From Amoebophrya sp. A120 (taxonomy: Eukaryota > Protista > Dinoflagellata), in contig CAJINV010000009.1 of assembly GCA_905178155.1 (NCBI GenBank), positions 434,001 through 498,000 of the forward strand: a stretch of 64,000 nucleotides of DNA, in the 5' to 3' direction. The notes under the pieces are model-generated. The model was given only the letters and a program-made list of their open reading frames with translations, did no database searches and had not been told where the DNA came from. Of the stretch, positions 1 to 64,000 are shown in pieces; position 1 is the stretch's first letter; each line of letters begins with the position of its first letter. The position numbers and the translations under genes are program-made.

Positions 1-870
1 TCCGCGGCTGGTTAGGCTTTCGCGCTGGTTAGATTTTCGCGCACGCATTTGGTTACCAATATCGCCCTCCGGGCGCGACCTTCATAGCACACCTACACAG
101 ATGATACAGCAGATCCATTCTTATCAGAAATTCATTTGTCGGCAGCCAGTTCTTTTTCAAATTTTTGACTTTTATATCATTGCTTTCAAGCTTCGGAGTT
201 TGGAGCAGAGCGCCTGGATGACATTGCTCAAATTTTATTCAGACTCACTCTCATTCCTTGATCTTCGTGAAAGAGCGGGACTTTGTCCCAAGCTACAAAC
301 TGGATTGCTCAGCATTGTCTTGGGAAGGAATCAATCTCCGTGAGCATGACTTCGCACACGGTGTGTTCTACAAACAACCCGCCGACAGGGTGATGTTTTA
401 GTACGAGCGTCATCAAATGGAACAGAATTTTTGACATCATTTTTTTCCGCGTACGCCCGTTCTGAAGGCGATATCCGCTTTTGATTTTTGTTTTCCACGT
501 TTGTGATCAAATTCATGAAATCTAAAAAGGATCCATTGACGAGCACGAGCCTGATGAACCCCAGTAAATGGTGTAATTGCAGCATGTAGCATCTCGCTCA
601 AAAAAAATCTTTAAGCCGTCTCGTTTTTTTTTGACGATCGGGCAGAAATCAATGTGTTTCACTTTGATTTTCCCAACGCGATTTTCTCAGAAATTAGAGA
701 AACCTTCACGAGTAAAGTTTTATTTTTTTTTAGTATCATGCGCTTGCGCATAACCTTAGCCTAAGCATGAAGTTTCCAAGTGGCAATTTAGGCTTTTTCG
801 GTCGCATAGGATAGAGCCTATTTCATATTTCTCACTGTATTTTGACTAAAGAAAATTTGATTGCAAAAAG

Positions 871-3800
871 ATGCAGCTGCGGCATCCGCCGAACATTCAG
901 TCGGTGACCTGCCATCGGCTATGCAACCGAAAGAAGCTCATATTGGTAGGCATATTCGTGGCCCTATACGCGGTATGCATCCAATGGTCTTTTATGACAC
1001 TGGGGGAGCCACGCGAATGGGCACTGGCGGAGCAGAGACGAATCTTGAGGAAGAAGGCACAGGATGCCAAAGACAAAGGTACACTTCTAGACGATCAATG
1101 TCAAAAGACCAGCAAATGCGGAAAGTGTGCCTGTAATTCCAATGTCAAAAGTAGACCAAGTGAAAGAAGATGAAGCAAGTTCAAAAACAAGTTGTAACAT
1201 AAGCACGATATTTTTATCCACATCACATCACAACAGGCATTATCGTTGGTGAAGATACGCAAGGGAGGAAAGGGAAGAAGAACGAGCTGAAAATTAACGA
1301 GGACGAGCTTCCGTCAGAATATCTCCCCAATGCGTTTTGCTGCCTCTTCATCTTTCTCACTTTCGGCTTTAACATTCTCGTCTTCCTGCTCTGCAAATGG
1401 TCTCTGCGTGTGAAAACCGCGCTGTTCTATGAGGCGAGCGACCAGATCGACGAAAACGCATTTTTGCTCGTTCTGCCGCTGAAGCAGAAGGGCAAACCGG
1501 AGCTCGCGAACGTGCAGGAACCGAATTCCAACACGAACTACACCTTCGAATTCCAGCACATCAAATACGAAATTTACGACCCCGCTGACGAAGACAACAT
1601 CAATGACGAAAACAACAGTAAACTGGTCGGGGACGGCGACTTCGCTTGCAAGCTCGTGCAGTCCTACGACGTGGGGCACGACAAGCAGTTTTACAAAGCT
1701 GCCCACGGGCTGCAGACGGAGGAGGAACTCGAGAAAAACTTGGAACTCTACGGGTCCAACGTGTTCGAGCTCCCGTACCCAACCTTCCTGCAGCTGTTCC
1801 AGGCACAGCTGCAGTCACCGATCGTCTGTTTTCAGCTGATGGCGGCCTTTCTCTGGGCGATGGACACGTACTGGAAATACACCATGTTCACCCTGATGAC
1901 CATCCTCGGGTTCGAGGCTTCCACCGCCTTCCAGCGTCTGAAGTCCATCTCGCAGCTTCGCGGTATGTCCGCAAGGCCCTACGACGTGTGGGTGTACCGA
2001 AGGAATCGCTGGGTCGGCGGCGTGAACATTACGGAGCTGCTCCCCGGTGACGTGTTGTCCCTGACGCCCAACCTTTTGTCCGTGAAGGACGTGGACCGGA
2101 AGCAGAACCTGAAGCAGAGCCAAGAGCTGAAAGACGCGTCCGAACTCGCGGTCGAGAAAAAGCAGCAGCAACCCGCCAGGACGAACACCACGTCCGAGAT
2201 CACCGTGCCCTGCGATTGCGTTATCATCAAGGGCTCCGCCGTGGTGAACGAAGCCAGTCTGACGGGCGAGTCCGTGCCGCAGATGAAGGACGAACTGCCG
2301 CCGACGGTGGAGGATATTCAGGAGCAGTTCGAGATGCACGGCGCGGACAAGGTGCACACACTGTATTCCGGTACGACGTTGATCCAAGCGACAAACAGCA
2401 GCAATGCCGACGTCGTGAAGAAGGACGCCCACGACATGTATTCGGACATCAACGCCCCGCCAGACCACGGCATCGTCTGCTACGTTCTCCGGACGGGGTT
2501 CAGCTCCTCCCAGGGCGAACTCATGCGCATGATCGAATTCTCGCAGGAAAACGTCGCGGGCGACAAGAAAGAAACGGCGCTCCAGTTGCTATTTCTGTTC
2601 TGCTTCGCCTGCGTCGCCAGCGCATACGTGCTGAAAAAGGTATTACAAGCATGTTTTTTGTAGATGATGATGTGTGAAGTCAACATGTGCAAGTCAGTGT
2701 TTGCTCAAGAGCAGCCTCACGAACGTCTTGCTCTGCTTCGCGAGCAGTTTTGCATTCATAGTGACACGACAGTTAGATGACCTGCAGTCCATCCAAACAC
2801 ACGACCCGGGCCCAGTTGTAAAGTACACCAATCTCAACAGAAGATGATTGTCTTGACTCGCACCAATATAACAGGGCCTCGAAGACCCGGAGCGCCCTAC
2901 CTACAAAGTCCTGCTCCGGTGCGTGCTGATCATCACGCAAGTCGTCCCGGCGTCATTGCCGATGCAAATGGCCTTTGCCGTCCACACCGCGCTCATGAGC
3001 CTGATGAAGAAAGGGATCTTCTGCACCGAGCCCTTCCGGGTTCCGGAAGCGGGAAAAACGGAGTACTGCTTCTTTGATAAAACCGGAACCTTGACCAGCG
3101 ACCACATGTTGGGCACGGGGTTGGTGATCCCAACCAACAGCAAGGACGCGCCGAGTGGAGCAGACGCGGACAAGATCCTCGCGCACCCATTGGACGCGCC
3201 GGCGGAGTATAAGAAACACGTGAAGGCGATGAAGGACCACGAGAACGCACCGGCCGCGTTCGTGCTCGGGGGTTGCACGGCCCTGATCGAAGTCCAGAAC
3301 AAGATGTGCGGGGACCCGATCGAGATCGCAGCGTTGAAGGGCATCGAATGGAGCTACTGCAGCGAGTCGTCCACTGCCCATCCGGGAACGTACCTGCAGA
3401 AGGAGCGCGCACTGAAGCAGGCAAAAGAGGTGGTGGAGAAGGAACAGGACCCAACAAAGAAGAAAGAATTGAAGAAGGATTGCGACGACTTGGAAAAGTC
3501 CTACGAACAGGAGAAGCAAAAGTCGAAACTCGCAGCCATTCAGGTGGTCCAGCGTCACCACTTCGCGTCCAGTCTCCAGCGCATGTCAACCGTGTGTAAG
3601 GTGACGGCGGATACCAAATCGGCGCAGGGGAAACAGATGCTCAGTAGTGGCATCTATGCGTTTGTGAAGGGCTCGCCGGAGATGATGCTCAAGTTGCTGG
3701 ATAAAAAGCTGTATGGTTTGAACGGGAAAAACGACGGTAGTTCTGCTTTCGAGAAAAACTACCTCGCGGCCTACCGCAATCTCGCCGAACAGGGGCACCG

Positions 3801-6800
3801 TGTGCTTGCGTTGGGTTACAAGAGATTGTCGCAAGATCCGAACCAGTCCAAGAAATTCGAGAAAACAACCCGACAGCAAGTTGAGGCAGATCTGATTTTT
3901 GCGGGATTCTGTAGCTTCAAGTGCGAAACTCGGAGGGATTCCAAGCTGGTGATCCAAAGTCTCAGCGCCTCGTCGCACACCTGCATCATGTTGACCGGTG
4001 ACGCAGCCCTGACCGCATACTCAGTAGCCAAGGAAGTCGCGATTGCAAAGCATGCAAGTATTTTTTCTGTTTGCTAAAACTCTTGCAAGGCATAAACATG
4101 GCTATCCCGCCTAATTGCACTTATTCACCTGTGCCGAATTTTGTATATTGTGAACTGAAAAATGGATTTCGAATTTCAGCTGCTAACTCAGGCGACGGAC
4201 TTTTTCAATTCCGAGGACAAGTTACATCAGACTATTACCGTTTCACACGACAGGTTCTAAGGCCCTGATTCTTTCAGAGGACGGAGCCAAGTGGCAACCG
4301 GCTATTTCGAATCCCACCAAGGAGCAGCAAGAGGATGGAAAGGAAGGTAGCTCCTCGAGTAGTTCTTCAAAACCACAAAAGGATATCGCGTTCACGGACC
4401 CAGAAGAGCTGGCTGAGCTTCACTCGAAAAACCACGACTTGGTACTCACCGGAAAGGCGCTCCAGAGCGCAATCGAGAAGTACGGAGACGCCATGTGGGA
4501 CAACTTGCGCCACGTTTGTGTCTTCGCGCGGTTGAGTCCACAGCAGAAAGAGGATATCATCCGCTCGATAGGCGGACATCATTACGACGAACCTGGGAGG
4601 GAAGGTAAATGTCTTCTGCTCTTCATGCTACAGCTGGAGCATATTCTTGCCTACACCAACATATGATAGTCATGTCGAATACGAATGTTACATGTTGGAG
4701 TTGCCGAAGATCATGTTGCAACTGGACGCGCGCGACTTCTATGGCGGCGGCATGTTCTTGTGCAAGTGTTGATAATGCCATGCCTGGCTACCTGATCTTT
4801 CGACGTTTCTACTCCTATTCACAATATTTCACAGCCCGCGCTAAGAAGGAAGTGCCGCACCATACGTTGATGTGCGGTGACGGTGGCAACGACGTCGGCG
4901 CCTTGAAACAAGCCGACGTAGGTGTCGCGCTCCTGTCCGGTTTCGGAAATGCGAACGTCGATGTGAAAAAGAAAAAGCAGGCGGCGCCAGACGACTTCTT
5001 CAGTAATCTATTCGGGTCACAGGAAGACGAAGTAGACGAAGAGGCGAAGCAGCTGGCACTGCAAGGAAAAACCGCAGAGGATGAGCTGGCGAGGCTTCGG
5101 GACGAGGAAGACAAAAAAAACGCGACGATGAGGTCGAAGATGCAGGAGGACTTCAAACGTATGTTCTGTTTGTTGATGGTTTTTTTAATGCGTGCTCCAC
5201 CGAAAAATACGTTAGATCGGCTACGCTGTATTCAGTTGACAGTGCTGTCTGTTTGTCCAAAATTGACCTGATCAGAAATTATTCGAAATGCTGTTCGAAC
5301 GTCCCTCTGATCTTCTTGTGAATGATGACACGAAGTATTTTGTCACTACCGCGCCTACCGCACCTTGTGTGTGGGCATGGGCGAGACACTTCTTCATGGG
5401 TAATTTGCGTCTGACGAAATTATACCAAGCTACTTCGCGAAATGATAATGATAATGTCGATGGTCGTGCTGGGGATCACAAAAAATATGTGAATTCCGGG
5501 TCAGGTAGGATCACTCAAATTTTGTTCTTCCGAAGCAAGAAAAATGTACGTCGTCGGTCCGAAGATCCGAAGTGAAGTGTTACTCTGTAAAATTCCGGGC
5601 CATTCGCATTCCAGGTAAGCAAATGGGTATGTACGGGCGCCAGCAGAAATACGTGGAGGAGGAAATGAACCGACGGAAGCAGGCCGGCCTGGACACCGGC
5701 CTGCAAGCACACATGCAAGTGATGAAGGACGTGATGGCGCGGATGCAAAGAGAAATCGAGCACGAAAAGCAGCAAATGCAGAAAACCTCGGTGAATGCCA
5801 TGTCCGGGATGGACAAGTGGACCGAAGCCATGGAACAGGCGGACGAGCAGGTGGCGGTAAAACTGGGCGACGCCTCCATGGCGGCGCCGTTCACCTCCCG
5901 AACCCCCTCCATCCAAGCAGTGGTGGACATCATCCGCCAGGGTCGGTGTACGCTGCTCTCGGCGGTGCAGCAAATGCAAATTATGATGCTGGACTCCATG
6001 ATTTCCGCCTACTCCCTGTCCGTCATGTCCGCGGACGGCACGCGGCCGAGCGAGCAGCAGATGATGGCGTCGGGGACTCTGCTTTCCGTCGCGGCGATCG
6101 CTTTCAATTTCGCGAAACCGCTCGACCGCATGCACCCGGTTCGACCCCTCCGTTCGGTCTTCCACCCGGCGCTGTTTTTCAGTCTGCTGGGCCAGCTCGC
6201 GATCCACCTGGTCTGCATGGTGTACGTGATGAATTTGGCGAAGGAAGCGATGGGCGAGGAAGAGCTGCAGGCGGTGCTGAAATTCGAGAAGGAGCGAAAC
6301 GACCACATCGACGCCATGGAGGAAGAAGACATGAACGACGTGTGGTGGTTCACGAAAGTGCCCTTCAAACCGAACCTGCTGAACACCATGGTGTGGCTCG
6401 TGGAGGTCTCGCAGCAAATCTCGGTCCTCTTCGTCAACTACAAGGGCAGACCGTGGATGCGGGGCATGCTGGAAAACCAAGCGCTCTTCTTGAGCTTATT
6501 TGGCTGCATGGCGCTCGTCTGGGTCTGCGCTACCAACGTCGTGCCACTGTATATAAAGTTTTTTTCATCTTTGCCTTTGCATTTGGATTTGCTTTTTCCC
6601 TTAGGATCTGAATCTTTGCTGTACAAAAAGATTGCATCTGTAGTTTACTTAGTATGTCTTCCCGCCGCGGCTGCCATCCGCATCCCATTCACAAAACCCG
6701 CGAAGTTCAAGAAAAGTGCCTTATCATGATGACACACCTCTTTGGTCCGTGTTTCTGATTCAGCTTCGGCTGATGCGGAGAACGTGAGCTAATTGTTTCA

Positions 6801-7668
6801 AGACGGGTCTGATCGGAGATGGGGAAAGTGCATTTTGATAGAGCTCGTTCTCGTGCAGTTCGCAAAGAACATTTTATGCGGTTCGTTGGGCAAAAACTCG
6901 CTTTTCTCTGATAGCGTGCGTTTTTAATCAACGCAACCTAAAAAAAAACGAACACCGAGATTAATCCCAGAAGTGCGCTGCCCTATCGTGTCTTCTGTTT
7001 CATGACTCAGTGACATGCAAAATCGACTTTTGTCACATCTTCGAAGCATGTAGTGCCGCTCGAGCTATGTCAATTTCAAATGATGAGACGTCTCATTGGT
7101 CCGTGTTTCTGATCACTTGCGATGAGAACACGAGCTTTTTGTTTCAAGACGGGTCTGATTTTTTTGCTCTCACTTCCACGAGCTTGTCACGACCTGAAAA
7201 AATTTAAAGCCTTCTGCAAGGAACTCCCTCTCATGGTCAATCTAGTTTCCAATGATCAACAGGAACAGACAAATACCATACATTAACAGCGTAAACGACA
7301 CCCTGAAGCTGGTCGAGATTCCGGCGGACCTGCGCTTTTCCATGATGTCCATGCTCTTCCTGTCGTTAGGCGGCGCCTTTGTTTGGGACCGGTTGATGCA
7401 CGCCATTTTTGCACCGCAAATTTTCCAAGTGATGTGGGAAAACGTGGTGACCACAACGTGGAAGGATCTCTACCCAGTGGCCAAAACTGTGGGTATGGTG
7501 CTCGGCGGCTTGCTGGTGCTCGGCACTGGCAACATCCTCACGCTCGGTGGCTTTTATTGGCTTTACCGCCAGCACAAGGCTTCTCAAAATGCCGCTGCAG
7601 CGGGAACAACCACTGGAAGCGGGAGCGCCCCGGCTCCAGCTCCTGCTGCAGGAGCGGTAAAAAAGTGA
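871..7668 (+). CDS. P5A-type P-type ATPase (ATP13A1/Spf1-like), 7 exons: join(871..1078,1237..2639,2875..4057,4254..4604,4835..5158,5615..6548,7290..7668)
   Basis: Motifs LTGES, VPASLP (PPELP equivalent), DKTGTLT phosphorylation site, KGSPE, MLTGD, MCGDGGNDVGALK and P5A-typical KLGDASMAAPFTS and IRQGRCTL. All six introns are GT-AG and rejoin in frame. Confidence 0.92.
5318..5418 (+). ncRNA. Intronic C/D-box snoRNA, U16/snR87-like
   Basis: Box C ATGATGA 5322-5328, box D CTGA 5411-5414. Guide TGGGTAATTTGCG (5397-5409) is antisense to conserved 18S CGCAAAUUACCCA; second antisense tract TTGTCACTACC (5340-5350) matches 18S GGUAGUGACAA. Lies in ATPase intron 5159-5614. Confidence 0.75.
6722..6815 (+). 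ncRNA. Intronic C/D-box snoRNA, U18-type D' guide plus U21-type D guide, copy 1
   Basis: Box C ATGATGA 6726-6732; TTGGTCCGTGTTT then D' CTGA 6755-6758; TGTTTCAAGACGGGT then D CTGA 6809-6812. Both guides are antisense to LSU rRNA ACCCGUCUUGAAACACGGACCAA. Lies in ATPase intron 6549-7289. Confidence 0.85.
7077..7161 (+). ncRNA. Intronic C/D-box snoRNA, U18/U21-type, copy 2
   Basis: Box C ATGATGA 7080-7086, D' CTGA 7109-7112, C'-like GCGATGA near 7119, D CTGA 7155-7158. Guides identical to copy 1 while spacers have diverged. Confidence 0.85.
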
Positions 7669-8403
7669 TGCCGCTTTCCGTTGCCGGTAGGCGTTTCCTT
7701 CGACACACGACCCGATAAGCGATTCGTAGCATCAAAGTAGCGCCAACGCGTCGGTTTTTTTCTCTTGCCCCCCAGTCCCGGTTTGTGATTGCTCACATGC
7801 ATGTGGGGAGGAGTGGCGTATTACATACAAGAGTAAACTCCTGAACTACATTATTTGTCGTCCCAAGAGCAGTGCGCAATTGCGATTGCCTTTCGTCAAC
7901 GAAATGCGCTTGAGTTAAAAACTTTCTGTCTGAACGAAATTACAATTAGCGAGCGACAATATCCCAGTAAAAAGTATCACATCTTCATCATAATCTTCAC
8001 CTATGCAGACGCGTTTCTACAAAGCTCGTTCTTTACCCTCCTGGAGGCCGTCGTTCGCGTTTTCAGCAAAGATCTGACTGCTCAATCGCACACAGCGGCC
8101 TAAAGCCAATTGTATGTGTTCAATTATGGTTGGTCGGAGGCGAGAATGAGAGAATGAGAGCTGATGAAGCAGAAGAGATTTATGAACAGCTTTTTTGGAC
8201 GCATTTTGAATTAACGGAAGAAGTTGACCTTCGATCGCATTCAGAAACCCTTCTTCAGAAGATCCTGCCTTTGATGAAGTCACAGATCCCGATATGCTTC
8301 TGCTTATTGAAGATTCCCCGCATTGTTTCCTTGCGCTAGCCGGTTTATCCTTCCACTTTCCAAGAAATTGAGATTCGGACAAACTCAACCGTCGAAAATC
8401 AAA

Positions 8404-11256
8404 ATGGAGTCGTCATCCGTGAGGCCCCCACCTCCATCGCCCTCTGCCAGAAATGGAGGCGGTCAGGTGGATAAGGTGAAGAAGCACTGCATCATTCTTG
8501 CTGCTGGCATAGCAAGTCCACCCATCGCACCCTACACACAACAGATGCCAAAATGCTTCCTGCCTATTGCTGGGGAGCCCATCATTAACCACATTCTCCG
8601 CATGTTCGTGAACCAAGGCATCAAGCACTTCACTATCGTTATCGGCGCGCACGCCAACTACTTCAGCCCGGAGGTGCGCCAGGAACTCATGCATTTGGTG
8701 GGAAGCACCGCTTCAAAATCGGCAGCAGATGCTTCAGTGTCGGAAGTGGATACGGAGCAAGACGAGACGCCGTCCAGTCGCGGGGGGAGCGAGATGCAGA
8801 AGAGAAATTCAGCAGGTCTGAGGTCCGCCTCTTTGCTGGAGAAAAATTCATGTTCGCTGTTGTTCGTCGAGAACAATCTTTTCTGGAACAACGGGCCCGC
8901 GGATTCGCTTCGTCTTGGATACGAATCTTTGATGCGGAAGGAAAAGGAGAAGCCTACTCCTGCCGCCGGCCATTTGGTCTACGTGTGCTATGGGGACACC
9001 GTTTTCACGGACGTGGCGTTGCAGAAGCTGGTTGCTTTCCCGGCGCCGAATGCTTTGTTGATCGACAGGTCCATAACGATTGGCGGCGGGGCAGTGGAGT
9101 CTCCAGGGCTGCCGGGAAACAATGGTTCTTCTCCACTCTCCGTGCAGCAACCGAGCTTCAGCTCGTCGCGAGCACAGATGCATCTGCGCGGCGCGAAGTC
9201 GCGAGAAACCGGGCTGCAGGAATTGGAATTGTGCTCGGTGACGCCCTTTCCGAAACACAACAGCTGGAATCTGGTGGATCAGATTGGGAAGAACTTGATT
9301 CAGCGTGGTATGACGGCCTTCGGTGAATTCACCGGATTGTTTCGGGCTACAAACGAAACCATGGATCAGGCATTCGGTGTGGGCGACAACTCTGAGGCAC
9401 CCGCGGCCGCGGCTTCCTGTTTTTACGTTCCAGATGTGCTTCGGAAATGCATTCTCGAGTACCAAACTGAATTTTTCGCCGTGCCGATTTTCGGAAACAG
9501 GCGGGAAATCCACTCCAGCCAGGATTTGCTGCAAGCAAACTCGGAGCTCTGTTATCTGTCGGACCAGGTCGGCCGTAAGGAGTACATCAAGGCCATCGGT
9601 TCGCGCTTGCTTGCGGAGGCCAACGACCTGAAGCGCCCGGTGGAGATCATTGCGCAGGAGTTGAACTTTCCCGACACACTGCTGGACGACTTGCTGAACG
9701 GAAACGTCGAACTGGAGACCGCCCAGGAGATTTTGCGGAAGGTGAACACAAACTACCCCGTCTCGCTGAATGCGCTGTGGGTTGAGCCGGACGACTGCTT
9801 CAACGGTATCCGGATCTGCCGCGCCAAAGAGTCGGAGGTGAGTAAGCGGATTCTGCACCGCATAAACGGTAGAACTAACAAAAAAACGCCGTACTACGAG
9901 TACCGGGATTGCGCCATGAGCCGCTTGGGTCCCTTTCGCCCGGAGTGGATCAAGGAGCTGCGTATCGTGTCGGATTCGGACCCGGAAAATCCGGAAGTCG
10001 CGTTCAACAACGGGCACCTGCTGTTCCAGTCCACGTTCTTCATCGGTCCGGTGAACTTCTACTACTCCGAGCCGGACGGCACGAAACGGTGCGTGGAAAT
10101 GAACACCGGCGACAGTAACTGGATCGCGCCTTTCGTACCACACAGCTTCACCAGTCGGGATGGCTCGAAATTTGCCTGCATCATCGCGTGTACGTATGGC
10201 AGCGGGATCGTCGGTTGTCTGCAGTCCATCGGAGGGCTGCACCACAGCGACGAGCAGGGAGAAACACAAACGACGTCGTCGACTTTCGGCGGAACTAATG
10301 AACTTCTGAACAAAACACACCTCAACACGTACAGTGGAGACCTGCGCGACCCGTTGTCGCACTTTCAGGCGAATTTGCTGCGCTACGCCCAGAACGATGG
10401 GTTTCCGAATCTGAAAGAATTTGCGGACCGGTTGATGATGCAGAGCGACGAAAAAGGAGAAGGTACAGAACCGGAGCTTTCACAAACCGGCGCCAATAAA
10501 GAATCCGGGGCGCCGGCAAACTTCACCTCAGCCATCGCGGAGCAAACGCGCAGACTGTGCGCAGAGGTGCTCGGCGTTAAGCGGTCTGAGTTGGCATCAA
10601 AGTTCGACCCTGAATCCAGAACTACGACGGCAGCTACAGCAGGGACACGCCTTCCGACTATCGAGGAGTGCCGACTTCTCGCGAAGGAATTGCACTGCCT
10701 ACCAGAGGACCTGTACGTAGAAAGAGGCCTGGAAGAGCCAGTCGTGGTGTCGTTTCGCGGAAAGGGCGCGCTTCGAACTTGGAGCCGGACCCTGAAGCTT
10801 GAACGTCTAGCGAGCAGCGAGCACCACAGCATGATCAAAAGTTTCGATGTCGAGATTTGTGACGGAGACAGCGTTTTGGCAGCGGAATCCTCTTGCGAGG
10901 AGGACTGGATTCAAATTGCGGTTCACAATTTTGGGTACAACTACAGCGAGAAAGCGTTTTTGTTGGAAACTTTCAGGGAGAAAACAGTGATCAATCCCGG
11001 TGACTCGTTCTACGTGCAGCCACACATACGACACCGTTTCCAGTTGCTGCACGCACAAACCCCAAGGACCACTGTTGAAACGATGTTGAACGGAGACCAA
11101 TCTACTGGGAACGGTGCTTCTCCTCCTGCCAGCGCTCGCATGTACCTGGTGCGAATCCCCGGGGCGTTGACCCGGGAGCTGATGCGGGAAGTAGCGCTCT
11201 GCGATCAACGCGGGAAGGCTCGGATTGGAAATGAAAGTCGACGGTGGTACAACTGA
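8404..11256 (+). CDS. mpnS: Fusion protein: N-terminal NTP-transferase (LicC/PntC-like cytidylyltransferase) plus C-terminal methylphosphonate synthase (MPnS/HEPD family)
   Basis: Single intronless ORF, first ATG 8404. N-terminal: IILAAG..PKCFLPIAGEPIINH, YGD, GEFTGL. C-terminal from about 9580: ANDLKRP, PYYEYRDCAMSRLGPFRPEWI, NNGHLLFQ, VNFYY, MNTGDSNWIAPFVPHSF, LPTIEECRLLAKEL, INPGDSFYVQP, terminal RWY; colinear with Nitrosopumilus maritimus MPnS as recalled. Confidence 0.9.
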   Translation: MESSSVRPPPPSPSARNGGGQVDKVKKHCIILAAGIASPPIAPYTQQMPKCFLPIAGEPIINHILRMFVNQGIKHFTIVIGAHANYFSPEVRQELMHLVGSTASKSAADASVSEVDTEQDETPSSRGGSEMQKRNSAGLRSASLLEKNSCSLLFVENNLFWNNGPADSLRLGYESLMRKEKEKPTPAAGHLVYVCYGDTVFTDVALQKLVAFPAPNALLIDRSITIGGGAVESPGLPGNNGSSPLSVQQPSFSSSRAQMHLRGAKSRETGLQELELCSVTPFPKHNSWNLVDQIGKNLIQRGMTAFGEFTGLFRATNETMDQAFGVGDNSEAPAAAASCFYVPDVLRKCILEYQTEFFAVPIFGNRREIHSSQDLLQANSELCYLSDQVGRKEYIKAIGSRLLAEANDLKRPVEIIAQELNFPDTLLDDLLNGNVELETAQEILRKVNTNYPVSLNALWVEPDDCFNGIRICRAKESEVSKRILHRINGRTNKKTPYYEYRDCAMSRLGPFRPEWIKELRIVSDSDPENPEVAFNNGHLLFQSTFFIGPVNFYYSEPDGTKRCVEMNTGDSNWIAPFVPHSFTSRDGSKFACIIACTYGSGIVGCLQSIGGLHHSDEQGETQTTSSTFGGTNELLNKTHLNTYSGDLRDPLSHFQANLLRYAQNDGFPNLKEFADRLMMQSDEKGEGTEPELSQTGANKESGAPANFTSAIAEQTRRLCAEVLGVKRSELASKFDPESRTTTAATAGTRLPTIEECRLLAKELHCLPEDLYVERGLEEPVVVSFRGKGALRTWSRTLKLERLASSEHHSMIKSFDVEICDGDSVLAAESSCEEDWIQIAVHNFGYNYSEKAFLLETFREKTVINPGDSFYVQPHIRHRFQLLHAQTPRTTVETMLNGDQSTGNGASPPASARMYLVRIPGALTRELMREVALCDQRGKARIGNESRRWYN

Positions 11257-12002
11257 GGTTTACTAGAGTGGGAGCTTTCTTAGAAGTTAGTTCGAATTCG
11301 CTTTGTTGACGCGTCGTTTCTTCATTCGACGACTCATAAAGCAAAAACACACAGAACATCGAGTACAGGACGTTAAACGTTTACAGAATATGAATAGATG
11401 ACTGGTGGACGCCGTTCCTTCTCCGTAAAGCGAACTGAAAGTCCGTCATCATCTTGCATTGTTTATTTGCAATTGCATGATGAAGTTTGCCGTACTAGAA
11501 AAGTGCAGCGACACAAACGCTCTCAAACATAAAGGCGCAGTCAGCACATTCAGCGAGTGATTATCACCAGTGCGTGGTGTACGTTTGTTTCGTTATTTGC
11601 GATGTTCTACAGTATTCGCTGCGGCTCATCAGAGACAGATCATGAAAATGAATTTGGACGGTATTTCGAGTGAACTATCGTGTTGCAGTTGCTCTTGTTG
11701 AAACTTGCAAAAAATCATAGCAAACACTGTGGTCGTTCACGCTCAGCACAACAGTTACAGTTGCGTTTCTGCTGCTTGAAAATTCTGCTATCCTTTTTAC
11801 GCTGAAACCAAAAATTCATGGGTGCGTCTGTGCTGCTTGTGCTGCATGTGTATTGAACGAGAGCGAAGGAGAGCTCTACCACTAATCGCCCCCGCCGGTT
11901 TCGCACTCACTTTTCCGCCGTGGCTACAAATTGTCGAACCGAAGTTGACTCAGACTCAATCAGGACATCGCGATCGCAAACTGCTTCCGCTACAACAAAG
12001 CC

Positions 12003-14079
12003 ATGTTGTCAGCTGCGATGCACGAGAACATCCCACACCGCAAATGCAGTGCTTGTTGGAGGTTCTTTCCGAGAAGTCGCACGTGCTCACTTTTACTGTT
12101 ACTTCTCAACTTCTACACTGCCCTTCACTTTCAACGGTGCCAGGCCACGCACATCAACGAAACTGTGGTGACCTCTGCGCTGCCGCGCCGGCCCCTGCGC
12201 GTCGCCATGATCCCGTTCACCTGGATGCCCTGGGCCAAGTACGACGCCGAAAAAGGCGTTTACACGGAGGGTTTTCTACCGGACTTTTGGCGGGCACTGT
12301 CCTCCCTGCCCTGCGACATCCGGCCGAAGGGGGTCCCCTGCTTCGACATTCAATTCGTCACCATTCCCAACACCCCCGAGTATTTCGCCGACCCCAGTGC
12401 GTTCACGCGGCAGATGGTGCTCAGCAACCAGGTGGACGTCGGGTTTGACTCGAATGACCACTTTTACGCAGACCAGCTGGCGTACACGCAACCCATGGTG
12501 CTCAACTGGACTGTGGGGATTCTGAAGAAAAAGAAAGTTTCCGTCGGGCTCTGGCAGATTTTCGCGCCCTTCACCACGGAGCTCTGGGTCGCGCTCCTCT
12601 TGTCCATTTTGTTCGGAGCTTTCGTACTGCAACTCCTCTCTTTGATCTCCTCGAGTACGCAAGTGTCGGTGAAAAATTTCGCCGAGTCTCTGTATCACAC
12701 GACGGCGGCACTGCTGGGTGGTGACGAGTACGATTTATACCATGTGAGTCCTCTGGGTCGGCTGTACCGTACGGGTTTGCTGTTTCTGATCCTCATCACG
12801 TCCGCCACCTACACCGCGAATCTGGCCGCGTTTCTGACGAAACCCGCGATAAGCGTCCAGGGCCCGAAAACTTTGACCGATCTGAAGGACGCGACGGCCT
12901 GCGCCCGGCACCGCGCAATCACGAAGCTCGGAGATTTCGTCGGCGACTTGAAATTTCCCCCCGTTGGCATGGCCGTCACGGACACCGTTAAGTGGGCGCA
13001 AGACATGCTGGAGTCCGGGCAGTGCGATGTGATTGTCGAAAATGATGCGAACGCGCGCACGGAAATGCTGGAGAACTGCGAAAGGTTCCATGTCGAGGAG
13101 AATCTGCAATTTTTGCCGTCCTACACCTACAACATCGTGCGAAAGGAGGACACGCAGCTGGCCACCTGGATCTCCGAAGCGACGATAGTGTTGATGGGAG
13201 TATTTCTATTTATGCTTAGCTTCTTTTGAATTTTCGGAGGATACACATAGAAGTGTAGGGTGATGGAGCACTCTTGAGTGTAAGTAGTGTCGTGTGAAGA
13301 TTGATATCATGAATTTGTTTTGTATTGTTCAGCATCGATCTGGGAAAAATCGCATATTAATGTCTTCAAAACTATCCCAAACAACACTCTCCTTGCAGCA
13401 CCCGCTGTATGCGCAGATTCTGCAGTCGAACATGAAACTTGGCCGCACTTGCGACGACCAGATGGAAGTTGACGACACAACACCGATCAACGTAGAGCAG
13501 ATGGGCGGCATGTTCGTGATTTTCGGCGCCACCGGTGTGGTCGCGGTTTTGGTGACCATAGCAGACCGGTGCCATCGGAGAAAACCTCGCAAGCCCGAAG
13601 ATTTCGAAGAAGACGTGCGTACCAGCTTGGAAAAGTTGGAGGAAAGCATGGCGGCATTGCAGGAAAGAGTTGCGAAAATTGGTTCGGCCGGAGCTGCTGT
13701 GAGGACACTACCATCTGCTGACGGTGACGCTAGTGCGGCCATTGCGATGCAGGACCAGGATCAAGATGAGGATAACTACGGGCGATCTAGCTCGAAGAAC
13801 GTCGTTTATCCCCCCGGAGGCCCCCTCGCTGTCGGGCAATTACAGCCTTCACGAAGTCCTACAACAACGACCGGTGCAGGTTCCGCATCGGCTTCGCAGG
13901 TTGCGCCGCCGCCATTTGGGGCGATGGCACTCGCACCTCCGCGAGGCTATGTTGGGGTAGATGACGGCGAGGTCTTAGACCCCGATCAGCATTTGGACGT
14001 CGAGGTGCTTCCGACTTCTGCAATGCCGAGGGAAACTCCAAAACGCGTTCGCGCAGAAAAAGAGTGGCTGAATTGGTGA
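12003..14079 (+). CDS. Ionotropic glutamate receptor-like (GLR) channel, join(12003..13199,13399..14079)
   Basis: IFAPFTTELWVAL (pre-M1/M1), re-entrant segment SLYHTTAALLGG, gating motif TYTANLAAFLT (SYTANLAAF), M4 after PINVEQMGGMF. GT-AG phase-0 intron 13200-13398. Start codon uncertain. Confidence 0.85.
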
Positions 14080-15815
14080 GCAGTGCTGATGCTATTCTGC
14101 AGGTTGCTCGACAACACAACATTACCCGGCTCATTTTTTACTTGCAAGGTTTTTGCGTACAATTTGTTTCCGTTTCTCTAGGTTGTCTAGTTTCGCACCG
14201 AATACTTTGCTCAATGGGAAGTACTTACATAGCAGCGCGTTGTCAGTGCAGCGATAACGATAGGAAAAAGTTACATCGACGGGCAACAAGAACAACCAAC
14301 CTGATCAACTAGTCTGTGTCGGCTCTGTCAGACCATGTGTTTGGATTCTGAATATGCGAAGAAACAGAAATGATCGTAGAGGCATCGAAGTAGAACTAGA
14401 TCTACAAACTGGAATTCTGAGAGACCACTGCAGACGACAGAGACGTGCAGCAAGTGAATGCATTGCGAGCGATTTCATGATTGAAAAGGAGAGAGGTCGA
14501 GAGCGGAATCGACTTAGTATGAGATGTGAGCTCGAGTTCGAGTTGTTTTCGCGATAGACAACGAGGAGGGTGAGCTTTTGCTTTTCTGAAGCAGTACTGA
14601 GCGAACAAAATTAAGTAGAGTGTGTTAATATAGTGAGTGACAATACGCATTTGTGTCTGAATATGATTCGTGCAGCTCTAGCAACATCGCAAATCTTTTT
14701 CTTTCGTCGTGGTCCCCATTCTCATTGATAATTCGTTTTCGACGATGAAAAGAGGTCGATTGCCCACCGAACACCTTACGTCGACGTGCATGTCTTCACA
14801 CACCTCATGGCGACTGGTGTTGCCGCCTAGATTTCTCTCAGATCATCTTCAAACGCAGAAACTGTAGGAAGAGAAAAAACTAGTCTGTGTAGCTAGACTT
14901 ACGTAGATGTACGTACGACGAGCTGCTCCACTGCTCGAACTCTAAACTAACTACGCAGTGCCTTATTCTTTCAGCTGCACCAAATGTACCTCACTGATCT
15001 GTTCGAGCTTTTCAAATGCAATAAAACGAAATTCAAAATGAGGAAGAAGCCTGGTGCGCTAGCACTTGCACTGATGTAATTCGAACGTATTTATTTCTAC
15101 TCCCGAGCCCCGGCACAAAAACAAAAGAAGGCCAGAGTTGTGGAAAGTAGGCACACCAACAAGGTGACACTAACAAGGTGCAGCGCTGCTGGACAGAAAT
15201 TCAGCTTCGTCTTGTTGCGGCAGCCCTGATAGTCGCGACGCATACCCGCCGGAGTCATCGTGTCGCGGAACATTGGAAGTTTTTCACCCCCGCGGAGCGC
15301 GTACTAGAAGAAAGTATTCTTCAGTGCTGTACAGCAGAATCGGAATCGGCTACAGACACGGTTGCACCTAAATTTTGAGAAAAACCAGTGCTGGTACACA
15401 TTGCTAATCGACGTGAATCGGCCGTTCGTCGCAATAAAGAAGCGTCGACCTCCTTGTTATCACCTGGTGGAAAAGAAATACAAATAGTCGTTGACTACAG
15501 CATCAGCAGCTGTCGACGGGAAGAAGTTGGAGAAGTTCTCACGACAACACGTCAAGAGCGTCATCGTAGCGGTAGGGACAATCGAGGCCGTGGTTGTACT
15601 GCTAACGGTCAGTAGCTCCACTTCATTGCGGAACCGCGGGACAACGCGGTGGTTTCATCACTTCTTTCATTCCACAACTTGAACTTCCTCGACGTGGCAT
15701 CGCGAAGGAGCGGAGCAAAAGAAGTTTGCGAGTTGAAGAAAAAATAAAAAGGCAGCGTAGTGAAGGGGAACAAGTAGAGCAACCGTACTGGTAGGAAGTT
15801 CTACTGCTGACAAAG

Positions 15816-18800
15816 ATGTCGAAGCCAGCAGAGAATGGTGGAGGTGCGGATGGGGACAGGAGGCTGTCGAGCGGGACCATGGAGCACCTGAAAGCCATCG
15901 AGCAACTGCAAAAAGCAACGCTGTCAGAGTCAAAGCCTGCGAAGAAAAAGCCAAAGGACAAACATAAGGTACAATTTGTTGTAGTGCAAGTGTGAATCGT
16001 TGGAGTCAGAGCAAAACTCTAACCTGCTACAAAAATCGAAATTACTTACTTAACGTGTTTGTTCTTCATCGCACGAACACGACCATGTACAACCAGAATC
16101 ACGTAGGAAAGCCCACACTGGCTACTTTCTATCTAAAACTTTGAACCGCACAGGCACCCCACGTGCCAAAGACCGACATCGACAAGAGGCACAAGATCAT
16201 TCTGTTTGGCAGGATATACAAGGGTAGCGAGCCAGAAGAGGAGAAGTTGTACAGTTTCACGCATCAACGGGCAGATGGTGTTATCACCGAAGGTTACATT
16301 CCGGTGGGTTTTCTGTCCATGTTGCCCGTGGAGGACGAGCACCTGTAAAGCGATTTTTTGTTTGAAAAGCTCTAGAGTTTGATGAAGTATCGTGCTGTAT
16401 ACGTTGTCTATATCCTCCCTCTTGTACTATGTTTCTTTTCGACGTGGAGGTCTGTGCTGAGTGGCTGAACTCTTAATGCGATCATCGCAACGACAACTCC
16501 GCTGAGGTTCTTCGCCGTCCGCAAGACACCGATGGGCCCGGAGTTTCAGGTAGCGCACAAAACGGAGAAGAATGTCGTCTGCGACTGGGATCTGAACCCA
16601 GATGCAATGTGGGGAAACGTTGTCACAAATTTCGACAGAAGAGATTTGTTTTCCGAGAAAACTATGAACTACCTTGACGCTGACCCGTTCGTGCTTTTCG
16701 GCATTGACGATCTCACCACACAAAAAGCGCTGAGAAAACTCGACAAGTTTCCGGTCTTGCTGTGCCGAGGCGTCAAGCCAGATTCGGAGGAGTGGTATGA
16801 TCTGTATGCAGATGTGAAGCGAATTAATGGAGGTCTTCGCGTTCTGCAAATCAGAACCGATAATGTTTGTTTCTCTGCTACTTCGACTTCCCGTGCGTGA
16901 TTTTCTTGAAATACAAAAAGGTTTGCTTACCTCGAGCTTGATAGTGAACACGACTCCCAACTCGGCTGGATTGTGCAAGCGTTGGCTGAAATGGAGCTCC
17001 CAGCGCCGTGGACGAGTTACAAGGGGATTGGGTCCATCGTGTGCTTTCTGAACCACCAGACGGGGAGAAGTACCTGGAAGCACCCGTTTTACGACTACTT
17101 CGCACAACTCAAAACTTTCGCTTTGACCGCCAGCCCGGATCACGTGAAGCAGGTACTGATAGTGTACGCAGATAAATGATCATGATGCTACTAACTTGCT
17201 TATCAGCATCACAGCGGACGCGAAATTCCAGTTGCTGGAACTCGAATTAATCTATTTCTACTTACACCTGGTGGCACTGCCTCGAATTAATCTATTTCTA
17301 CTTACACGTTTACGCAGCCGCAAGCGCAAGGATCGCACGTGCAGCAATAGTAAAGTGGCAAAACATGATCACAGACTGCTATGAATATCGAATTTCTCCA
17401 TAAATTTACAGTGCCGGCTTAACCGCTTGATTTGGAGCTACGAGACGCAAGGCCCATCTGGGAGTCTGCAGGAACCGCTGGTGTCACCCGAATATGTCGA
17501 GCATCTGGCAGAAATTATGGACTACGACCTTGCTGCAGAGCCAGCTATCGTGCGAGATTTGAAAACGTACTTACAGACTTTATTACCATGCGCCGCATGC
17601 TCGTTTTTTTCCTCTGTCTAACTTGATTCATCTACTATCGTGAGTGGTAAATTTTTACAGTTGAGTTAGTCCTTCGTTATCCATTGTCACCGGGACTAAG
17701 TGGCCAGTTGTTCGATGTAAATGATCAGGTACATCAAGATCTTCGCCCACTCTTACCGGACCCAGGAAACCGTGCAGATAGAGGACGTGTTGTCACTGCA
17801 AGAGGCCGTGGAGCTGAATAGAGGTAGGTCGGACATGGTGACCGATACCTGGAAAAGCCTGAAAAACCTGCCCACCAAGGAAGACTTCAAGACCGCAAAA
17901 AGGCTATTTGAGGAAGAAAATGAAATCATTCAGAAATTAGCCAGTGGTGAGAGTTCTTTCGATTATTTTTTCCGGAATGTCGTGCGTTGCAGCTGCAGGC
18001 GCACGACCACCGGCCGGAATGCAACCTTTTACTCTTTCTAACTCTACTCAGTTACATTTTCTGTTGTTGTATTCTGTCTTCGCATGTGCATGAAAAAGAA
18101 ATCGCACAACTTGAACTTATCGATCAGGCGAAGTGATGTGTGTCGAGTGCGATAACGTTGCCTTGTCCTACTGCACGATGTTCGAGGACTACATGTGCCT
18201 TGCCTGCTTCGCTCGCCTGCACCAGAAAGGCCACCGGAGGGACGCGAAGGCCTACAAGCTGGAAGTGTGTCAACTCTGCAAGAGTAAAGCAGCCAAACTA
18301 CAATGCGGATACACCGGAAAGCTGTTCTGCCTCGAGTATTGTTGTGAAATGTGTTGGCGACGTGACACCGATGCTGCTTTTATTTTTGCAGCAGTTGTAC
18401 TCACCTACGAGGCACGACTATCCTACTTTAAGATACAGCTTCACTGCGGAAAGGCTCGCCGGACATAAGTATTTACAACAAAATAAAACAGGTGTTTCGC
18501 CATGAAGCACATCAAGGAACTGCCACCGCACGCACGGGAGATAGCCCCAACGAAAATCCACTATCACAAGATGGCACCACCCAAGAATCCGGACGAGGAT
18601 GCGGACGACGCCGAGTCGGACGTGGAGTCCGAGGTCGACTCTGAGCTCGGAATTCTCGGAGCACAGTGGGCACCGTTCTTCGACGCTAAAGGTAAAGAGA
18701 GTGTAAGCGATGTTCATGTTGTCTTTGTCAGCTCACAATACTACATGAATTTTCTCTGTAGTTGTTGTAAGTAAGATGAGTAGGTGCACCAACCTTGTTA

Positions 18801-19232
18801 CTGAAGGTGACGTAGTAGATTCACTAGTTTCGGTCGTACCCTGGGGACCACCGGCTTCATGTTCTTTTGTTTAGTCTCTTGGACATCAAAACGTGACACT
18901 TTATCGCGGAACAAGGTATCCAATACTACTACAACTTCGCGACGGGTGAGCGCATGCGACGGTCTCCACGCGCCTCTTCCGGCGACAGCGAGGCCTCCAC
19001 TCCGGTGCACAGCAACCGACGGGAGGCGAAGCACGGGCTCCAGCTCGATGATTCGTTGTCCGAGTCCAATGCGGAGTCCGGTTTGCTTGACGCACTGGAG
19101 GATGAGATGCCGACGCAGCCCAAGAAGAACCGGCTCATCAAGGAGCCGCCAACGCTCTATCCAAGACCGATCAAGCCGCCCTACAGGACGAATCCCCTCA
19201 GCGAGGGGCAGCGACCACCGCCATCGGTGTGA
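15816..19232 (+). CDS. FYR(N/C)-like, WW, tandem B-box, WW domain protein; 9 exons join(15816..15968,16154..16344,16507..16803,16921..17152,17412..17566,17729..17946,18128..18335,18492..18691,18916..19232)
   Basis: All introns GT-AG and in frame. YIPVGF..PEFQV..AMW..LFGID (FYR-like); LPAPW..FLNHQTGRSTWKHP (WW); CVEC..C..CLACFARLH and CQLC..C..CLECFAMKH (B-box-like); WAPFFDAKGIQYYYNFATGE (WW). Confidence 0.75.
17241..17307. repeat. 27-bp intronic direct repeat CTCGAATTAATCTATTTCTACTTACAC
   Basis: Exact copies at 17241-17267 and 17281-17307 inside intron 17153-17411. Confidence 0.85.
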
Positions 19233-20929
19233 GGGAAGTGGTTTCAGGTGCTGCTTGTAAGGTTCTAGGTTTTGCAGGACGGATGATCCTGACCTTATAC
19301 GCTCTCCGGTCTCAATTAGTGAGATTCTTGCTGCTTAACAAAATGCTCAAACGTACTCAGACTCAGACAGGAGTCCTGAAAATTTTAATATTGCTTGATA
19401 TATGCTTTTCCTTTTACAATTCAGATTCACAGATTCTTGCTGACATTGACGCAAATGCAGAAGAAGTATGGTAGATAGAATTCAACAAAGCAATGCGAAT
19501 ACGAACTCAACACATTGTCAAAAAATGCGTGCTAAAGTAGTTTCCAACTTTGTTTTCCAAATGCCAATCGCACCAACAAGAAAAAATGAAGGTGCGAGCA
19601 ATGAAGTGATTGCTAAATTTGTAAAATAATGTGAACTTTTACGTCGATTCTTCTAAGGTAAGTCAAACTCTTGCCAGAATTGTATCAACAATTTTCAATG
19701 TACCCCCTGTACAAAGTGCGAACTTTGTTGCCCTCCTTGAAAATGTTATGTATTCATCAACTTTTACAGTGGTTTCCGAAGATTGTCGGCTTTGCTGAGG
19801 GAAACGCAGAACATTAGCAGAACGACTCTAATATACCTACGCTGCAACTTCTGCGATTTTTTTGCGACAAGAATCTTTAGGCGTGGTTGGTGATGTTGGT
19901 CGCCACGGGAAAGCAGAGAAGCTAAGTAGAGTATTTTCGCCCGACCTGGGTGTTCCTCTATCAATCTTCGACGTCGAGGCACAGCCTCACTCCAAGGCTA
20001 GTTGGTATCGGCATGTCACGCATGAATAAGAAGCGCAAGGATGATATAGAGGAACCTTCAGACAAAAATACTACAAGGCCGCAGCTTATGTCGCGCAGTG
20101 GGAGGGTGAACGAGTTGACAGGGGGGAAAGAAAAACGCCAGAGGGTGGGCAAGGGAAAAAAATTTTGATGCAGGGCGGGGCCAAGCCCCTGCGCCGCTTC
20201 GTGTTGAAAGAACGAAGGCGGAGCGCCATGGCGCCCGTGGTTCCCGACGTTGTGCGAGCGCGAGGACCCCGCCCGTATTGGGCCCGTGTTTCTGAGGCGG
20301 CAAGCCTTAGGCCCAACAACGCAAAGCGCGGCAGCGGGCGGGCGCCTCTGGGCGGGGGAAGGTAGGAAGCAGGAGAACAGCCCGCGCCATGCGCGGCGCT
20401 GGCGCGTCACGCCCCGCCCGCGCGTCTGCTTTGTGGCCCGTCTGTGGCGCCTGCCGGTGTGCCCTGCTCCTGCGCGCCTTGCTGCTCCCCCGCCCTTCTC
20501 CCGCGCGCGGCCTCGGCTGCAGGGCAGGGGCTCGCTGGGGCCCCTGCCGCGCGCTTCTTGGGTAGAGTCAGTGGGGACGGGCGCCAGGGCAGGGCGTTCA
20601 CTGCTTTCCAGGCGCAGGGGCCCACCACCCTCCCCCCGCACCCCCGGGAAACAACGGCGCCCCGCGCGCTAGCTTGCGTGCAATCTGTTCCGCCCCCGCC
20701 TCCCCTCGCGCGCAGCCAGCCAGCGAGCGAGCGAGCCTCCATCCAAGAGAGGCTGGCTGGCTGGCAGAGAGGCGGACGGTGGCGCACTCTTCCTGTCCCC
20801 TCGCGAACAGAGGGGGGGCTCCGGGGGAGGGTGGTGGGCAGCTGCGCGCCTGCGGGCCTGGTCCTGGGGCATGGTTGCCCCCGTGGGCCGATGCTTCCCG
20901 GCCCCCCCGCGCCTCGCGCCCGCCTTCCC

Positions 20930-22078
20930 ACCCCGTGCTTCCCGCTTTCCCCTTGCTTCCCGCTTTCCCCGTGTTTCCCGCTTTCCCCGTGCTTCCCGCT
21001 TTCCCCGTGCTTCCCGCTTTCCCCGTGCTTCCCGCTTTCCCCGTGCTTCCCGCTTTCCCCGTGCTTCCTGCTTTCCCCGTGCCCCCCGTCTTCCCCGTGC
21101 TTCCCGCTTTCCCCGAGCTTCCCGCTTTCCCCGTGCTTCCCGCTTTCCCCGTGCTTCCCGCTTTCCCCGTGCTTCCCACTTTCCCCGTGCTTCCCGCCTT
21201 CCCCGTGCTCCCCGCTTTCCCCGTGTTTCCCGCCTTCCCCGTGTTTCCCGGCCGCCTTCCCCGTGTTTCCCGCGCGCCTTCCCCGTGCTTCCCGCGCGCC
21301 TTCCCCATGCCTGCCGAGCCGCTTCCCCCGTGCTTCCCGCTTTCCCCGTGTATCCCGCTTTCCCCGTGTATCCCGCTTTTCCCGTGCTTCCCGTACGTTT
21401 TCCCCGTGCGTCCCGCTTTCCCCGTGCTTCCCGACCCGTTTTCCCCGTGCTTCCCGACCCGTTTCCCCCGTGCTTTCCGCCTTCCCCGTGCTTCCCGCAC
21501 GCCTTCCCCGTGTTCCCCGGCCCGCTTTCCCCGTGCTTCCCGCTTTCCCCGTGCCCCCCGCTCTCCCCGTGCTTCCCGCTTTCCCCGTGCTTCCCGCTTT
21601 CCCCGGGCGCCCCGCTTTCCCTGGGCTTCCCGCTTTCCCCGTGCTTCCCGCTTTCCCCATGCTTTCCGCTTTCCCGTGCCCCCCACCCTCCCCGTGCCCC
21701 CCGCCTTCCCCGTGCTTCCCAGCACCCTCCCCGTGCTTCCCGCTTTCCCCGTGCGCCCCGTTTTTCCCGTGCGCCCCGTTTTCCCCGTGCTTTCCGCTTT
21801 CCCCGTGCTTCCCGCTTTCCCCGTGCTTCCCGCTTTCCCCGTGCTTCCCGTTTTCCCCGTGCTTCCCACCTTCCCCGTGCTTCCCGCTTGCCCCGTGCTT
21901 CCCGCTTTCCCCGTGCTTCCCGTCTTCCCCGTGCCTCCCAGCCGCCCGCTTTCCCCGTGCTTTCCGCTTTCCCCGTGCTCCCCGCTTTCCCCGCGCTTCC
22001 CGCTTTCCCCGCGCTTCCCGCCTTCCCCGTGCTTCCCGTTTTCCCCGTGTTTCCCGCTCTCCCCGTGCCCCCCGCCTT
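20930..22078. repeat. 18-bp minisatellite (CCCCGTGCTTCCCGCTTT)n
   Basis: Dozens of tandem degenerate copies, almost no A on the + strand; source of the spurious long repetitive ORFs. Confidence 0.95.
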
Positions 22079-22119
22079 CAAAGCCGCAAAAACCAACGGG
22101 GGAGCCGGTTTGTTTGGAA

Positions 22120-23310
22120 GGTTGTTGCGAAATATTTCCCGTCGGAATATTTTTCGAGGGCTGCAAAACGTTTCGACTTGCAAAGTATTTCGACTTGCGA
22201 AATTTTTTGGCTTGCAAAATAATACTTCGACTCCCAAAATTTTTGGGCTTGCAAAATATTTCGACTTGCAAAATTTTTCGGCCCGAAAATTTTTTGGCTT
22301 GCAAAATATTGGCCCGTGGAAAATTTTTCGAGTTGGGAAATATTTTGCGCTGCGAAATATTTTGCGTCGCAAAGTACTTCGCTCTGCGAAACGTTTCCCG
22401 TGTACTTCGCTCTGCGAAACGTTTCCCGTTGGCCGTTCCCCGTTGGCCGTTTCCCGTTGGCCGTTTCCCGTTGGCCGTTTCCCGTTGGCCGTTTCCCGTC
22501 GGCCGTTTCCCGTTGGCCGTTTCCCGTTGGCCGTTTCCCGCTGGCCGCTTCCCGTTGGCCGTTTCCCGTTTGCCGTTTCCCGTTGGCCGCTTCCCGTTGG
22601 CCGCTTCCCGTTGGCCGTTTCCCGTTGGCCGTTTCCCGTCGGCCGTTTCCCGTCGGCCGTTTCCCGTCGGGCGCTTCCCGTCGGCCGTTTCCCGTTGGGC
22701 GTTTCCCGTTTGGCGTTGGGCGATTAGATATTTGGAGTTGCAAAATATTTCGGGTTGGGAAATATTTTGCGTTGCAAAATATTTGGAGTTGCGAAATATT
22801 TTGAGTCGCAAAACCTTTGCAGCTACAGAATATTGGGAGCTGCGAAATATTTTGCGAGTTGCGGCTTGGCCGCTGGTCGTTTGCGATTTGGCCATTAACC
22901 GCTTGCGACTTGGCCGTTTGCGATTTGGCCGCTGGCCGTTGGCCGTTTGCGATTTGGCCGTTGGCCGTTGGCCGTTTGCGATTTGGCCGCTGGCCGTTGG
23001 CCGTTGGCCGTTGGCCGTTGGCCGTTGGCCGTTGGCCGTTGGCCGTTGGCCGTTGGCCGTTTGCGATTTGGCCGTTTGCGATTTGGCCGTTTGCGATTTG
23101 GCCGTTTGCGATTTGGCCGTTTGCGATTTGGCCGCTGGCCGTTTGCGATTTGGCCGCTGGCCGTTTGCGATTTGGCCGGTGGCCGTTTGCGATTTGGCCG
23201 CGCCGTTGGCCGTTTGCGACTTGGCCGCTGGCCGTTTGCGACTTGGCCGCTGGCCGTTTGCGACTTGGTCGTTGCCCGTTGGCCGGTTGCCGTTGGCCGT
23301 TGGGCGGTGA
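22120..23310. repeat. Composite repeat array: CTTGCGAAATATTTT-like motif blocks alternating with 14-bp (GGCCGTTTCCCGTT)n, 7-bp (GGCCGTT)n and 15-bp (GGCCGTTTGCGATTT)n
   Basis: AT-richer motif at about 22120-22420 and 22725-22860; 14-mer at about 22420-22712; 7/15-mers at about 22865-23305. Confidence 0.9.
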
Positions 23311-23459
23311 GCGATTTCGCAAATCGCGACAGCTTTGGAAAGTTTGAAAATTGTCAAAAAAGTTTCGGCGTGGGCGATTTTCTTTCCCGTTGCAAAATTT
23401 TAACTTGCGCAGCTCAGCAATAGGAGTTATAAGACTTCGACGAGTGGGAGTGCCCATTT

Positions 23460-26400
23460 TCGGTTTAATATCCTGCTCGACTCCGCCGTGTGAAGTTGAT
23501 ATTCATATTGTTATTGAGTCTGATCTGCTTGTCGTTTTTGCGGGTCTGCCCGACACAGCCGTCTTCCGCGTGGGCAGATACAACATGCGACAAACTGCCG
23601 AACGGTCAAACCGCCCAGCGGAGTTTGCGGCCCTTGTGAGGCCGTCGTACCAGCAGACGATTGCTGCTGCTCGGGCCAGCCGCCAACCGAAGCCTCCACC
23701 TGCCGCCACCCGCCCCGAGCCTGCTGCCCCGAGTTCATCGCCCTCTTCATCCCAGTCGCCGACTGTGAAGACCTGCAACTACGGAGCCCTGAATCGCAAG
23801 CGTTGTGCGGACTACTCCGTTTTTTCGGCAGGATCAGCTACGCAGATGATGGACGCCGTTGCTATCACAACGCAGAACTGCCGAGAGGCGGTAATTGGTT
23901 GCAGGTTACGCGACAAAATTCTTCGGGCTGCTCCGGATCACCACCAAATTTTGGCGCTTTCGGAAGTTCGTTGGGGGAAGTCCGGCACGGGGCTTGAGGG
24001 GGTGACGCGGCTTGACGGAAGTGCGATCGGCTCCCCGGCTGCAGCAGAGGGTGGCGAGTCTGACAGCGAGGCCCCTCCGGTCTCTCCGCTTGATGTTCGG
24101 GATTTCATCACCCGTGGCGACGGATACATAGCAGTGCTTGGACCAGGAGCAGGCATAGCGGTCAGGGGCGGCCCTGTGTACGAAGAGCTCTCGCGATTGC
24201 CAGAGGAAGAGTTGGCGAAGCGCTTCGAAGTCAGGGCGCGACGTGTGGTGGGGTTCTTTCGGGGCTTTACCCTCTTCAGTGCATACGCACCTGCCGATGC
24301 AAAAACTGGCCCGGTCGGCGACTACCTTCGCAACCTGGTCCGGTACATGCGGCGAACCTTGCGGCGCACGAAGCGCCGGGACATCCCTTTTGTGGTTGCG
24401 GGGGATTTTAGTTGTCACGTTGGGGCCCAGCACTCCGGCTTCGCCTTTGGGGACTTCGCCTGCGGCCGGAAGGAGACTACAAACAAGGGCAAGGAGTTCC
24501 ATCGGGTTCTGACGAAAAACAACTTGCGCTTCGCCGACTCCTTTTTCAAGATCGGGATGAACAACGACGAGCGGCACACGTACCAGCGACCCGGGCAGGA
24601 GGCAGAAATAGACGGCTTTGCTACTAGCGGCCGCTTTCTCGGTCGGGTGTTGGACGTTTCTCGGTGCACTGACATCCGTGATGGCCTCTCCCTGCGGGCG
24701 GATGGCAAGTACGACTTGGACCATTACGGGAAAACCCTGAAGCTTGCTGTTGCGCGTGCTGCTGATGACCAACTGCCGGCGAACCGCAGGAAGGGCGGCA
24801 GTAATTACGTAGGGCCAGCCCCAGTTACGCCCGACGTGGTCGCCCTCTTTTCGCAGAGGATTCGGGAGCAGCTCGATCGGCCGGATTCTGGCGGTCCTGA
24901 CTTGCAGACGTTATTATCTGCGATGCATGTGCATGAAGGAACCGCTTTGGAAACCGGGCAGGGGCGCGGCTTCCGCAAATCGGCACGCAAGAAAGAAATG
25001 AAGAAGAGGGCCGCAGAGTGTGTTCCTGCCCTTGCAGCTGAGGGCGGTGCGAGGCCTTCCGGGGTGCGGGCTTTGTGGAAGCATCTGAGCACCAATCGCA
25101 GGACGAAAGGGCCAGCCTCGTCCCCTTTGGGCTGGTCTGAGCACTATCTCACCAACGTCATCGCGAAGTCGAACCCCGTCTGCACCTTCGACGCGTCCGA
25201 ATTCATCTCGCCGGTCTCTGCTGCTAGCATATCCGCCCTGGACAGGCCCATTACCTTGGTGGAGTGGAGGCAGGGGCTGAAGGAGGTGAAGCCCGGGGTG
25301 GATAGCATGAAGTGGTCGAAAGAAGTCTTCGACGCGCTAGACGACCACTGCACTCAGCTCCTTCTCGATGCGATCGATGCCGAGCTGCGCAGCGGGAGAG
25401 GGCTCAAGGCCATCGATGTCATGTTCCGCCGCACCAAGATCACGCTCCTGCACAAATCCGGATCACGGTTGGACTGCGACAATTTTCGTGGCATAAGCAT
25501 GGCGCCAACCTTGTCGAAACTGGTGGCGCACATCATGACGAAAAGGCTGCAGGAGATGACGGCTATGGAGGGACTGGCGGATCCGGAAAACTTCGGATTT
25601 GTCAAAGGCAGGAACTGTTCTGATGGGCTGGTGCTTTTTCGTCGTATCGTTGAAGACGCGAAGGATTTCTCCGAGCACGAAGATCAATACTCGCAGGTCT
25701 GGGCTGCGTTTATTGATTTGCGAAAGGCGTTCCCTTCGCTTTCGCTCGCCGTCATCTCGTCGGTGATGAAGGAGTTGGGGATAGCGGGGGCCACAACCTG
25801 GCGCGCTTTGGACGCGTGCCGCCGTGATATCGTCTGTTGTGAGGATAGGGAGCAGGTCGATTTTTCTCTTCCTATTGGCCTCCAGGAAGGCTGCCCGTCT
25901 TCGCCGGGGATTTTCAGCCTGGCGTATGCTGTGGTCTCCGTTTCCCTTCGACGAGCGCGGGCGCAGCTGCAAGCCAAGCAGGACAACCTCAACCCCAACG
26001 GTGTTCGCCTTCGATGCCCATCTTCTAGCTTCTTCGCGGCAACAGAGAAAGAAAAGCTTGGGGCATTCTTCTGCCCGGGCTCCACCGTCGCGACTGCGGA
26101 ATCCGTGGTGGGCGCAGTAAAATGCGCTGATGATACCAACATCGTCGGCGAGTCTCGTACTGGTGCCCCAGACGACGACGCCATGCGGGTAACCTTGGAA
26201 GCCCTTGACGCCGCGCAGATGGGCGAGAACCTGAAGAAGCGGATCACTGGGCCACTTGCTGCCGAAGCCTGCAAGTTTTTGGGTGTATTCTTTTGCGACA
26301 GGCGCGACTTTTCGGCACGGGTGAGCCGGGCCTGGCGGGCCTATTATTCCGCGCAGCGTCTTCTAGTGGGGTTTGGTGAGTTGGGTAAGGTACATCGACG

Positions 26401-27882
26401 GGTGGTCGTTTCTGCTCTCGTCAGGAGCGCGCTGATATACGGCGCGCACACCCGCTCCTTTTCTGCGAAGGAGGTCGCGAAGCTGCAGCCCGAGGAGAAT
26501 GCAATCTTGCGCAGGCTTTGCAACACCTCGACGCCGCAGATGGACGCCAACAACGTCAGTCACTCCGAGCTCCGAAGGCATCTCGGCCTCTCGCCTCTGG
26601 CTGCCGAGATTAGCTTTGCCCGTCTTTCGCATGGCGGGCATCTCCTCCGCCGGGATTCGTCGTACCTGCCTCGCCAGGCGTTTCTCGGCCGGTTCATAGT
26701 CAGTTCCGCTGACCCCGCTGTCACTCCGCAGTCCCACCCAGAGCAGTTCTTGCGGCCGCATTGTCCATACCGGGTCCCAGGGATCTACGAGCAGTTCCTT
26801 GAAGCCTGTGCTGAGGCGCGGACTACAGTGCACCAGCTTCCCGGGTTTGTTCATCCGGACTCCCGTCGGGACTGGTACGTGCGTACCCGCGCTTGGTTTG
26901 TGGATGCGGTCCTACGGGATTGGTTTTTTGCGGCCTGGGGGGATGCTAGAGCCAAGAGTCTGGAGGTCTCCAACGCTTTCGCGCATCTGCTAGCGAAATA
27001 CGAGCTGTCGGAAGTCGAGTTTTTTCAGTCATACGCCAACCTACCACGGGCGCGGTCGCAGCGCTCTACCTTGACTAACACGCCGGAACTTCTCGCTCTG
27101 CGTGCGAAGCAGCCACACCTTGGTGGGGCGATCACGGACCAGCAGCGTTCAGACCTGATCGAAGGGTCGGAGGGTTTGTCTTCTGCCATCCGCGATGGCA
27201 GTCCGGGCATCCTGCGGCGCAACTCCTGCGAAGTTCCTCTGTCCGGTTCTAGACGTGCACTCGCTGCGCACCTGTCCCTTCACCGCAATGACCCTGATGA
27301 CTTTGCGCGACTGGTGCGCGAGCAAGAAGCTGCTGTCTACATACCTGCGGAAGAGTTTCTGTATGGCAAAGCGGGCCAGGTCATTACTCCGCAGCAGTAC
27401 AAGCAGAAGCAGCGTCTGGTCATTCCGCCCTGCCGTTTCATCCCGGCGGGCACCGCTTCGAAGCTGAGTGTGAGCGAGCTACGATGCCCCATCTGCACAA
27501 AGCACGCAGTGAAGTGGCCGCGGAAGTACCAGCAACAGGTCGGCGCGTCTACCAGAATGAAGAACCATGAAGCGAAATGCCGTGCCCGGGTTGGGCTGCG
27601 CTTGCAGGCTGACGACTCTGACGACGATGGTGGACAGGATGACGCTGACGATTCTGCGAGCGACAGTCCAGCTGATGCTGGGGAATAAGTTCAGTCTCTG
27701 AGCTTGACGAAAGATGCACAAATTACATGATCCACGGTTCTCGCAAATGAAAGACATCAACGTTGTTGGCTAGTGCGCTTTCTCTACCCTTTCAGCGTGC
27801 TCTTCTTTGGATTCGAACTCGAGCTAGACCCTAAACCTCATGCACGCCCTCCCAGTGCAGGATAGATGATGATGATGATGAT
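23460..27882 (+). mobile_element. Single-ORF LINE (RTE-like organisation) with 3' (GAT)n tail
   Basis: Intact APE-RT ORF, 3' UTR of about 190 nt ending in (GAT)x6 at 27865-27882. 5' end approximate; no TSD found. Confidence 0.75.
23585..27688 (+). CDS. Non-LTR retrotransposon ORF: APE endonuclease, reverse transcriptase, C-terminal zinc finger(s)
   Basis: APE: TQNCR, ALSEVRW, SAYAP, VAGDFS, EIDGF, LDH. RT: LLHKSG..NFRGIS, NFGFVKGR, AFIDLRKAFPSL, GLQEGCPSSP, CADD, KFLGV. C-terminal CPIC..H..C. Intronless; first ATG in the ORF is 23585. Confidence 0.92.
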   Translation: MRQTAERSNRPAEFAALVRPSYQQTIAAARASRQPKPPPAATRPEPAAPSSSPSSSQSPTVKTCNYGALNRKRCADYSVFSAGSATQMMDAVAITTQNCREAVIGCRLRDKILRAAPDHHQILALSEVRWGKSGTGLEGVTRLDGSAIGSPAAAEGGESDSEAPPVSPLDVRDFITRGDGYIAVLGPGAGIAVRGGPVYEELSRLPEEELAKRFEVRARRVVGFFRGFTLFSAYAPADAKTGPVGDYLRNLVRYMRRTLRRTKRRDIPFVVAGDFSCHVGAQHSGFAFGDFACGRKETTNKGKEFHRVLTKNNLRFADSFFKIGMNNDERHTYQRPGQEAEIDGFATSGRFLGRVLDVSRCTDIRDGLSLRADGKYDLDHYGKTLKLAVARAADDQLPANRRKGGSNYVGPAPVTPDVVALFSQRIREQLDRPDSGGPDLQTLLSAMHVHEGTALETGQGRGFRKSARKKEMKKRAAECVPALAAEGGARPSGVRALWKHLSTNRRTKGPASSPLGWSEHYLTNVIAKSNPVCTFDASEFISPVSAASISALDRPITLVEWRQGLKEVKPGVDSMKWSKEVFDALDDHCTQLLLDAIDAELRSGRGLKAIDVMFRRTKITLLHKSGSRLDCDNFRGISMAPTLSKLVAHIMTKRLQEMTAMEGLADPENFGFVKGRNCSDGLVLFRRIVEDAKDFSEHEDQYSQVWAAFIDLRKAFPSLSLAVISSVMKELGIAGATTWRALDACRRDIVCCEDREQVDFSLPIGLQEGCPSSPGIFSLAYAVVSVSLRRARAQLQAKQDNLNPNGVRLRCPSSSFFAATEKEKLGAFFCPGSTVATAESVVGAVKCADDTNIVGESRTGAPDDDAMRVTLEALDAAQMGENLKKRITGPLAAEACKFLGVFFCDRRDFSARVSRAWRAYYSAQRLLVGFGELGKVHRRVVVSALVRSALIYGAHTRSFSAKEVAKLQPEENAILRRLCNTSTPQMDANNVSHSELRRHLGLSPLAAEISFARLSHGGHLLRRDSSYLPRQAFLGRFIVSSADPAVTPQSHPEQFLRPHCPYRVPGIYEQFLEACAEARTTVHQLPGFVHPDSRRDWYVRTRAWFVDAVLRDWFFAAWGDARAKSLEVSNAFAHLLAKYELSEVEFFQSYANLPRARSQRSTLTNTPELLALRAKQPHLGGAITDQQRSDLIEGSEGLSSAIRDGSPGILRRNSCEVPLSGSRRALAAHLSLHRNDPDDFARLVREQEAAVYIPAEEFLYGKAGQVITPQQYKQKQRLVIPPCRFIPAGTASKLSVSELRCPICTKHAVKWPRKYQQQVGASTRMKNHEAKCRARVGLRLQADDSDDDGGQDDADDSASDSPADAGE

Positions 27883-28322
27883 TGATCATGACGCACCCTT
27901 ACCCTTTCGGTTTCTTTGGAGGTAACTTTAGCGGGAGTCCGAGTCCAGATCGTCATGGGGATTGAGATCTTTTGTCGTTATTTGTGTCTAGTCGCAGGGG
28001 TCCATGCATTATGTTGAGCATGTTCATGTACGGGGTCGGGTTGGCGGTTACACTCATATGTAAGGAATTGACGCATCGCAAATTTGAAGCCAGCTGTGAA
28101 GAGCTTTTTTCAGTACTCAAATAATTCCTGCCACCTCGTCGCTCGTCGTCTAATCTAGTTTTTAGGCAGGTGTAGCGCACAGATCAAGAGCAAATATCCT
28201 ATTACGTACTCGGAGAAGTCCAATTCTATCGATAGTTCCTGAACATCATCTACCCATTGGAACAACAGAACAAGAAGTAAGAGCACTTCTTACCTACAGA
28301 ACCGAACCGAGCATCGGCGAAC

Positions 28323-30194
28323 ATGAACCGGGGTCGCGGTCGTGGCGCCGCACGCGCGGTGCAGCCTCCGCCGGCACCGCCCCAGGTGGCCGCCGCTCCC
28401 GCAGAGCCCGCGGCTGGCGCGGACGCCCCTGCCGCACCAGCGGCCGCAGCAGCCGCAGCAGCGGCTCCCCCACCCGCAGCGGTCGACCAGCAGCAAAGCC
28501 CGTCGAGGTCGAATGCGAAAGACGACTCCTTCGACAGTTTAAGAAATTCGAACTCGTTCAACAACAACCTCTTTGGGCACGGTGATTTGCTCGGGACTGG
28601 ACTCGACCAGCAGATGAAGAAGCCCGTCACCTACCGCCTGCAGACGACGACGCTGTTCCCGCAAAGCCAGCAGATTTTCTCCACGACGCAGACGAAAACG
28701 ACCACCGATAACAAGGGCAAAACGAAGACGACGAAAAAGGTCAAAAAAGCGACGAAAACCTTCGCGGACTTATACCACGACCAGTTAAAGGAAGTGTCGG
28801 AAACGGTTCCGCACGTGGTCTTGCGGAACGTAAACGCGGTTTCGGTCAACGCGTGGGACCTGTGCGCGCGGAAACGGTCGAATCGTCTCCATTTCCAGGT
28901 CGAGGCGGAAATCAAGCGGAACATCTTGCGCTTCATCATGGACTGCGATTCGAGCAGTATGGCTTGTTTTTTTTTTGAAGGTTTCTGCTTCTCTTCATTC
29001 CGCACTCAACAGCTTCTTTCTTTCGTGTTTTCTTTTGCTCCTCAAAGATGTGATCTTCGTCGAAAAAAATCCGCTTAAAACATGCATGCTTTTTTGTGCT
29101 TTCAAACTTGAATCATCGACATTACTACACAGATAAGATCATTGCCGCGCCGAACAGACGGGAACTTGCCAACCAAAATCAGCAACGGCTGAAAACTGCG
29201 CAACAGGCTCCCATTGCGGTCTTCGATGCTTCGCTCTCTGCCGCGAACATTTCCTCAACAGCACGGGCCAAACGGTTGAAAATTTGCCACAGTATTACGC
29301 TCAAGGAAAAGTCGTACAAGGAGTCGAATTTGCTGTTCGAACGCAATGAAGTCGAAATGGAATTTCTGAATAAAATACACATCCAATCGTGAATTTAGTT
29401 CTTTGCATTGCCCAGCTCGGGCTATCGAATTGTGAATCGACAGTGGAAGATAATTTTTACTCACTGGCATAAAGGATCTTTACCCCAGTACACACTTAGC
29501 ATGGCAGAAACGTGGTCCTAGCACGTAATACCATTTGTAGCCTGGAAATGGAATTAGTACTTTTCGATTCCCATTTTTGCATGGCACAGTCGTCTTAAAG
29601 CGGATCTACGATGTGGCAAAAGAGGAAGCTGATTTCGGATTCAAAATGTACACGTTTTTCTTAGTGCAATTCATGATTTTTGTCAGAGAACTCTTGCAGC
29701 AATGAAGAGACGGGCGTGCTTTGTCCTAGTTTGTGGCTAATTGTTTCTCGTATTAGTATTTGGCTCACTTCTACTTCGCCTTCGTCAAAGGCTCGCAAAG
29801 AAACGCACAAGGTAAAATCACTGCTAACTTTCGCCAAAGGTACGCCTTCAGCATCCAAGATGTGATCGACCACAACGATGAGGTGCCGTGGGGCGGCGTC
29901 CCGGAGACGTTGTTGTCGGAAAAGCTGAACGGGCAGCTGGAGTCAGAGTGGGAGTGGCTTTTTCGCTACCTGGAAGACCTGGAGCCCACCCTGGAAGCCG
30001 CGGGGTTTCAGCTCGGTTCCATCCAGAAAGGCAAGCCGGACACGGAACACGAGGTTTTGGGGCCCCGAAATCAGCAGTTCGTGGAGAATATGCATTGCAA
30101 AAGTATCGTACTAGTACTAGACTACTACGCCGGCGTCCAGGACGCCGGCGATAGGCCGTCTAGTAAATCTAAATGTAAAGAAGCAGGAAAATAA
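28323..30194 (+). CDS. Hypothetical multi-exon protein with Ala/Pro-rich N-terminus
   Basis: Coding-like segments 28323-28956, 29133-about 29388 (joined by in-frame GT-AG intron 28957-29132) and about 29757-30194; second junction unresolved; no family recognised. Confidence 0.45.
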
Positions 30195-30664
30195 AAACTT
30201 GGCGACCGAGCGTGGGGGTGAAGGCTAGTCGAAGAAGTCCTGCTATTGGGATTCTGCTAGCAGAAACGCGCTCACTATTCGAAACCCTTCGGGCGGTTTT
30301 AGCATGACAGAACGGGCCCACGCTTGCTAATGACGCCCTTCACTAGTAGCGGCCCGCATTAGTGGGCGCGCTCGCTTTCGTTCTAGGTAGGGCATCTAGG
30401 TAGCAAGCTCGCCCCCACCCGGCCGCGGGCCTTGGCCTGGTCCTCCTCTTTTGGGCAATCTGATTTCTAGAAAGAACCACCCGCCGGGCCCCCCGGCCTT
30501 TCCACCGGCTTCTTCATTCATCTGCAGGGGCCTCTAAAAAATAAATTCCCAGGAACGAGGCCCCCCCTACTACTCAGCCCCTGTGGGGCGCCCCCTAATC
30601 TATACGGGCCGGCAATAGGAGTAAGAAAAGCCGTATTGTTGTGCTTTTTCCCGCCCGCGAGGAG

Positions 30665-31113
30665 GGGATATATCCCCAGAGCAGACACAACCCCAGAGCA
30701 GAGATATCCCCAGAGAGAATATATCCCCAGAGATGCCCCCAGAGCAGATATCTCCCCAGATATAGCCCCAGATATATCCCCAGAGATGTCCCCAGAGATG
30801 TCCCCAGATATGCCCCCAGATATATCCCCAGATATATCCCCAGATATATCCCCAGGTGGGTGGGGATGATGCATGATTTTGATAGAATGAGAATGATGGA
30901 GATGAGATGAGAGGAACGAATGGAAGACGAAGATAAGAACGACGTTGATAACGGAGTGGGTAATTGATGATAGAGATGGAAGAGACGAAGATGAGAAAGT
31001 CCCCAGAGATATCCCCAGATATATCCCCAGATATATCCCCAGATATATCCCCAGATATATCCCCAGATATATCCCCAGATATGTCCCCAGATATGTCCCC
31101 AGATATATCCCCC
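30665..31113. repeat. 12-bp minisatellite (CCCCAGATATAT)n in two blocks
   Basis: Blocks at about 30665-30855 and 31000-31113 separated by a purine-rich GATGA spacer. Confidence 0.92.
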
Positions 31114-33177
31114 GGGTGTTGCGCTTGTGCCCTTTGGGTGGTGTTTGCCTTAAACTTCGCAAGGGGCACTCCCCTCCTTTTCGTTTTCCCGGATGTCATC
31201 GCCCCCCCCCTACCCCCCCAAGCGGGGTCGGGGTTTGGGGGTAGCCAGAATAGGCCTGGTAAAAACCGGCCCGGCGTTTTTTTTTTCGATTTCCTTGAGC
31301 CATGGGGCCCGCGGTAAAGTCCGCCGGGTTTTGTTTATTCTGCGACGCGCGCCCCGTAGCCTTTCTTTGGCATGCAGGCTGCCGGTCTTTGCAACGCCTC
31401 CAGCGCGGGCCGCAACTTGCAGCGCAGGCCGCGAGGGCTGTTAACAACCCCTGGGCGGCTGGCGTTGCAAGTTGCAACCTGCGCTGCAGGTTGCCACTTG
31501 CCCTCGCAAATCATTGCGGCTTGCGTTGCAAAGCAAAAGTTGCAAGTAAATTGCTTACTTACCCAGCTGCGCTTGCGGCATTTGTATTCGCGCCGTCTAG
31601 TCAAGCTTCCTAAGGCTATCCCCTAAGGGATAGCCTTACGGGAATCTTCTAAGACGGCGCGCCCCTACTAATCATTTTCTAAGAAACGCCCTATAGACTA
31701 TAAGGTCGAAAAAACGGACCAAAAATTCTCTATTGTTATTTTATAAATTGCATCACAAATTTTTTCGGAAGAAGAAATGCTGATTTGCCTAAAAAGGGAT
31801 ATTTGTCATGCATGATAGCAACTACTAGCTACGAGTACGATACTTTTGCACAGGATAGAGAAGCACGGGGACGGCAAACTGGTGTCAAAACAAGTGGTGC
31901 GGTGGGATTGATCCACGACCGAGTTCGACTTTATTGCACCTCGCGACGGTCCGGCTGGGCGTGGAGTACTAGCTTGTTCACATGGATGAAACTGGTTGAC
32001 TCGTCCTCGCCGAACGAAGAAATAGAAAAATCACGATGAATCTAAGTAAAAATATACTTCATACAACTTCTGCAGCAGGAAAAATATTGCTTCCATCATC
32101 GAAATTAATAGTCGAATTCGAAAACGATGCTCGTAAAATCCAAAGATGATACTACTTGAGTTTTTCTTTGGTATCTGTGCCTTTCGCAGAGAATAAATCG
32201 CAATTTCATTTTCAAGAGCAAATGGAACTCGAATTGGAAACGTAGAGGTAGAACAAAATGTAAATGTCATGCAGCGTAACGCTAGTGGAAAATTAAATAG
32301 GTTTCCCTTTCGCCATCAGTGAAGGCGTCGGAGGTGCTTTTTTGTACGAAAGAAAAAGATATGAGCGAAGAATGTGAATGAAAGATGAAATTAGGATGTA
32401 AGAGGTTGTACTACAAAAATTTTTCTGTCAAAAGATGCTATCTTCAGCAACAGAAATTGGTTCAGCTGACTTGCTCTGATGTCTTGTTGCAGTAGCAGTT
32501 GATGCCCCTAGCATGTCCATAATCTCCATCCTTTTACGCAGTGTAACGAGAAGAATCGCAATCTAATGTAGACGAGCGGGAGCGGTGTGATACTGATATG
32601 TGCACACGGCCGCGCAGGCGCACGAACCAAGTTGGATAGTACACGGAGCGCGAGACTGCAATGGTGAAGACAAAACACAAACAGAAGATGAAAAATGACA
32701 ACTTGAAGTTGTGGAGGTCGTTTAGTTTTTACGACATGCTCGTACTGTTTTCAGGAGACAACTTTTGTAAGTTTGATCAATGTCTTCCGCTGGATGTTGT
32801 TGTTGATCTTGCCGTTCTTGGATAGAAAACCAAACTCATGGAGTCGGTAGCAGTACCAGTGGCAGTTGCATCGGTGTGGAGCTTCCTTTCTTTTCTCGTA
32901 ATATCTTCCTTTTCTTTCTTGGTTAGCGACGATACTTTTCTCGTACTATAGGTAACGCAGGATTATTACCAGAACCAGTGAAGAAAGTGATGAGCACCTT
33001 TTTTCTCTTCAAGATCCGACACTGATAGCAAAAGATCTGATCTTTATGGTAGGATTTAACTATTACCAGATTTATATACCAGATTCTCCCTCGCGGCCGG
33101 CGCAGGACTCGTGAAAGCACTGCGGCCGAAGCTGAAGATCAATACCGGAAATAAGTAAATTATCGAAGGACCAAGAA

Positions 33178-35049
33178 ATGATAAGAAATCATTTGCGGAA
33201 TGTCGATGTCCTCTTCGGGAGGAGTAGGACTAACCGCATCTGTTCACTTGTCAACGCAAGTTTGAAGATGGTGACCCTGTTCGTGTTCTGTGGGAGCATC
33301 CTCCTCGCGCCCCCGTCATTTCACTCTACTTGCGGCCCTCCGTTGTCACTTGCACAAGTGAAGAACGACGAGGACCACGGGACAAGCAAAGGCCGAGCGT
33401 GCGCCGCAGACACCTTCTCCACTAATTTCAATTTTCTCCTGCCGGTCTCTGCGGCGTCGATGTTGAATTCCAGTACAGCCGCCGACGGAATGACGACACA
33501 GACCACTGGTGGGGGACGAAGATCCCCTCTCTCTCCACCTCGCTCGCCCGTGCCGTTTCTGGATCTGGGCGCGGGAAGTGACAGTATTGCTCCTACCGAC
33601 TTCTTGCCAAACGTGATCAGCGATAGTGCCTCCAGCGGTTGGCGGCCGGAGCAAGAACGCGAAGCGACTTCGAGCACTTATTTTTCTGACGAACAGCACC
33701 CTCACCCAGCAGTCTTTCTCGGGCTGCAGGAGGGAGTCGCAGGCACCAGCCTGCCAAAGGGCACACTAGCAACATCATCACAGCATGAGATTGAGAACAC
33801 ATCAAGAGCACGGAGGTCAGGCGCCCTGACCCCCCACAACCAGTACACTCTTATCGACGTGCAGCACCGGTGGCCAGCGGAGCCACGTCTTCTGTACAGA
33901 AATACGGCACCAGACGAGCAGCATCGGGACATTGCGAAAAATCTCGATGACGACAAAATGATGTCGCAGGCGTATTTCAGTGGTGGACCAACAACGACTA
34001 GAACTACTCAAGCCCAGTGTTCCGCAGCAGGAGCTGGGACGCAAGGCGGAGATCAGGAGCCGGAACCACCCATGATGGGGGATCTGGACGACGGCTTCAG
34101 GTTGAGGACGAGCGCAAGTTTACTCAACCACGAGAGGCATGAGCCACGAGAATATCATCGATTTGTTCGGGGGCGATCTGGTGCATCGAAATCTGCATCC
34201 TCTTCCTCGTCTGGGTCTGAAAATGGAACAAGAAGGCTGTCTGCTGTAGAACCGACACGCAAGCGCAAGCGGCAGCACGAACGTGATTCGTATTCCCAAC
34301 ATCAAGCAGAAGCAGACCAGGATTTCTCACAAGTAGAGCAGAGCTGCTCTCCCAAATTGCTGCGCCTGTCCCGCCCAGCGTTTCCTTCACCATATGTTCA
34401 TCAACTACAGTTGCAACCTCCTACTAGTTCTTCAACTGCCGCCCCAAGTCATCTCCCGACTGGTGCGGAGATGTTTCATCAGCGACCTCCTTCTCAAACT
34501 GGGATTCCGCTCCTAGGGCTCGTGACGACGCACCAGCAAAGAAGCCAGTCGGCCAGGACGTCAACCCCCGGGCAAGTCGATCCGCGAGGACCTCGACCTA
34601 CGACGCCACCCCACGACTCAGAGCCGCAGTGTGCTAGACCGAGCGGCGGACTCGACGACGTGAGTCATAGCGGGACGAATCGACACCACCGCGGGGATAT
34701 TGGTAGTAGCTCCAGCATTCTGGCGCAAGCGCGAGAGCGACTCCTATGCAAGAAGGGTGATGATGATGACGATGATGTTGATACGTCAAGCCATGGAACG
34801 CTGAGTAGCTCCATCTCGGAGCCGGTCGGGATGGGGATGCGGCGCAACAAAAAATTCTCGGATCTGTGCGGGGCGTTTCGCGACGAGCGCCAGGTAGCGG
34901 AGCTCGATTCACAACTGCAGTTCTTGGGACTCGGAGGCCGCGACAGGAGCAGAAGCCGCGGGAGATGGATGTCTGGATCTACCCACTCGGGGGTGGGTGG
35001 GTGGGTGGGACGGGACGGGACGAGACCGAGACGTGCAGCAACCCTCTGA
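33178..35049 (+). CDS. Hypothetical low-complexity Ser/Pro/Arg-rich protein, possible N-terminal hydrophobic segment
   Basis: 623-codon ORF outside any tandem repeat; no recognisable domain. Confidence 0.5.
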   Translation: MIRNHLRNVDVLFGRSRTNRICSLVNASLKMVTLFVFCGSILLAPPSFHSTCGPPLSLAQVKNDEDHGTSKGRACAADTFSTNFNFLLPVSAASMLNSSTAADGMTTQTTGGGRRSPLSPPRSPVPFLDLGAGSDSIAPTDFLPNVISDSASSGWRPEQEREATSSTYFSDEQHPHPAVFLGLQEGVAGTSLPKGTLATSSQHEIENTSRARRSGALTPHNQYTLIDVQHRWPAEPRLLYRNTAPDEQHRDIAKNLDDDKMMSQAYFSGGPTTTRTTQAQCSAAGAGTQGGDQEPEPPMMGDLDDGFRLRTSASLLNHERHEPREYHRFVRGRSGASKSASSSSSGSENGTRRLSAVEPTRKRKRQHERDSYSQHQAEADQDFSQVEQSCSPKLLRLSRPAFPSPYVHQLQLQPPTSSSTAAPSHLPTGAEMFHQRPPSQTGIPLLGLVTTHQQRSQSARTSTPGQVDPRGPRPTTPPHDSEPQCARPSGGLDDVSHSGTNRHHRGDIGSSSSILAQARERLLCKKGDDDDDDVDTSSHGTLSSSISEPVGMGMRRNKKFSDLCGAFRDERQVAELDSQLQFLGLGGRDRSRSRGRWMSGSTHSGVGGWVGRDGTRPRRAATL

Positions 35050-37541
35050 AACTGACGAACAAACACCCACCAGTAAAAAGCGAAGCTCCAACATGTCCCG
35101 AGGGGCTTTTCATTCGATTCCAGACGAGTTCCTCGGGTCATAAGCTGCACTACGTAGAAGCAGGTGGAACAAGCCTTTTTCCGGTTCCAGACGCGGTGCA
35201 GGGGGGATGAGCTGTAGTAGCAAAATAAACATAATGAACAAGCAGAACGTAAAACTAGAAGAAGATCGAAGATCCTGCATGTCATCTGCGTAACTCTGTT
35301 CAGCGGGTGACCGATCCTTATCCCAGGTATTTTTAATTACAGGAGTGCACTGCCAACTCCTAGAGATTCAGATCCCGATCGACATATGAATAAAAGGACT
35401 ACAAGTAGGAAATTACAAGGGGCCAGAAATTTTGACTTCGTAGTGTGTGACTAGATGATAAAAGTAAGAAGCCAAGAGCCTACAACTTGCAGAGCACGAC
35501 TTGTAGTTTGTGGCAGCTGGATAAGGATAACGATAAACTTGCAGATTTGTTCTCGACGACTTGTATCAAGAAATCACGACGACCACGACCACGAGCAAAG
35601 CCGAAGGCAAACACTGCCTCCACAAAGAAGTGTATGTCGTTGCCCCACTATATACCCGACATGCCTGAAGTGACAAAGATAATGGAAGCACGTCAACATC
35701 ACATCTAAAGAGGATATCATAGCGTAACAGCACTGATTGTTTTTGCTTCTAAATTGATCGACTGCCATGCGGACATTGACTGGAAACACGATCATGACCA
35801 ATATCAAATACATATACATCCCAGCTCCTGTTCTGCAGACCATTTGAGCTTTGTCACTATGGAAAAAACATGTAAAAAAGACACGGACGCACACCATGTT
35901 GTGCATTTTTCAGATATGTCGAAGTTGGAGTTGACTGATGGGGATGGCTCCTGCTTTGATAAAATCGCAAAAAAAAAAACGGTCGACTAATACGTGTTTG
36001 TGCCGTACAAACATAGTAGTGTAAAGCTTAAAAAGCATTGCTCGTTTTTTTTCTCGAGAAAAAAACATTTCTACCGCCGCTCACCACGAGCATGAGCGAG
36101 AATCTGTAACACTCCTTTGAGTGCTTTCAGAACGCTACCTGAGCCACAAGAAATAAATCATGTCCTGGGGGGCCTGCGGCCACTGTTGAATAGTTGTACC
36201 GATCGCAAGCTGCAACCAAGATGAAGCTATTGTTGAAGTCAGACCCTAATTACCGACGATGGCAGTTGCAAACTTAATGATGTGCGAGTGGGTATAAAGC
36301 TAACGACAAAGAGCCTGCACGACATTCGTGCTCTCAAGGGAATTTACTTCGTTACAGAATATGCATTTGGAAAGACATGATGGGACCTTAATAAATCGTT
36401 GTCGAGCAGCTGTTGCTGTATTCGCGACGACCTACACCTACTTGTATTTGCCCGTAAACCTACAGGCACAACCTTCCTTGTTGCACTTTTTAGACGTTGT
36501 ACAGGAGGCCGCTGGCTAAGTAAAGCTACCTTTACACGTCGAGCAGCCTGCAGAAGCGGGTGTCAAAACAGAGCAGTACGTGCCCATATTACTGAATGTA
36601 GTGTTGCGCAACAGATATATCTTTGAATGAATATTTTTTTTTTACAATTATTTCAATTGGTTTAGGTTCGTTATTTAGCTGTTTTTTGACGTACTGTGTG
36701 CGTGTGGTCGCGTATTTGCATGAATTCAACGGAGGTCGCAGGGAAGGAGAGCAGGAGACTCATGATGATCGACCGCACACATCAAGTTTTTCTTTTCCTT
36801 TTATAGTTCTAGTTGACCCGAAAAACAAAAATCAAAATGTAAATGCAATAAAATAAAAACTAACAACTCATTATGATGTGGAGCGACCTCTTTTTTTCGT
36901 ACGAGAAGGCGGAGATGATCTTTAAAAGCAGACTTCTCTTTGAGTAGTTTGCAATGCTTCATGGATGTGTGCTCTTGGACTTTATGGATGTCGGAATCTT
37001 TCGCGAGAAACTGTCGTTCTGCTCCACATGTGACACTGTGTAGTCCTCGGAAAATACACTGATCGGTTCGTTTGCTGCAATCAAGTGTTACATCAAGCTG
37101 TGGCATGTGTTTGTGACCTGAGTGACGACACATATGCGCAAATTCAGAATTCGAGACGAGGGTATACTAAGTAGTAGTTCGTTGCATCGAAGGGGATGAA
37201 GATACTTGTGTTTGTGCTTGATAATTGCGATGCACAATTGAATTTGTACATTTACTCACAGAAGGATTACAACATTCTCGCACTATGTATTCGATTCGAT
37301 TTAGCTGCTGGTAGCCCCAGGCTCTTTTCGTTTTGATAGATACAGATATTGATATGCTGATGTGTAAATGAATTGTTCAAAAAAGTTGTATTGACGCGGA
37401 CAACTGCGATGAAGCGGTCGAGTCGTTTATCACCGTGATCGCCTGCAGCCACTTCACCCTCTAGCCACATCTCATTTCTTTCTCCTTTGTTCTAGGGTCA
37501 TGGAGAATATTGAGGTTGGCCCTCAAACGATATTTATTTAG

Positions 37542-39354
37542 TTGAGTTCAAAGGATACGAATCCTACTTGTTCAATGAGTATAAGTGGCGCAACTTTATT
37601 GATCCATTACTTGCTTGCAAGAACGTATTCGAATTCATTTGGTCGTTCGATCAGAGCTGGGCTGCTAGTAGACGTCCTGAGTACACTAGCACACATCCAT
37701 GCCTGCGACTTCCACCACGACGGCTCCTTGCTGACGGATTTTGACCCCGACGAGCCCCAGGAAAAATTCATCCAGTCCGTCGCCCAAGCGGAGGAAAAGT
37801 GTCAGCAACACATTGAGGAGGAGCGGGAGCAAACCTGTGATAGAAGTGCAGACAGCAGTGATAGCACAGCACAACTCTCAGCACAAGGTCATCATCTGCA
37901 CAACTCCACCTCCGTCAAGTGTAGCAGCAAAACCTCCGATCCGAATTTCCAGAACCCCAACGCCACACACTCGCAGATGGCGTGGGCGCGGTACGGTTTT
38001 CGTGGCGGCAAAATGCCGCCGCCCTTCGAGTCAAGTGCGAAAATCCGCGGGGCCACCGGTGCGTTCGTCTCGCAGGAACAGGGAGAGGGAGCCGGTGCGC
38101 GGGTTCGCCGGTCCATCGGACGCCCGGAGTTGAAGAATTTGGACCCGTTTTTGATGTTGGACGAATTCAAGGTTGGGCTGCCGGCCGGCTTTCCCGACCA
38201 CCCGCACCGGGGAATGGAGACTGTGACTTACATGTTTCCCGATTCGCCCGGCAACTTCACGCACGAGGACAGTAAGGGGAACGCCGGCATTCTGGGCCCC
38301 TCGGATCTGCAGTGGATGACGGCCGCGCGGGGCATCATGCACTCGGAGGTGCCGGAAACCCGCAACGAGGCCCACGGGCTGCAGATGTGGATCAATTTGT
38401 CGAAAAAGGACAAGATGTCGCCGCCCGAGTACCAGGAAATTCCGGCCAAGGACTTGGCCCGCGCCGAGGCCACGGACGAGAACGGGAAGCTAGTGCAGGT
38501 GCAAATCGCGGCGGGCACGTCGCTCGGCGAGACCAGTCAGGTGCGGACGCGGACGCCCTGCTATCTCATCCACGTCAAAATGCTGGAGAAGGATGCCGTG
38601 TTCCGCCAGATGATCCCAGGCGACTTTGTATCCCGGTGGAACAAATCAAAATCTACTTCACTTCTTAGTGCCGTCATCCGCATTTTTATGATGTCATGCT
38701 GCTACTATTTCTATTCTATCTATTCTATTTCTAAAGCGATATCGAATGAAATGTGGTCAATGTTGACTGGTCTGCTTTGCCACTGTAATTTACGAATCTA
38801 TGCGTGCACCACCAGGAGAAAATAAAACAATAACAAACCGAAATCGAGGCTCATGGTAGAAGAAAAATCTTGATGTTGATTGCGCACCAGGATACGTAAC
38901 CGCATTTCTGTACACGCTCGAGGGGGCGGAGATCATCGTGAAGGGTGACGGCAGTTCTAAAATTGGCGACAAGGTTGTGCAGGGTCACACCACGGTTACG
39001 CTGCAGTCCAACCCAGGCGCGGGCGGCAGCGCGTCCGGCGGAGGCAACCTCAAGGCCGCGAAGAACTTGATGACGCAGGCCTCGAACAAGAATGCGGACG
39101 CCGGTGCCACCGGGAGCTCGGGGGAGGAGAAGGTGGGCATCGAGATTCGCGCAATCCGGCCGGAGTCGCAGTTCGTGGTGGTGGCCGCACGGCCGATTGG
39201 AGAGCCGATCGTGCAGTATGGGCCCTTCGTCATGACCAGCCAGGCCGAAATCCAGCAGGCCTTTCGCGACTATCAGATGGGCACCCACGGGTTCGAGGGC
39301 GCGCAACAGTGGTCCTCGAAGAACAAGCAGAGGATGGGGCGCGGAGGGTTCTAG
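37542..39354 (+). CDS. Pirin-family bicupin protein; two exons split at about 38620-38895; 5' end uncertain
   Basis: EGAGARVRRSIG, LDPFLMLDEF, GFPDHPHRGMETVTY, HEDSKG, LQWMTAARGIMHSE, GLQMWINL; exon 2 PIGEPIVQYGPFVMT..IQQAFRDY. Confidence 0.9.
38629..38894. mobile_element. TIR-bounded introner-like element forming the pirin intron
   Basis: Left GTATCCCGGTG versus right CACCAGGATAC (10/11 inverted match, degenerate extension AATCAAAATC/GATGTTGATT); TAT...ATA termini; internal ATGTCATGC at 38691. No in-frame GT-AG pair at these ends. Confidence 0.65.
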
Positions 39355-40409
39355 GACACGCGTTCTATGATCCCCTCCTGCAAAGAAAGTTGCTACCCTT
39401 TTCGCGCGTTGTTCGCAGAGAAATGAGCGCTCCAGTACTGCACCGATAATCTTTCCTCTGTCCAATCAAGTGAATGTGAAATAGCAAAAGGACAATGAAA
39501 ATATCCTCTGCTCTATGTGATGATCAAATATGAAACTCTCGTCGACGTCGTGACCCGTGACCGATGCTGACCTTCCGTGTGTGTCGTTGGTTGTTTCGTG
39601 GAATAGATTGTACGTCGCAAATTCGCTGCGCCATCTTTCAATCGACATAAAAAATATGTAGCGATAAAAAATGAGATGAAGATTGTTAGTTTTATCGAAG
39701 ACAAAAGACGACGCCAGGGTCCGCTGAAAGTCCGGCATGAATCGGTGACCAAAAAAGAGGAAATCAATATTCTGTAAGTAGGTGTAAGACTAAGAAGTTT
39801 AACGACGGATTTGCAATAAATATTCGTAAATGTAGTTTCTCCGTGTGCAGCTGTTCCATTTGGACATTTTGCTAGTGATGCGAATGATGTCGAGACCTCC
39901 ACCAAATGTTGACCCTTTTTTTGTTTCGCACTGGAAGCACTCACTTAAATAATTGTGCGTGTGCCATGATACGCATACGCAAATTTCTGGGCGACATTTT
40001 GGTCGACGGAACCGGCGCACAGGCAACTGATCCTGCTAGAATTCTGGGTATTGCGCACCCGCTCTTTGTTCGACCCAGTTTTGCTTTTGTCATGCTTCTA
40101 TTCGCATCCAAATAAAATTGGAATTATCATGATCATGTTCATGTGCTTCCTGCTCGTTCAAGTCATGAAGATGTAGCTCTCTATGCGCAGTCGTGGTCGC
40201 AGTAGTACACGAACTCCAATCCTTGTCGTCGTCCTCCTGTGGTCGTGATTTTGTTGTAGGAATCACACGAGATTCGAATAGCTTCGCCCGCTGGGTGTGA
40301 CATCGCAAACTTGCGCTAGAAGGAACGTTTTTCACAGAGTTCACCTGCCGCAACGGCGCGCGGGCGTTTTCGGTATCAACTGAGAAAGACACCGCTTCTG
40401 CTGTCGTGC

Positions 40410-41650
40410 CGCAGTGCGTTTCCAGCTGCAAGGAAGCCCAGCCGGAAGCACATTGAAAACGCATCCGCAGCGCATCCCAGCCGGAAACGCCTCTTCAGGG
40501 CATTTCTACCGAGCTGGTGGAGATCGGGCTAGGGACGCCCTCTCAGACAGAGCATTTGCGTTCCTAGCTGGAAATCCAGCCAGAGAGGCCCCCTCCGTGC
40601 ATTTCCAGCTGGAAGGAAATCTAGCCGGGAACGCATTGGAAACGCACGCGCGACGCTTTTCCAGCTGGGAGCTCGGCTGGAGATGCCTGCTCAGCCCTTT
40701 TCTTCTAGCTGAAAGTAAATCCAGCCGGAGACGCAGCGAAAATGCATCCGCGGCCTAATGGATGCCTTTTCAAAGCATGCCGAGCTGGAAACTCGGCTAG
40801 AGACGCCGTCGCAGTGCGTTTCTGCTTGGGAATCTAGCTAGCGACGCCGTCTCAGTGCATTTCTAGCTGGAAACCCACCTAGGGACGCCGTCTCAGTGCG
40901 TTTCTAGCTAGAAATCCAGCCAGCGACGCCGCCCCGGTGTGTGTCCAGCAGGGAATCCAGCTAGCAATGCCGTCTCAGTGCCTTTCTAGCTGGAAGGAAA
41001 TACAGCCGGAAAGGCAGCGGCAGCGTGTTTCCGGCTAGAGACCCAGGCGGAAAGGCATCGCCAGCGCGTTCCCAGAACGAAATCCAGCCGGAGAGGCATC
41101 GCCAAAGCGCCCCCAGCTGGAAGAAATTCAGCCCGCAGCGCCTTTTCGGAGTATTTCTAGCGTGAAATGGAGCCGGAGACGCCTTTTCAGAGCATTCCTA
41201 GCGGGAAACCCAGACGGCGGCGCGTTTTTTTCTAGCTGGGAGGAAATCCAGCCGGGAGTCAATGCGTTACTTACTTAAAGAGGCATCCGCAAGCAACGCG
41301 CCTCCAGCTGGAAATCGTTCGAGGGCGCCCCTTCGAAGATTATCCAGCTGGAGACGCCGTGGCAATGGAGACCCAGCTGGCTGGAAACGCCTTTTCGAGG
41401 GAGATCCAGATGGAAACGCATCGAGAAGGTTTCTTCAGCGCATTTCAGCCCGGCCTTTTCAAAGTGTGAGCAGCTGGATTTCTAGTCGAAGACGGTGCTC
41501 GATTTCTAGCTTGGAATCCAGCTGTGGGGAACACTTTGAAAAGGCATCTGCGGCGCATTGTTAGCTGGGATTTTAGGTCAAGACGCCCCAAGGCGATGCC
41601 AGGTGGATAGATTTGCGGGCGGAGATGCCTCGGGGCATTTCCAGCTGTCA
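40410..41650. repeat. Degenerate repeat array built on palindromic (T)TCCAGCTGGAA / TTCTAGCTGGAA cores
   Basis: Many recurring CCAGCTGG/CTAGCTGG cores with GACGCC..AGTGCATTT spacers, period roughly 40-45 bp. Confidence 0.75.
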
Positions 41651-42169
41651 AGAATCGCAAGGCAGCTGATTTCTCTACGATTTTGCGGGTTTTCTTCCCG
41701 GGGTAGCAAAACTCTTCTGGCTACCCGGGGAACGGTTTTCCTAGAAGGATAATGGGCAGGTATTGGGAAGCTATCGGGAAGGGTTAGCAGAGCTGAAGCT
41801 TTTCTCGGGTTGTTGTGCTTAGCACGGCTACTACTTATTCAGGCTACCCGGGGCAAGAGTCTTCTAGTAGGGTTGTGGGAGGAAAGGTATTGGGAGTCTG
41901 TTTTTTTTTTTCCCGAGTTGCTGTGTTTAGCACAGCTATTCTGGCTACCCGGGGCATGGGTTTTCTGGAAGAATGGGGGGAAGGTATTGACGGAGGCATC
42001 CATCTGCGCCATCGTTGCACGCCTTCCAGGTGCAGCATCCGTGGTTGCGGTTGCCGGCTTCCGTCTCCGTCGGCTGCTCGCGATGTCTCCGTGCGCGCGA
42101 TCCGCTGAAGCTTTTTTTCCTTAGGGATTTCAGTAAGGAAGCGACACGCGACCGCGCAGATCCGAGTGA

Positions 42170-43265
42170 CCCCCTACGTCACTCCCCCCGCCCTTTCGAT
42201 GTGATGACATTGCGCCCCAATCTGTATGAATGATTTTAGGATCTAAGATTATAGCTTGAAGATCTAAGATTATGACTTTTGAGATGAAGACTTGACTATG
42301 ATCCTATTGCGCCCCAATCTGTACGGATAATTTTTAAGTCTAAGACTATAGCTGATCGATCTAAGATTATGACTTTTACATGTGGGGGGCCCTCGCCCCC
42401 CCCCCGCGCCCCCCCCCGCCCTTGCGATATGATGACACTGCGCCCCAATCTGTACGAATAGTTTTCATTTTTAAGATGACGACTCACATGCGGGGGGCCC
42501 TCGCCCCCCCCCGCGCCCCCCCCGCCCTTTCGATATGATCCGACTGCGCCCCAATCTTTATGAATGATTTTGACTATGATCCTACTGCGGCCCAATCTGT
42601 ATGAATAGTTTTTAATTCTAAGATTATAACTGATCGATCTAAGATTATGACTTTTACATGCGGGGGGCCCTCGCCCCCCCCCCCGCCCCCCCCGCCCTTT
42701 CGATATGATCCGATTGCGCCCCAATCTTTATGAATGATTTTGACTATGATCCTACTGCGCCCCAATCTGTATGAATAGTTTTTAAGTCTAAGATTATAAC
42801 TGATCGATCTAAGATTATGACTTTTACATGCGGGGGGCCCTCGCCCCCCCCCGCGCCCCCCCCGCCCTTGCGATATGATGATACTGCGCCCCAATCTGTG
42901 CGAAAAGTTTTCACTTTTAAGATGAAGACTGACATGCGGGGGGCCCTCGCCCCCCCCCCGCGCCCCCCCCGCCCTTTCGATATGATCCTCTTGCGCCCCA
43001 AGCTGTGTGAATGATTTTGACTATGATCCTATTGCGCACTCAGATTTAAGATTGAGATTGCGATTTAAGATTGAGATTGCGATTTGAGATTGAGATTAAG
43101 ATTGAGACTTGATATGAAAATACGAAAATTTGAATTCGAGATTGAGACTTGATATGAAATTGAATTACTCAATTTGAATTATTCATGAAATTGAATTATT
43201 CAATTTGAATTATTCACGAAATTGAATTATTCAATTTGAATTATTCAGGAAATTGAATTGTTCGT
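42170..43265. repeat. Composite satellite: CATGCGGGGGGCCCTCGC(C)n units with GCGCCCCAATCT and TCTAAGATTAT subunits, then AT-rich GATTGAGATT and AATTGAATTATTC arrays
   Basis: Five G6/C-tract units between 42378 and 42980; AT-rich short repeats 43042-43265. Confidence 0.9.
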
Positions 43266-43789
43266 GAGTCTTGCGATGAAATTGTAGATATGACTATCAA
43301 TGCTCCTGATGAAAGCTAGTAAAGCAAGAGGATCGACGAAGTTGAATGCTGGTTCCATGTAGTTCCACACTTACTTTTCCGGAAATCATGAAAGGCACGA
43401 AATCTTGAACATGACATCAATTTCGTCCGATGTGCTCAACTTGCTCCAAGAGCGACGCGCATTGACTCTAGAGCAGGAAGAGATCTTTGTCGCCCGCGAC
43501 CACCGCCGCAGCAGAAGCGTCTTGGAGGAGGAAAATCCGGCTATCTTTCTCGAACCAAAATGGACCGCCGAGGATATCGATCAAAAAGGACCCAAGTGTG
43601 AAAGGAGCTTTCGGCGATTCCAAGACCGGAAAGCATTCCGACGGGTGGTTGAAAGGTAGGAGCGTCAATTAGTACTAGAAGCGGTGCTGATGTTCTCATA
43701 TGATCCATTGCACCACACTTGCGTTGTTCTCACTTGCAGTAACGTTTTCCGATTGTGTTTGTTGTTGTGCATGATTTTGAGCATCAAGA

Positions 43790-45583
43790 ATGTCGCATGA
43801 AAATGACAGACTCCGGCTTCTGCGGACTGACGTTCGACGACAAGCTGCCGATGCCCAACAGACTTTGACACGCATTGCCAACAATGAGTCACCACTGGTT
43901 CATTGTACAGACGCCCTCGCCCCAGAAGCTGGTGGCGCCAAAAGGTCACAAGAAATATCGCCACTGGGACACCCGACTGGAAGCAGCACTAGGGCTGGAG
44001 GAAGCTCGTCACCGTCCACCTCTCGCGGGCGGACGACTTCTAGCGCCCTTGTTTCCGCGGCGAAATCAGCTTTGACGCTGTGCGGTCCCGTCAATGCGCA
44101 ACCAAGAGGCCATTCTACACCAGCAACCGCGAATGCATCTGCTCTTGATGCTGTGACTGGCTTTTTAGCGCCAGCATCTCGTCCATCAAGAATTTCTGAC
44201 CGAGAAGCGAAAGTCAAAATCCAGGATCTCGAAGCTCTGCAGTTGTCCGTTGCACAGCAGATGGAACAGCGCATAGCGATGTTGGAAGCGCAAATAACGC
44301 AAGCGTCCTCGTCCACCTCTCCGCAAGCGGACTCGCGCACTTCAAGAGGCCGCGTTAGCGCTTTCAGATTCGAGCCGGGGACTCGAGGCAGCGGCGCTGG
44401 TGCAACGAAGAGTTCCTCATCTTTGCAAGCACGTGTCCTGAGCTTGAAGTCAGCCGGCCAAAAATTGGAGTTCGTTGCAGAGCAAGCCTGCGTGTTTGAC
44501 GGAAAAAATCATGCATCGCAGGATGGAGCCGGAACCCGTCCAGAAGACCACGCTGATGGCCGCTCTCCTGCGAACGGAGATAGTACCGGACTCTTAACAC
44601 GGCAGGATTCTCTCAGCAGTTTGATTCGTCGCGATAGCACAGGTCCGGGGGATTTCGACGGGTCGCCACCAGGGTATGTCGAAGACACCGACGAGGCTGA
44701 TCCACCTTACAAAAGGATGAGACAGCGAGACGCAGTCTCATTTGCAAGAAATCAACGGGCAGCACTAGTCGGCAAGGTTGATCTTTACCTGGCCGAAATG
44801 GCCAGTGCAAGAGAAATGGATGCGGCCCTTGCAGCAGAAGGGCGGGCTTCAGAAACAACGACCAGTGCGAAGATGAAGCAACAAGAGGTCGCTGCGGCAG
44901 ACATTGCCGGTGCGCATTCCTCGTCCTCCGCGGAAGAGCAGGTGCTATCGGCGAGGCAGCGATCCGGAGAAGTAGAGAAAGTGGTAAATAAGAACGGCAC
45001 GACTGAGGGACTTTTTCCCATTCACAACTACACGTCTGCATCACGTCGGACTCCCGTCGATGAGGAGATCAGTGATCTACACACGAAAGTTTACGACGTA
45101 CTAAACGACGCCTTGCGCAAGGACCAGACCAGCTCCGGCATGAGCGGGTTTAGCAAAGCGATGAGACCACCTACTGTGACGGGCAGCAGGGCGCAGGCGT
45201 TCGTGAAGGAAGCGAGTTCTTCCGCTGCTGGCGATGCGAGTCGGACAATAGCGCCCTCGTTGAAAACAGATTTTCGTGACGAGAAGCAGACCGCAACCAC
45301 GGCGGAGCTCCAGCATCGTCTGCAGCATTGCACCAAACTTTTGAAGCAGCTGGACGTAGAAATTAGCAAAACCTTGTCGCCGACAATCGCAGCGCTGAAG
45401 GAAAGCAGTCGGGAGAACACGAGAATGATGCTGGCCAATTGTGACAAAATTATTGCCAAACGAAGTGGCAGGGGAGATCGAGCACCGCGGAAAATACTCT
45501 TGCCCAGCTCCGGGGCTGACGACGCGGTGGTCTTGCGTGCCTTGGAAGGGAGAGCTGCCGGAAGAAATAAGGGAAGTAGATGA
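43790..45583 (+). CDS. Hypothetical Ser/Ala-rich protein with short coiled-coil segments; possible upstream exon 43411-43655
   Basis: 597-codon ORF; a GT-AG intron 43656-43788 would add the upstream exon in frame. No family recognised. Confidence 0.55.
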   Translation: MSHENDRLRLLRTDVRRQAADAQQTLTRIANNESPLVHCTDALAPEAGGAKRSQEISPLGHPTGSSTRAGGSSSPSTSRGRTTSSALVSAAKSALTLCGPVNAQPRGHSTPATANASALDAVTGFLAPASRPSRISDREAKVKIQDLEALQLSVAQQMEQRIAMLEAQITQASSSTSPQADSRTSRGRVSAFRFEPGTRGSGAGATKSSSSLQARVLSLKSAGQKLEFVAEQACVFDGKNHASQDGAGTRPEDHADGRSPANGDSTGLLTRQDSLSSLIRRDSTGPGDFDGSPPGYVEDTDEADPPYKRMRQRDAVSFARNQRAALVGKVDLYLAEMASAREMDAALAAEGRASETTTSAKMKQQEVAAADIAGAHSSSSAEEQVLSARQRSGEVEKVVNKNGTTEGLFPIHNYTSASRRTPVDEEISDLHTKVYDVLNDALRKDQTSSGMSGFSKAMRPPTVTGSRAQAFVKEASSSAAGDASRTIAPSLKTDFRDEKQTATTAELQHRLQHCTKLLKQLDVEISKTLSPTIAALKESSRENTRMMLANCDKIIAKRSGRGDRAPRKILLPSSGADDAVVLRALEGRAAGRNKGSR

Positions 45584-46261
45584 ACATGAATCAAAGAAGG
45601 CGCGAGCGACCTTAGTCATCGCACACTGCATCCGCAGAAGCCTATATTTTTCATAGCGTTCCTGACTCCGACTCGCCGGTAAAAGTAAGGGGCAAGTTAG
45701 CCGCCTTCAGATGAAGCTGATGTTGCAACAACAATGCTTGTGGTTGTGCCTTCGTTGCTTTTGTTTAGCTGTGGTACATTCGTGGCGACATGTGTTTCTG
45801 AATGGAATTACGTCTCGATCTCGCAGGACGAAAGTCTCGGTCGAATAATCGAAAAATTGATAAAACATCGTCTGTATCTATCAACCGTTTATTTTCGCAT
45901 CGTGCATCTCGTTGTAGATGTTTATACACTTCTTCATCATCGCTCGTCGAGTCCTCATCATGTGTGAGTCATTTACTGAGAGATGGACGCTTTGTGTTTC
46001 TTGTCGCTAAAAACAGTCGTATTTTTGTTGAACTACAGATCTGGTGTCGTTTGTAGCTAGAGGATGTAGTTATCACCAATCCAAAGCCGAATTCCAAGTC
46101 GGACCTGCTTCCCTATACTGATGTATGTACCGCCCCTTGCTGCAGTTTGTCGGTGATGCCACAAGGTCAAGGATAATTGAAGCCACAGCAAAAAAGCTTG
46201 TAGTAGTTTGCAGCTCAAACAAGAACTCGTTTCATCTTTTGTTGCGACATTCACAATCATC

Positions 46262-49200
46262 ATGAGTCAGCCCCGTCTTCCCCAAATCCCAGCTGGCCAG
46301 CGTCCGCCGGAACGCGATTTCTTTGCACCGCGCAGTGCCCCGGTGAATGCGGGCGCCGCTGTTGTTGCTGCGCAGCCGAATCCGAAGGTCTCGTACGCCA
46401 ATCCATTATCCAGCGACATTTCGCAACAAGCGGGCTATTTTCCGTCTTCCCCCTCGACGCGCGTGAGTAACAACACCACATTGATTCGCGACAGGAGTCG
46501 GCAAAGTCTCGGTGGGCAGTCGCAGTCCAGCTACCAAAATGCGAGCACTGCGTCCCCCACACTTGTGGCCGCCGCGACTGGACAAGGTGGTGGATCGGCG
46601 TCCTCAAGCAGCCTGCCACCGCAGCACATGCTCGGTGAGCAACAGGCTCTCGGCGCTCCACCGTCTTACCTCAACTACAACACCTCCTCGCGGCACACAG
46701 AGCTGAAGATCCTGGACGACCAAACGAGATTGCTGAAAGCGCGGCAGGAGGACCTGGAGCGGGCGTGCCTGACTTCGGTGAAAAAATGCGAGCGGGACGT
46801 GGAGGAGCGGTCGAACCAGCTAAAGCGGCAAGTCGAGGCGGTGCACACGATTGTGCGGGAGGACGTGCAGACGAAGTTGAAGAACCTCGAGAACGAGACC
46901 GCCCGCAGCAAGCGGTTTGTGACGAAGGAGGTCGAGGCGTTGACGGAGGAACTGGTGGAGCTCAAGAAGAATTTGCTGAGTGCGGACCCGTGGAACAACC
47001 GCACGCGCTTCTACCAACTGGAAGAGCAGGTGCGAAGCCTCGTTGCGGGTAGGAGCAAGTGCAAGTTGCCCGGGGGTGGGGATGGTAAGTAAAAATGGTT
47101 CAAGATTTGTGCTTGACGTGATAGCTTCTACTGTGTGAAGTAGAAACTGCCCACCTTTATAACTTCGTATGAGTCCTCGTGTGCAACGTAGATCAAACCA
47201 CCCTACAGGCCCCGCCGACGACGACCAGCAGCATTCACCCACCGCAGCTTCCCCGTATTCCGCCCGCGCGTCGGCGCGCAAGCATAAGACGATCCGGGAG
47301 GAGCGGGCGGAGACCCAAAAATTGCACGACATGATCGACGACGCGGTGGCGAAGGTCGAAATCAGCGCGATCGAGAAGATCAAGCGCCTCGAGGAGGAGC
47401 AGCGGCGGAAAGAAATCGAGATGATGGAAAAGTACGAAGTCGTCCTGAACGCGGTGGTGAACGAGTCCAACAAGGCGGTCGCCAACCGGAAGTCCAAGCA
47501 GCTGGCCTCGGAGATCCTGAACGACGCCGCCATCGAGCGCTCCGCCGGCACGGGGGAGTCGCTGGTGGCGCAAAACGAGATCAACCGCCAGCAGTTTTTG
47601 AAGTTGCAGGACGAAGTGCTGCAGCTGAAGGCGTTTGCCGTGAACGTGAAAGAGGAGGAGAAGCACGATTTGCACAAGCTGAAACAGGACTTCGACGAGC
47701 AGCTGGAGGTGCAGGAGAAGCTGAAGAAGAAGGAGCTGCAGGAGCTCTGGTCCGAGAAGAACGCTTTGGCGAAGGAAGTGCAGACCATGGCGGAGAAGAT
47801 GCAGGAGTCTCTGATGTTTCTCGCCAACGCGGCGAAGAACAAGGAGGAAGTCACGAAGAACCAACTGATGGACCAGTGCTACACCATGCAGACGGTGCAC
47901 CAGAACGAGTTCCGGGTGTTGCTGAAGAAGCTTGACTCGGTGAAAAACGAAGAGAAAACGGACAAGCACTCTTTGTTGGCGGAGATCGAAAAGGTCATGT
48001 CCATGTGCGTGTCGCTGTCCGCCTACGCGATATCAACTGCAAAAATCTCTGGGTCTGGATGAAGAATGCAAGACTTGTCATGCAGGTGGTTTTCCATGAC
48101 GCGTGAGGTCTGTCATACATGACCCAGCATGACAGATTCTCCTCGAGCTCTATCATGCCTCTTCTGCATGAGAAACTCCCTCTCAGCTTGGTCAAAAGTG
48201 GACAGCTTTTGGTAATCATGCAACACAGAAGATCCTTGCACTATCCAGAATTAGCATGAGGGCATTGAGCACCCCCAGGGCTTTGCGGCCCCCTCTTTTT
48301 CGACGCGTTCGGACTGAGGATTGTTACCTTTTTACAGCTATCGCCTCGCTTTGCATCTCTTGCAATCGAGGTGGTGCTGACACTCGTTTTTATATCCGCA
48401 AACAAATATCTGACATCCAGCAGCAGCACGTGAAAAGTATTTTGCTCTTTTGTCGCCAAAGCGAGTATCTCGAGGTGCCGCACACCTCTCGCTCTAGTGC
48501 TTCTTGTTGATTACTTCTTGTTTCTTTCGGTCGCGCATGTGTTGCTGCAACCCGCTCAGAGTCTTCTCTTTTGCATGCGACTCTGCAGCACTCACGCATA
48601 AACATTTGCATGCAGCTCCCAAGTCTAACGACTTACTAGGTTGCACGCACATCCGAGATCGCGAGGGCGAAGAGGGGGTCTCCAAGCCGAAAAAAACTAA
48701 GCAGCATCACCTCAGGGTTCCAGGGTTCCAGAATTAGCATGACAAGTTGGATTCTTCCAGAGGACCCAGACATATTTGCAATGCATACGCGAACGACGTG
48801 AACAACCGACTGCAGGAGGCGCGTTCGGACCTGTCGAAATTGGTGGACGAAACCGACGCGAAAGTGGTGACGCGAAGCCGGGACCACGAAACCCGGGTCA
48901 AAGAATGGGTCAACGCGAAAGTGGCCGACGTGGATTCCCGGCTGAAGGACCTCCTCTCCCGCTACGAGCAGACCTGTGTGGCCATGGGGAAGCTCGACGG
49001 AAATGTTGAAAAGGGGAATTTGGGTACAGCTTTTTTCTTTTGTTCGACCAGCATTTTTCTTTTTCAGGAGTTCAACGTGAAGACATGATTGAAAGCGCAA
49101 CGAATGGCCAAATCAACATGTTAACACGACTCACTCCGACGAAATATATGACACACACGCCACCTAGAATTAAACTCTGTATGCAATGATCACGTTCATA

Positions 49201-51629
49201 TTCAAGAACATCACAAACCCATACGACAGCCTGGAAGGAGCGTTTCCAGAACCTGGAGCGGACGACGGAGCAGAAGTGCAACGCGGTAGAGAAGCACACG
49301 GAGAAGAAGATGCAGTTGCTGGAGTTTGAGGTGCGATCCGCGGTGAACACGTCGATGCTGGACATGGAGGAGAAAGTTTCCAAAAACATCCAGCAACAGG
49401 AAAAGAACAACAAGTCTTTTCGCAAGCTGATGACCCACGAGCTGATCGACAAGACGCGGGTGATGTTCGCCACCGGTCTGCAGGAGGCCGAAAACAACCT
49501 GATGCTGAAACTGGAGGAGAACCGCAACCGCATCGACACCGTGCAGATCGACCTGCAGCAGATGCTGCGCGAGAAGATGCTGGATCTGCAGGAGCGGATT
49601 TATCGGTTGGCGGACGAGGCCGCGATCGCCCTCGCGCGGTCGGAGACGGAGCTGAACCGGAAGCTCGAGCGTGCGGAGAATGACCTGCTGAACAAGTGCG
49701 ACACCCTGACTGAGATCACCAGCGACTTGCGGCAGCTGATCGAGGACTCGGTGGCCAAGACGCTCGACGAGGCCAAAACGTTGACGTACGATGTGAAAGA
49801 CGAGCTGGAGGCGCGGATCTTGTACGAGAAGAAGGCGATGATGGAGGAAGTGGACCGGCTGCTGAAGCAAGAGCAGATCGACCGCATGAAGCAGGAGGCC
49901 GAGCGTCTGTTCGGCATTCAGAAGAGGCTGACCGCCTTCGAGGAGCACGTCAACACGGTGTTGAACAAACTGTCGCAGGATTTCGAGCTGCGACTGCAGC
50001 AGGAGCGCGACGCGCGGCAGAAAAACTGCGGGGAAATCGACCAGCGGGCGGTGGACCTGTCGGACCGCGTGAACCGGATCGACAACAAGCACGAGGACTT
50101 TCAGAAGAAGAACGAGGAAAAGGAGTACGCGCTCGGGGAGGGGGTGCTGGAGGTGCTCCGCATCCGCGAGATGGACCAGGACGACTGGCAGAAGCGGCTC
50201 AACCTGGTTATGGCGTTCTCAAATGTTACATTCTCAACTGTATACGTGATTTGTCATGCATAATGAGCACTAACGCCCACACGGTGAAGCTACTTCGCAT
50301 GACAAATTTTGGAAGGGCTAAGCAGCGCCTAAATCTGTGCGAAATTTGTAATGCTAAAGGTGCAATCTCCCGCCTTTGACTTTTGCCATTCTAGCATTAC
50401 AAATCTATGTAACAGTTGAGAATGTAACGTTTGAGAGCCCCATGCTGGTCCTGGACCACTTGCGCGACTCGTTCGACAAGATGGGCTATCAAATGCAAAA
50501 ATGTCTGGATCTGGAAGATTGCGAGATTTGTCATGCATATTTTGCATGACCCGTGAAGTCTGTAATGCATGCACGAGCATCACAGATTTTTACAGGACGT
50601 TGTGATGCCTCTGCTGCATGAGAAATGCCCTCTCCGTTTAGCCCAAATAACTGGAGTCCTTTTGTGCTGGTCACGCAATACAAATTTTTTTTGAATCCAG
50701 AGACAGCATCACAAGTTTAGAATCTTCCAAATCCAGACGCTTTTGCAATTCATATGGGCGTGCGGGTGTTCGAGGGCGACGAGAAGGTGAGTGACTTCAT
50801 GAGCACGAAGATCACGAAGGCCGACGAGCAGCTGGAGCAGAACATCGAGTCCGTGAAGACCTCCATTGAAGCGTCGAACAAGCAACTGCAGAGCGGCATC
50901 GACGGGTTGGAGCAGGAGAAGCAGAAAATGAGCGGCACGATCGAGGTGCTGAAGCTGGAGAAAAACGCGATCAACTCCTCTATCCAGGAAAAAACACCCA
51001 TCCCCATCCAATTTGTCATGCAAAACATGTACAAAGTCCACTATTTGTCATGCAAAAAATGGATGGGGATAGGTGTTTTTCTTTTTTCCTGGATATCCTC
51101 CCTGGAGGAACTAATCGAGAAGTACCAGCTCTCGGTGGAAAAGCAGGAAGCGCAGAACAGCGAGCTCGAGCAGAAACTCGAAGCGCAGGCGCTGGCGCAA
51201 ACGGAGAAATTGGAAGAGACCAACACGCAGCTCACCGAGCAGCTCACCGCGGAGATCGAGGCATTGAAGGAAGCCCTGGCGGCGGAGAAGGAAGAAAAAC
51301 AAACCGTCATCGACGAACTGAAAGCCGAGTTGGGCACCGAGAAGGAGCAAAGCGAAAGAAAAGTGGAAGAGTTGCGAGCCGAATTTGCGACTGAGCTGGA
51401 GAAAATGCGGGCCGAGCTGGCGGCGGAAATTACGAAGGAGGCGGAAGCCAATCGCGAGCAGATCGCCGCGGTTGGTGCGGCTGCCGCAGCTGCTGCAAGC
51501 GCTACGACTCCTCCTGCAGCCTCGCCTGCTGGTGCGGAGGAAGAAGTAGAAAAAGAACCCACAGCGGAAGCCAACGAGCCTGAAGCGCCTACGGAAGCAG
51601 CGGAGAAGCCGGACGAGGACGAGGAGTAG
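46262..51629 (+). CDS. Large coiled-coil protein, join(46262..47048,47209..48030,48793..49023,49230..50208,50450..50486,50760..50980,51101..51629)
   Basis: E/K/L/Q-rich, GC3-biased exons. Two GT-AG introns (47049-47208, 49024-49229); four further interruptions restore the frame exactly when the element plus one 5-bp TSD is removed. Confidence 0.8.
48031..48787. mobile_element. Introner/MITE A (757 bp), non-canonical intron
   Basis: TSD CGCGA 48026-48030 and 48788-48792; TAT...ATA termini; about 50-bp imperfect TIR (TGCAAAAATCTCTGGGTC..ACTTGTCATGC / GCATGACAAGT..GACCCAGACATATTTGCA). Confidence 0.88.
48260..48726. mobile_element. 467-bp insertion nested in introner A, flanked by a 16-bp direct repeat
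   Basis: TCCAGAATTAGCATGA at 48244-48259 and 48727-48742; segment absent from sister element C; ends in tandem CAGGGTTC units. Confidence 0.7.
50209..50444. mobile_element. Introner/MITE B (236 bp), non-canonical intron
   Basis: TSD CTGGT 50204-50208 and 50445-50449; 33-bp TIR TATGGCGTTCTCAAATGTTACATTCTCAACTGT with 4 mismatches; internal ATTTGTCATGC and its inverse. Confidence 0.9.
50487..50754. mobile_element. Introner/MITE C (268 bp), same family as A
   Basis: TSD TGGGC 50482-50486 and 50755-50759; TATCAAATGCAAAA...TTTTGCAATTCATA; alignable to A along its length apart from the nested insert. Confidence 0.9.
50981..51095. mobile_element. Introner/MITE D (115 bp), in frame and stop-free
   Basis: TSD TCCTC 50976-50980 and 51096-51100; TIR TATCCAGGAAAAAA..CACCCATCCCCATCCA / TGGATGGGGATAGGTG..TTTTTTCCTGGATA; two ATTTGTCATGCAAAA motifs. 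Confidence 0.9.
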
Positions 51630-52824
51630 GTAATTGCAAGCTTCGCCGGTGGTGTAGTTAGAAGTAAAAGTATTTTATTATTGGACACAGAGGTGAACAG
51701 ATACTGAACAAAACATGACATGATTCAACGTCGAGACCAGGCCATCACTCTTCACATTCATGCCCACCTTCTGAAGATGACGACTGAACCGATGCATTCG
51801 ATTTCCATTTCCGAACCCAGGATCGTCGATTTATGTCGATGAAGTTTTGCCATTGCCAGCCGCTGCAAACTGTTGAAATTGAAAATGAATGTTGAAAAAT
51901 GAGAGAAGCTGGTGATAGATTGATTACCGCCACACGTCGACAAACAATCACAACGAGAAACACAAATTGAACAGCTTTTCGTTTTCTGTATGATTCTACA
52001 CTGAGAATGTTTGCTGACAGGCACAGCCGAGGCCGATAGGCTTCCTTGTGTTGCTTGCTCCCCGACATGTTCGCTTCACGACAACCCGAAAATGCTGTGG
52101 TCGCAATGAATTGTTTCTGCTCCACGATTATAATAAGCAAAGAGCAAGATGAAGATGATGAGAGACACAGAGAGCAGATAACAAAAAAATACTATACAAC
52201 ATTTTCAGTAGATGCATGTGAGTGTACCTGACGTCAGAAAGTGCTGCTTGCCCCGTGGACTATTTGAGCGCTTGAGCAAAGCGAGCCGTAGCGTAGATAC
52301 ATAGAATAGCGCCTTGTTAAACGGTTTTTAGTTTTATTGAGAAATGAAATCAATGACGCACGACTGATGAAGATGATAAAGATTTTTCGTTCCGCTCTGA
52401 GGGACGTGATTTTGTCAATCTCATCAACAAATCTCATCAGAATTCTTGTATTCCGACTCCGTGCAGACGCGATGGGGACGGGGCCTGCAACGAGAGCAGC
52501 CAAAATTTCCAAATTTTCTGGAGTGAAATCATGGTATAGGTCCTGCGAACGTGAACTTGGAAAAGTCATGAGAAAAAAATTGCGTCTCTGCCACATATTT
52601 TGGCTTGCGGCGCTCTTTGAGCAGCTTCGGAGGCTCGTTGGCTGCTAGTTTTTCGCCGCATAGGTTTGCCGATATCAAAAAGGAGATTAGATCCAGATTG
52701 TAGATGCTTCAGATATTTACAAGAGGGGTAAAGCAACAGCACTAAGAGTGGCGGTTTACTCTTCGATAATTGGAGCTGGGATAATTCCGGCTCCTTGATT
52801 TGTCGGCCTATTGCATCAAGCAAA

Positions 52825-55800
52825 ATGGGCGACCTACACGAGAAGCTGGAGGACTCCCTACTTTTTCCGGTCGGAGGATCCTCACCCGCAGAGGAACGAG
52901 AAGAGAAGTCGCACGAGCAACAAGAATTACCCTTTCGGGTTCTCATCAACGCCCGCACTGGGTGTGAGGATGGACTTCGCGCGCTGCTGTCGAGCAACGA
53001 GCTCGCGCAGCTGGCGCAAGCGTATCATCAGCACCATGGTCCATCAGGAGGGGCAGCGACAAGCGCCGCTTCGAAGCCGATGCCCGTGCAGGTTTTCTTG
53101 GACAAGCTGGAGCAAGAAAAACTTCCCGTCGCCACCAGTTTCGCGATTGAGCAATTGCAGAAATACTACGGGACGAAGGGAAAAAATTGGGGGCAACATC
53201 GAGCAGGGCGAGAAGTAGATCCAGCGGGTCCAGCGGAAATGAGAATGACAACTCCACGAAATGATAGTACTTTCGACCCGATCGTGAAAGTTGACGTGAT
53301 AGCACCCGTTGATTGTGGTGCCACCTACGTGAAGGCGCTGTTGAGAGTGGCGATGCCCCGGCCGACGTCCGTCCACGTGACGGAGAAGCCGCTGTCACTT
53401 CTGGGCCCGGAGAATTACGACCTGGTCCTGAATTCCGACCGGTCTTTGGCGCAGCAAGTGAGGTCGCTCTTCCAGCTCGGCCAACAGGGGGCACTGATCC
53501 AAGAGGTCGCCGCCCGAGCGTCGACTGCAGGCTCCTCGTCGGCGGGCCTTGTTGATTCTTCCTTCTTACAGAAACTGTTGGCGTCAATCGGAGGTGCAGA
53601 TGAAGGTGGAAGTCGATTTTCATCCAGCGGCCGTGGCCTGCTGTCTCTGTCGGGTGGCCCCGCGTCAAGCACGCACAAAAGGCAGATGTCCAACATAACG
53701 ACTGGCAGCAGCGTGAACAACGAGCCGCCCAGCAGCCCTCACTTTGGCGCGATGACGAGTACTCGGGGGGTGCTAGAGCTGGCGCACGGATCGAAGAAGA
53801 GCATCAGCAAGCAGTCTACGAACAGTTGCGCGGAAGGCCCGCCCATGAAACGGCTCTCCAGGCGCCCACACGCAGTAGAACTGCGCAACGCGGTGGACCA
53901 GCGGGTCCATGCGGGCACAGCCAAGACGACGAAAAAAATGAACAAAAAATCACTGTCCATGGCCCAGCAAGTCGAGCTGCAGAAACTCCTTCAAAGCAAA
54001 GGGCAGGGCGTTGTCGAGCAGCAGCAAGAGAACCACGCCAGCATTTTTCACGTGAACACAGCGGCACTTATGGTGCAGCAGCAGGAGGAAGACCGGGAAC
54101 AAGCGGTCGTTTTACGAAGCGGAACTGCGAGCAAACTTCACACGCCACCACCATCGCTGCGGAAGCCGGGGAGCCAACTTGCCGGAGTCGAACAAGGTGA
54201 CTTTTTTCTGGACGCCATCACTAAATTGTCCCTCGTGGACGCAGTGCTCGAGCATTTCCTACGGGTTTACTGCGCTGTTCCTGAACAGAACATGATCAAA
54301 CTCGTTGAGGACGGAGGTGCAATTGGCGGGGAAGCAGGATCGGCCAGCTGCAGCAGCAGCACCCAACTGGTGCCTTTCACTCCTGCTGGGCCGCAACCCT
54401 CCTCTTTGACGCACAATTCGCACAAACCCTGGACCATAGGGCAGTTACAGATGGAGGAGGCTGCGCGCCGGGGCCAGCAGCTGTCCGCCTTCGACGTTTC
54501 AGAAACTTCGGTCGGTGCGGCAAGCGGCAAAAACAGCAAGCTCGACGGCACAGTGCCATCTCTCCAGCTGAATAACATCAATACCTATATCAATACCAGC
54601 ACCGATGAACACGAAGCCGTTGATGCGGGTAGTTCAAGCCGTGAAAACGGTGCTCTGTTTGGGCAGCAAGTCTCGGAAAAGCTCGCGAATTTGCGGAAAC
54701 AGCAGGAGCGCACGTCTTGCGGAAGCGCTGCTTTCGGAACTGGTGGCAGTAGCTCGTCCTCCACCGCTCTTGTCCCGCCGTTTCCGAATTCACTCCTCTC
54801 GGCAAAGTACACGAAATATGTGCTTTGCATTGCTTTTCACATCGAGTCAGACAGTTTTGAATGCGATTCTCATATTTATTGCAAGCGGATTTCTGCACAG
54901 CAAGTCCAACTCCAATAGCGCAACTTGTCAATACGTAAACGGACCTTTTGCTCTTGATTTTTTGATCTTCCCTGGCGCGTACTTCTAAACTGCATCTGAA
55001 AACATGAAAGCGTAATTCCTACATACTTACTGGAAGCTGAAAACTTATCAGGCCTCGTGGTTCATCCGCAGGAGGACAGCAAATGTCCACACTGACGCCT
55101 GTTCCTGAGGAGTCTCCAGAGTCCCGAAGTAGGCCACCGCCGGCGGAGCACAAGTTTTTAGCTTCCACGCCCCGTCGAAAGAAAAGCAAGCACGGAGATG
55201 ACGACTTGCTCGCAGGGCTGGAGCTTGCTCCGCTAAATAAGAACGCCACGACGAGCGATTTATCGGCTGGCAGTACACGAGGAGCGCTGGAGCCTACTGG
55301 TAAAGATAAGGAGCAGTGCTTGCATGTTCATGGTGGCATGCATGTCGATTTCCGCGGAAGCAAGAGAAATGACAGGGTATGATCATGCGAAAACGAGGCA
55401 TGCTGAGGCGATAAATTCTGTACCATGTACGTAAAGCTAAGAACCGAAACCAAGATAAACTTCTGCAAACAGGCATCGTTTCCGGTCATTTGCGCGTGTC
55501 AGGCGTAAACCAGTTTACGGCAGAGGCGGTACAGCAGTACCAGCTGGAGAACAAGGACAAGTCCCGTCGTGTCTCTTCTCGCGGAACGGTGACGGGCAAT
55601 AAGCGATCTCCGAGTAGAGGGCGGTGCCGGAGCAAAAAAACCTCAATGATCGGCACCGCGAAGCCTCCGAGAGAGCCCAGCATGCCAGATTGCGGACACC
55701 AGGTTGCGCCCGGCGTATTTGTCGGGCCGGATGCGTTATTCCGGCTTATCCCCGCCGACAAAGTCGAACGCAAGGAGGAGGAGGGCTACGAAAAACACAA

Positions 55801-57112
55801 CACTGACGACGTGCTCACCTGGAAAAAGTACATTCTGGACAATTGCATCACGCACGTTCTGAGCATCGCAGATATCACCATCGACCGGGAGCAACACCCG
55901 AACTGCGTCAAGGTCAAGGAAGTCCCGGGCATGGCGGACAATGAGAAAACGCCACTGCACACCAAATTTTCCGAAATCATTCCCTTCATTCATGCGGCAA
56001 TCCGACCGCTTGCGCTTGGCGAGAGCACACCGCAGCAACTGGGGAAAATCGCGGTGACAAAATGGAACGATCTCGTGCTGCAGCCGTTTCGCGCGCGCCA
56101 GAACCCTCCGCAGCTGCAGGGAACGAACATCAACGACGCTATCAGCGAGCTGTTGTCGCAGAAGTTAGCAGAAGCGACGAGCACACCAGTGGTGGATGGC
56201 GCCGATGCGGATGTCGCAAAGGCGTCGAATGTCGGGGACCACAGAGTTGCAGAAGAACAAGAAGAAACAGGAACCGGACAAGCGAGCAAAAAGCGAAAAG
56301 TATCAATGGCGCAGCAGCACCAGGCAGCGGCGAGCAGCACGGCTGCGGCTACAAAGAAAGGCAAAAGGTCGCGCTCACCGAGCAAAGTAGTAGCACTACC
56401 AGCTGGAGCTGCAATGCTAGAAGCCGAGCCGGAGCAAATCGAGCAAGCTGCACGCCCGGAAGGGGGAGGAGCAGGCGAAAAAGAAGATGATGTCAGCAAC
56501 GGCAGGACTCTGCTGTATATCCACTGCCATCAGGGATGTAGTCGGAGTGCGACGCTGTGGATGGCGTACGTTATTTGTGTCTGCCAGGTGCCGAGTCTCG
56601 AATTGGTCCTCCACTCCGCGCAGCAAGGTCGGTATCTCGTGTGCCCGAATGACGGCTTCTTGACCCAGCTCAACGACTTCATCACTAAACCCGGTCGGCG
56701 TGAGAAGATTCGCGAGGGGCTCGAGGACGCCGATTTGGTCGGTGCGTGGCTCGCAAAGTACTTTCAGCAACGGTTCGACGAGCAAACATTTTTCGACGAC
56801 GCCAGCCACCCATCGCTTTCTGAGCGTGAGCACCTTTTTAACGTGAGAATCAAACACCCGCCCTTTACGCTGAAGGAGGAGGATCAGGTTTACATGACGA
56901 TGGACAAGGAGAAGGTTTTCCGCAACTACGAGGCCTGGCGCAGCATTCACCTCAAATTGCAGCCCGGCTCGCCTGCGTCGCCACCGCCGCGCGACTACAG
57001 GGAACAAATGCGCAACAGTTCTGCAAAACAGGGCGGCTCCGGTGCCGCGCCGCCCTCGTCTGCCGGGTCTGGAAAAATGAAAAGCCGGTCCCGAACTCCG
57101 TCGAAACGCTGA
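52825..57112 (+). CDS. Large protein with C-terminal dual-specificity phosphatase domain, join(52825..54806,55052..55299,55473..57112)
   Basis: QVAPGVFVG, ITHVLSI, MADNEKTPL..IIPFIH, catalytic IHCHQGCSRSATLWMAY, VCPNDGFLTQL. Two in-frame GT-AG introns (54807-55051, 55300-55472). Confidence 0.8.
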
Positions 57113-57294
57113 TGCTAGTGGTGGCGCGTTTTCTCGTGCTGTCGTGATGACCTGATTTGTTACCCATCGCGGCGACGTGCCATATCTATGACTCTACGAA
57201 CACCAATGTAAAGATAGGACTTCTAGGTGCATTTCGCTTCTTCATCATACCCAAGAGAACTATAGACTGCAACCAACTAGACCAAAGACCTGAC

Positions 57295-57685
57295 GCTCAA
57301 GGAGACCCCAAACCTATAGGGCTCTAATCAAAAGCGTATCTCGACGGGACTACAACTTTTGAGACCTAAAAGGAGACCCCAAAGGAGACCCCTGACCTCT
57401 AGAGGCCCGATTTCTGGCGAGCTCTTTTCTTCTTCCAAACGCGATCTAATTCTGCAGACGAGACCTCAAAGGAGACCCCAAAGGAGACCCCTGACCTCTA
57501 CAGGTCAGGAATCCGGCGAGCTTTTTTCGAGAGCTAGACACGATGGCATTCCACAAAGGAGACCCCAAAGGAGACCCCCGACCTGTAGAGGTCTCCCATA
57601 TTTTTTTTTGAATCGCAGGCGCCAATGGCCTAAAGGAGACCCCAAAGGAGACCTCCACCCTCTAGAGGTTCGAGGTCTCCTTTTC
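57295..57685. repeat. Paired AAAGGAGACCCC motifs repeated about every 80-100 bp
   Basis: Doublets near 57368, 57468, 57555 and 57631, each followed by ACCTCTAGAGG-like palindromes; inverse GGTCTCC copies near 57590 and 57674. Confidence 0.8.
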
Positions 57686-60640
57686 GTCAGAATTTAGTCT
57701 GTTTTCGTGTTTTCAAAAGCATCGCTTTCGAGCTGTATTTTCGCAGAATAGAGTGCGGCTTTCGTGTTTTCAAAAGCGCGCTTTTTTATTCGGGCGCGCT
57801 TTTGGCTTCTACGTTCTCTGGCGTGTTTGAAAGATCTGACGTGGCCTGCCGCTACTACTTTGCCGGCGCCCCCGCCTTCCTTCGCCGGCCTGTTGCCTGG
57901 TCCACTTCTTTGGGCAACTGCCACGAGCAGCGCTGGCGCTTTCTGCCCCCACCCCGCCGAGTGCATTCGCCCCACGTGCCGCTGCCATGCTTGCACCTGG
58001 CTGCAGTGGCGGGCGCCCCAGCGGGCGACAGGCTGCAGGGGCGCGCTTCCCCGTCCCAGACGCACGCGCCTACCCAAGTCACCATATGAATTTTCTTAAC
58101 AGTCCCTGTCCCGGCCCTCGCCCAGAATTCCCACACGCCGCCGCCCTCTGGTAAATGATTCTCAGCCCTCGCGCGGTTTCTGTCTCCAACGCTTTGAGGC
58201 CTGCGCATTCGCCTCCTGAGAACGAAGGATCAGGGCCGCGGGTTTTTCCTTGTCCTTCGGATACATATTTACCTGCCAAGCTGGGCTCGCTGAAGCGCAA
58301 CCGCAGAAGCAGTGTCTCCCCCTCACCCCGCACCGAAAGACGAGGGCACAAGCGCGAGGCCGCGCGCAACGAACGCGGTGCGGTCCGTGCGGCGAGGCTC
58401 ATCTAGCTAACATGTCGCCACGCAACCCAATCGCCCGCCCCCGCAATTATAGCGCCGCGCGCACCCGACCAAAGCGCGCAGCGTGCATCGCCTTCAGGCG
58501 GGCTGCTGTTATTTTCGCGAAGGCGAGAGAGGCAGGCTTGCGGGGCCAGGCGGGAATTAGATTCGGGCTTGGGGGGTCTCCGGGCAGGACCAGGAGCGCG
58601 CCGCAAGGCAGACTTCGGGCAGCGCCCCTGCCTGACTGGGCCGCCCTGGAGCCAGCTTCCGCGCCGGTGGCGGTCCTGGCCCTAGCGTTCAGGCTGGGGG
58701 AAGTAAGTGTTGCGTAGTATGGGCACTCCCTGCGGCGTCAGCTGCCGCCGAGTCGCCTGCGCTGCTTCTGGTTTTGCAAGTGCTATGGAGTGACCCCATG
58801 GCGGCGCGCTCGCATGGCGTCTTTTTCCTCCGGTGGCAGCAATGCACCGCGAGGCGGCTTGGCCCCAGTGTGCCTGCCGGCCTGTCGTGCATGGTGGCAC
58901 AGATGCCAGCAAGCCTCATGCGCGTCGGCCCTGCACAAAAAAACCGGGCCGCCTCAATGTCGGCCCTGTGTGGATACAAATGTGCGCGCTCATATTTTTC
59001 GAAGCCGCAGCGCGTTCATATTTTTCGAAAATGCGAGGGGTCCTAGTTTTTTTCTTAGTATTTTCTGTTTCTTGTAATATACCGACGCGTGCTATTGCTA
59101 ACGGTGAACGCCAAGCGCGCTCTTCCGCCTTACAGTCCTGGCCCCCTTGAGCGCGGTCATTCTCTAGTTATGTGGAATATTCCGCGCCGTTGTGCCCCCT
59201 CCACGGCGGCGCGAGATCCAGATACATTTGCTCTCGTCTCTCTCCATGGACGAGAATGAAGAAGCAAATCCAAATCAATAGAATCCTGTACGCTGTTGTT
59301 AACTTGAAGCTCAAGGTGGAGCGATGCAAGGCAAGAGCACGAACATGAAGATGAAAACTTAAACTACGCCCAGGCTCAGAGAAGTCACAGTGTGCGTTCT
59401 CTCGCTGTCTTGCTACGTCTTCTTCTTTTGCTTTTCGGTGGGTCGACAACCGATGTAATGATTTTCTGTGATACTGATATTCTCGACTTGCAATGAGAAT
59501 GAATTGGCCTGCGCGATCGACGGAGGGCCCTGACCCTGTGATTCATTTTCTGGGTTGAGTTGTGTCTTGGAGAAGTAGCGGCGCTGTCCCTCAAGAGCTT
59601 GAGCTTGTGGTCTTCGCAATCAAGTAGAACGAAACTTCATGTACTTAAAGTCAAATAAACTAAAAGCAAGTATACACATTTTGGAAAGTAGCATCAATTA
59701 CGATCTTAGACAGCATACTATGAACAAGAAGAAATTACATCGTGGAGGTCGTGATAGTATGGGCCCCGTTTTGCCGACCGGCAATTTTGCCCCGTCAGCG
59801 TAGTCATTGTTCCCCTTCGAGGACGAGCTGCACTTTCACTTCTGAAGGCTCTTCTGTCCGTGCGGAATCTTCACTGACGAGTCATGTAAGTGTGATGTAT
59901 GTACCTGTGAAGTAGTACATCCGATGCGCTTGCGGAAGGAGGCCCTGCAACGTCTACGAAACTTTAAGCCCCTGTGTGGTTGCACCTAAGAATCGGAATC
60001 CCGATAGGACCGACTCTGCACATGGCTTGTTTTTTTCGGATCATTCGGTCGTTGATCTAAACATTATTTTACGTGTAGTGCATTTGACAAGATCAAGAAC
60101 CTGAACCGCACGACTTCTAGACTCGGTGTCAGACGGACTGTCACCAAATGTTTCGGTACCTGGAGGCTGAAAAAGCCGAATCAATCTCTTTACATGTCTA
60201 CTCGTGAGACAGTTCAGATACTAGTAAATTTAACAGCTCAGCAGATCGGTCGGATTCAATCATGGTAGCAGCTCATCGGTCACAAGTATGTGATGAAGCC
60301 TATGCTCGTGCGGCATGGATTTTCCCGTTCTGAGAAGACCATCACGAATTCTATTTATTTGATGCTTGTTGCGTATTTCACAAGGAGGATCAACAATAAG
60401 CACAGAGAATGCAACCTCAAGTAGCCGATGAACTAAAGGCAACTAAAAGTTAACTTTTTTTCCGACTAGAAGACAGTGTCGAAGAAGTACCGTATTTCAA
60501 TTTCGTAGACACATCTATCTTTATTCTCGATTTCGAAGCCAACTTTTCGGACGAGCAAAAACGTCTATAACTCGACAAGCATAAGCAACTCGTTAAACCT
60601 AAACTTCTACTTCACAAGTAGTAGAAAAAGAGAAAATAAA

Positions 60641-63600
60641 ATGGGGGTAAATAGGGCGGTGATCTCGCCATTCTGGCTTGTAGGCCGCACTGATGTGCAG
60701 CAATCTCCACTTCGCGTACGTCTGTTCCGAAGTAGAGCAGCGGGCTTGCTCGCAGCTCTGGAGGTTCTTCTCGCAGGGCACTTTTTGTGTTTCTGGGTAG
60801 TTGTTCCTCCCGAAACACACCTGCTGGAGACGAGGCGTGTATATGGAGTGGGGTTGAAACCTCCAAAGAACAAGGGGAGAAAAAAGAAAGAAGGAACTGC
60901 TCCTCCTGGTGCTAATCCATCACGATCACCACCGGAAGAAGGAGCACCTGTTGGAAGCAGCGCAAGTGCCAGTGGGGATCGTGGACTTGGTGTGCCTGCG
61001 GCTGGGTCGGCCGCAGTTCGTCCTCCTGAAGAGAAACACCAGGAGCGCCGGTCCAGAAAGCGTAGCAGTAGTCGGAGTGCGTCAAGGCGGAGCGGAGGAA
61101 GTGGGCGTGGTAGGTCGAGAAGTCGCTCAGGTTCGAGGAAGAGAAGTCGAACGCCCTCTGCTGGAGCAGCCGCTGGTCGCTTCTCCCGCCCCGCGACGGG
61201 GACTGCAAGTCGGAAGAAGTCCCCAAAAAAGACTGAATCTCTGCAGCTTGGGCGATGCATCGCAATCGCAAGCTCTCTGAAGTATACATGTCACGATGGC
61301 GCAACGTCCTTAGACGCGCGTTGCAAGGACTGGTTCAAGAAGACGAGTGTGAACGACAAACACGGACTTGTTCTGCGCGGCATCGAGTTATTCCTGAAAA
61401 CCTACCAGCAGACCGTTCTGGAAAGCGACCCAATGTCAAATGATCGTTAAAAATCTTTTATTTCGTGGGACGTAGAGGTAAACGTCAACGTGCATAGATA
61501 CTATCGCCCAGGCCTTTTGTCATGTGGTTTCTGGCTGCAAGGTCAAGTCATGGAATGCTGTGAAAACAATGGCTATGCTTACCCACCTGGCACCTGCTTC
61601 ACCACGCATAGCACGAGTCATGCAGCCTTCTTCATTTTTGATACGCTAGAGCTTCATTTCTAACTTCCACGGCATATCTAGATCTACAGTCAGAAAAAGA
61701 AGAACAAAAAGGCCGCGGATCCGGGCCTTTCAGAAAAATTATGTATAATTGAGACTAGACGACCACAACAAGGAAGGATCAAGGATCAGCAACAGCCTGA
61801 GAATAGACGTTTTGCCGTTTTGGTTTTGCAAATAGAAGTACAGCATGGCATTGTTGCGCGACCGCTATGCAGGTAGACTTCGGGTCAAGTTTTCCAATCC
61901 GCTTTTCCTCCGATACCAATTTGCGCAGAACGAACTCCTGGGGAAGAAAGGCAAGGATCCACACGGAGGTGATAAAAACCCAGAGTTTGAAGAAAAAGCA
62001 TTGGAGCAAGTTGAGGCCGTGGCCTCTTCGCCTGCGTACCACATCGACAAAATGCCTGAGTCTCAAGCTTACCATCGCGTGGCGAAGTTTTGGAGTGCTG
62101 CTTTCGGAAGTAAAGCATTCCGATGGATTTACCTCCTGAAAAGTGATTATTACGCCGATGAAAAATGCTGCATTCCTCGACTGTCTGCCGCAGGCAACAA
62201 CCTCTGTAAAGTAGGGATTCGTAATTTATTTTTTTGCCATGAGGAGGACCTTCCACGACCACGTACAAATTTCACCGCCGGTGTTCACATGCACGCGATA
62301 GTAAATTTGCAGCGAAGATGCAATACATTTTGTAAATGAAAGTATATCGCAGCATTGGCATTTTTGGCCTCGTTGCCGTTCCTGGTGCATTTACTGAGCG
62401 CGAAGGGGACTACCACCAGTGAGTCTGTTAGTACATCAGAAGTTTCGCAGGACACTACCGAGGGACAGGCCTGCTATAGTACTACTTCAACTTCTGATCG
62501 TCCTCGGATCATGCCTTACAACATGTTTCGTGATCGTTGGGCGACAGCATTGGGGACAGGAGTTTTCTACTCCTCCATAATTGCCAGTGCAACGTCGTGG
62601 ACCGACAGGAGTTCGAAAGGCACGAGTGCAAAGATGTTCTGAAAATTTATGGCACAAAGACTCACGGGTACAGCGACGAAAAGGCGCGCGAACGGAGGGA
62701 CAAGGTGAAATGGTTTGTGGAAAAGGTGATCCGACCTCTCGAAGACACATTTCGAGATCGGCTCCAAAAAAAGCGACTGGAGCAACTCGAGCAGCGGAAT
62801 CAACAAGCACAGCAAAGTGCAGCAGGTACCGCTCCCGGCGCCGAAGATGAAGCAGAAACAGGCACGGACAGCGACGAAGAGATAAAGGAAGACGTGGACG
62901 TTGAAGAGGAAATGTATCTGAACGAGGACCAAGTCGCACGTGCTCAAAATATGAAAGCAATGCACGGCAATTGTGGAAGTGGGTGGCTGCTGCTGGTGCA
63001 GGTAAGTAGCTTTAATCATCCTCCTCCGTCCAATATATGAGGATTTAACACAGCAGCAAAACCAGTAGAAATTGAATTGTATATCCTCCTGCGCTTCCAC
63101 CTGGTAGCCATCGTGCCCACTTGCACCATTGTCGTTTTTTCTCTTTCGGGGTATAGATCAATGGAAGAAACTAATGGAAACGAAAAAACAACTGATAAGT
63201 GTTGCCAAGGAGCGTGCCAAGCAAACAAGCAAAAAGCTCGACGAAACTGCGTTGGAGCAAGGTATTAGTGCAGCAGATGAGGAACGTAAGCGAATCGCGG
63301 CGGACCAAGGTGAGAAAGGCCTCAGCAAAAAGTATGAAAATTCAAAAATTGAGCACGCACAAGCTTCGCGGGCCTTCTACAGAATGATCCGTCGGGCACG
63401 CACTGAACACCAGCGGAGTGTCAAAGGAATAGCGAAAGATCTGAAAAAGACCGGGAGGGACATGAAGAACGCAGAGCAGCTCGCAAATTATCTCCAAACC
63501 AAACTGCTATCCGGCAGCGGTGCGGCTGCGGTGGAGGACGCCATTGATCTCGGGGGAAGGCAGTTCGCAAACGAATATGGGAAAGCACATATGCTGCCGC

Positions 63601-64000
63601 ATTTTCTACAGGTGGTCAGCTCCTCGGGTTGTGACGCTTTAACGCTTGCAATTGAGGGTCGTCCGGCCGGTGCAGGCGACTGGTGCGAGCCCTTTTTGAA
63701 AACGAAGCTTCTGCAAGACCGCCTAAAAGAGATCCCCTCTTGTCGCATCTTTGTTTCGTCAGTGGAGTTCGCAAACTTGTTTCGCGTGCCTACACTCCCC
63801 GATCGGGGGGACGGTAGCGACTCAAAAACCGCGCGAGAGGATGACGATCATGCGCGGCGGAACTTTGACTTTCCCACGTCAGCCGCATCGGGGAAAGAAA
63901 AAGATGTGGAATTTTCTAAATGCCTTGTTTACGCGTACCGTGGCTTACTTTCGGTTTACGATGCAAGTATCCAGGCAGTCGAGGCCGCCGACGTTTCAAT
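60641..64000 (+). CDS. Hypothetical multi-exon gene (RS-rich N-terminal part, acidic/charged segments), probably running off the window
   Basis: Coding-like + strand segments at about 60820-61445, 61845-62215, 62540-63001 and beyond 63270; junctions unresolved, no family recognised. Confidence 0.35.

Follow-up and report, generated by a model that had tools for sequence, protein, structure and literature searches.

A likely methylphosphonate synthase fused to a probably impaired nucleotidyltransferase domain in an Amoebophrya-like dinoflagellate

Methylphosphonate is a precursor of methane in the ocean and its source in oxygenated seawater is still debated. No report of a eukaryotic methylphosphonate synthase (MPnS) was found in the literature, the published methylphosphonate makers found being bacterial and archaeal, and some eukaryotic copies are already automatically labelled mpnS in databases. 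The iron triad of the MPnS/class II HEPD family is reportedly of the 2-His-1-Gln type, and the mutagenesis of Born et al. 2017, the source of this description, is also said to lie behind the rule by which Phe/Ile or Tyr/Gly indicates the product. In PMC8976061 the Tyr-Gly pair is treated as a diagnostic feature of class II HEPD. For the cytidylyltransferase PntC, PMC6697681 reports that the Arg15Ala and Lys25Ala variants each have <10% activity. At the surface, mpnS was found in <1% of single-cell genomes by Acker et al. and in <1.5% of communities by Lockwood et al., prokaryotic genomes being counted in both.

In our study, a stretch of DNA of 64,000 nucleotides (the window) was analysed and the features of the fusion gene and its surroundings are collected in Table 1. 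The first-pass annotation had described an intronless ORF joining an NTP-transferase-type domain to a full MPnS/HEPD domain between two spliced eukaryotic genes. This description has held, as all 950 codons are open, both domains were matched and GT..AG introns were seen in both neighbours. The fusion gene is unspliced in 3/3 transcript-type contig sets, whereas the adjoining genes are spliced at GT..AG introns. No listed source of the locus is recorded as RNA, and three raw RNA runs with the same species label placed 0 reads anywhere on the stretches tested, neighbours included, and hence carry no weight for or against transcription. The 9-base untemplated 5' end of a neighbouring transcript presumably corresponds to the last bases of the dinoflagellate spliced leader. 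A spliced-leader pattern was matched by none of 162 loci. Further, a single DNA contig spans positions 5386-18000 at even depth, including the fusion gene and its spliced neighbours. The DNA contig and the transcript contigs together answer the question of a chimeric or contaminant join and support a genuine, transcribed eukaryotic gene.

Table 1. Features of the fusion gene and its neighbours, in window coordinates.
Feature	Position	Strand	Basis
Upstream neighbour, spliced P-type ATPase gene	1410..8045	+	four GT..AG introns between 4057 and 7290
Unspliced transcript-type contigs (8264-11520, 8329-11533, 8284-11547)	8264..11547 (total extent)	+	zero mismatches/gaps
Fusion gene, NT fold and MPnS-family dioxygenase, 950 aa	8404..11256	+	single intronless ORF
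LicC/PntC-type nucleotidyltransferase (NT) domain, about residues 26-384	8479..9555	+	profile and structure model
Altered GxG(T/S)R..PK motif, residues 35-50: Ala37 for second Gly, Pro39 for Arg	8506..8553	+	profile
Asp198 kept, faces PntC Asp106	8995..8997	+	via profile
Lys296 kept, faces PntC Lys153	9289..9291	+	via profile
E-I-H replacing E-x-D (LicC Glu216 region): Glu368 kept, Asp to His370	9505..9513	+	profile
Full-length MPnS-family domain, residues 388-950: HTH, catalytic cupin, second HTH, second cupin	9565..11253	+	sequence and fold match
Lys410, Arg486, Asn535 (MPnS K28, R102, N145)	9631..10008	+	invariant, 79/79 aligned sequences
His538 (10015), Gln542 (10027), His580 (10141), predicted iron ligands; Phe552 (10057), Ile574 (10123), MPnS-type positions	10015..10143	+	alignment
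Downstream neighbour, ligand-gated ion channel gene	11780..14281	+	GT..AG intron 13200-13398
AG acceptor	14674..14675	+	neighbouring transcript with 9-base untemplated 5' end

The best PDB sequence matches of the 950-aa protein were MPnS (E 1.1e-57) and class II HEPD (E 1.1e-47), and the match to MPnS 6b9s covers both halves of the two-cupin chain. A Foldseek search of the MPnS-family domain gave an E of 7e-41 and a TM-score by target of 0.85 to 6b9s/6b9t. As previously claimed, His538, Gln542, Phe552, Ile574 and His580 face H148, Q152, F162, I184 and H190 of the N. maritimus enzyme (6b9s) in a gap-free alignment, and class II HEPD (6b9r) has Tyr and Gly at the positions of Phe552 and Ile574. 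The class II HEPD Tyr-Gly motif is hence absent from the fusion protein. The residues Lys410, Arg486 and Asn535 are those which we take to bind the phosphonate. The H/Q/F/I/H pattern was found in 108 of 117 matches (122 of 132 with cluster members added) and is fixed in every eukaryote-clade copy. Among the Amoebophrya-type copies, pairwise identity is 84-87% in the catalytic half, 60-61% in the NT domain and 49-53% in the second cupin half. From these sequence features the C-terminal domain is likely to be a methylphosphonate synthase, with the product assignment hanging on two residues because the eukaryotic clade lies apart from the assayed Nitrosopumilus enzyme.

The nearest named relatives of the fusion protein are Amoebophrya proteins, orthologues occur in two further Amoebophrya gene sets, in one case on a scaffold of 973 kb, and in Cladocopium on one of 1.1 Mb, and the same type of fusion is present in Symbiodinium, Cladocopium, Durusdinium, Polykrikos, Ansanella, Crypthecodinium and Nephroselmis. 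All dinoflagellate copies were placed within one MPnS clade (100/99) and the NT domain is retained in all full-length named dinoflagellate copies. The assayed Nitrosopumilus enzyme falls outside the eukaryotic clade in both FastTree (119 rows; P0015 and P0031 excluded, as no anchor motif was found in them) and IQ-TREE (40 chosen rows), both trees being midpoint-rooted with no donor lineage claimed. Uncultured eukaryotes were placed inside the eukaryotic clade, so transfer between eukaryotes is possible. The NT-MPnS fusion is not specific to eukaryotes: it was found in 7 of 80 prokaryotic loci, and an NT ORF lies directly upstream in 32 of the 73 unfused ones. These 80 loci carry PepM in 51, Ppd in 53, an iron alcohol dehydrogenase in 64 and a TagF-type transferase family in 25 cases. 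A scan of viral contigs gave two loci, each matching the MPnS part only and each with pepM, and a whole-protein atlas search gave feature scores <0.9, which were taken as leads only. Both the sharing across dinoflagellates and the prokaryotic fusions had been missed in the first reading.

The NT domain was modelled at high confidence in the predicted structure, apart from insertions at residues 106-146 and 228-260, where confidence is low. On its own, this protein gives a weak NT match (Pfam NTP_transf_3 24.2 bits, cut-off 27); a profile of 18 NT domains including this one gave LicC (1e-27) and then PntC (1e-23) as top matches. Residues 35-39 read G35-I-A-S-P39, with Pro39 in place of PntC Arg15 and PntC Lys25 kept as Lys50, and the GxG(T/S)Rx4-8PK motif defining PntC/LicC membership is thus missing its Arg. 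Similarly, the full acidic metal site (the Asp106 equivalent and the C-terminal E-x-D) is broken at its last Asp, presumably a metal ligand, which is His370. Pro39 and His370 are present in 4/4 Amoebophrya-type copies. In a motif census of 80 fused proteins, Arg/Lys/Asp are intact in 52, the four Amoebophrya-type copies have Pro/Lys/His, in 20 of core-dinoflagellate type Lys is replaced by Thr or Ser and Asp by Asn, three others have one change and one could not be classified. All catalytic residues examined are kept in the NT domains of prokaryotes, Nephroselmis and several uncultured eukaryotes, whereas all named dinoflagellate copies whose N-terminus could be read have at least one of them changed. 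Judged from these residues, the fused NT domain is probably impaired, and CMP-activation on the same polypeptide appears doubtful due to Pro39 and His370 here and the loss of the catalytic Lys in core dinoflagellates. The domain may nevertheless be active, since Lys50, Asp198, Lys296 and Glu368 are kept, His370 could bind metal and the domain is conserved. The earlier proposal that methylphosphonate is both made and CMP-activated on one polypeptide is partly supported: all MPnS-type sequence marks are present, whereas the activation step is weakened by the replacement of Arg and Asp, the former at the position of the poorly active PntC Arg15Ala variant.

The explanation which we prefer, with about even chances of being right, is that the product of this Amoebophrya-like dinoflagellate gene is a likely methylphosphonate synthase to which a probably impaired NT domain is fused. 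Fe(II) would be held by His538, Gln542 and His580 of the C-terminal domain, and 2-hydroxyethylphosphonate would be cleaved with O2, as by the Nitrosopumilus enzyme, to give methylphosphonate and bicarbonate. The two-domain gene may have been acquired from a prokaryotic phosphonate cluster, where NT and mpnS are usually neighbours, and the fusion would be older than the split of syndinians and core dinoflagellates. NT domains with intact motifs (prokaryotes, Nephroselmis, several uncultured eukaryotes) would supply CMP-methylphosphonate for surface polymers. The dinoflagellate NT domain was probably retained as a structural or nucleotide-binding module, given that at least one catalytic residue is altered in every readable named dinoflagellate copy, and the methylphosphonate made by dinoflagellates would either stay free or pass to another enzyme for activation. 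The substrate may come from the organism's own PepM, Ppd and reductase, of which no gene lies in the window, or from phosphonates of host or prey. In cultured zooxanthellae a single phosphonate peak of no assigned identity amounted to 3-12% of soluble P (PMC4763230), which fits the preferred explanation, but Godinot et al. described phosphonates as relatively scarce there, and the word 'axenic' is absent from their main text.

A fully bifunctional enzyme, in which the altered NT site still works and methylphosphonate is made and CTP-activated on the same chain for glycans or lipids, is an unlikely alternative that keeps some weight from the four retained residues, from the confident model, from the presence of the domain in all full-length named dinoflagellate copies and from its identity among Amoebophrya-type copies, which is above that of the second cupin half. 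The TagF-type family of the prokaryotic loci also fits ancestral activation and transfer. However, the equivalents of Arg15 and the last Asp are Pro39 and His370 here, the core dinoflagellates have lost the Lys25 equivalent instead, and the loss of different residues on independent occasions is easier to reconcile with relaxed catalysis than with a single new mechanism.

Rather improbably, the dioxygenase would make something else (hydroxymethylphosphonate or a mixture) or use a different phosphonate, as it might when phosphonates from host or prey are processed. Class II HEPD is the second-best match, and the Tyr/Gly-type sequences P0058, P0085 and P0107 are scattered among Phe/Ile-type sequences in the tree, which suggests that product-type switches are easy. 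In two protein searches for Ppd, the top 120 of 379 and the top 120 of 8000 matches included ciliates, molluscs and other eukaryotes but no named dinoflagellate; these listings gave no dinoflagellate route to the substrate, though they do not speak for its absence. With a ciliate Ppd as query, only mollusc-, euglenozoan- and bacteria-dominated clusters came up in the atlas. Against this alternative, Phe552 and Ile574 are of MPnS type and invariable in the eukaryotic clade, and the gene is kept in photosynthetic cultured lineages too.

Very improbably, the substrate would be no phosphonate at all but an analogue, for instance the sulfonate isethionate. This possibility was suggested by several alphaproteobacterial loci of a neighbouring clade which have no PepM/Ppd within 8 kb and adjoin sulfatase-family, APS kinase or sulfotransferase genes; but PepM and Ppd were found above cut-off elsewhere in 5/5 alphaproteobacterial genomes tested that lack both beside mpnS, and all MPnS active-site positions are kept. 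A bacterial contaminant or chimeric join has a negligible chance and is ruled out by the spanning contig with its spliced neighbours, the orthologues on long scaffolds and the separate eukaryotic clade, even though the gene is intronless, prokaryotes have the identical fusion and the spanning DNA run may be the data from which the window was assembled.

With the methylphosphonate synthase reading preferred, a wider and more tentative proposal can be made, for which the chances are somewhat short of even: dinoflagellates (parasitic syndinians, bloom formers and coral Symbiodiniaceae) and some other marine protists would be methylphosphonate makers with one early NT-MPnS fusion, whose activating half was repeatedly disabled, and free or differently attached methylphosphonate would yield methane via C-P lyase bacteria. 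If true, surveys limited to prokaryotes would have overlooked this source. The conservation of a transcribed MPnS-type gene across dinoflagellates points to an abundant eukaryotic candidate source which is directly testable, as dinoflagellates grow in culture. Moreover, the fused NT domains, in which catalytic residues have been lost repeatedly, provide a natural series on the purpose of the activating step.

In comparison to MPnS of Nitrosopumilus maritimus (EC 1.13.11.73; 6B9S, 6B9T), the fusion protein is alike in two-cupin architecture and fold and keeps K28, R102, N145, H148, Q152, F162, I184 and H190. It differs in being eukaryotic, in standing behind an NT domain, in several low-complexity insertions, in having no adjoining pepM, ppd or reductase gene and in belonging to another branch of the family. 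The fold and His/Gln/His triad are common to class II HEPD (6B9R), which has Tyr/Gly instead of Phe552/Ile574. For the NT profile, PntC (6PD1/6PD2) and LicC (1JYK) are the top structural-database matches; the equivalents of PntC Lys25, Asp106 and Lys153 are kept, whereas Pro takes the place of Arg15 and His that of the final E-x-D Asp. In the fusions described in the available part of PMC6697681, the partner is PEP mutase or an aminotransferase rather than MPnS. The prokaryotic NT-MPnS fusions (Chloroflexota, Melainabacteria, Planctomycetota) have NT motifs intact, are accompanied by pepM, ppd and reductase in 6/7 cases and have NT domains branching apart from the eukaryotic ones (FastTree), but their domain order and MPnS signature are the same as in dinoflagellates.

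The gene studied here has an uninterrupted reading frame of 950 residues, and its product matched three solved structures at E ≤0.001, namely methylphosphonate synthase (MPnS) 6b9s (E 1.1e-57, covering both halves), class II 2-hydroxyethylphosphonate dioxygenase (HEPD) 6b9r (E 1.1e-47) and HppE. An AlphaFold2 model (mean pLDDT 81.6) likewise had MPnS as its top structural match and HEPD II as the second. The five MPnS-type residues named in the first-pass annotation were located at the nucleotide positions it had given; by residue counting along 6b9s, His538, Gln542, Phe552, Ile574 and His580 face H148, Q152, F162, I184 and H190, with no other residues at 152, 162 and 184. Moreover, Lys410, Arg486 and Asn535 are the counterparts of K28, R102 and N145, and these positions do not vary across a 79-sequence alignment. 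Phe/Ile at the two product-determining positions is said to give methylphosphonate (a finding attributed to Born et al. 2017). The protein is a likely carrier of MPnS activity: using Fe(II) and O2, the C-terminal domain would most likely convert 2-hydroxyethylphosphonate to methylphosphonate and bicarbonate, as described for Nitrosopumilus MPnS in the available text of PMC12619172. In the accessible part of PMC8976061 a Tyr-Gly pair serves as the diagnostic mark of class II HEPD, and that text bears on Tyr-Gly alone.

A single DNA contig (sequencing run X1) spans 5386-18000 at even depth, which speaks for internal consistency only, as X1 is possibly the source of the window. Runs X3, X4 and X6 come from one study with two samples and are listed as guessed RNA. 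Their contigs lack the GT..AG introns of both neighbour genes, and one neighbour transcript carries, at a genomic AG, a 9-base untemplated 5' end that matches the dinoflagellate spliced leader at its tail, which marks the contigs as products of RNA. All three sets cover the MPnS fusion gene in one continuous piece with zero mismatches, hence it is transcribed and intronless, the contigs showing presence of transcript and giving no expression level. The earlier description of an intronless ORF between two spliced genes is thereby borne out. Taken together, these sequences indicate that the gene is genuine, transcribed and eukaryotic, and that by sequence it belongs to the MPnS family.

Features of the window
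Feature	Position	Strand	Remarks
Nucleotidyltransferase (NT)-MPnS fusion gene	8404-11256	+	950 aa
Multi-intron gene	14674-17947		Spliced-leader-like 5' end; run X4 gives a deep transcript contig
GC-rich, strongly skewed repeat region, then reverse-transcriptase ORF	20598-27688		
Pfam collagen-repeat match in GC-rich repeat region	before 23351	-	Possibly repeat by-product
Reverse-transcriptase ORF	23351-27688		1445 aa; probably non-LTR retroelement
Pirin-family ORF	37542-38825		
Dual-specificity phosphatase ORF	55490-57112		Weak periplasmic-binding-protein-like match

Activation of the product on the same polypeptide, as proposed in the first-pass annotation, holds for the fold and falters at the catalytic residues. 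A profile built from 18 NT domains had the cytidylyltransferases LicC and PntC as top matches among solved structures. In the available text of Rice et al. 2019 (PMC6697681), the PntC-type motif is GXG(T/S)RX4-8PK, and Arg15Ala, Lys25Ala and Lys153Ala each leave <10% of PntC activity. The NT domain of the window lineage departs from PntC/LicC at two defining points; the motif reads G-I-A-S-P, with Pro39 where Arg is expected, and the final Asp of E-x-D is His370, while Lys50, Asp198, Lys296 and Glu368 are retained. In the 80 fused proteins whose motif could be read, Arg/Lys/Asp is intact in 52 (prokaryote-type, Nephroselmis and five environmental eukaryote-clade copies), Pro/Lys/His occurs in 4, all Amoebophrya-type, and Lys is changed to Thr or Ser and Asp to Asn in 20 of core-dinoflagellate type; one residue is changed in 3, and 1 falls into no class. 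Because it is still conserved (60-61% identity among Amoebophrya-type copies), the NT domain is probably kept for some role, which may or may not be catalytic. MPnS activity with an impaired NT domain has about an even chance of being correct; with a working NT domain it appears rather unlikely.

The homologue search, restricted to proteins of 522-1663 residues, yielded 117 matches among 7996 scored candidates, with the H/Q/F/I/H pattern in 108, Tyr/Gly in 5, Val/Met in 3 and Phe/Val in 1. The Val/Met pair (P0046, P0052, P0054) differs from the patterns of both MPnS and class II HEPD. The closest named relatives are Amoebophrya sp. AT5.2 and A25 (57% identity across residues 385-950), which points to an Amoebophrya-like syndinian as host. 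The NT-MPnS fusion is common to dinoflagellates, with carriers including Amoebophrya, Polykrikos kofoidii, Ansanella granifera, Crypthecodinium cohnii, Cladocopium goreaui, Durusdinium trenchii, Symbiodinium sp. CCMP2456 (auto-labelled mpnS) and Effrenium voratum, whose gene model is joined to triose-phosphate isomerase; outside them it is carried by the green alga Nephroselmis pyriformis. Many additional matches are environmental; one of these keeps its motifs intact and is arranged tail to tail with a DENN-RUN gene, which places it in a eukaryotic host. In the MPnS-domain tree (IQ-TREE, 40 chosen domains), one branch (100/99) unites 12 rows from dinoflagellates and environmental eukaryotes with one further row, and Nephroselmis falls outside. 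In the NT-domain tree (FastTree, 99 domains), a single branch (99) separate from the prokaryotic fusions holds 19 eukaryote-type rows, Nephroselmis among them; long branches meet within this branch. Early inheritance of the fusion in dinoflagellates would be the simplest reading.

Among the best 80 of 114 confirmed prokaryotic loci in representative genomes, the fetched flanks contain PEP mutase (PepM) in 51, phosphonopyruvate decarboxylase (Ppd) in 53 and iron alcohol dehydrogenase in 64; in 5/5 tested genomes without PepM and Ppd beside mpnS, both lie elsewhere. Seven of the 80 encode the fusion, six of them with all three genes, and an NT ORF lies directly 5' of mpnS in 32 of the 73 unfused loci. 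These counts mark NT and MPnS as partners in phosphonate clusters, and the seven fusions indicate that eukaryotes did not invent the arrangement. Alphaproteobacterial transferase-mpnS-reductase modules (L014, L016, L021, L024, L025, L028, L034) lie away from pepM/ppd and often adjoin sulfatase-family, APS kinase or sulfotransferase genes. On two IMG/VR contigs (L081, L082) a stand-alone MPnS-type gene accompanies pepM and iron alcohol dehydrogenase, and one of the two has ppd as well. In other proteins (P0052, P0054, P0056, P0057, P0063, P0075, P0085, P0089, P0106-P0117) the MPnS-family domain is fused to iron alcohol dehydrogenase, TauD-type dioxygenase or the unrelated cytidylyltransferase CTP_transf_like (PF01467); PEP mutase offers a parallel, being likewise fused to members of two transferase families.

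No substrate pathway genes were found within the 64-kb window, and no named dinoflagellate appears among the best 120 of 379 or the best 120 of 8000 Ppd matches. The available text of Godinot et al. 2016 (PMC4763230) describes one unassigned phosphonate peak in cultured zooxanthellae (3-12% of soluble P) and stresses how scarce zooxanthellar phosphonate is beside the coral host; this peak neither proves nor excludes the methylphosphonate reading. Some eukaryotic copies are already auto-labelled mpnS or methylphosphonate synthase in public databases. The open full-text literature, as far as accessible and with subscription papers largely outside its scope, yielded no report of a eukaryotic MPnS or NT-MPnS fusion. 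The string 'eukaryot' is absent from the main text of Lockwood et al. 2022 (PMC9381506), PMC8942020, PMC12619172 and PMC12916788, and nothing on such a gene was found in the available portions of PMC3640398, PMC3209475 and PMC13608971. Acker et al. (bioRxiv 2020.11.04.368217), in its accessible part, searched a database including eukaryotic genomes and named SAR11 the main carrier.

Among the environmental eukaryotic copies, those whose transferase motifs are intact (P0010, P0011, P0022, P0026, P0133, L084:44-2452) have Arg-rich N-terminal extensions, which by eye resemble mitochondrial targeting peptides, whereas the window protein has a Pro/Ser-rich N-terminus. In comparison with MPnS 6b9s, K28, R102, N145, H148, Q152, F162, I184 and H190 are all matched in the window protein.
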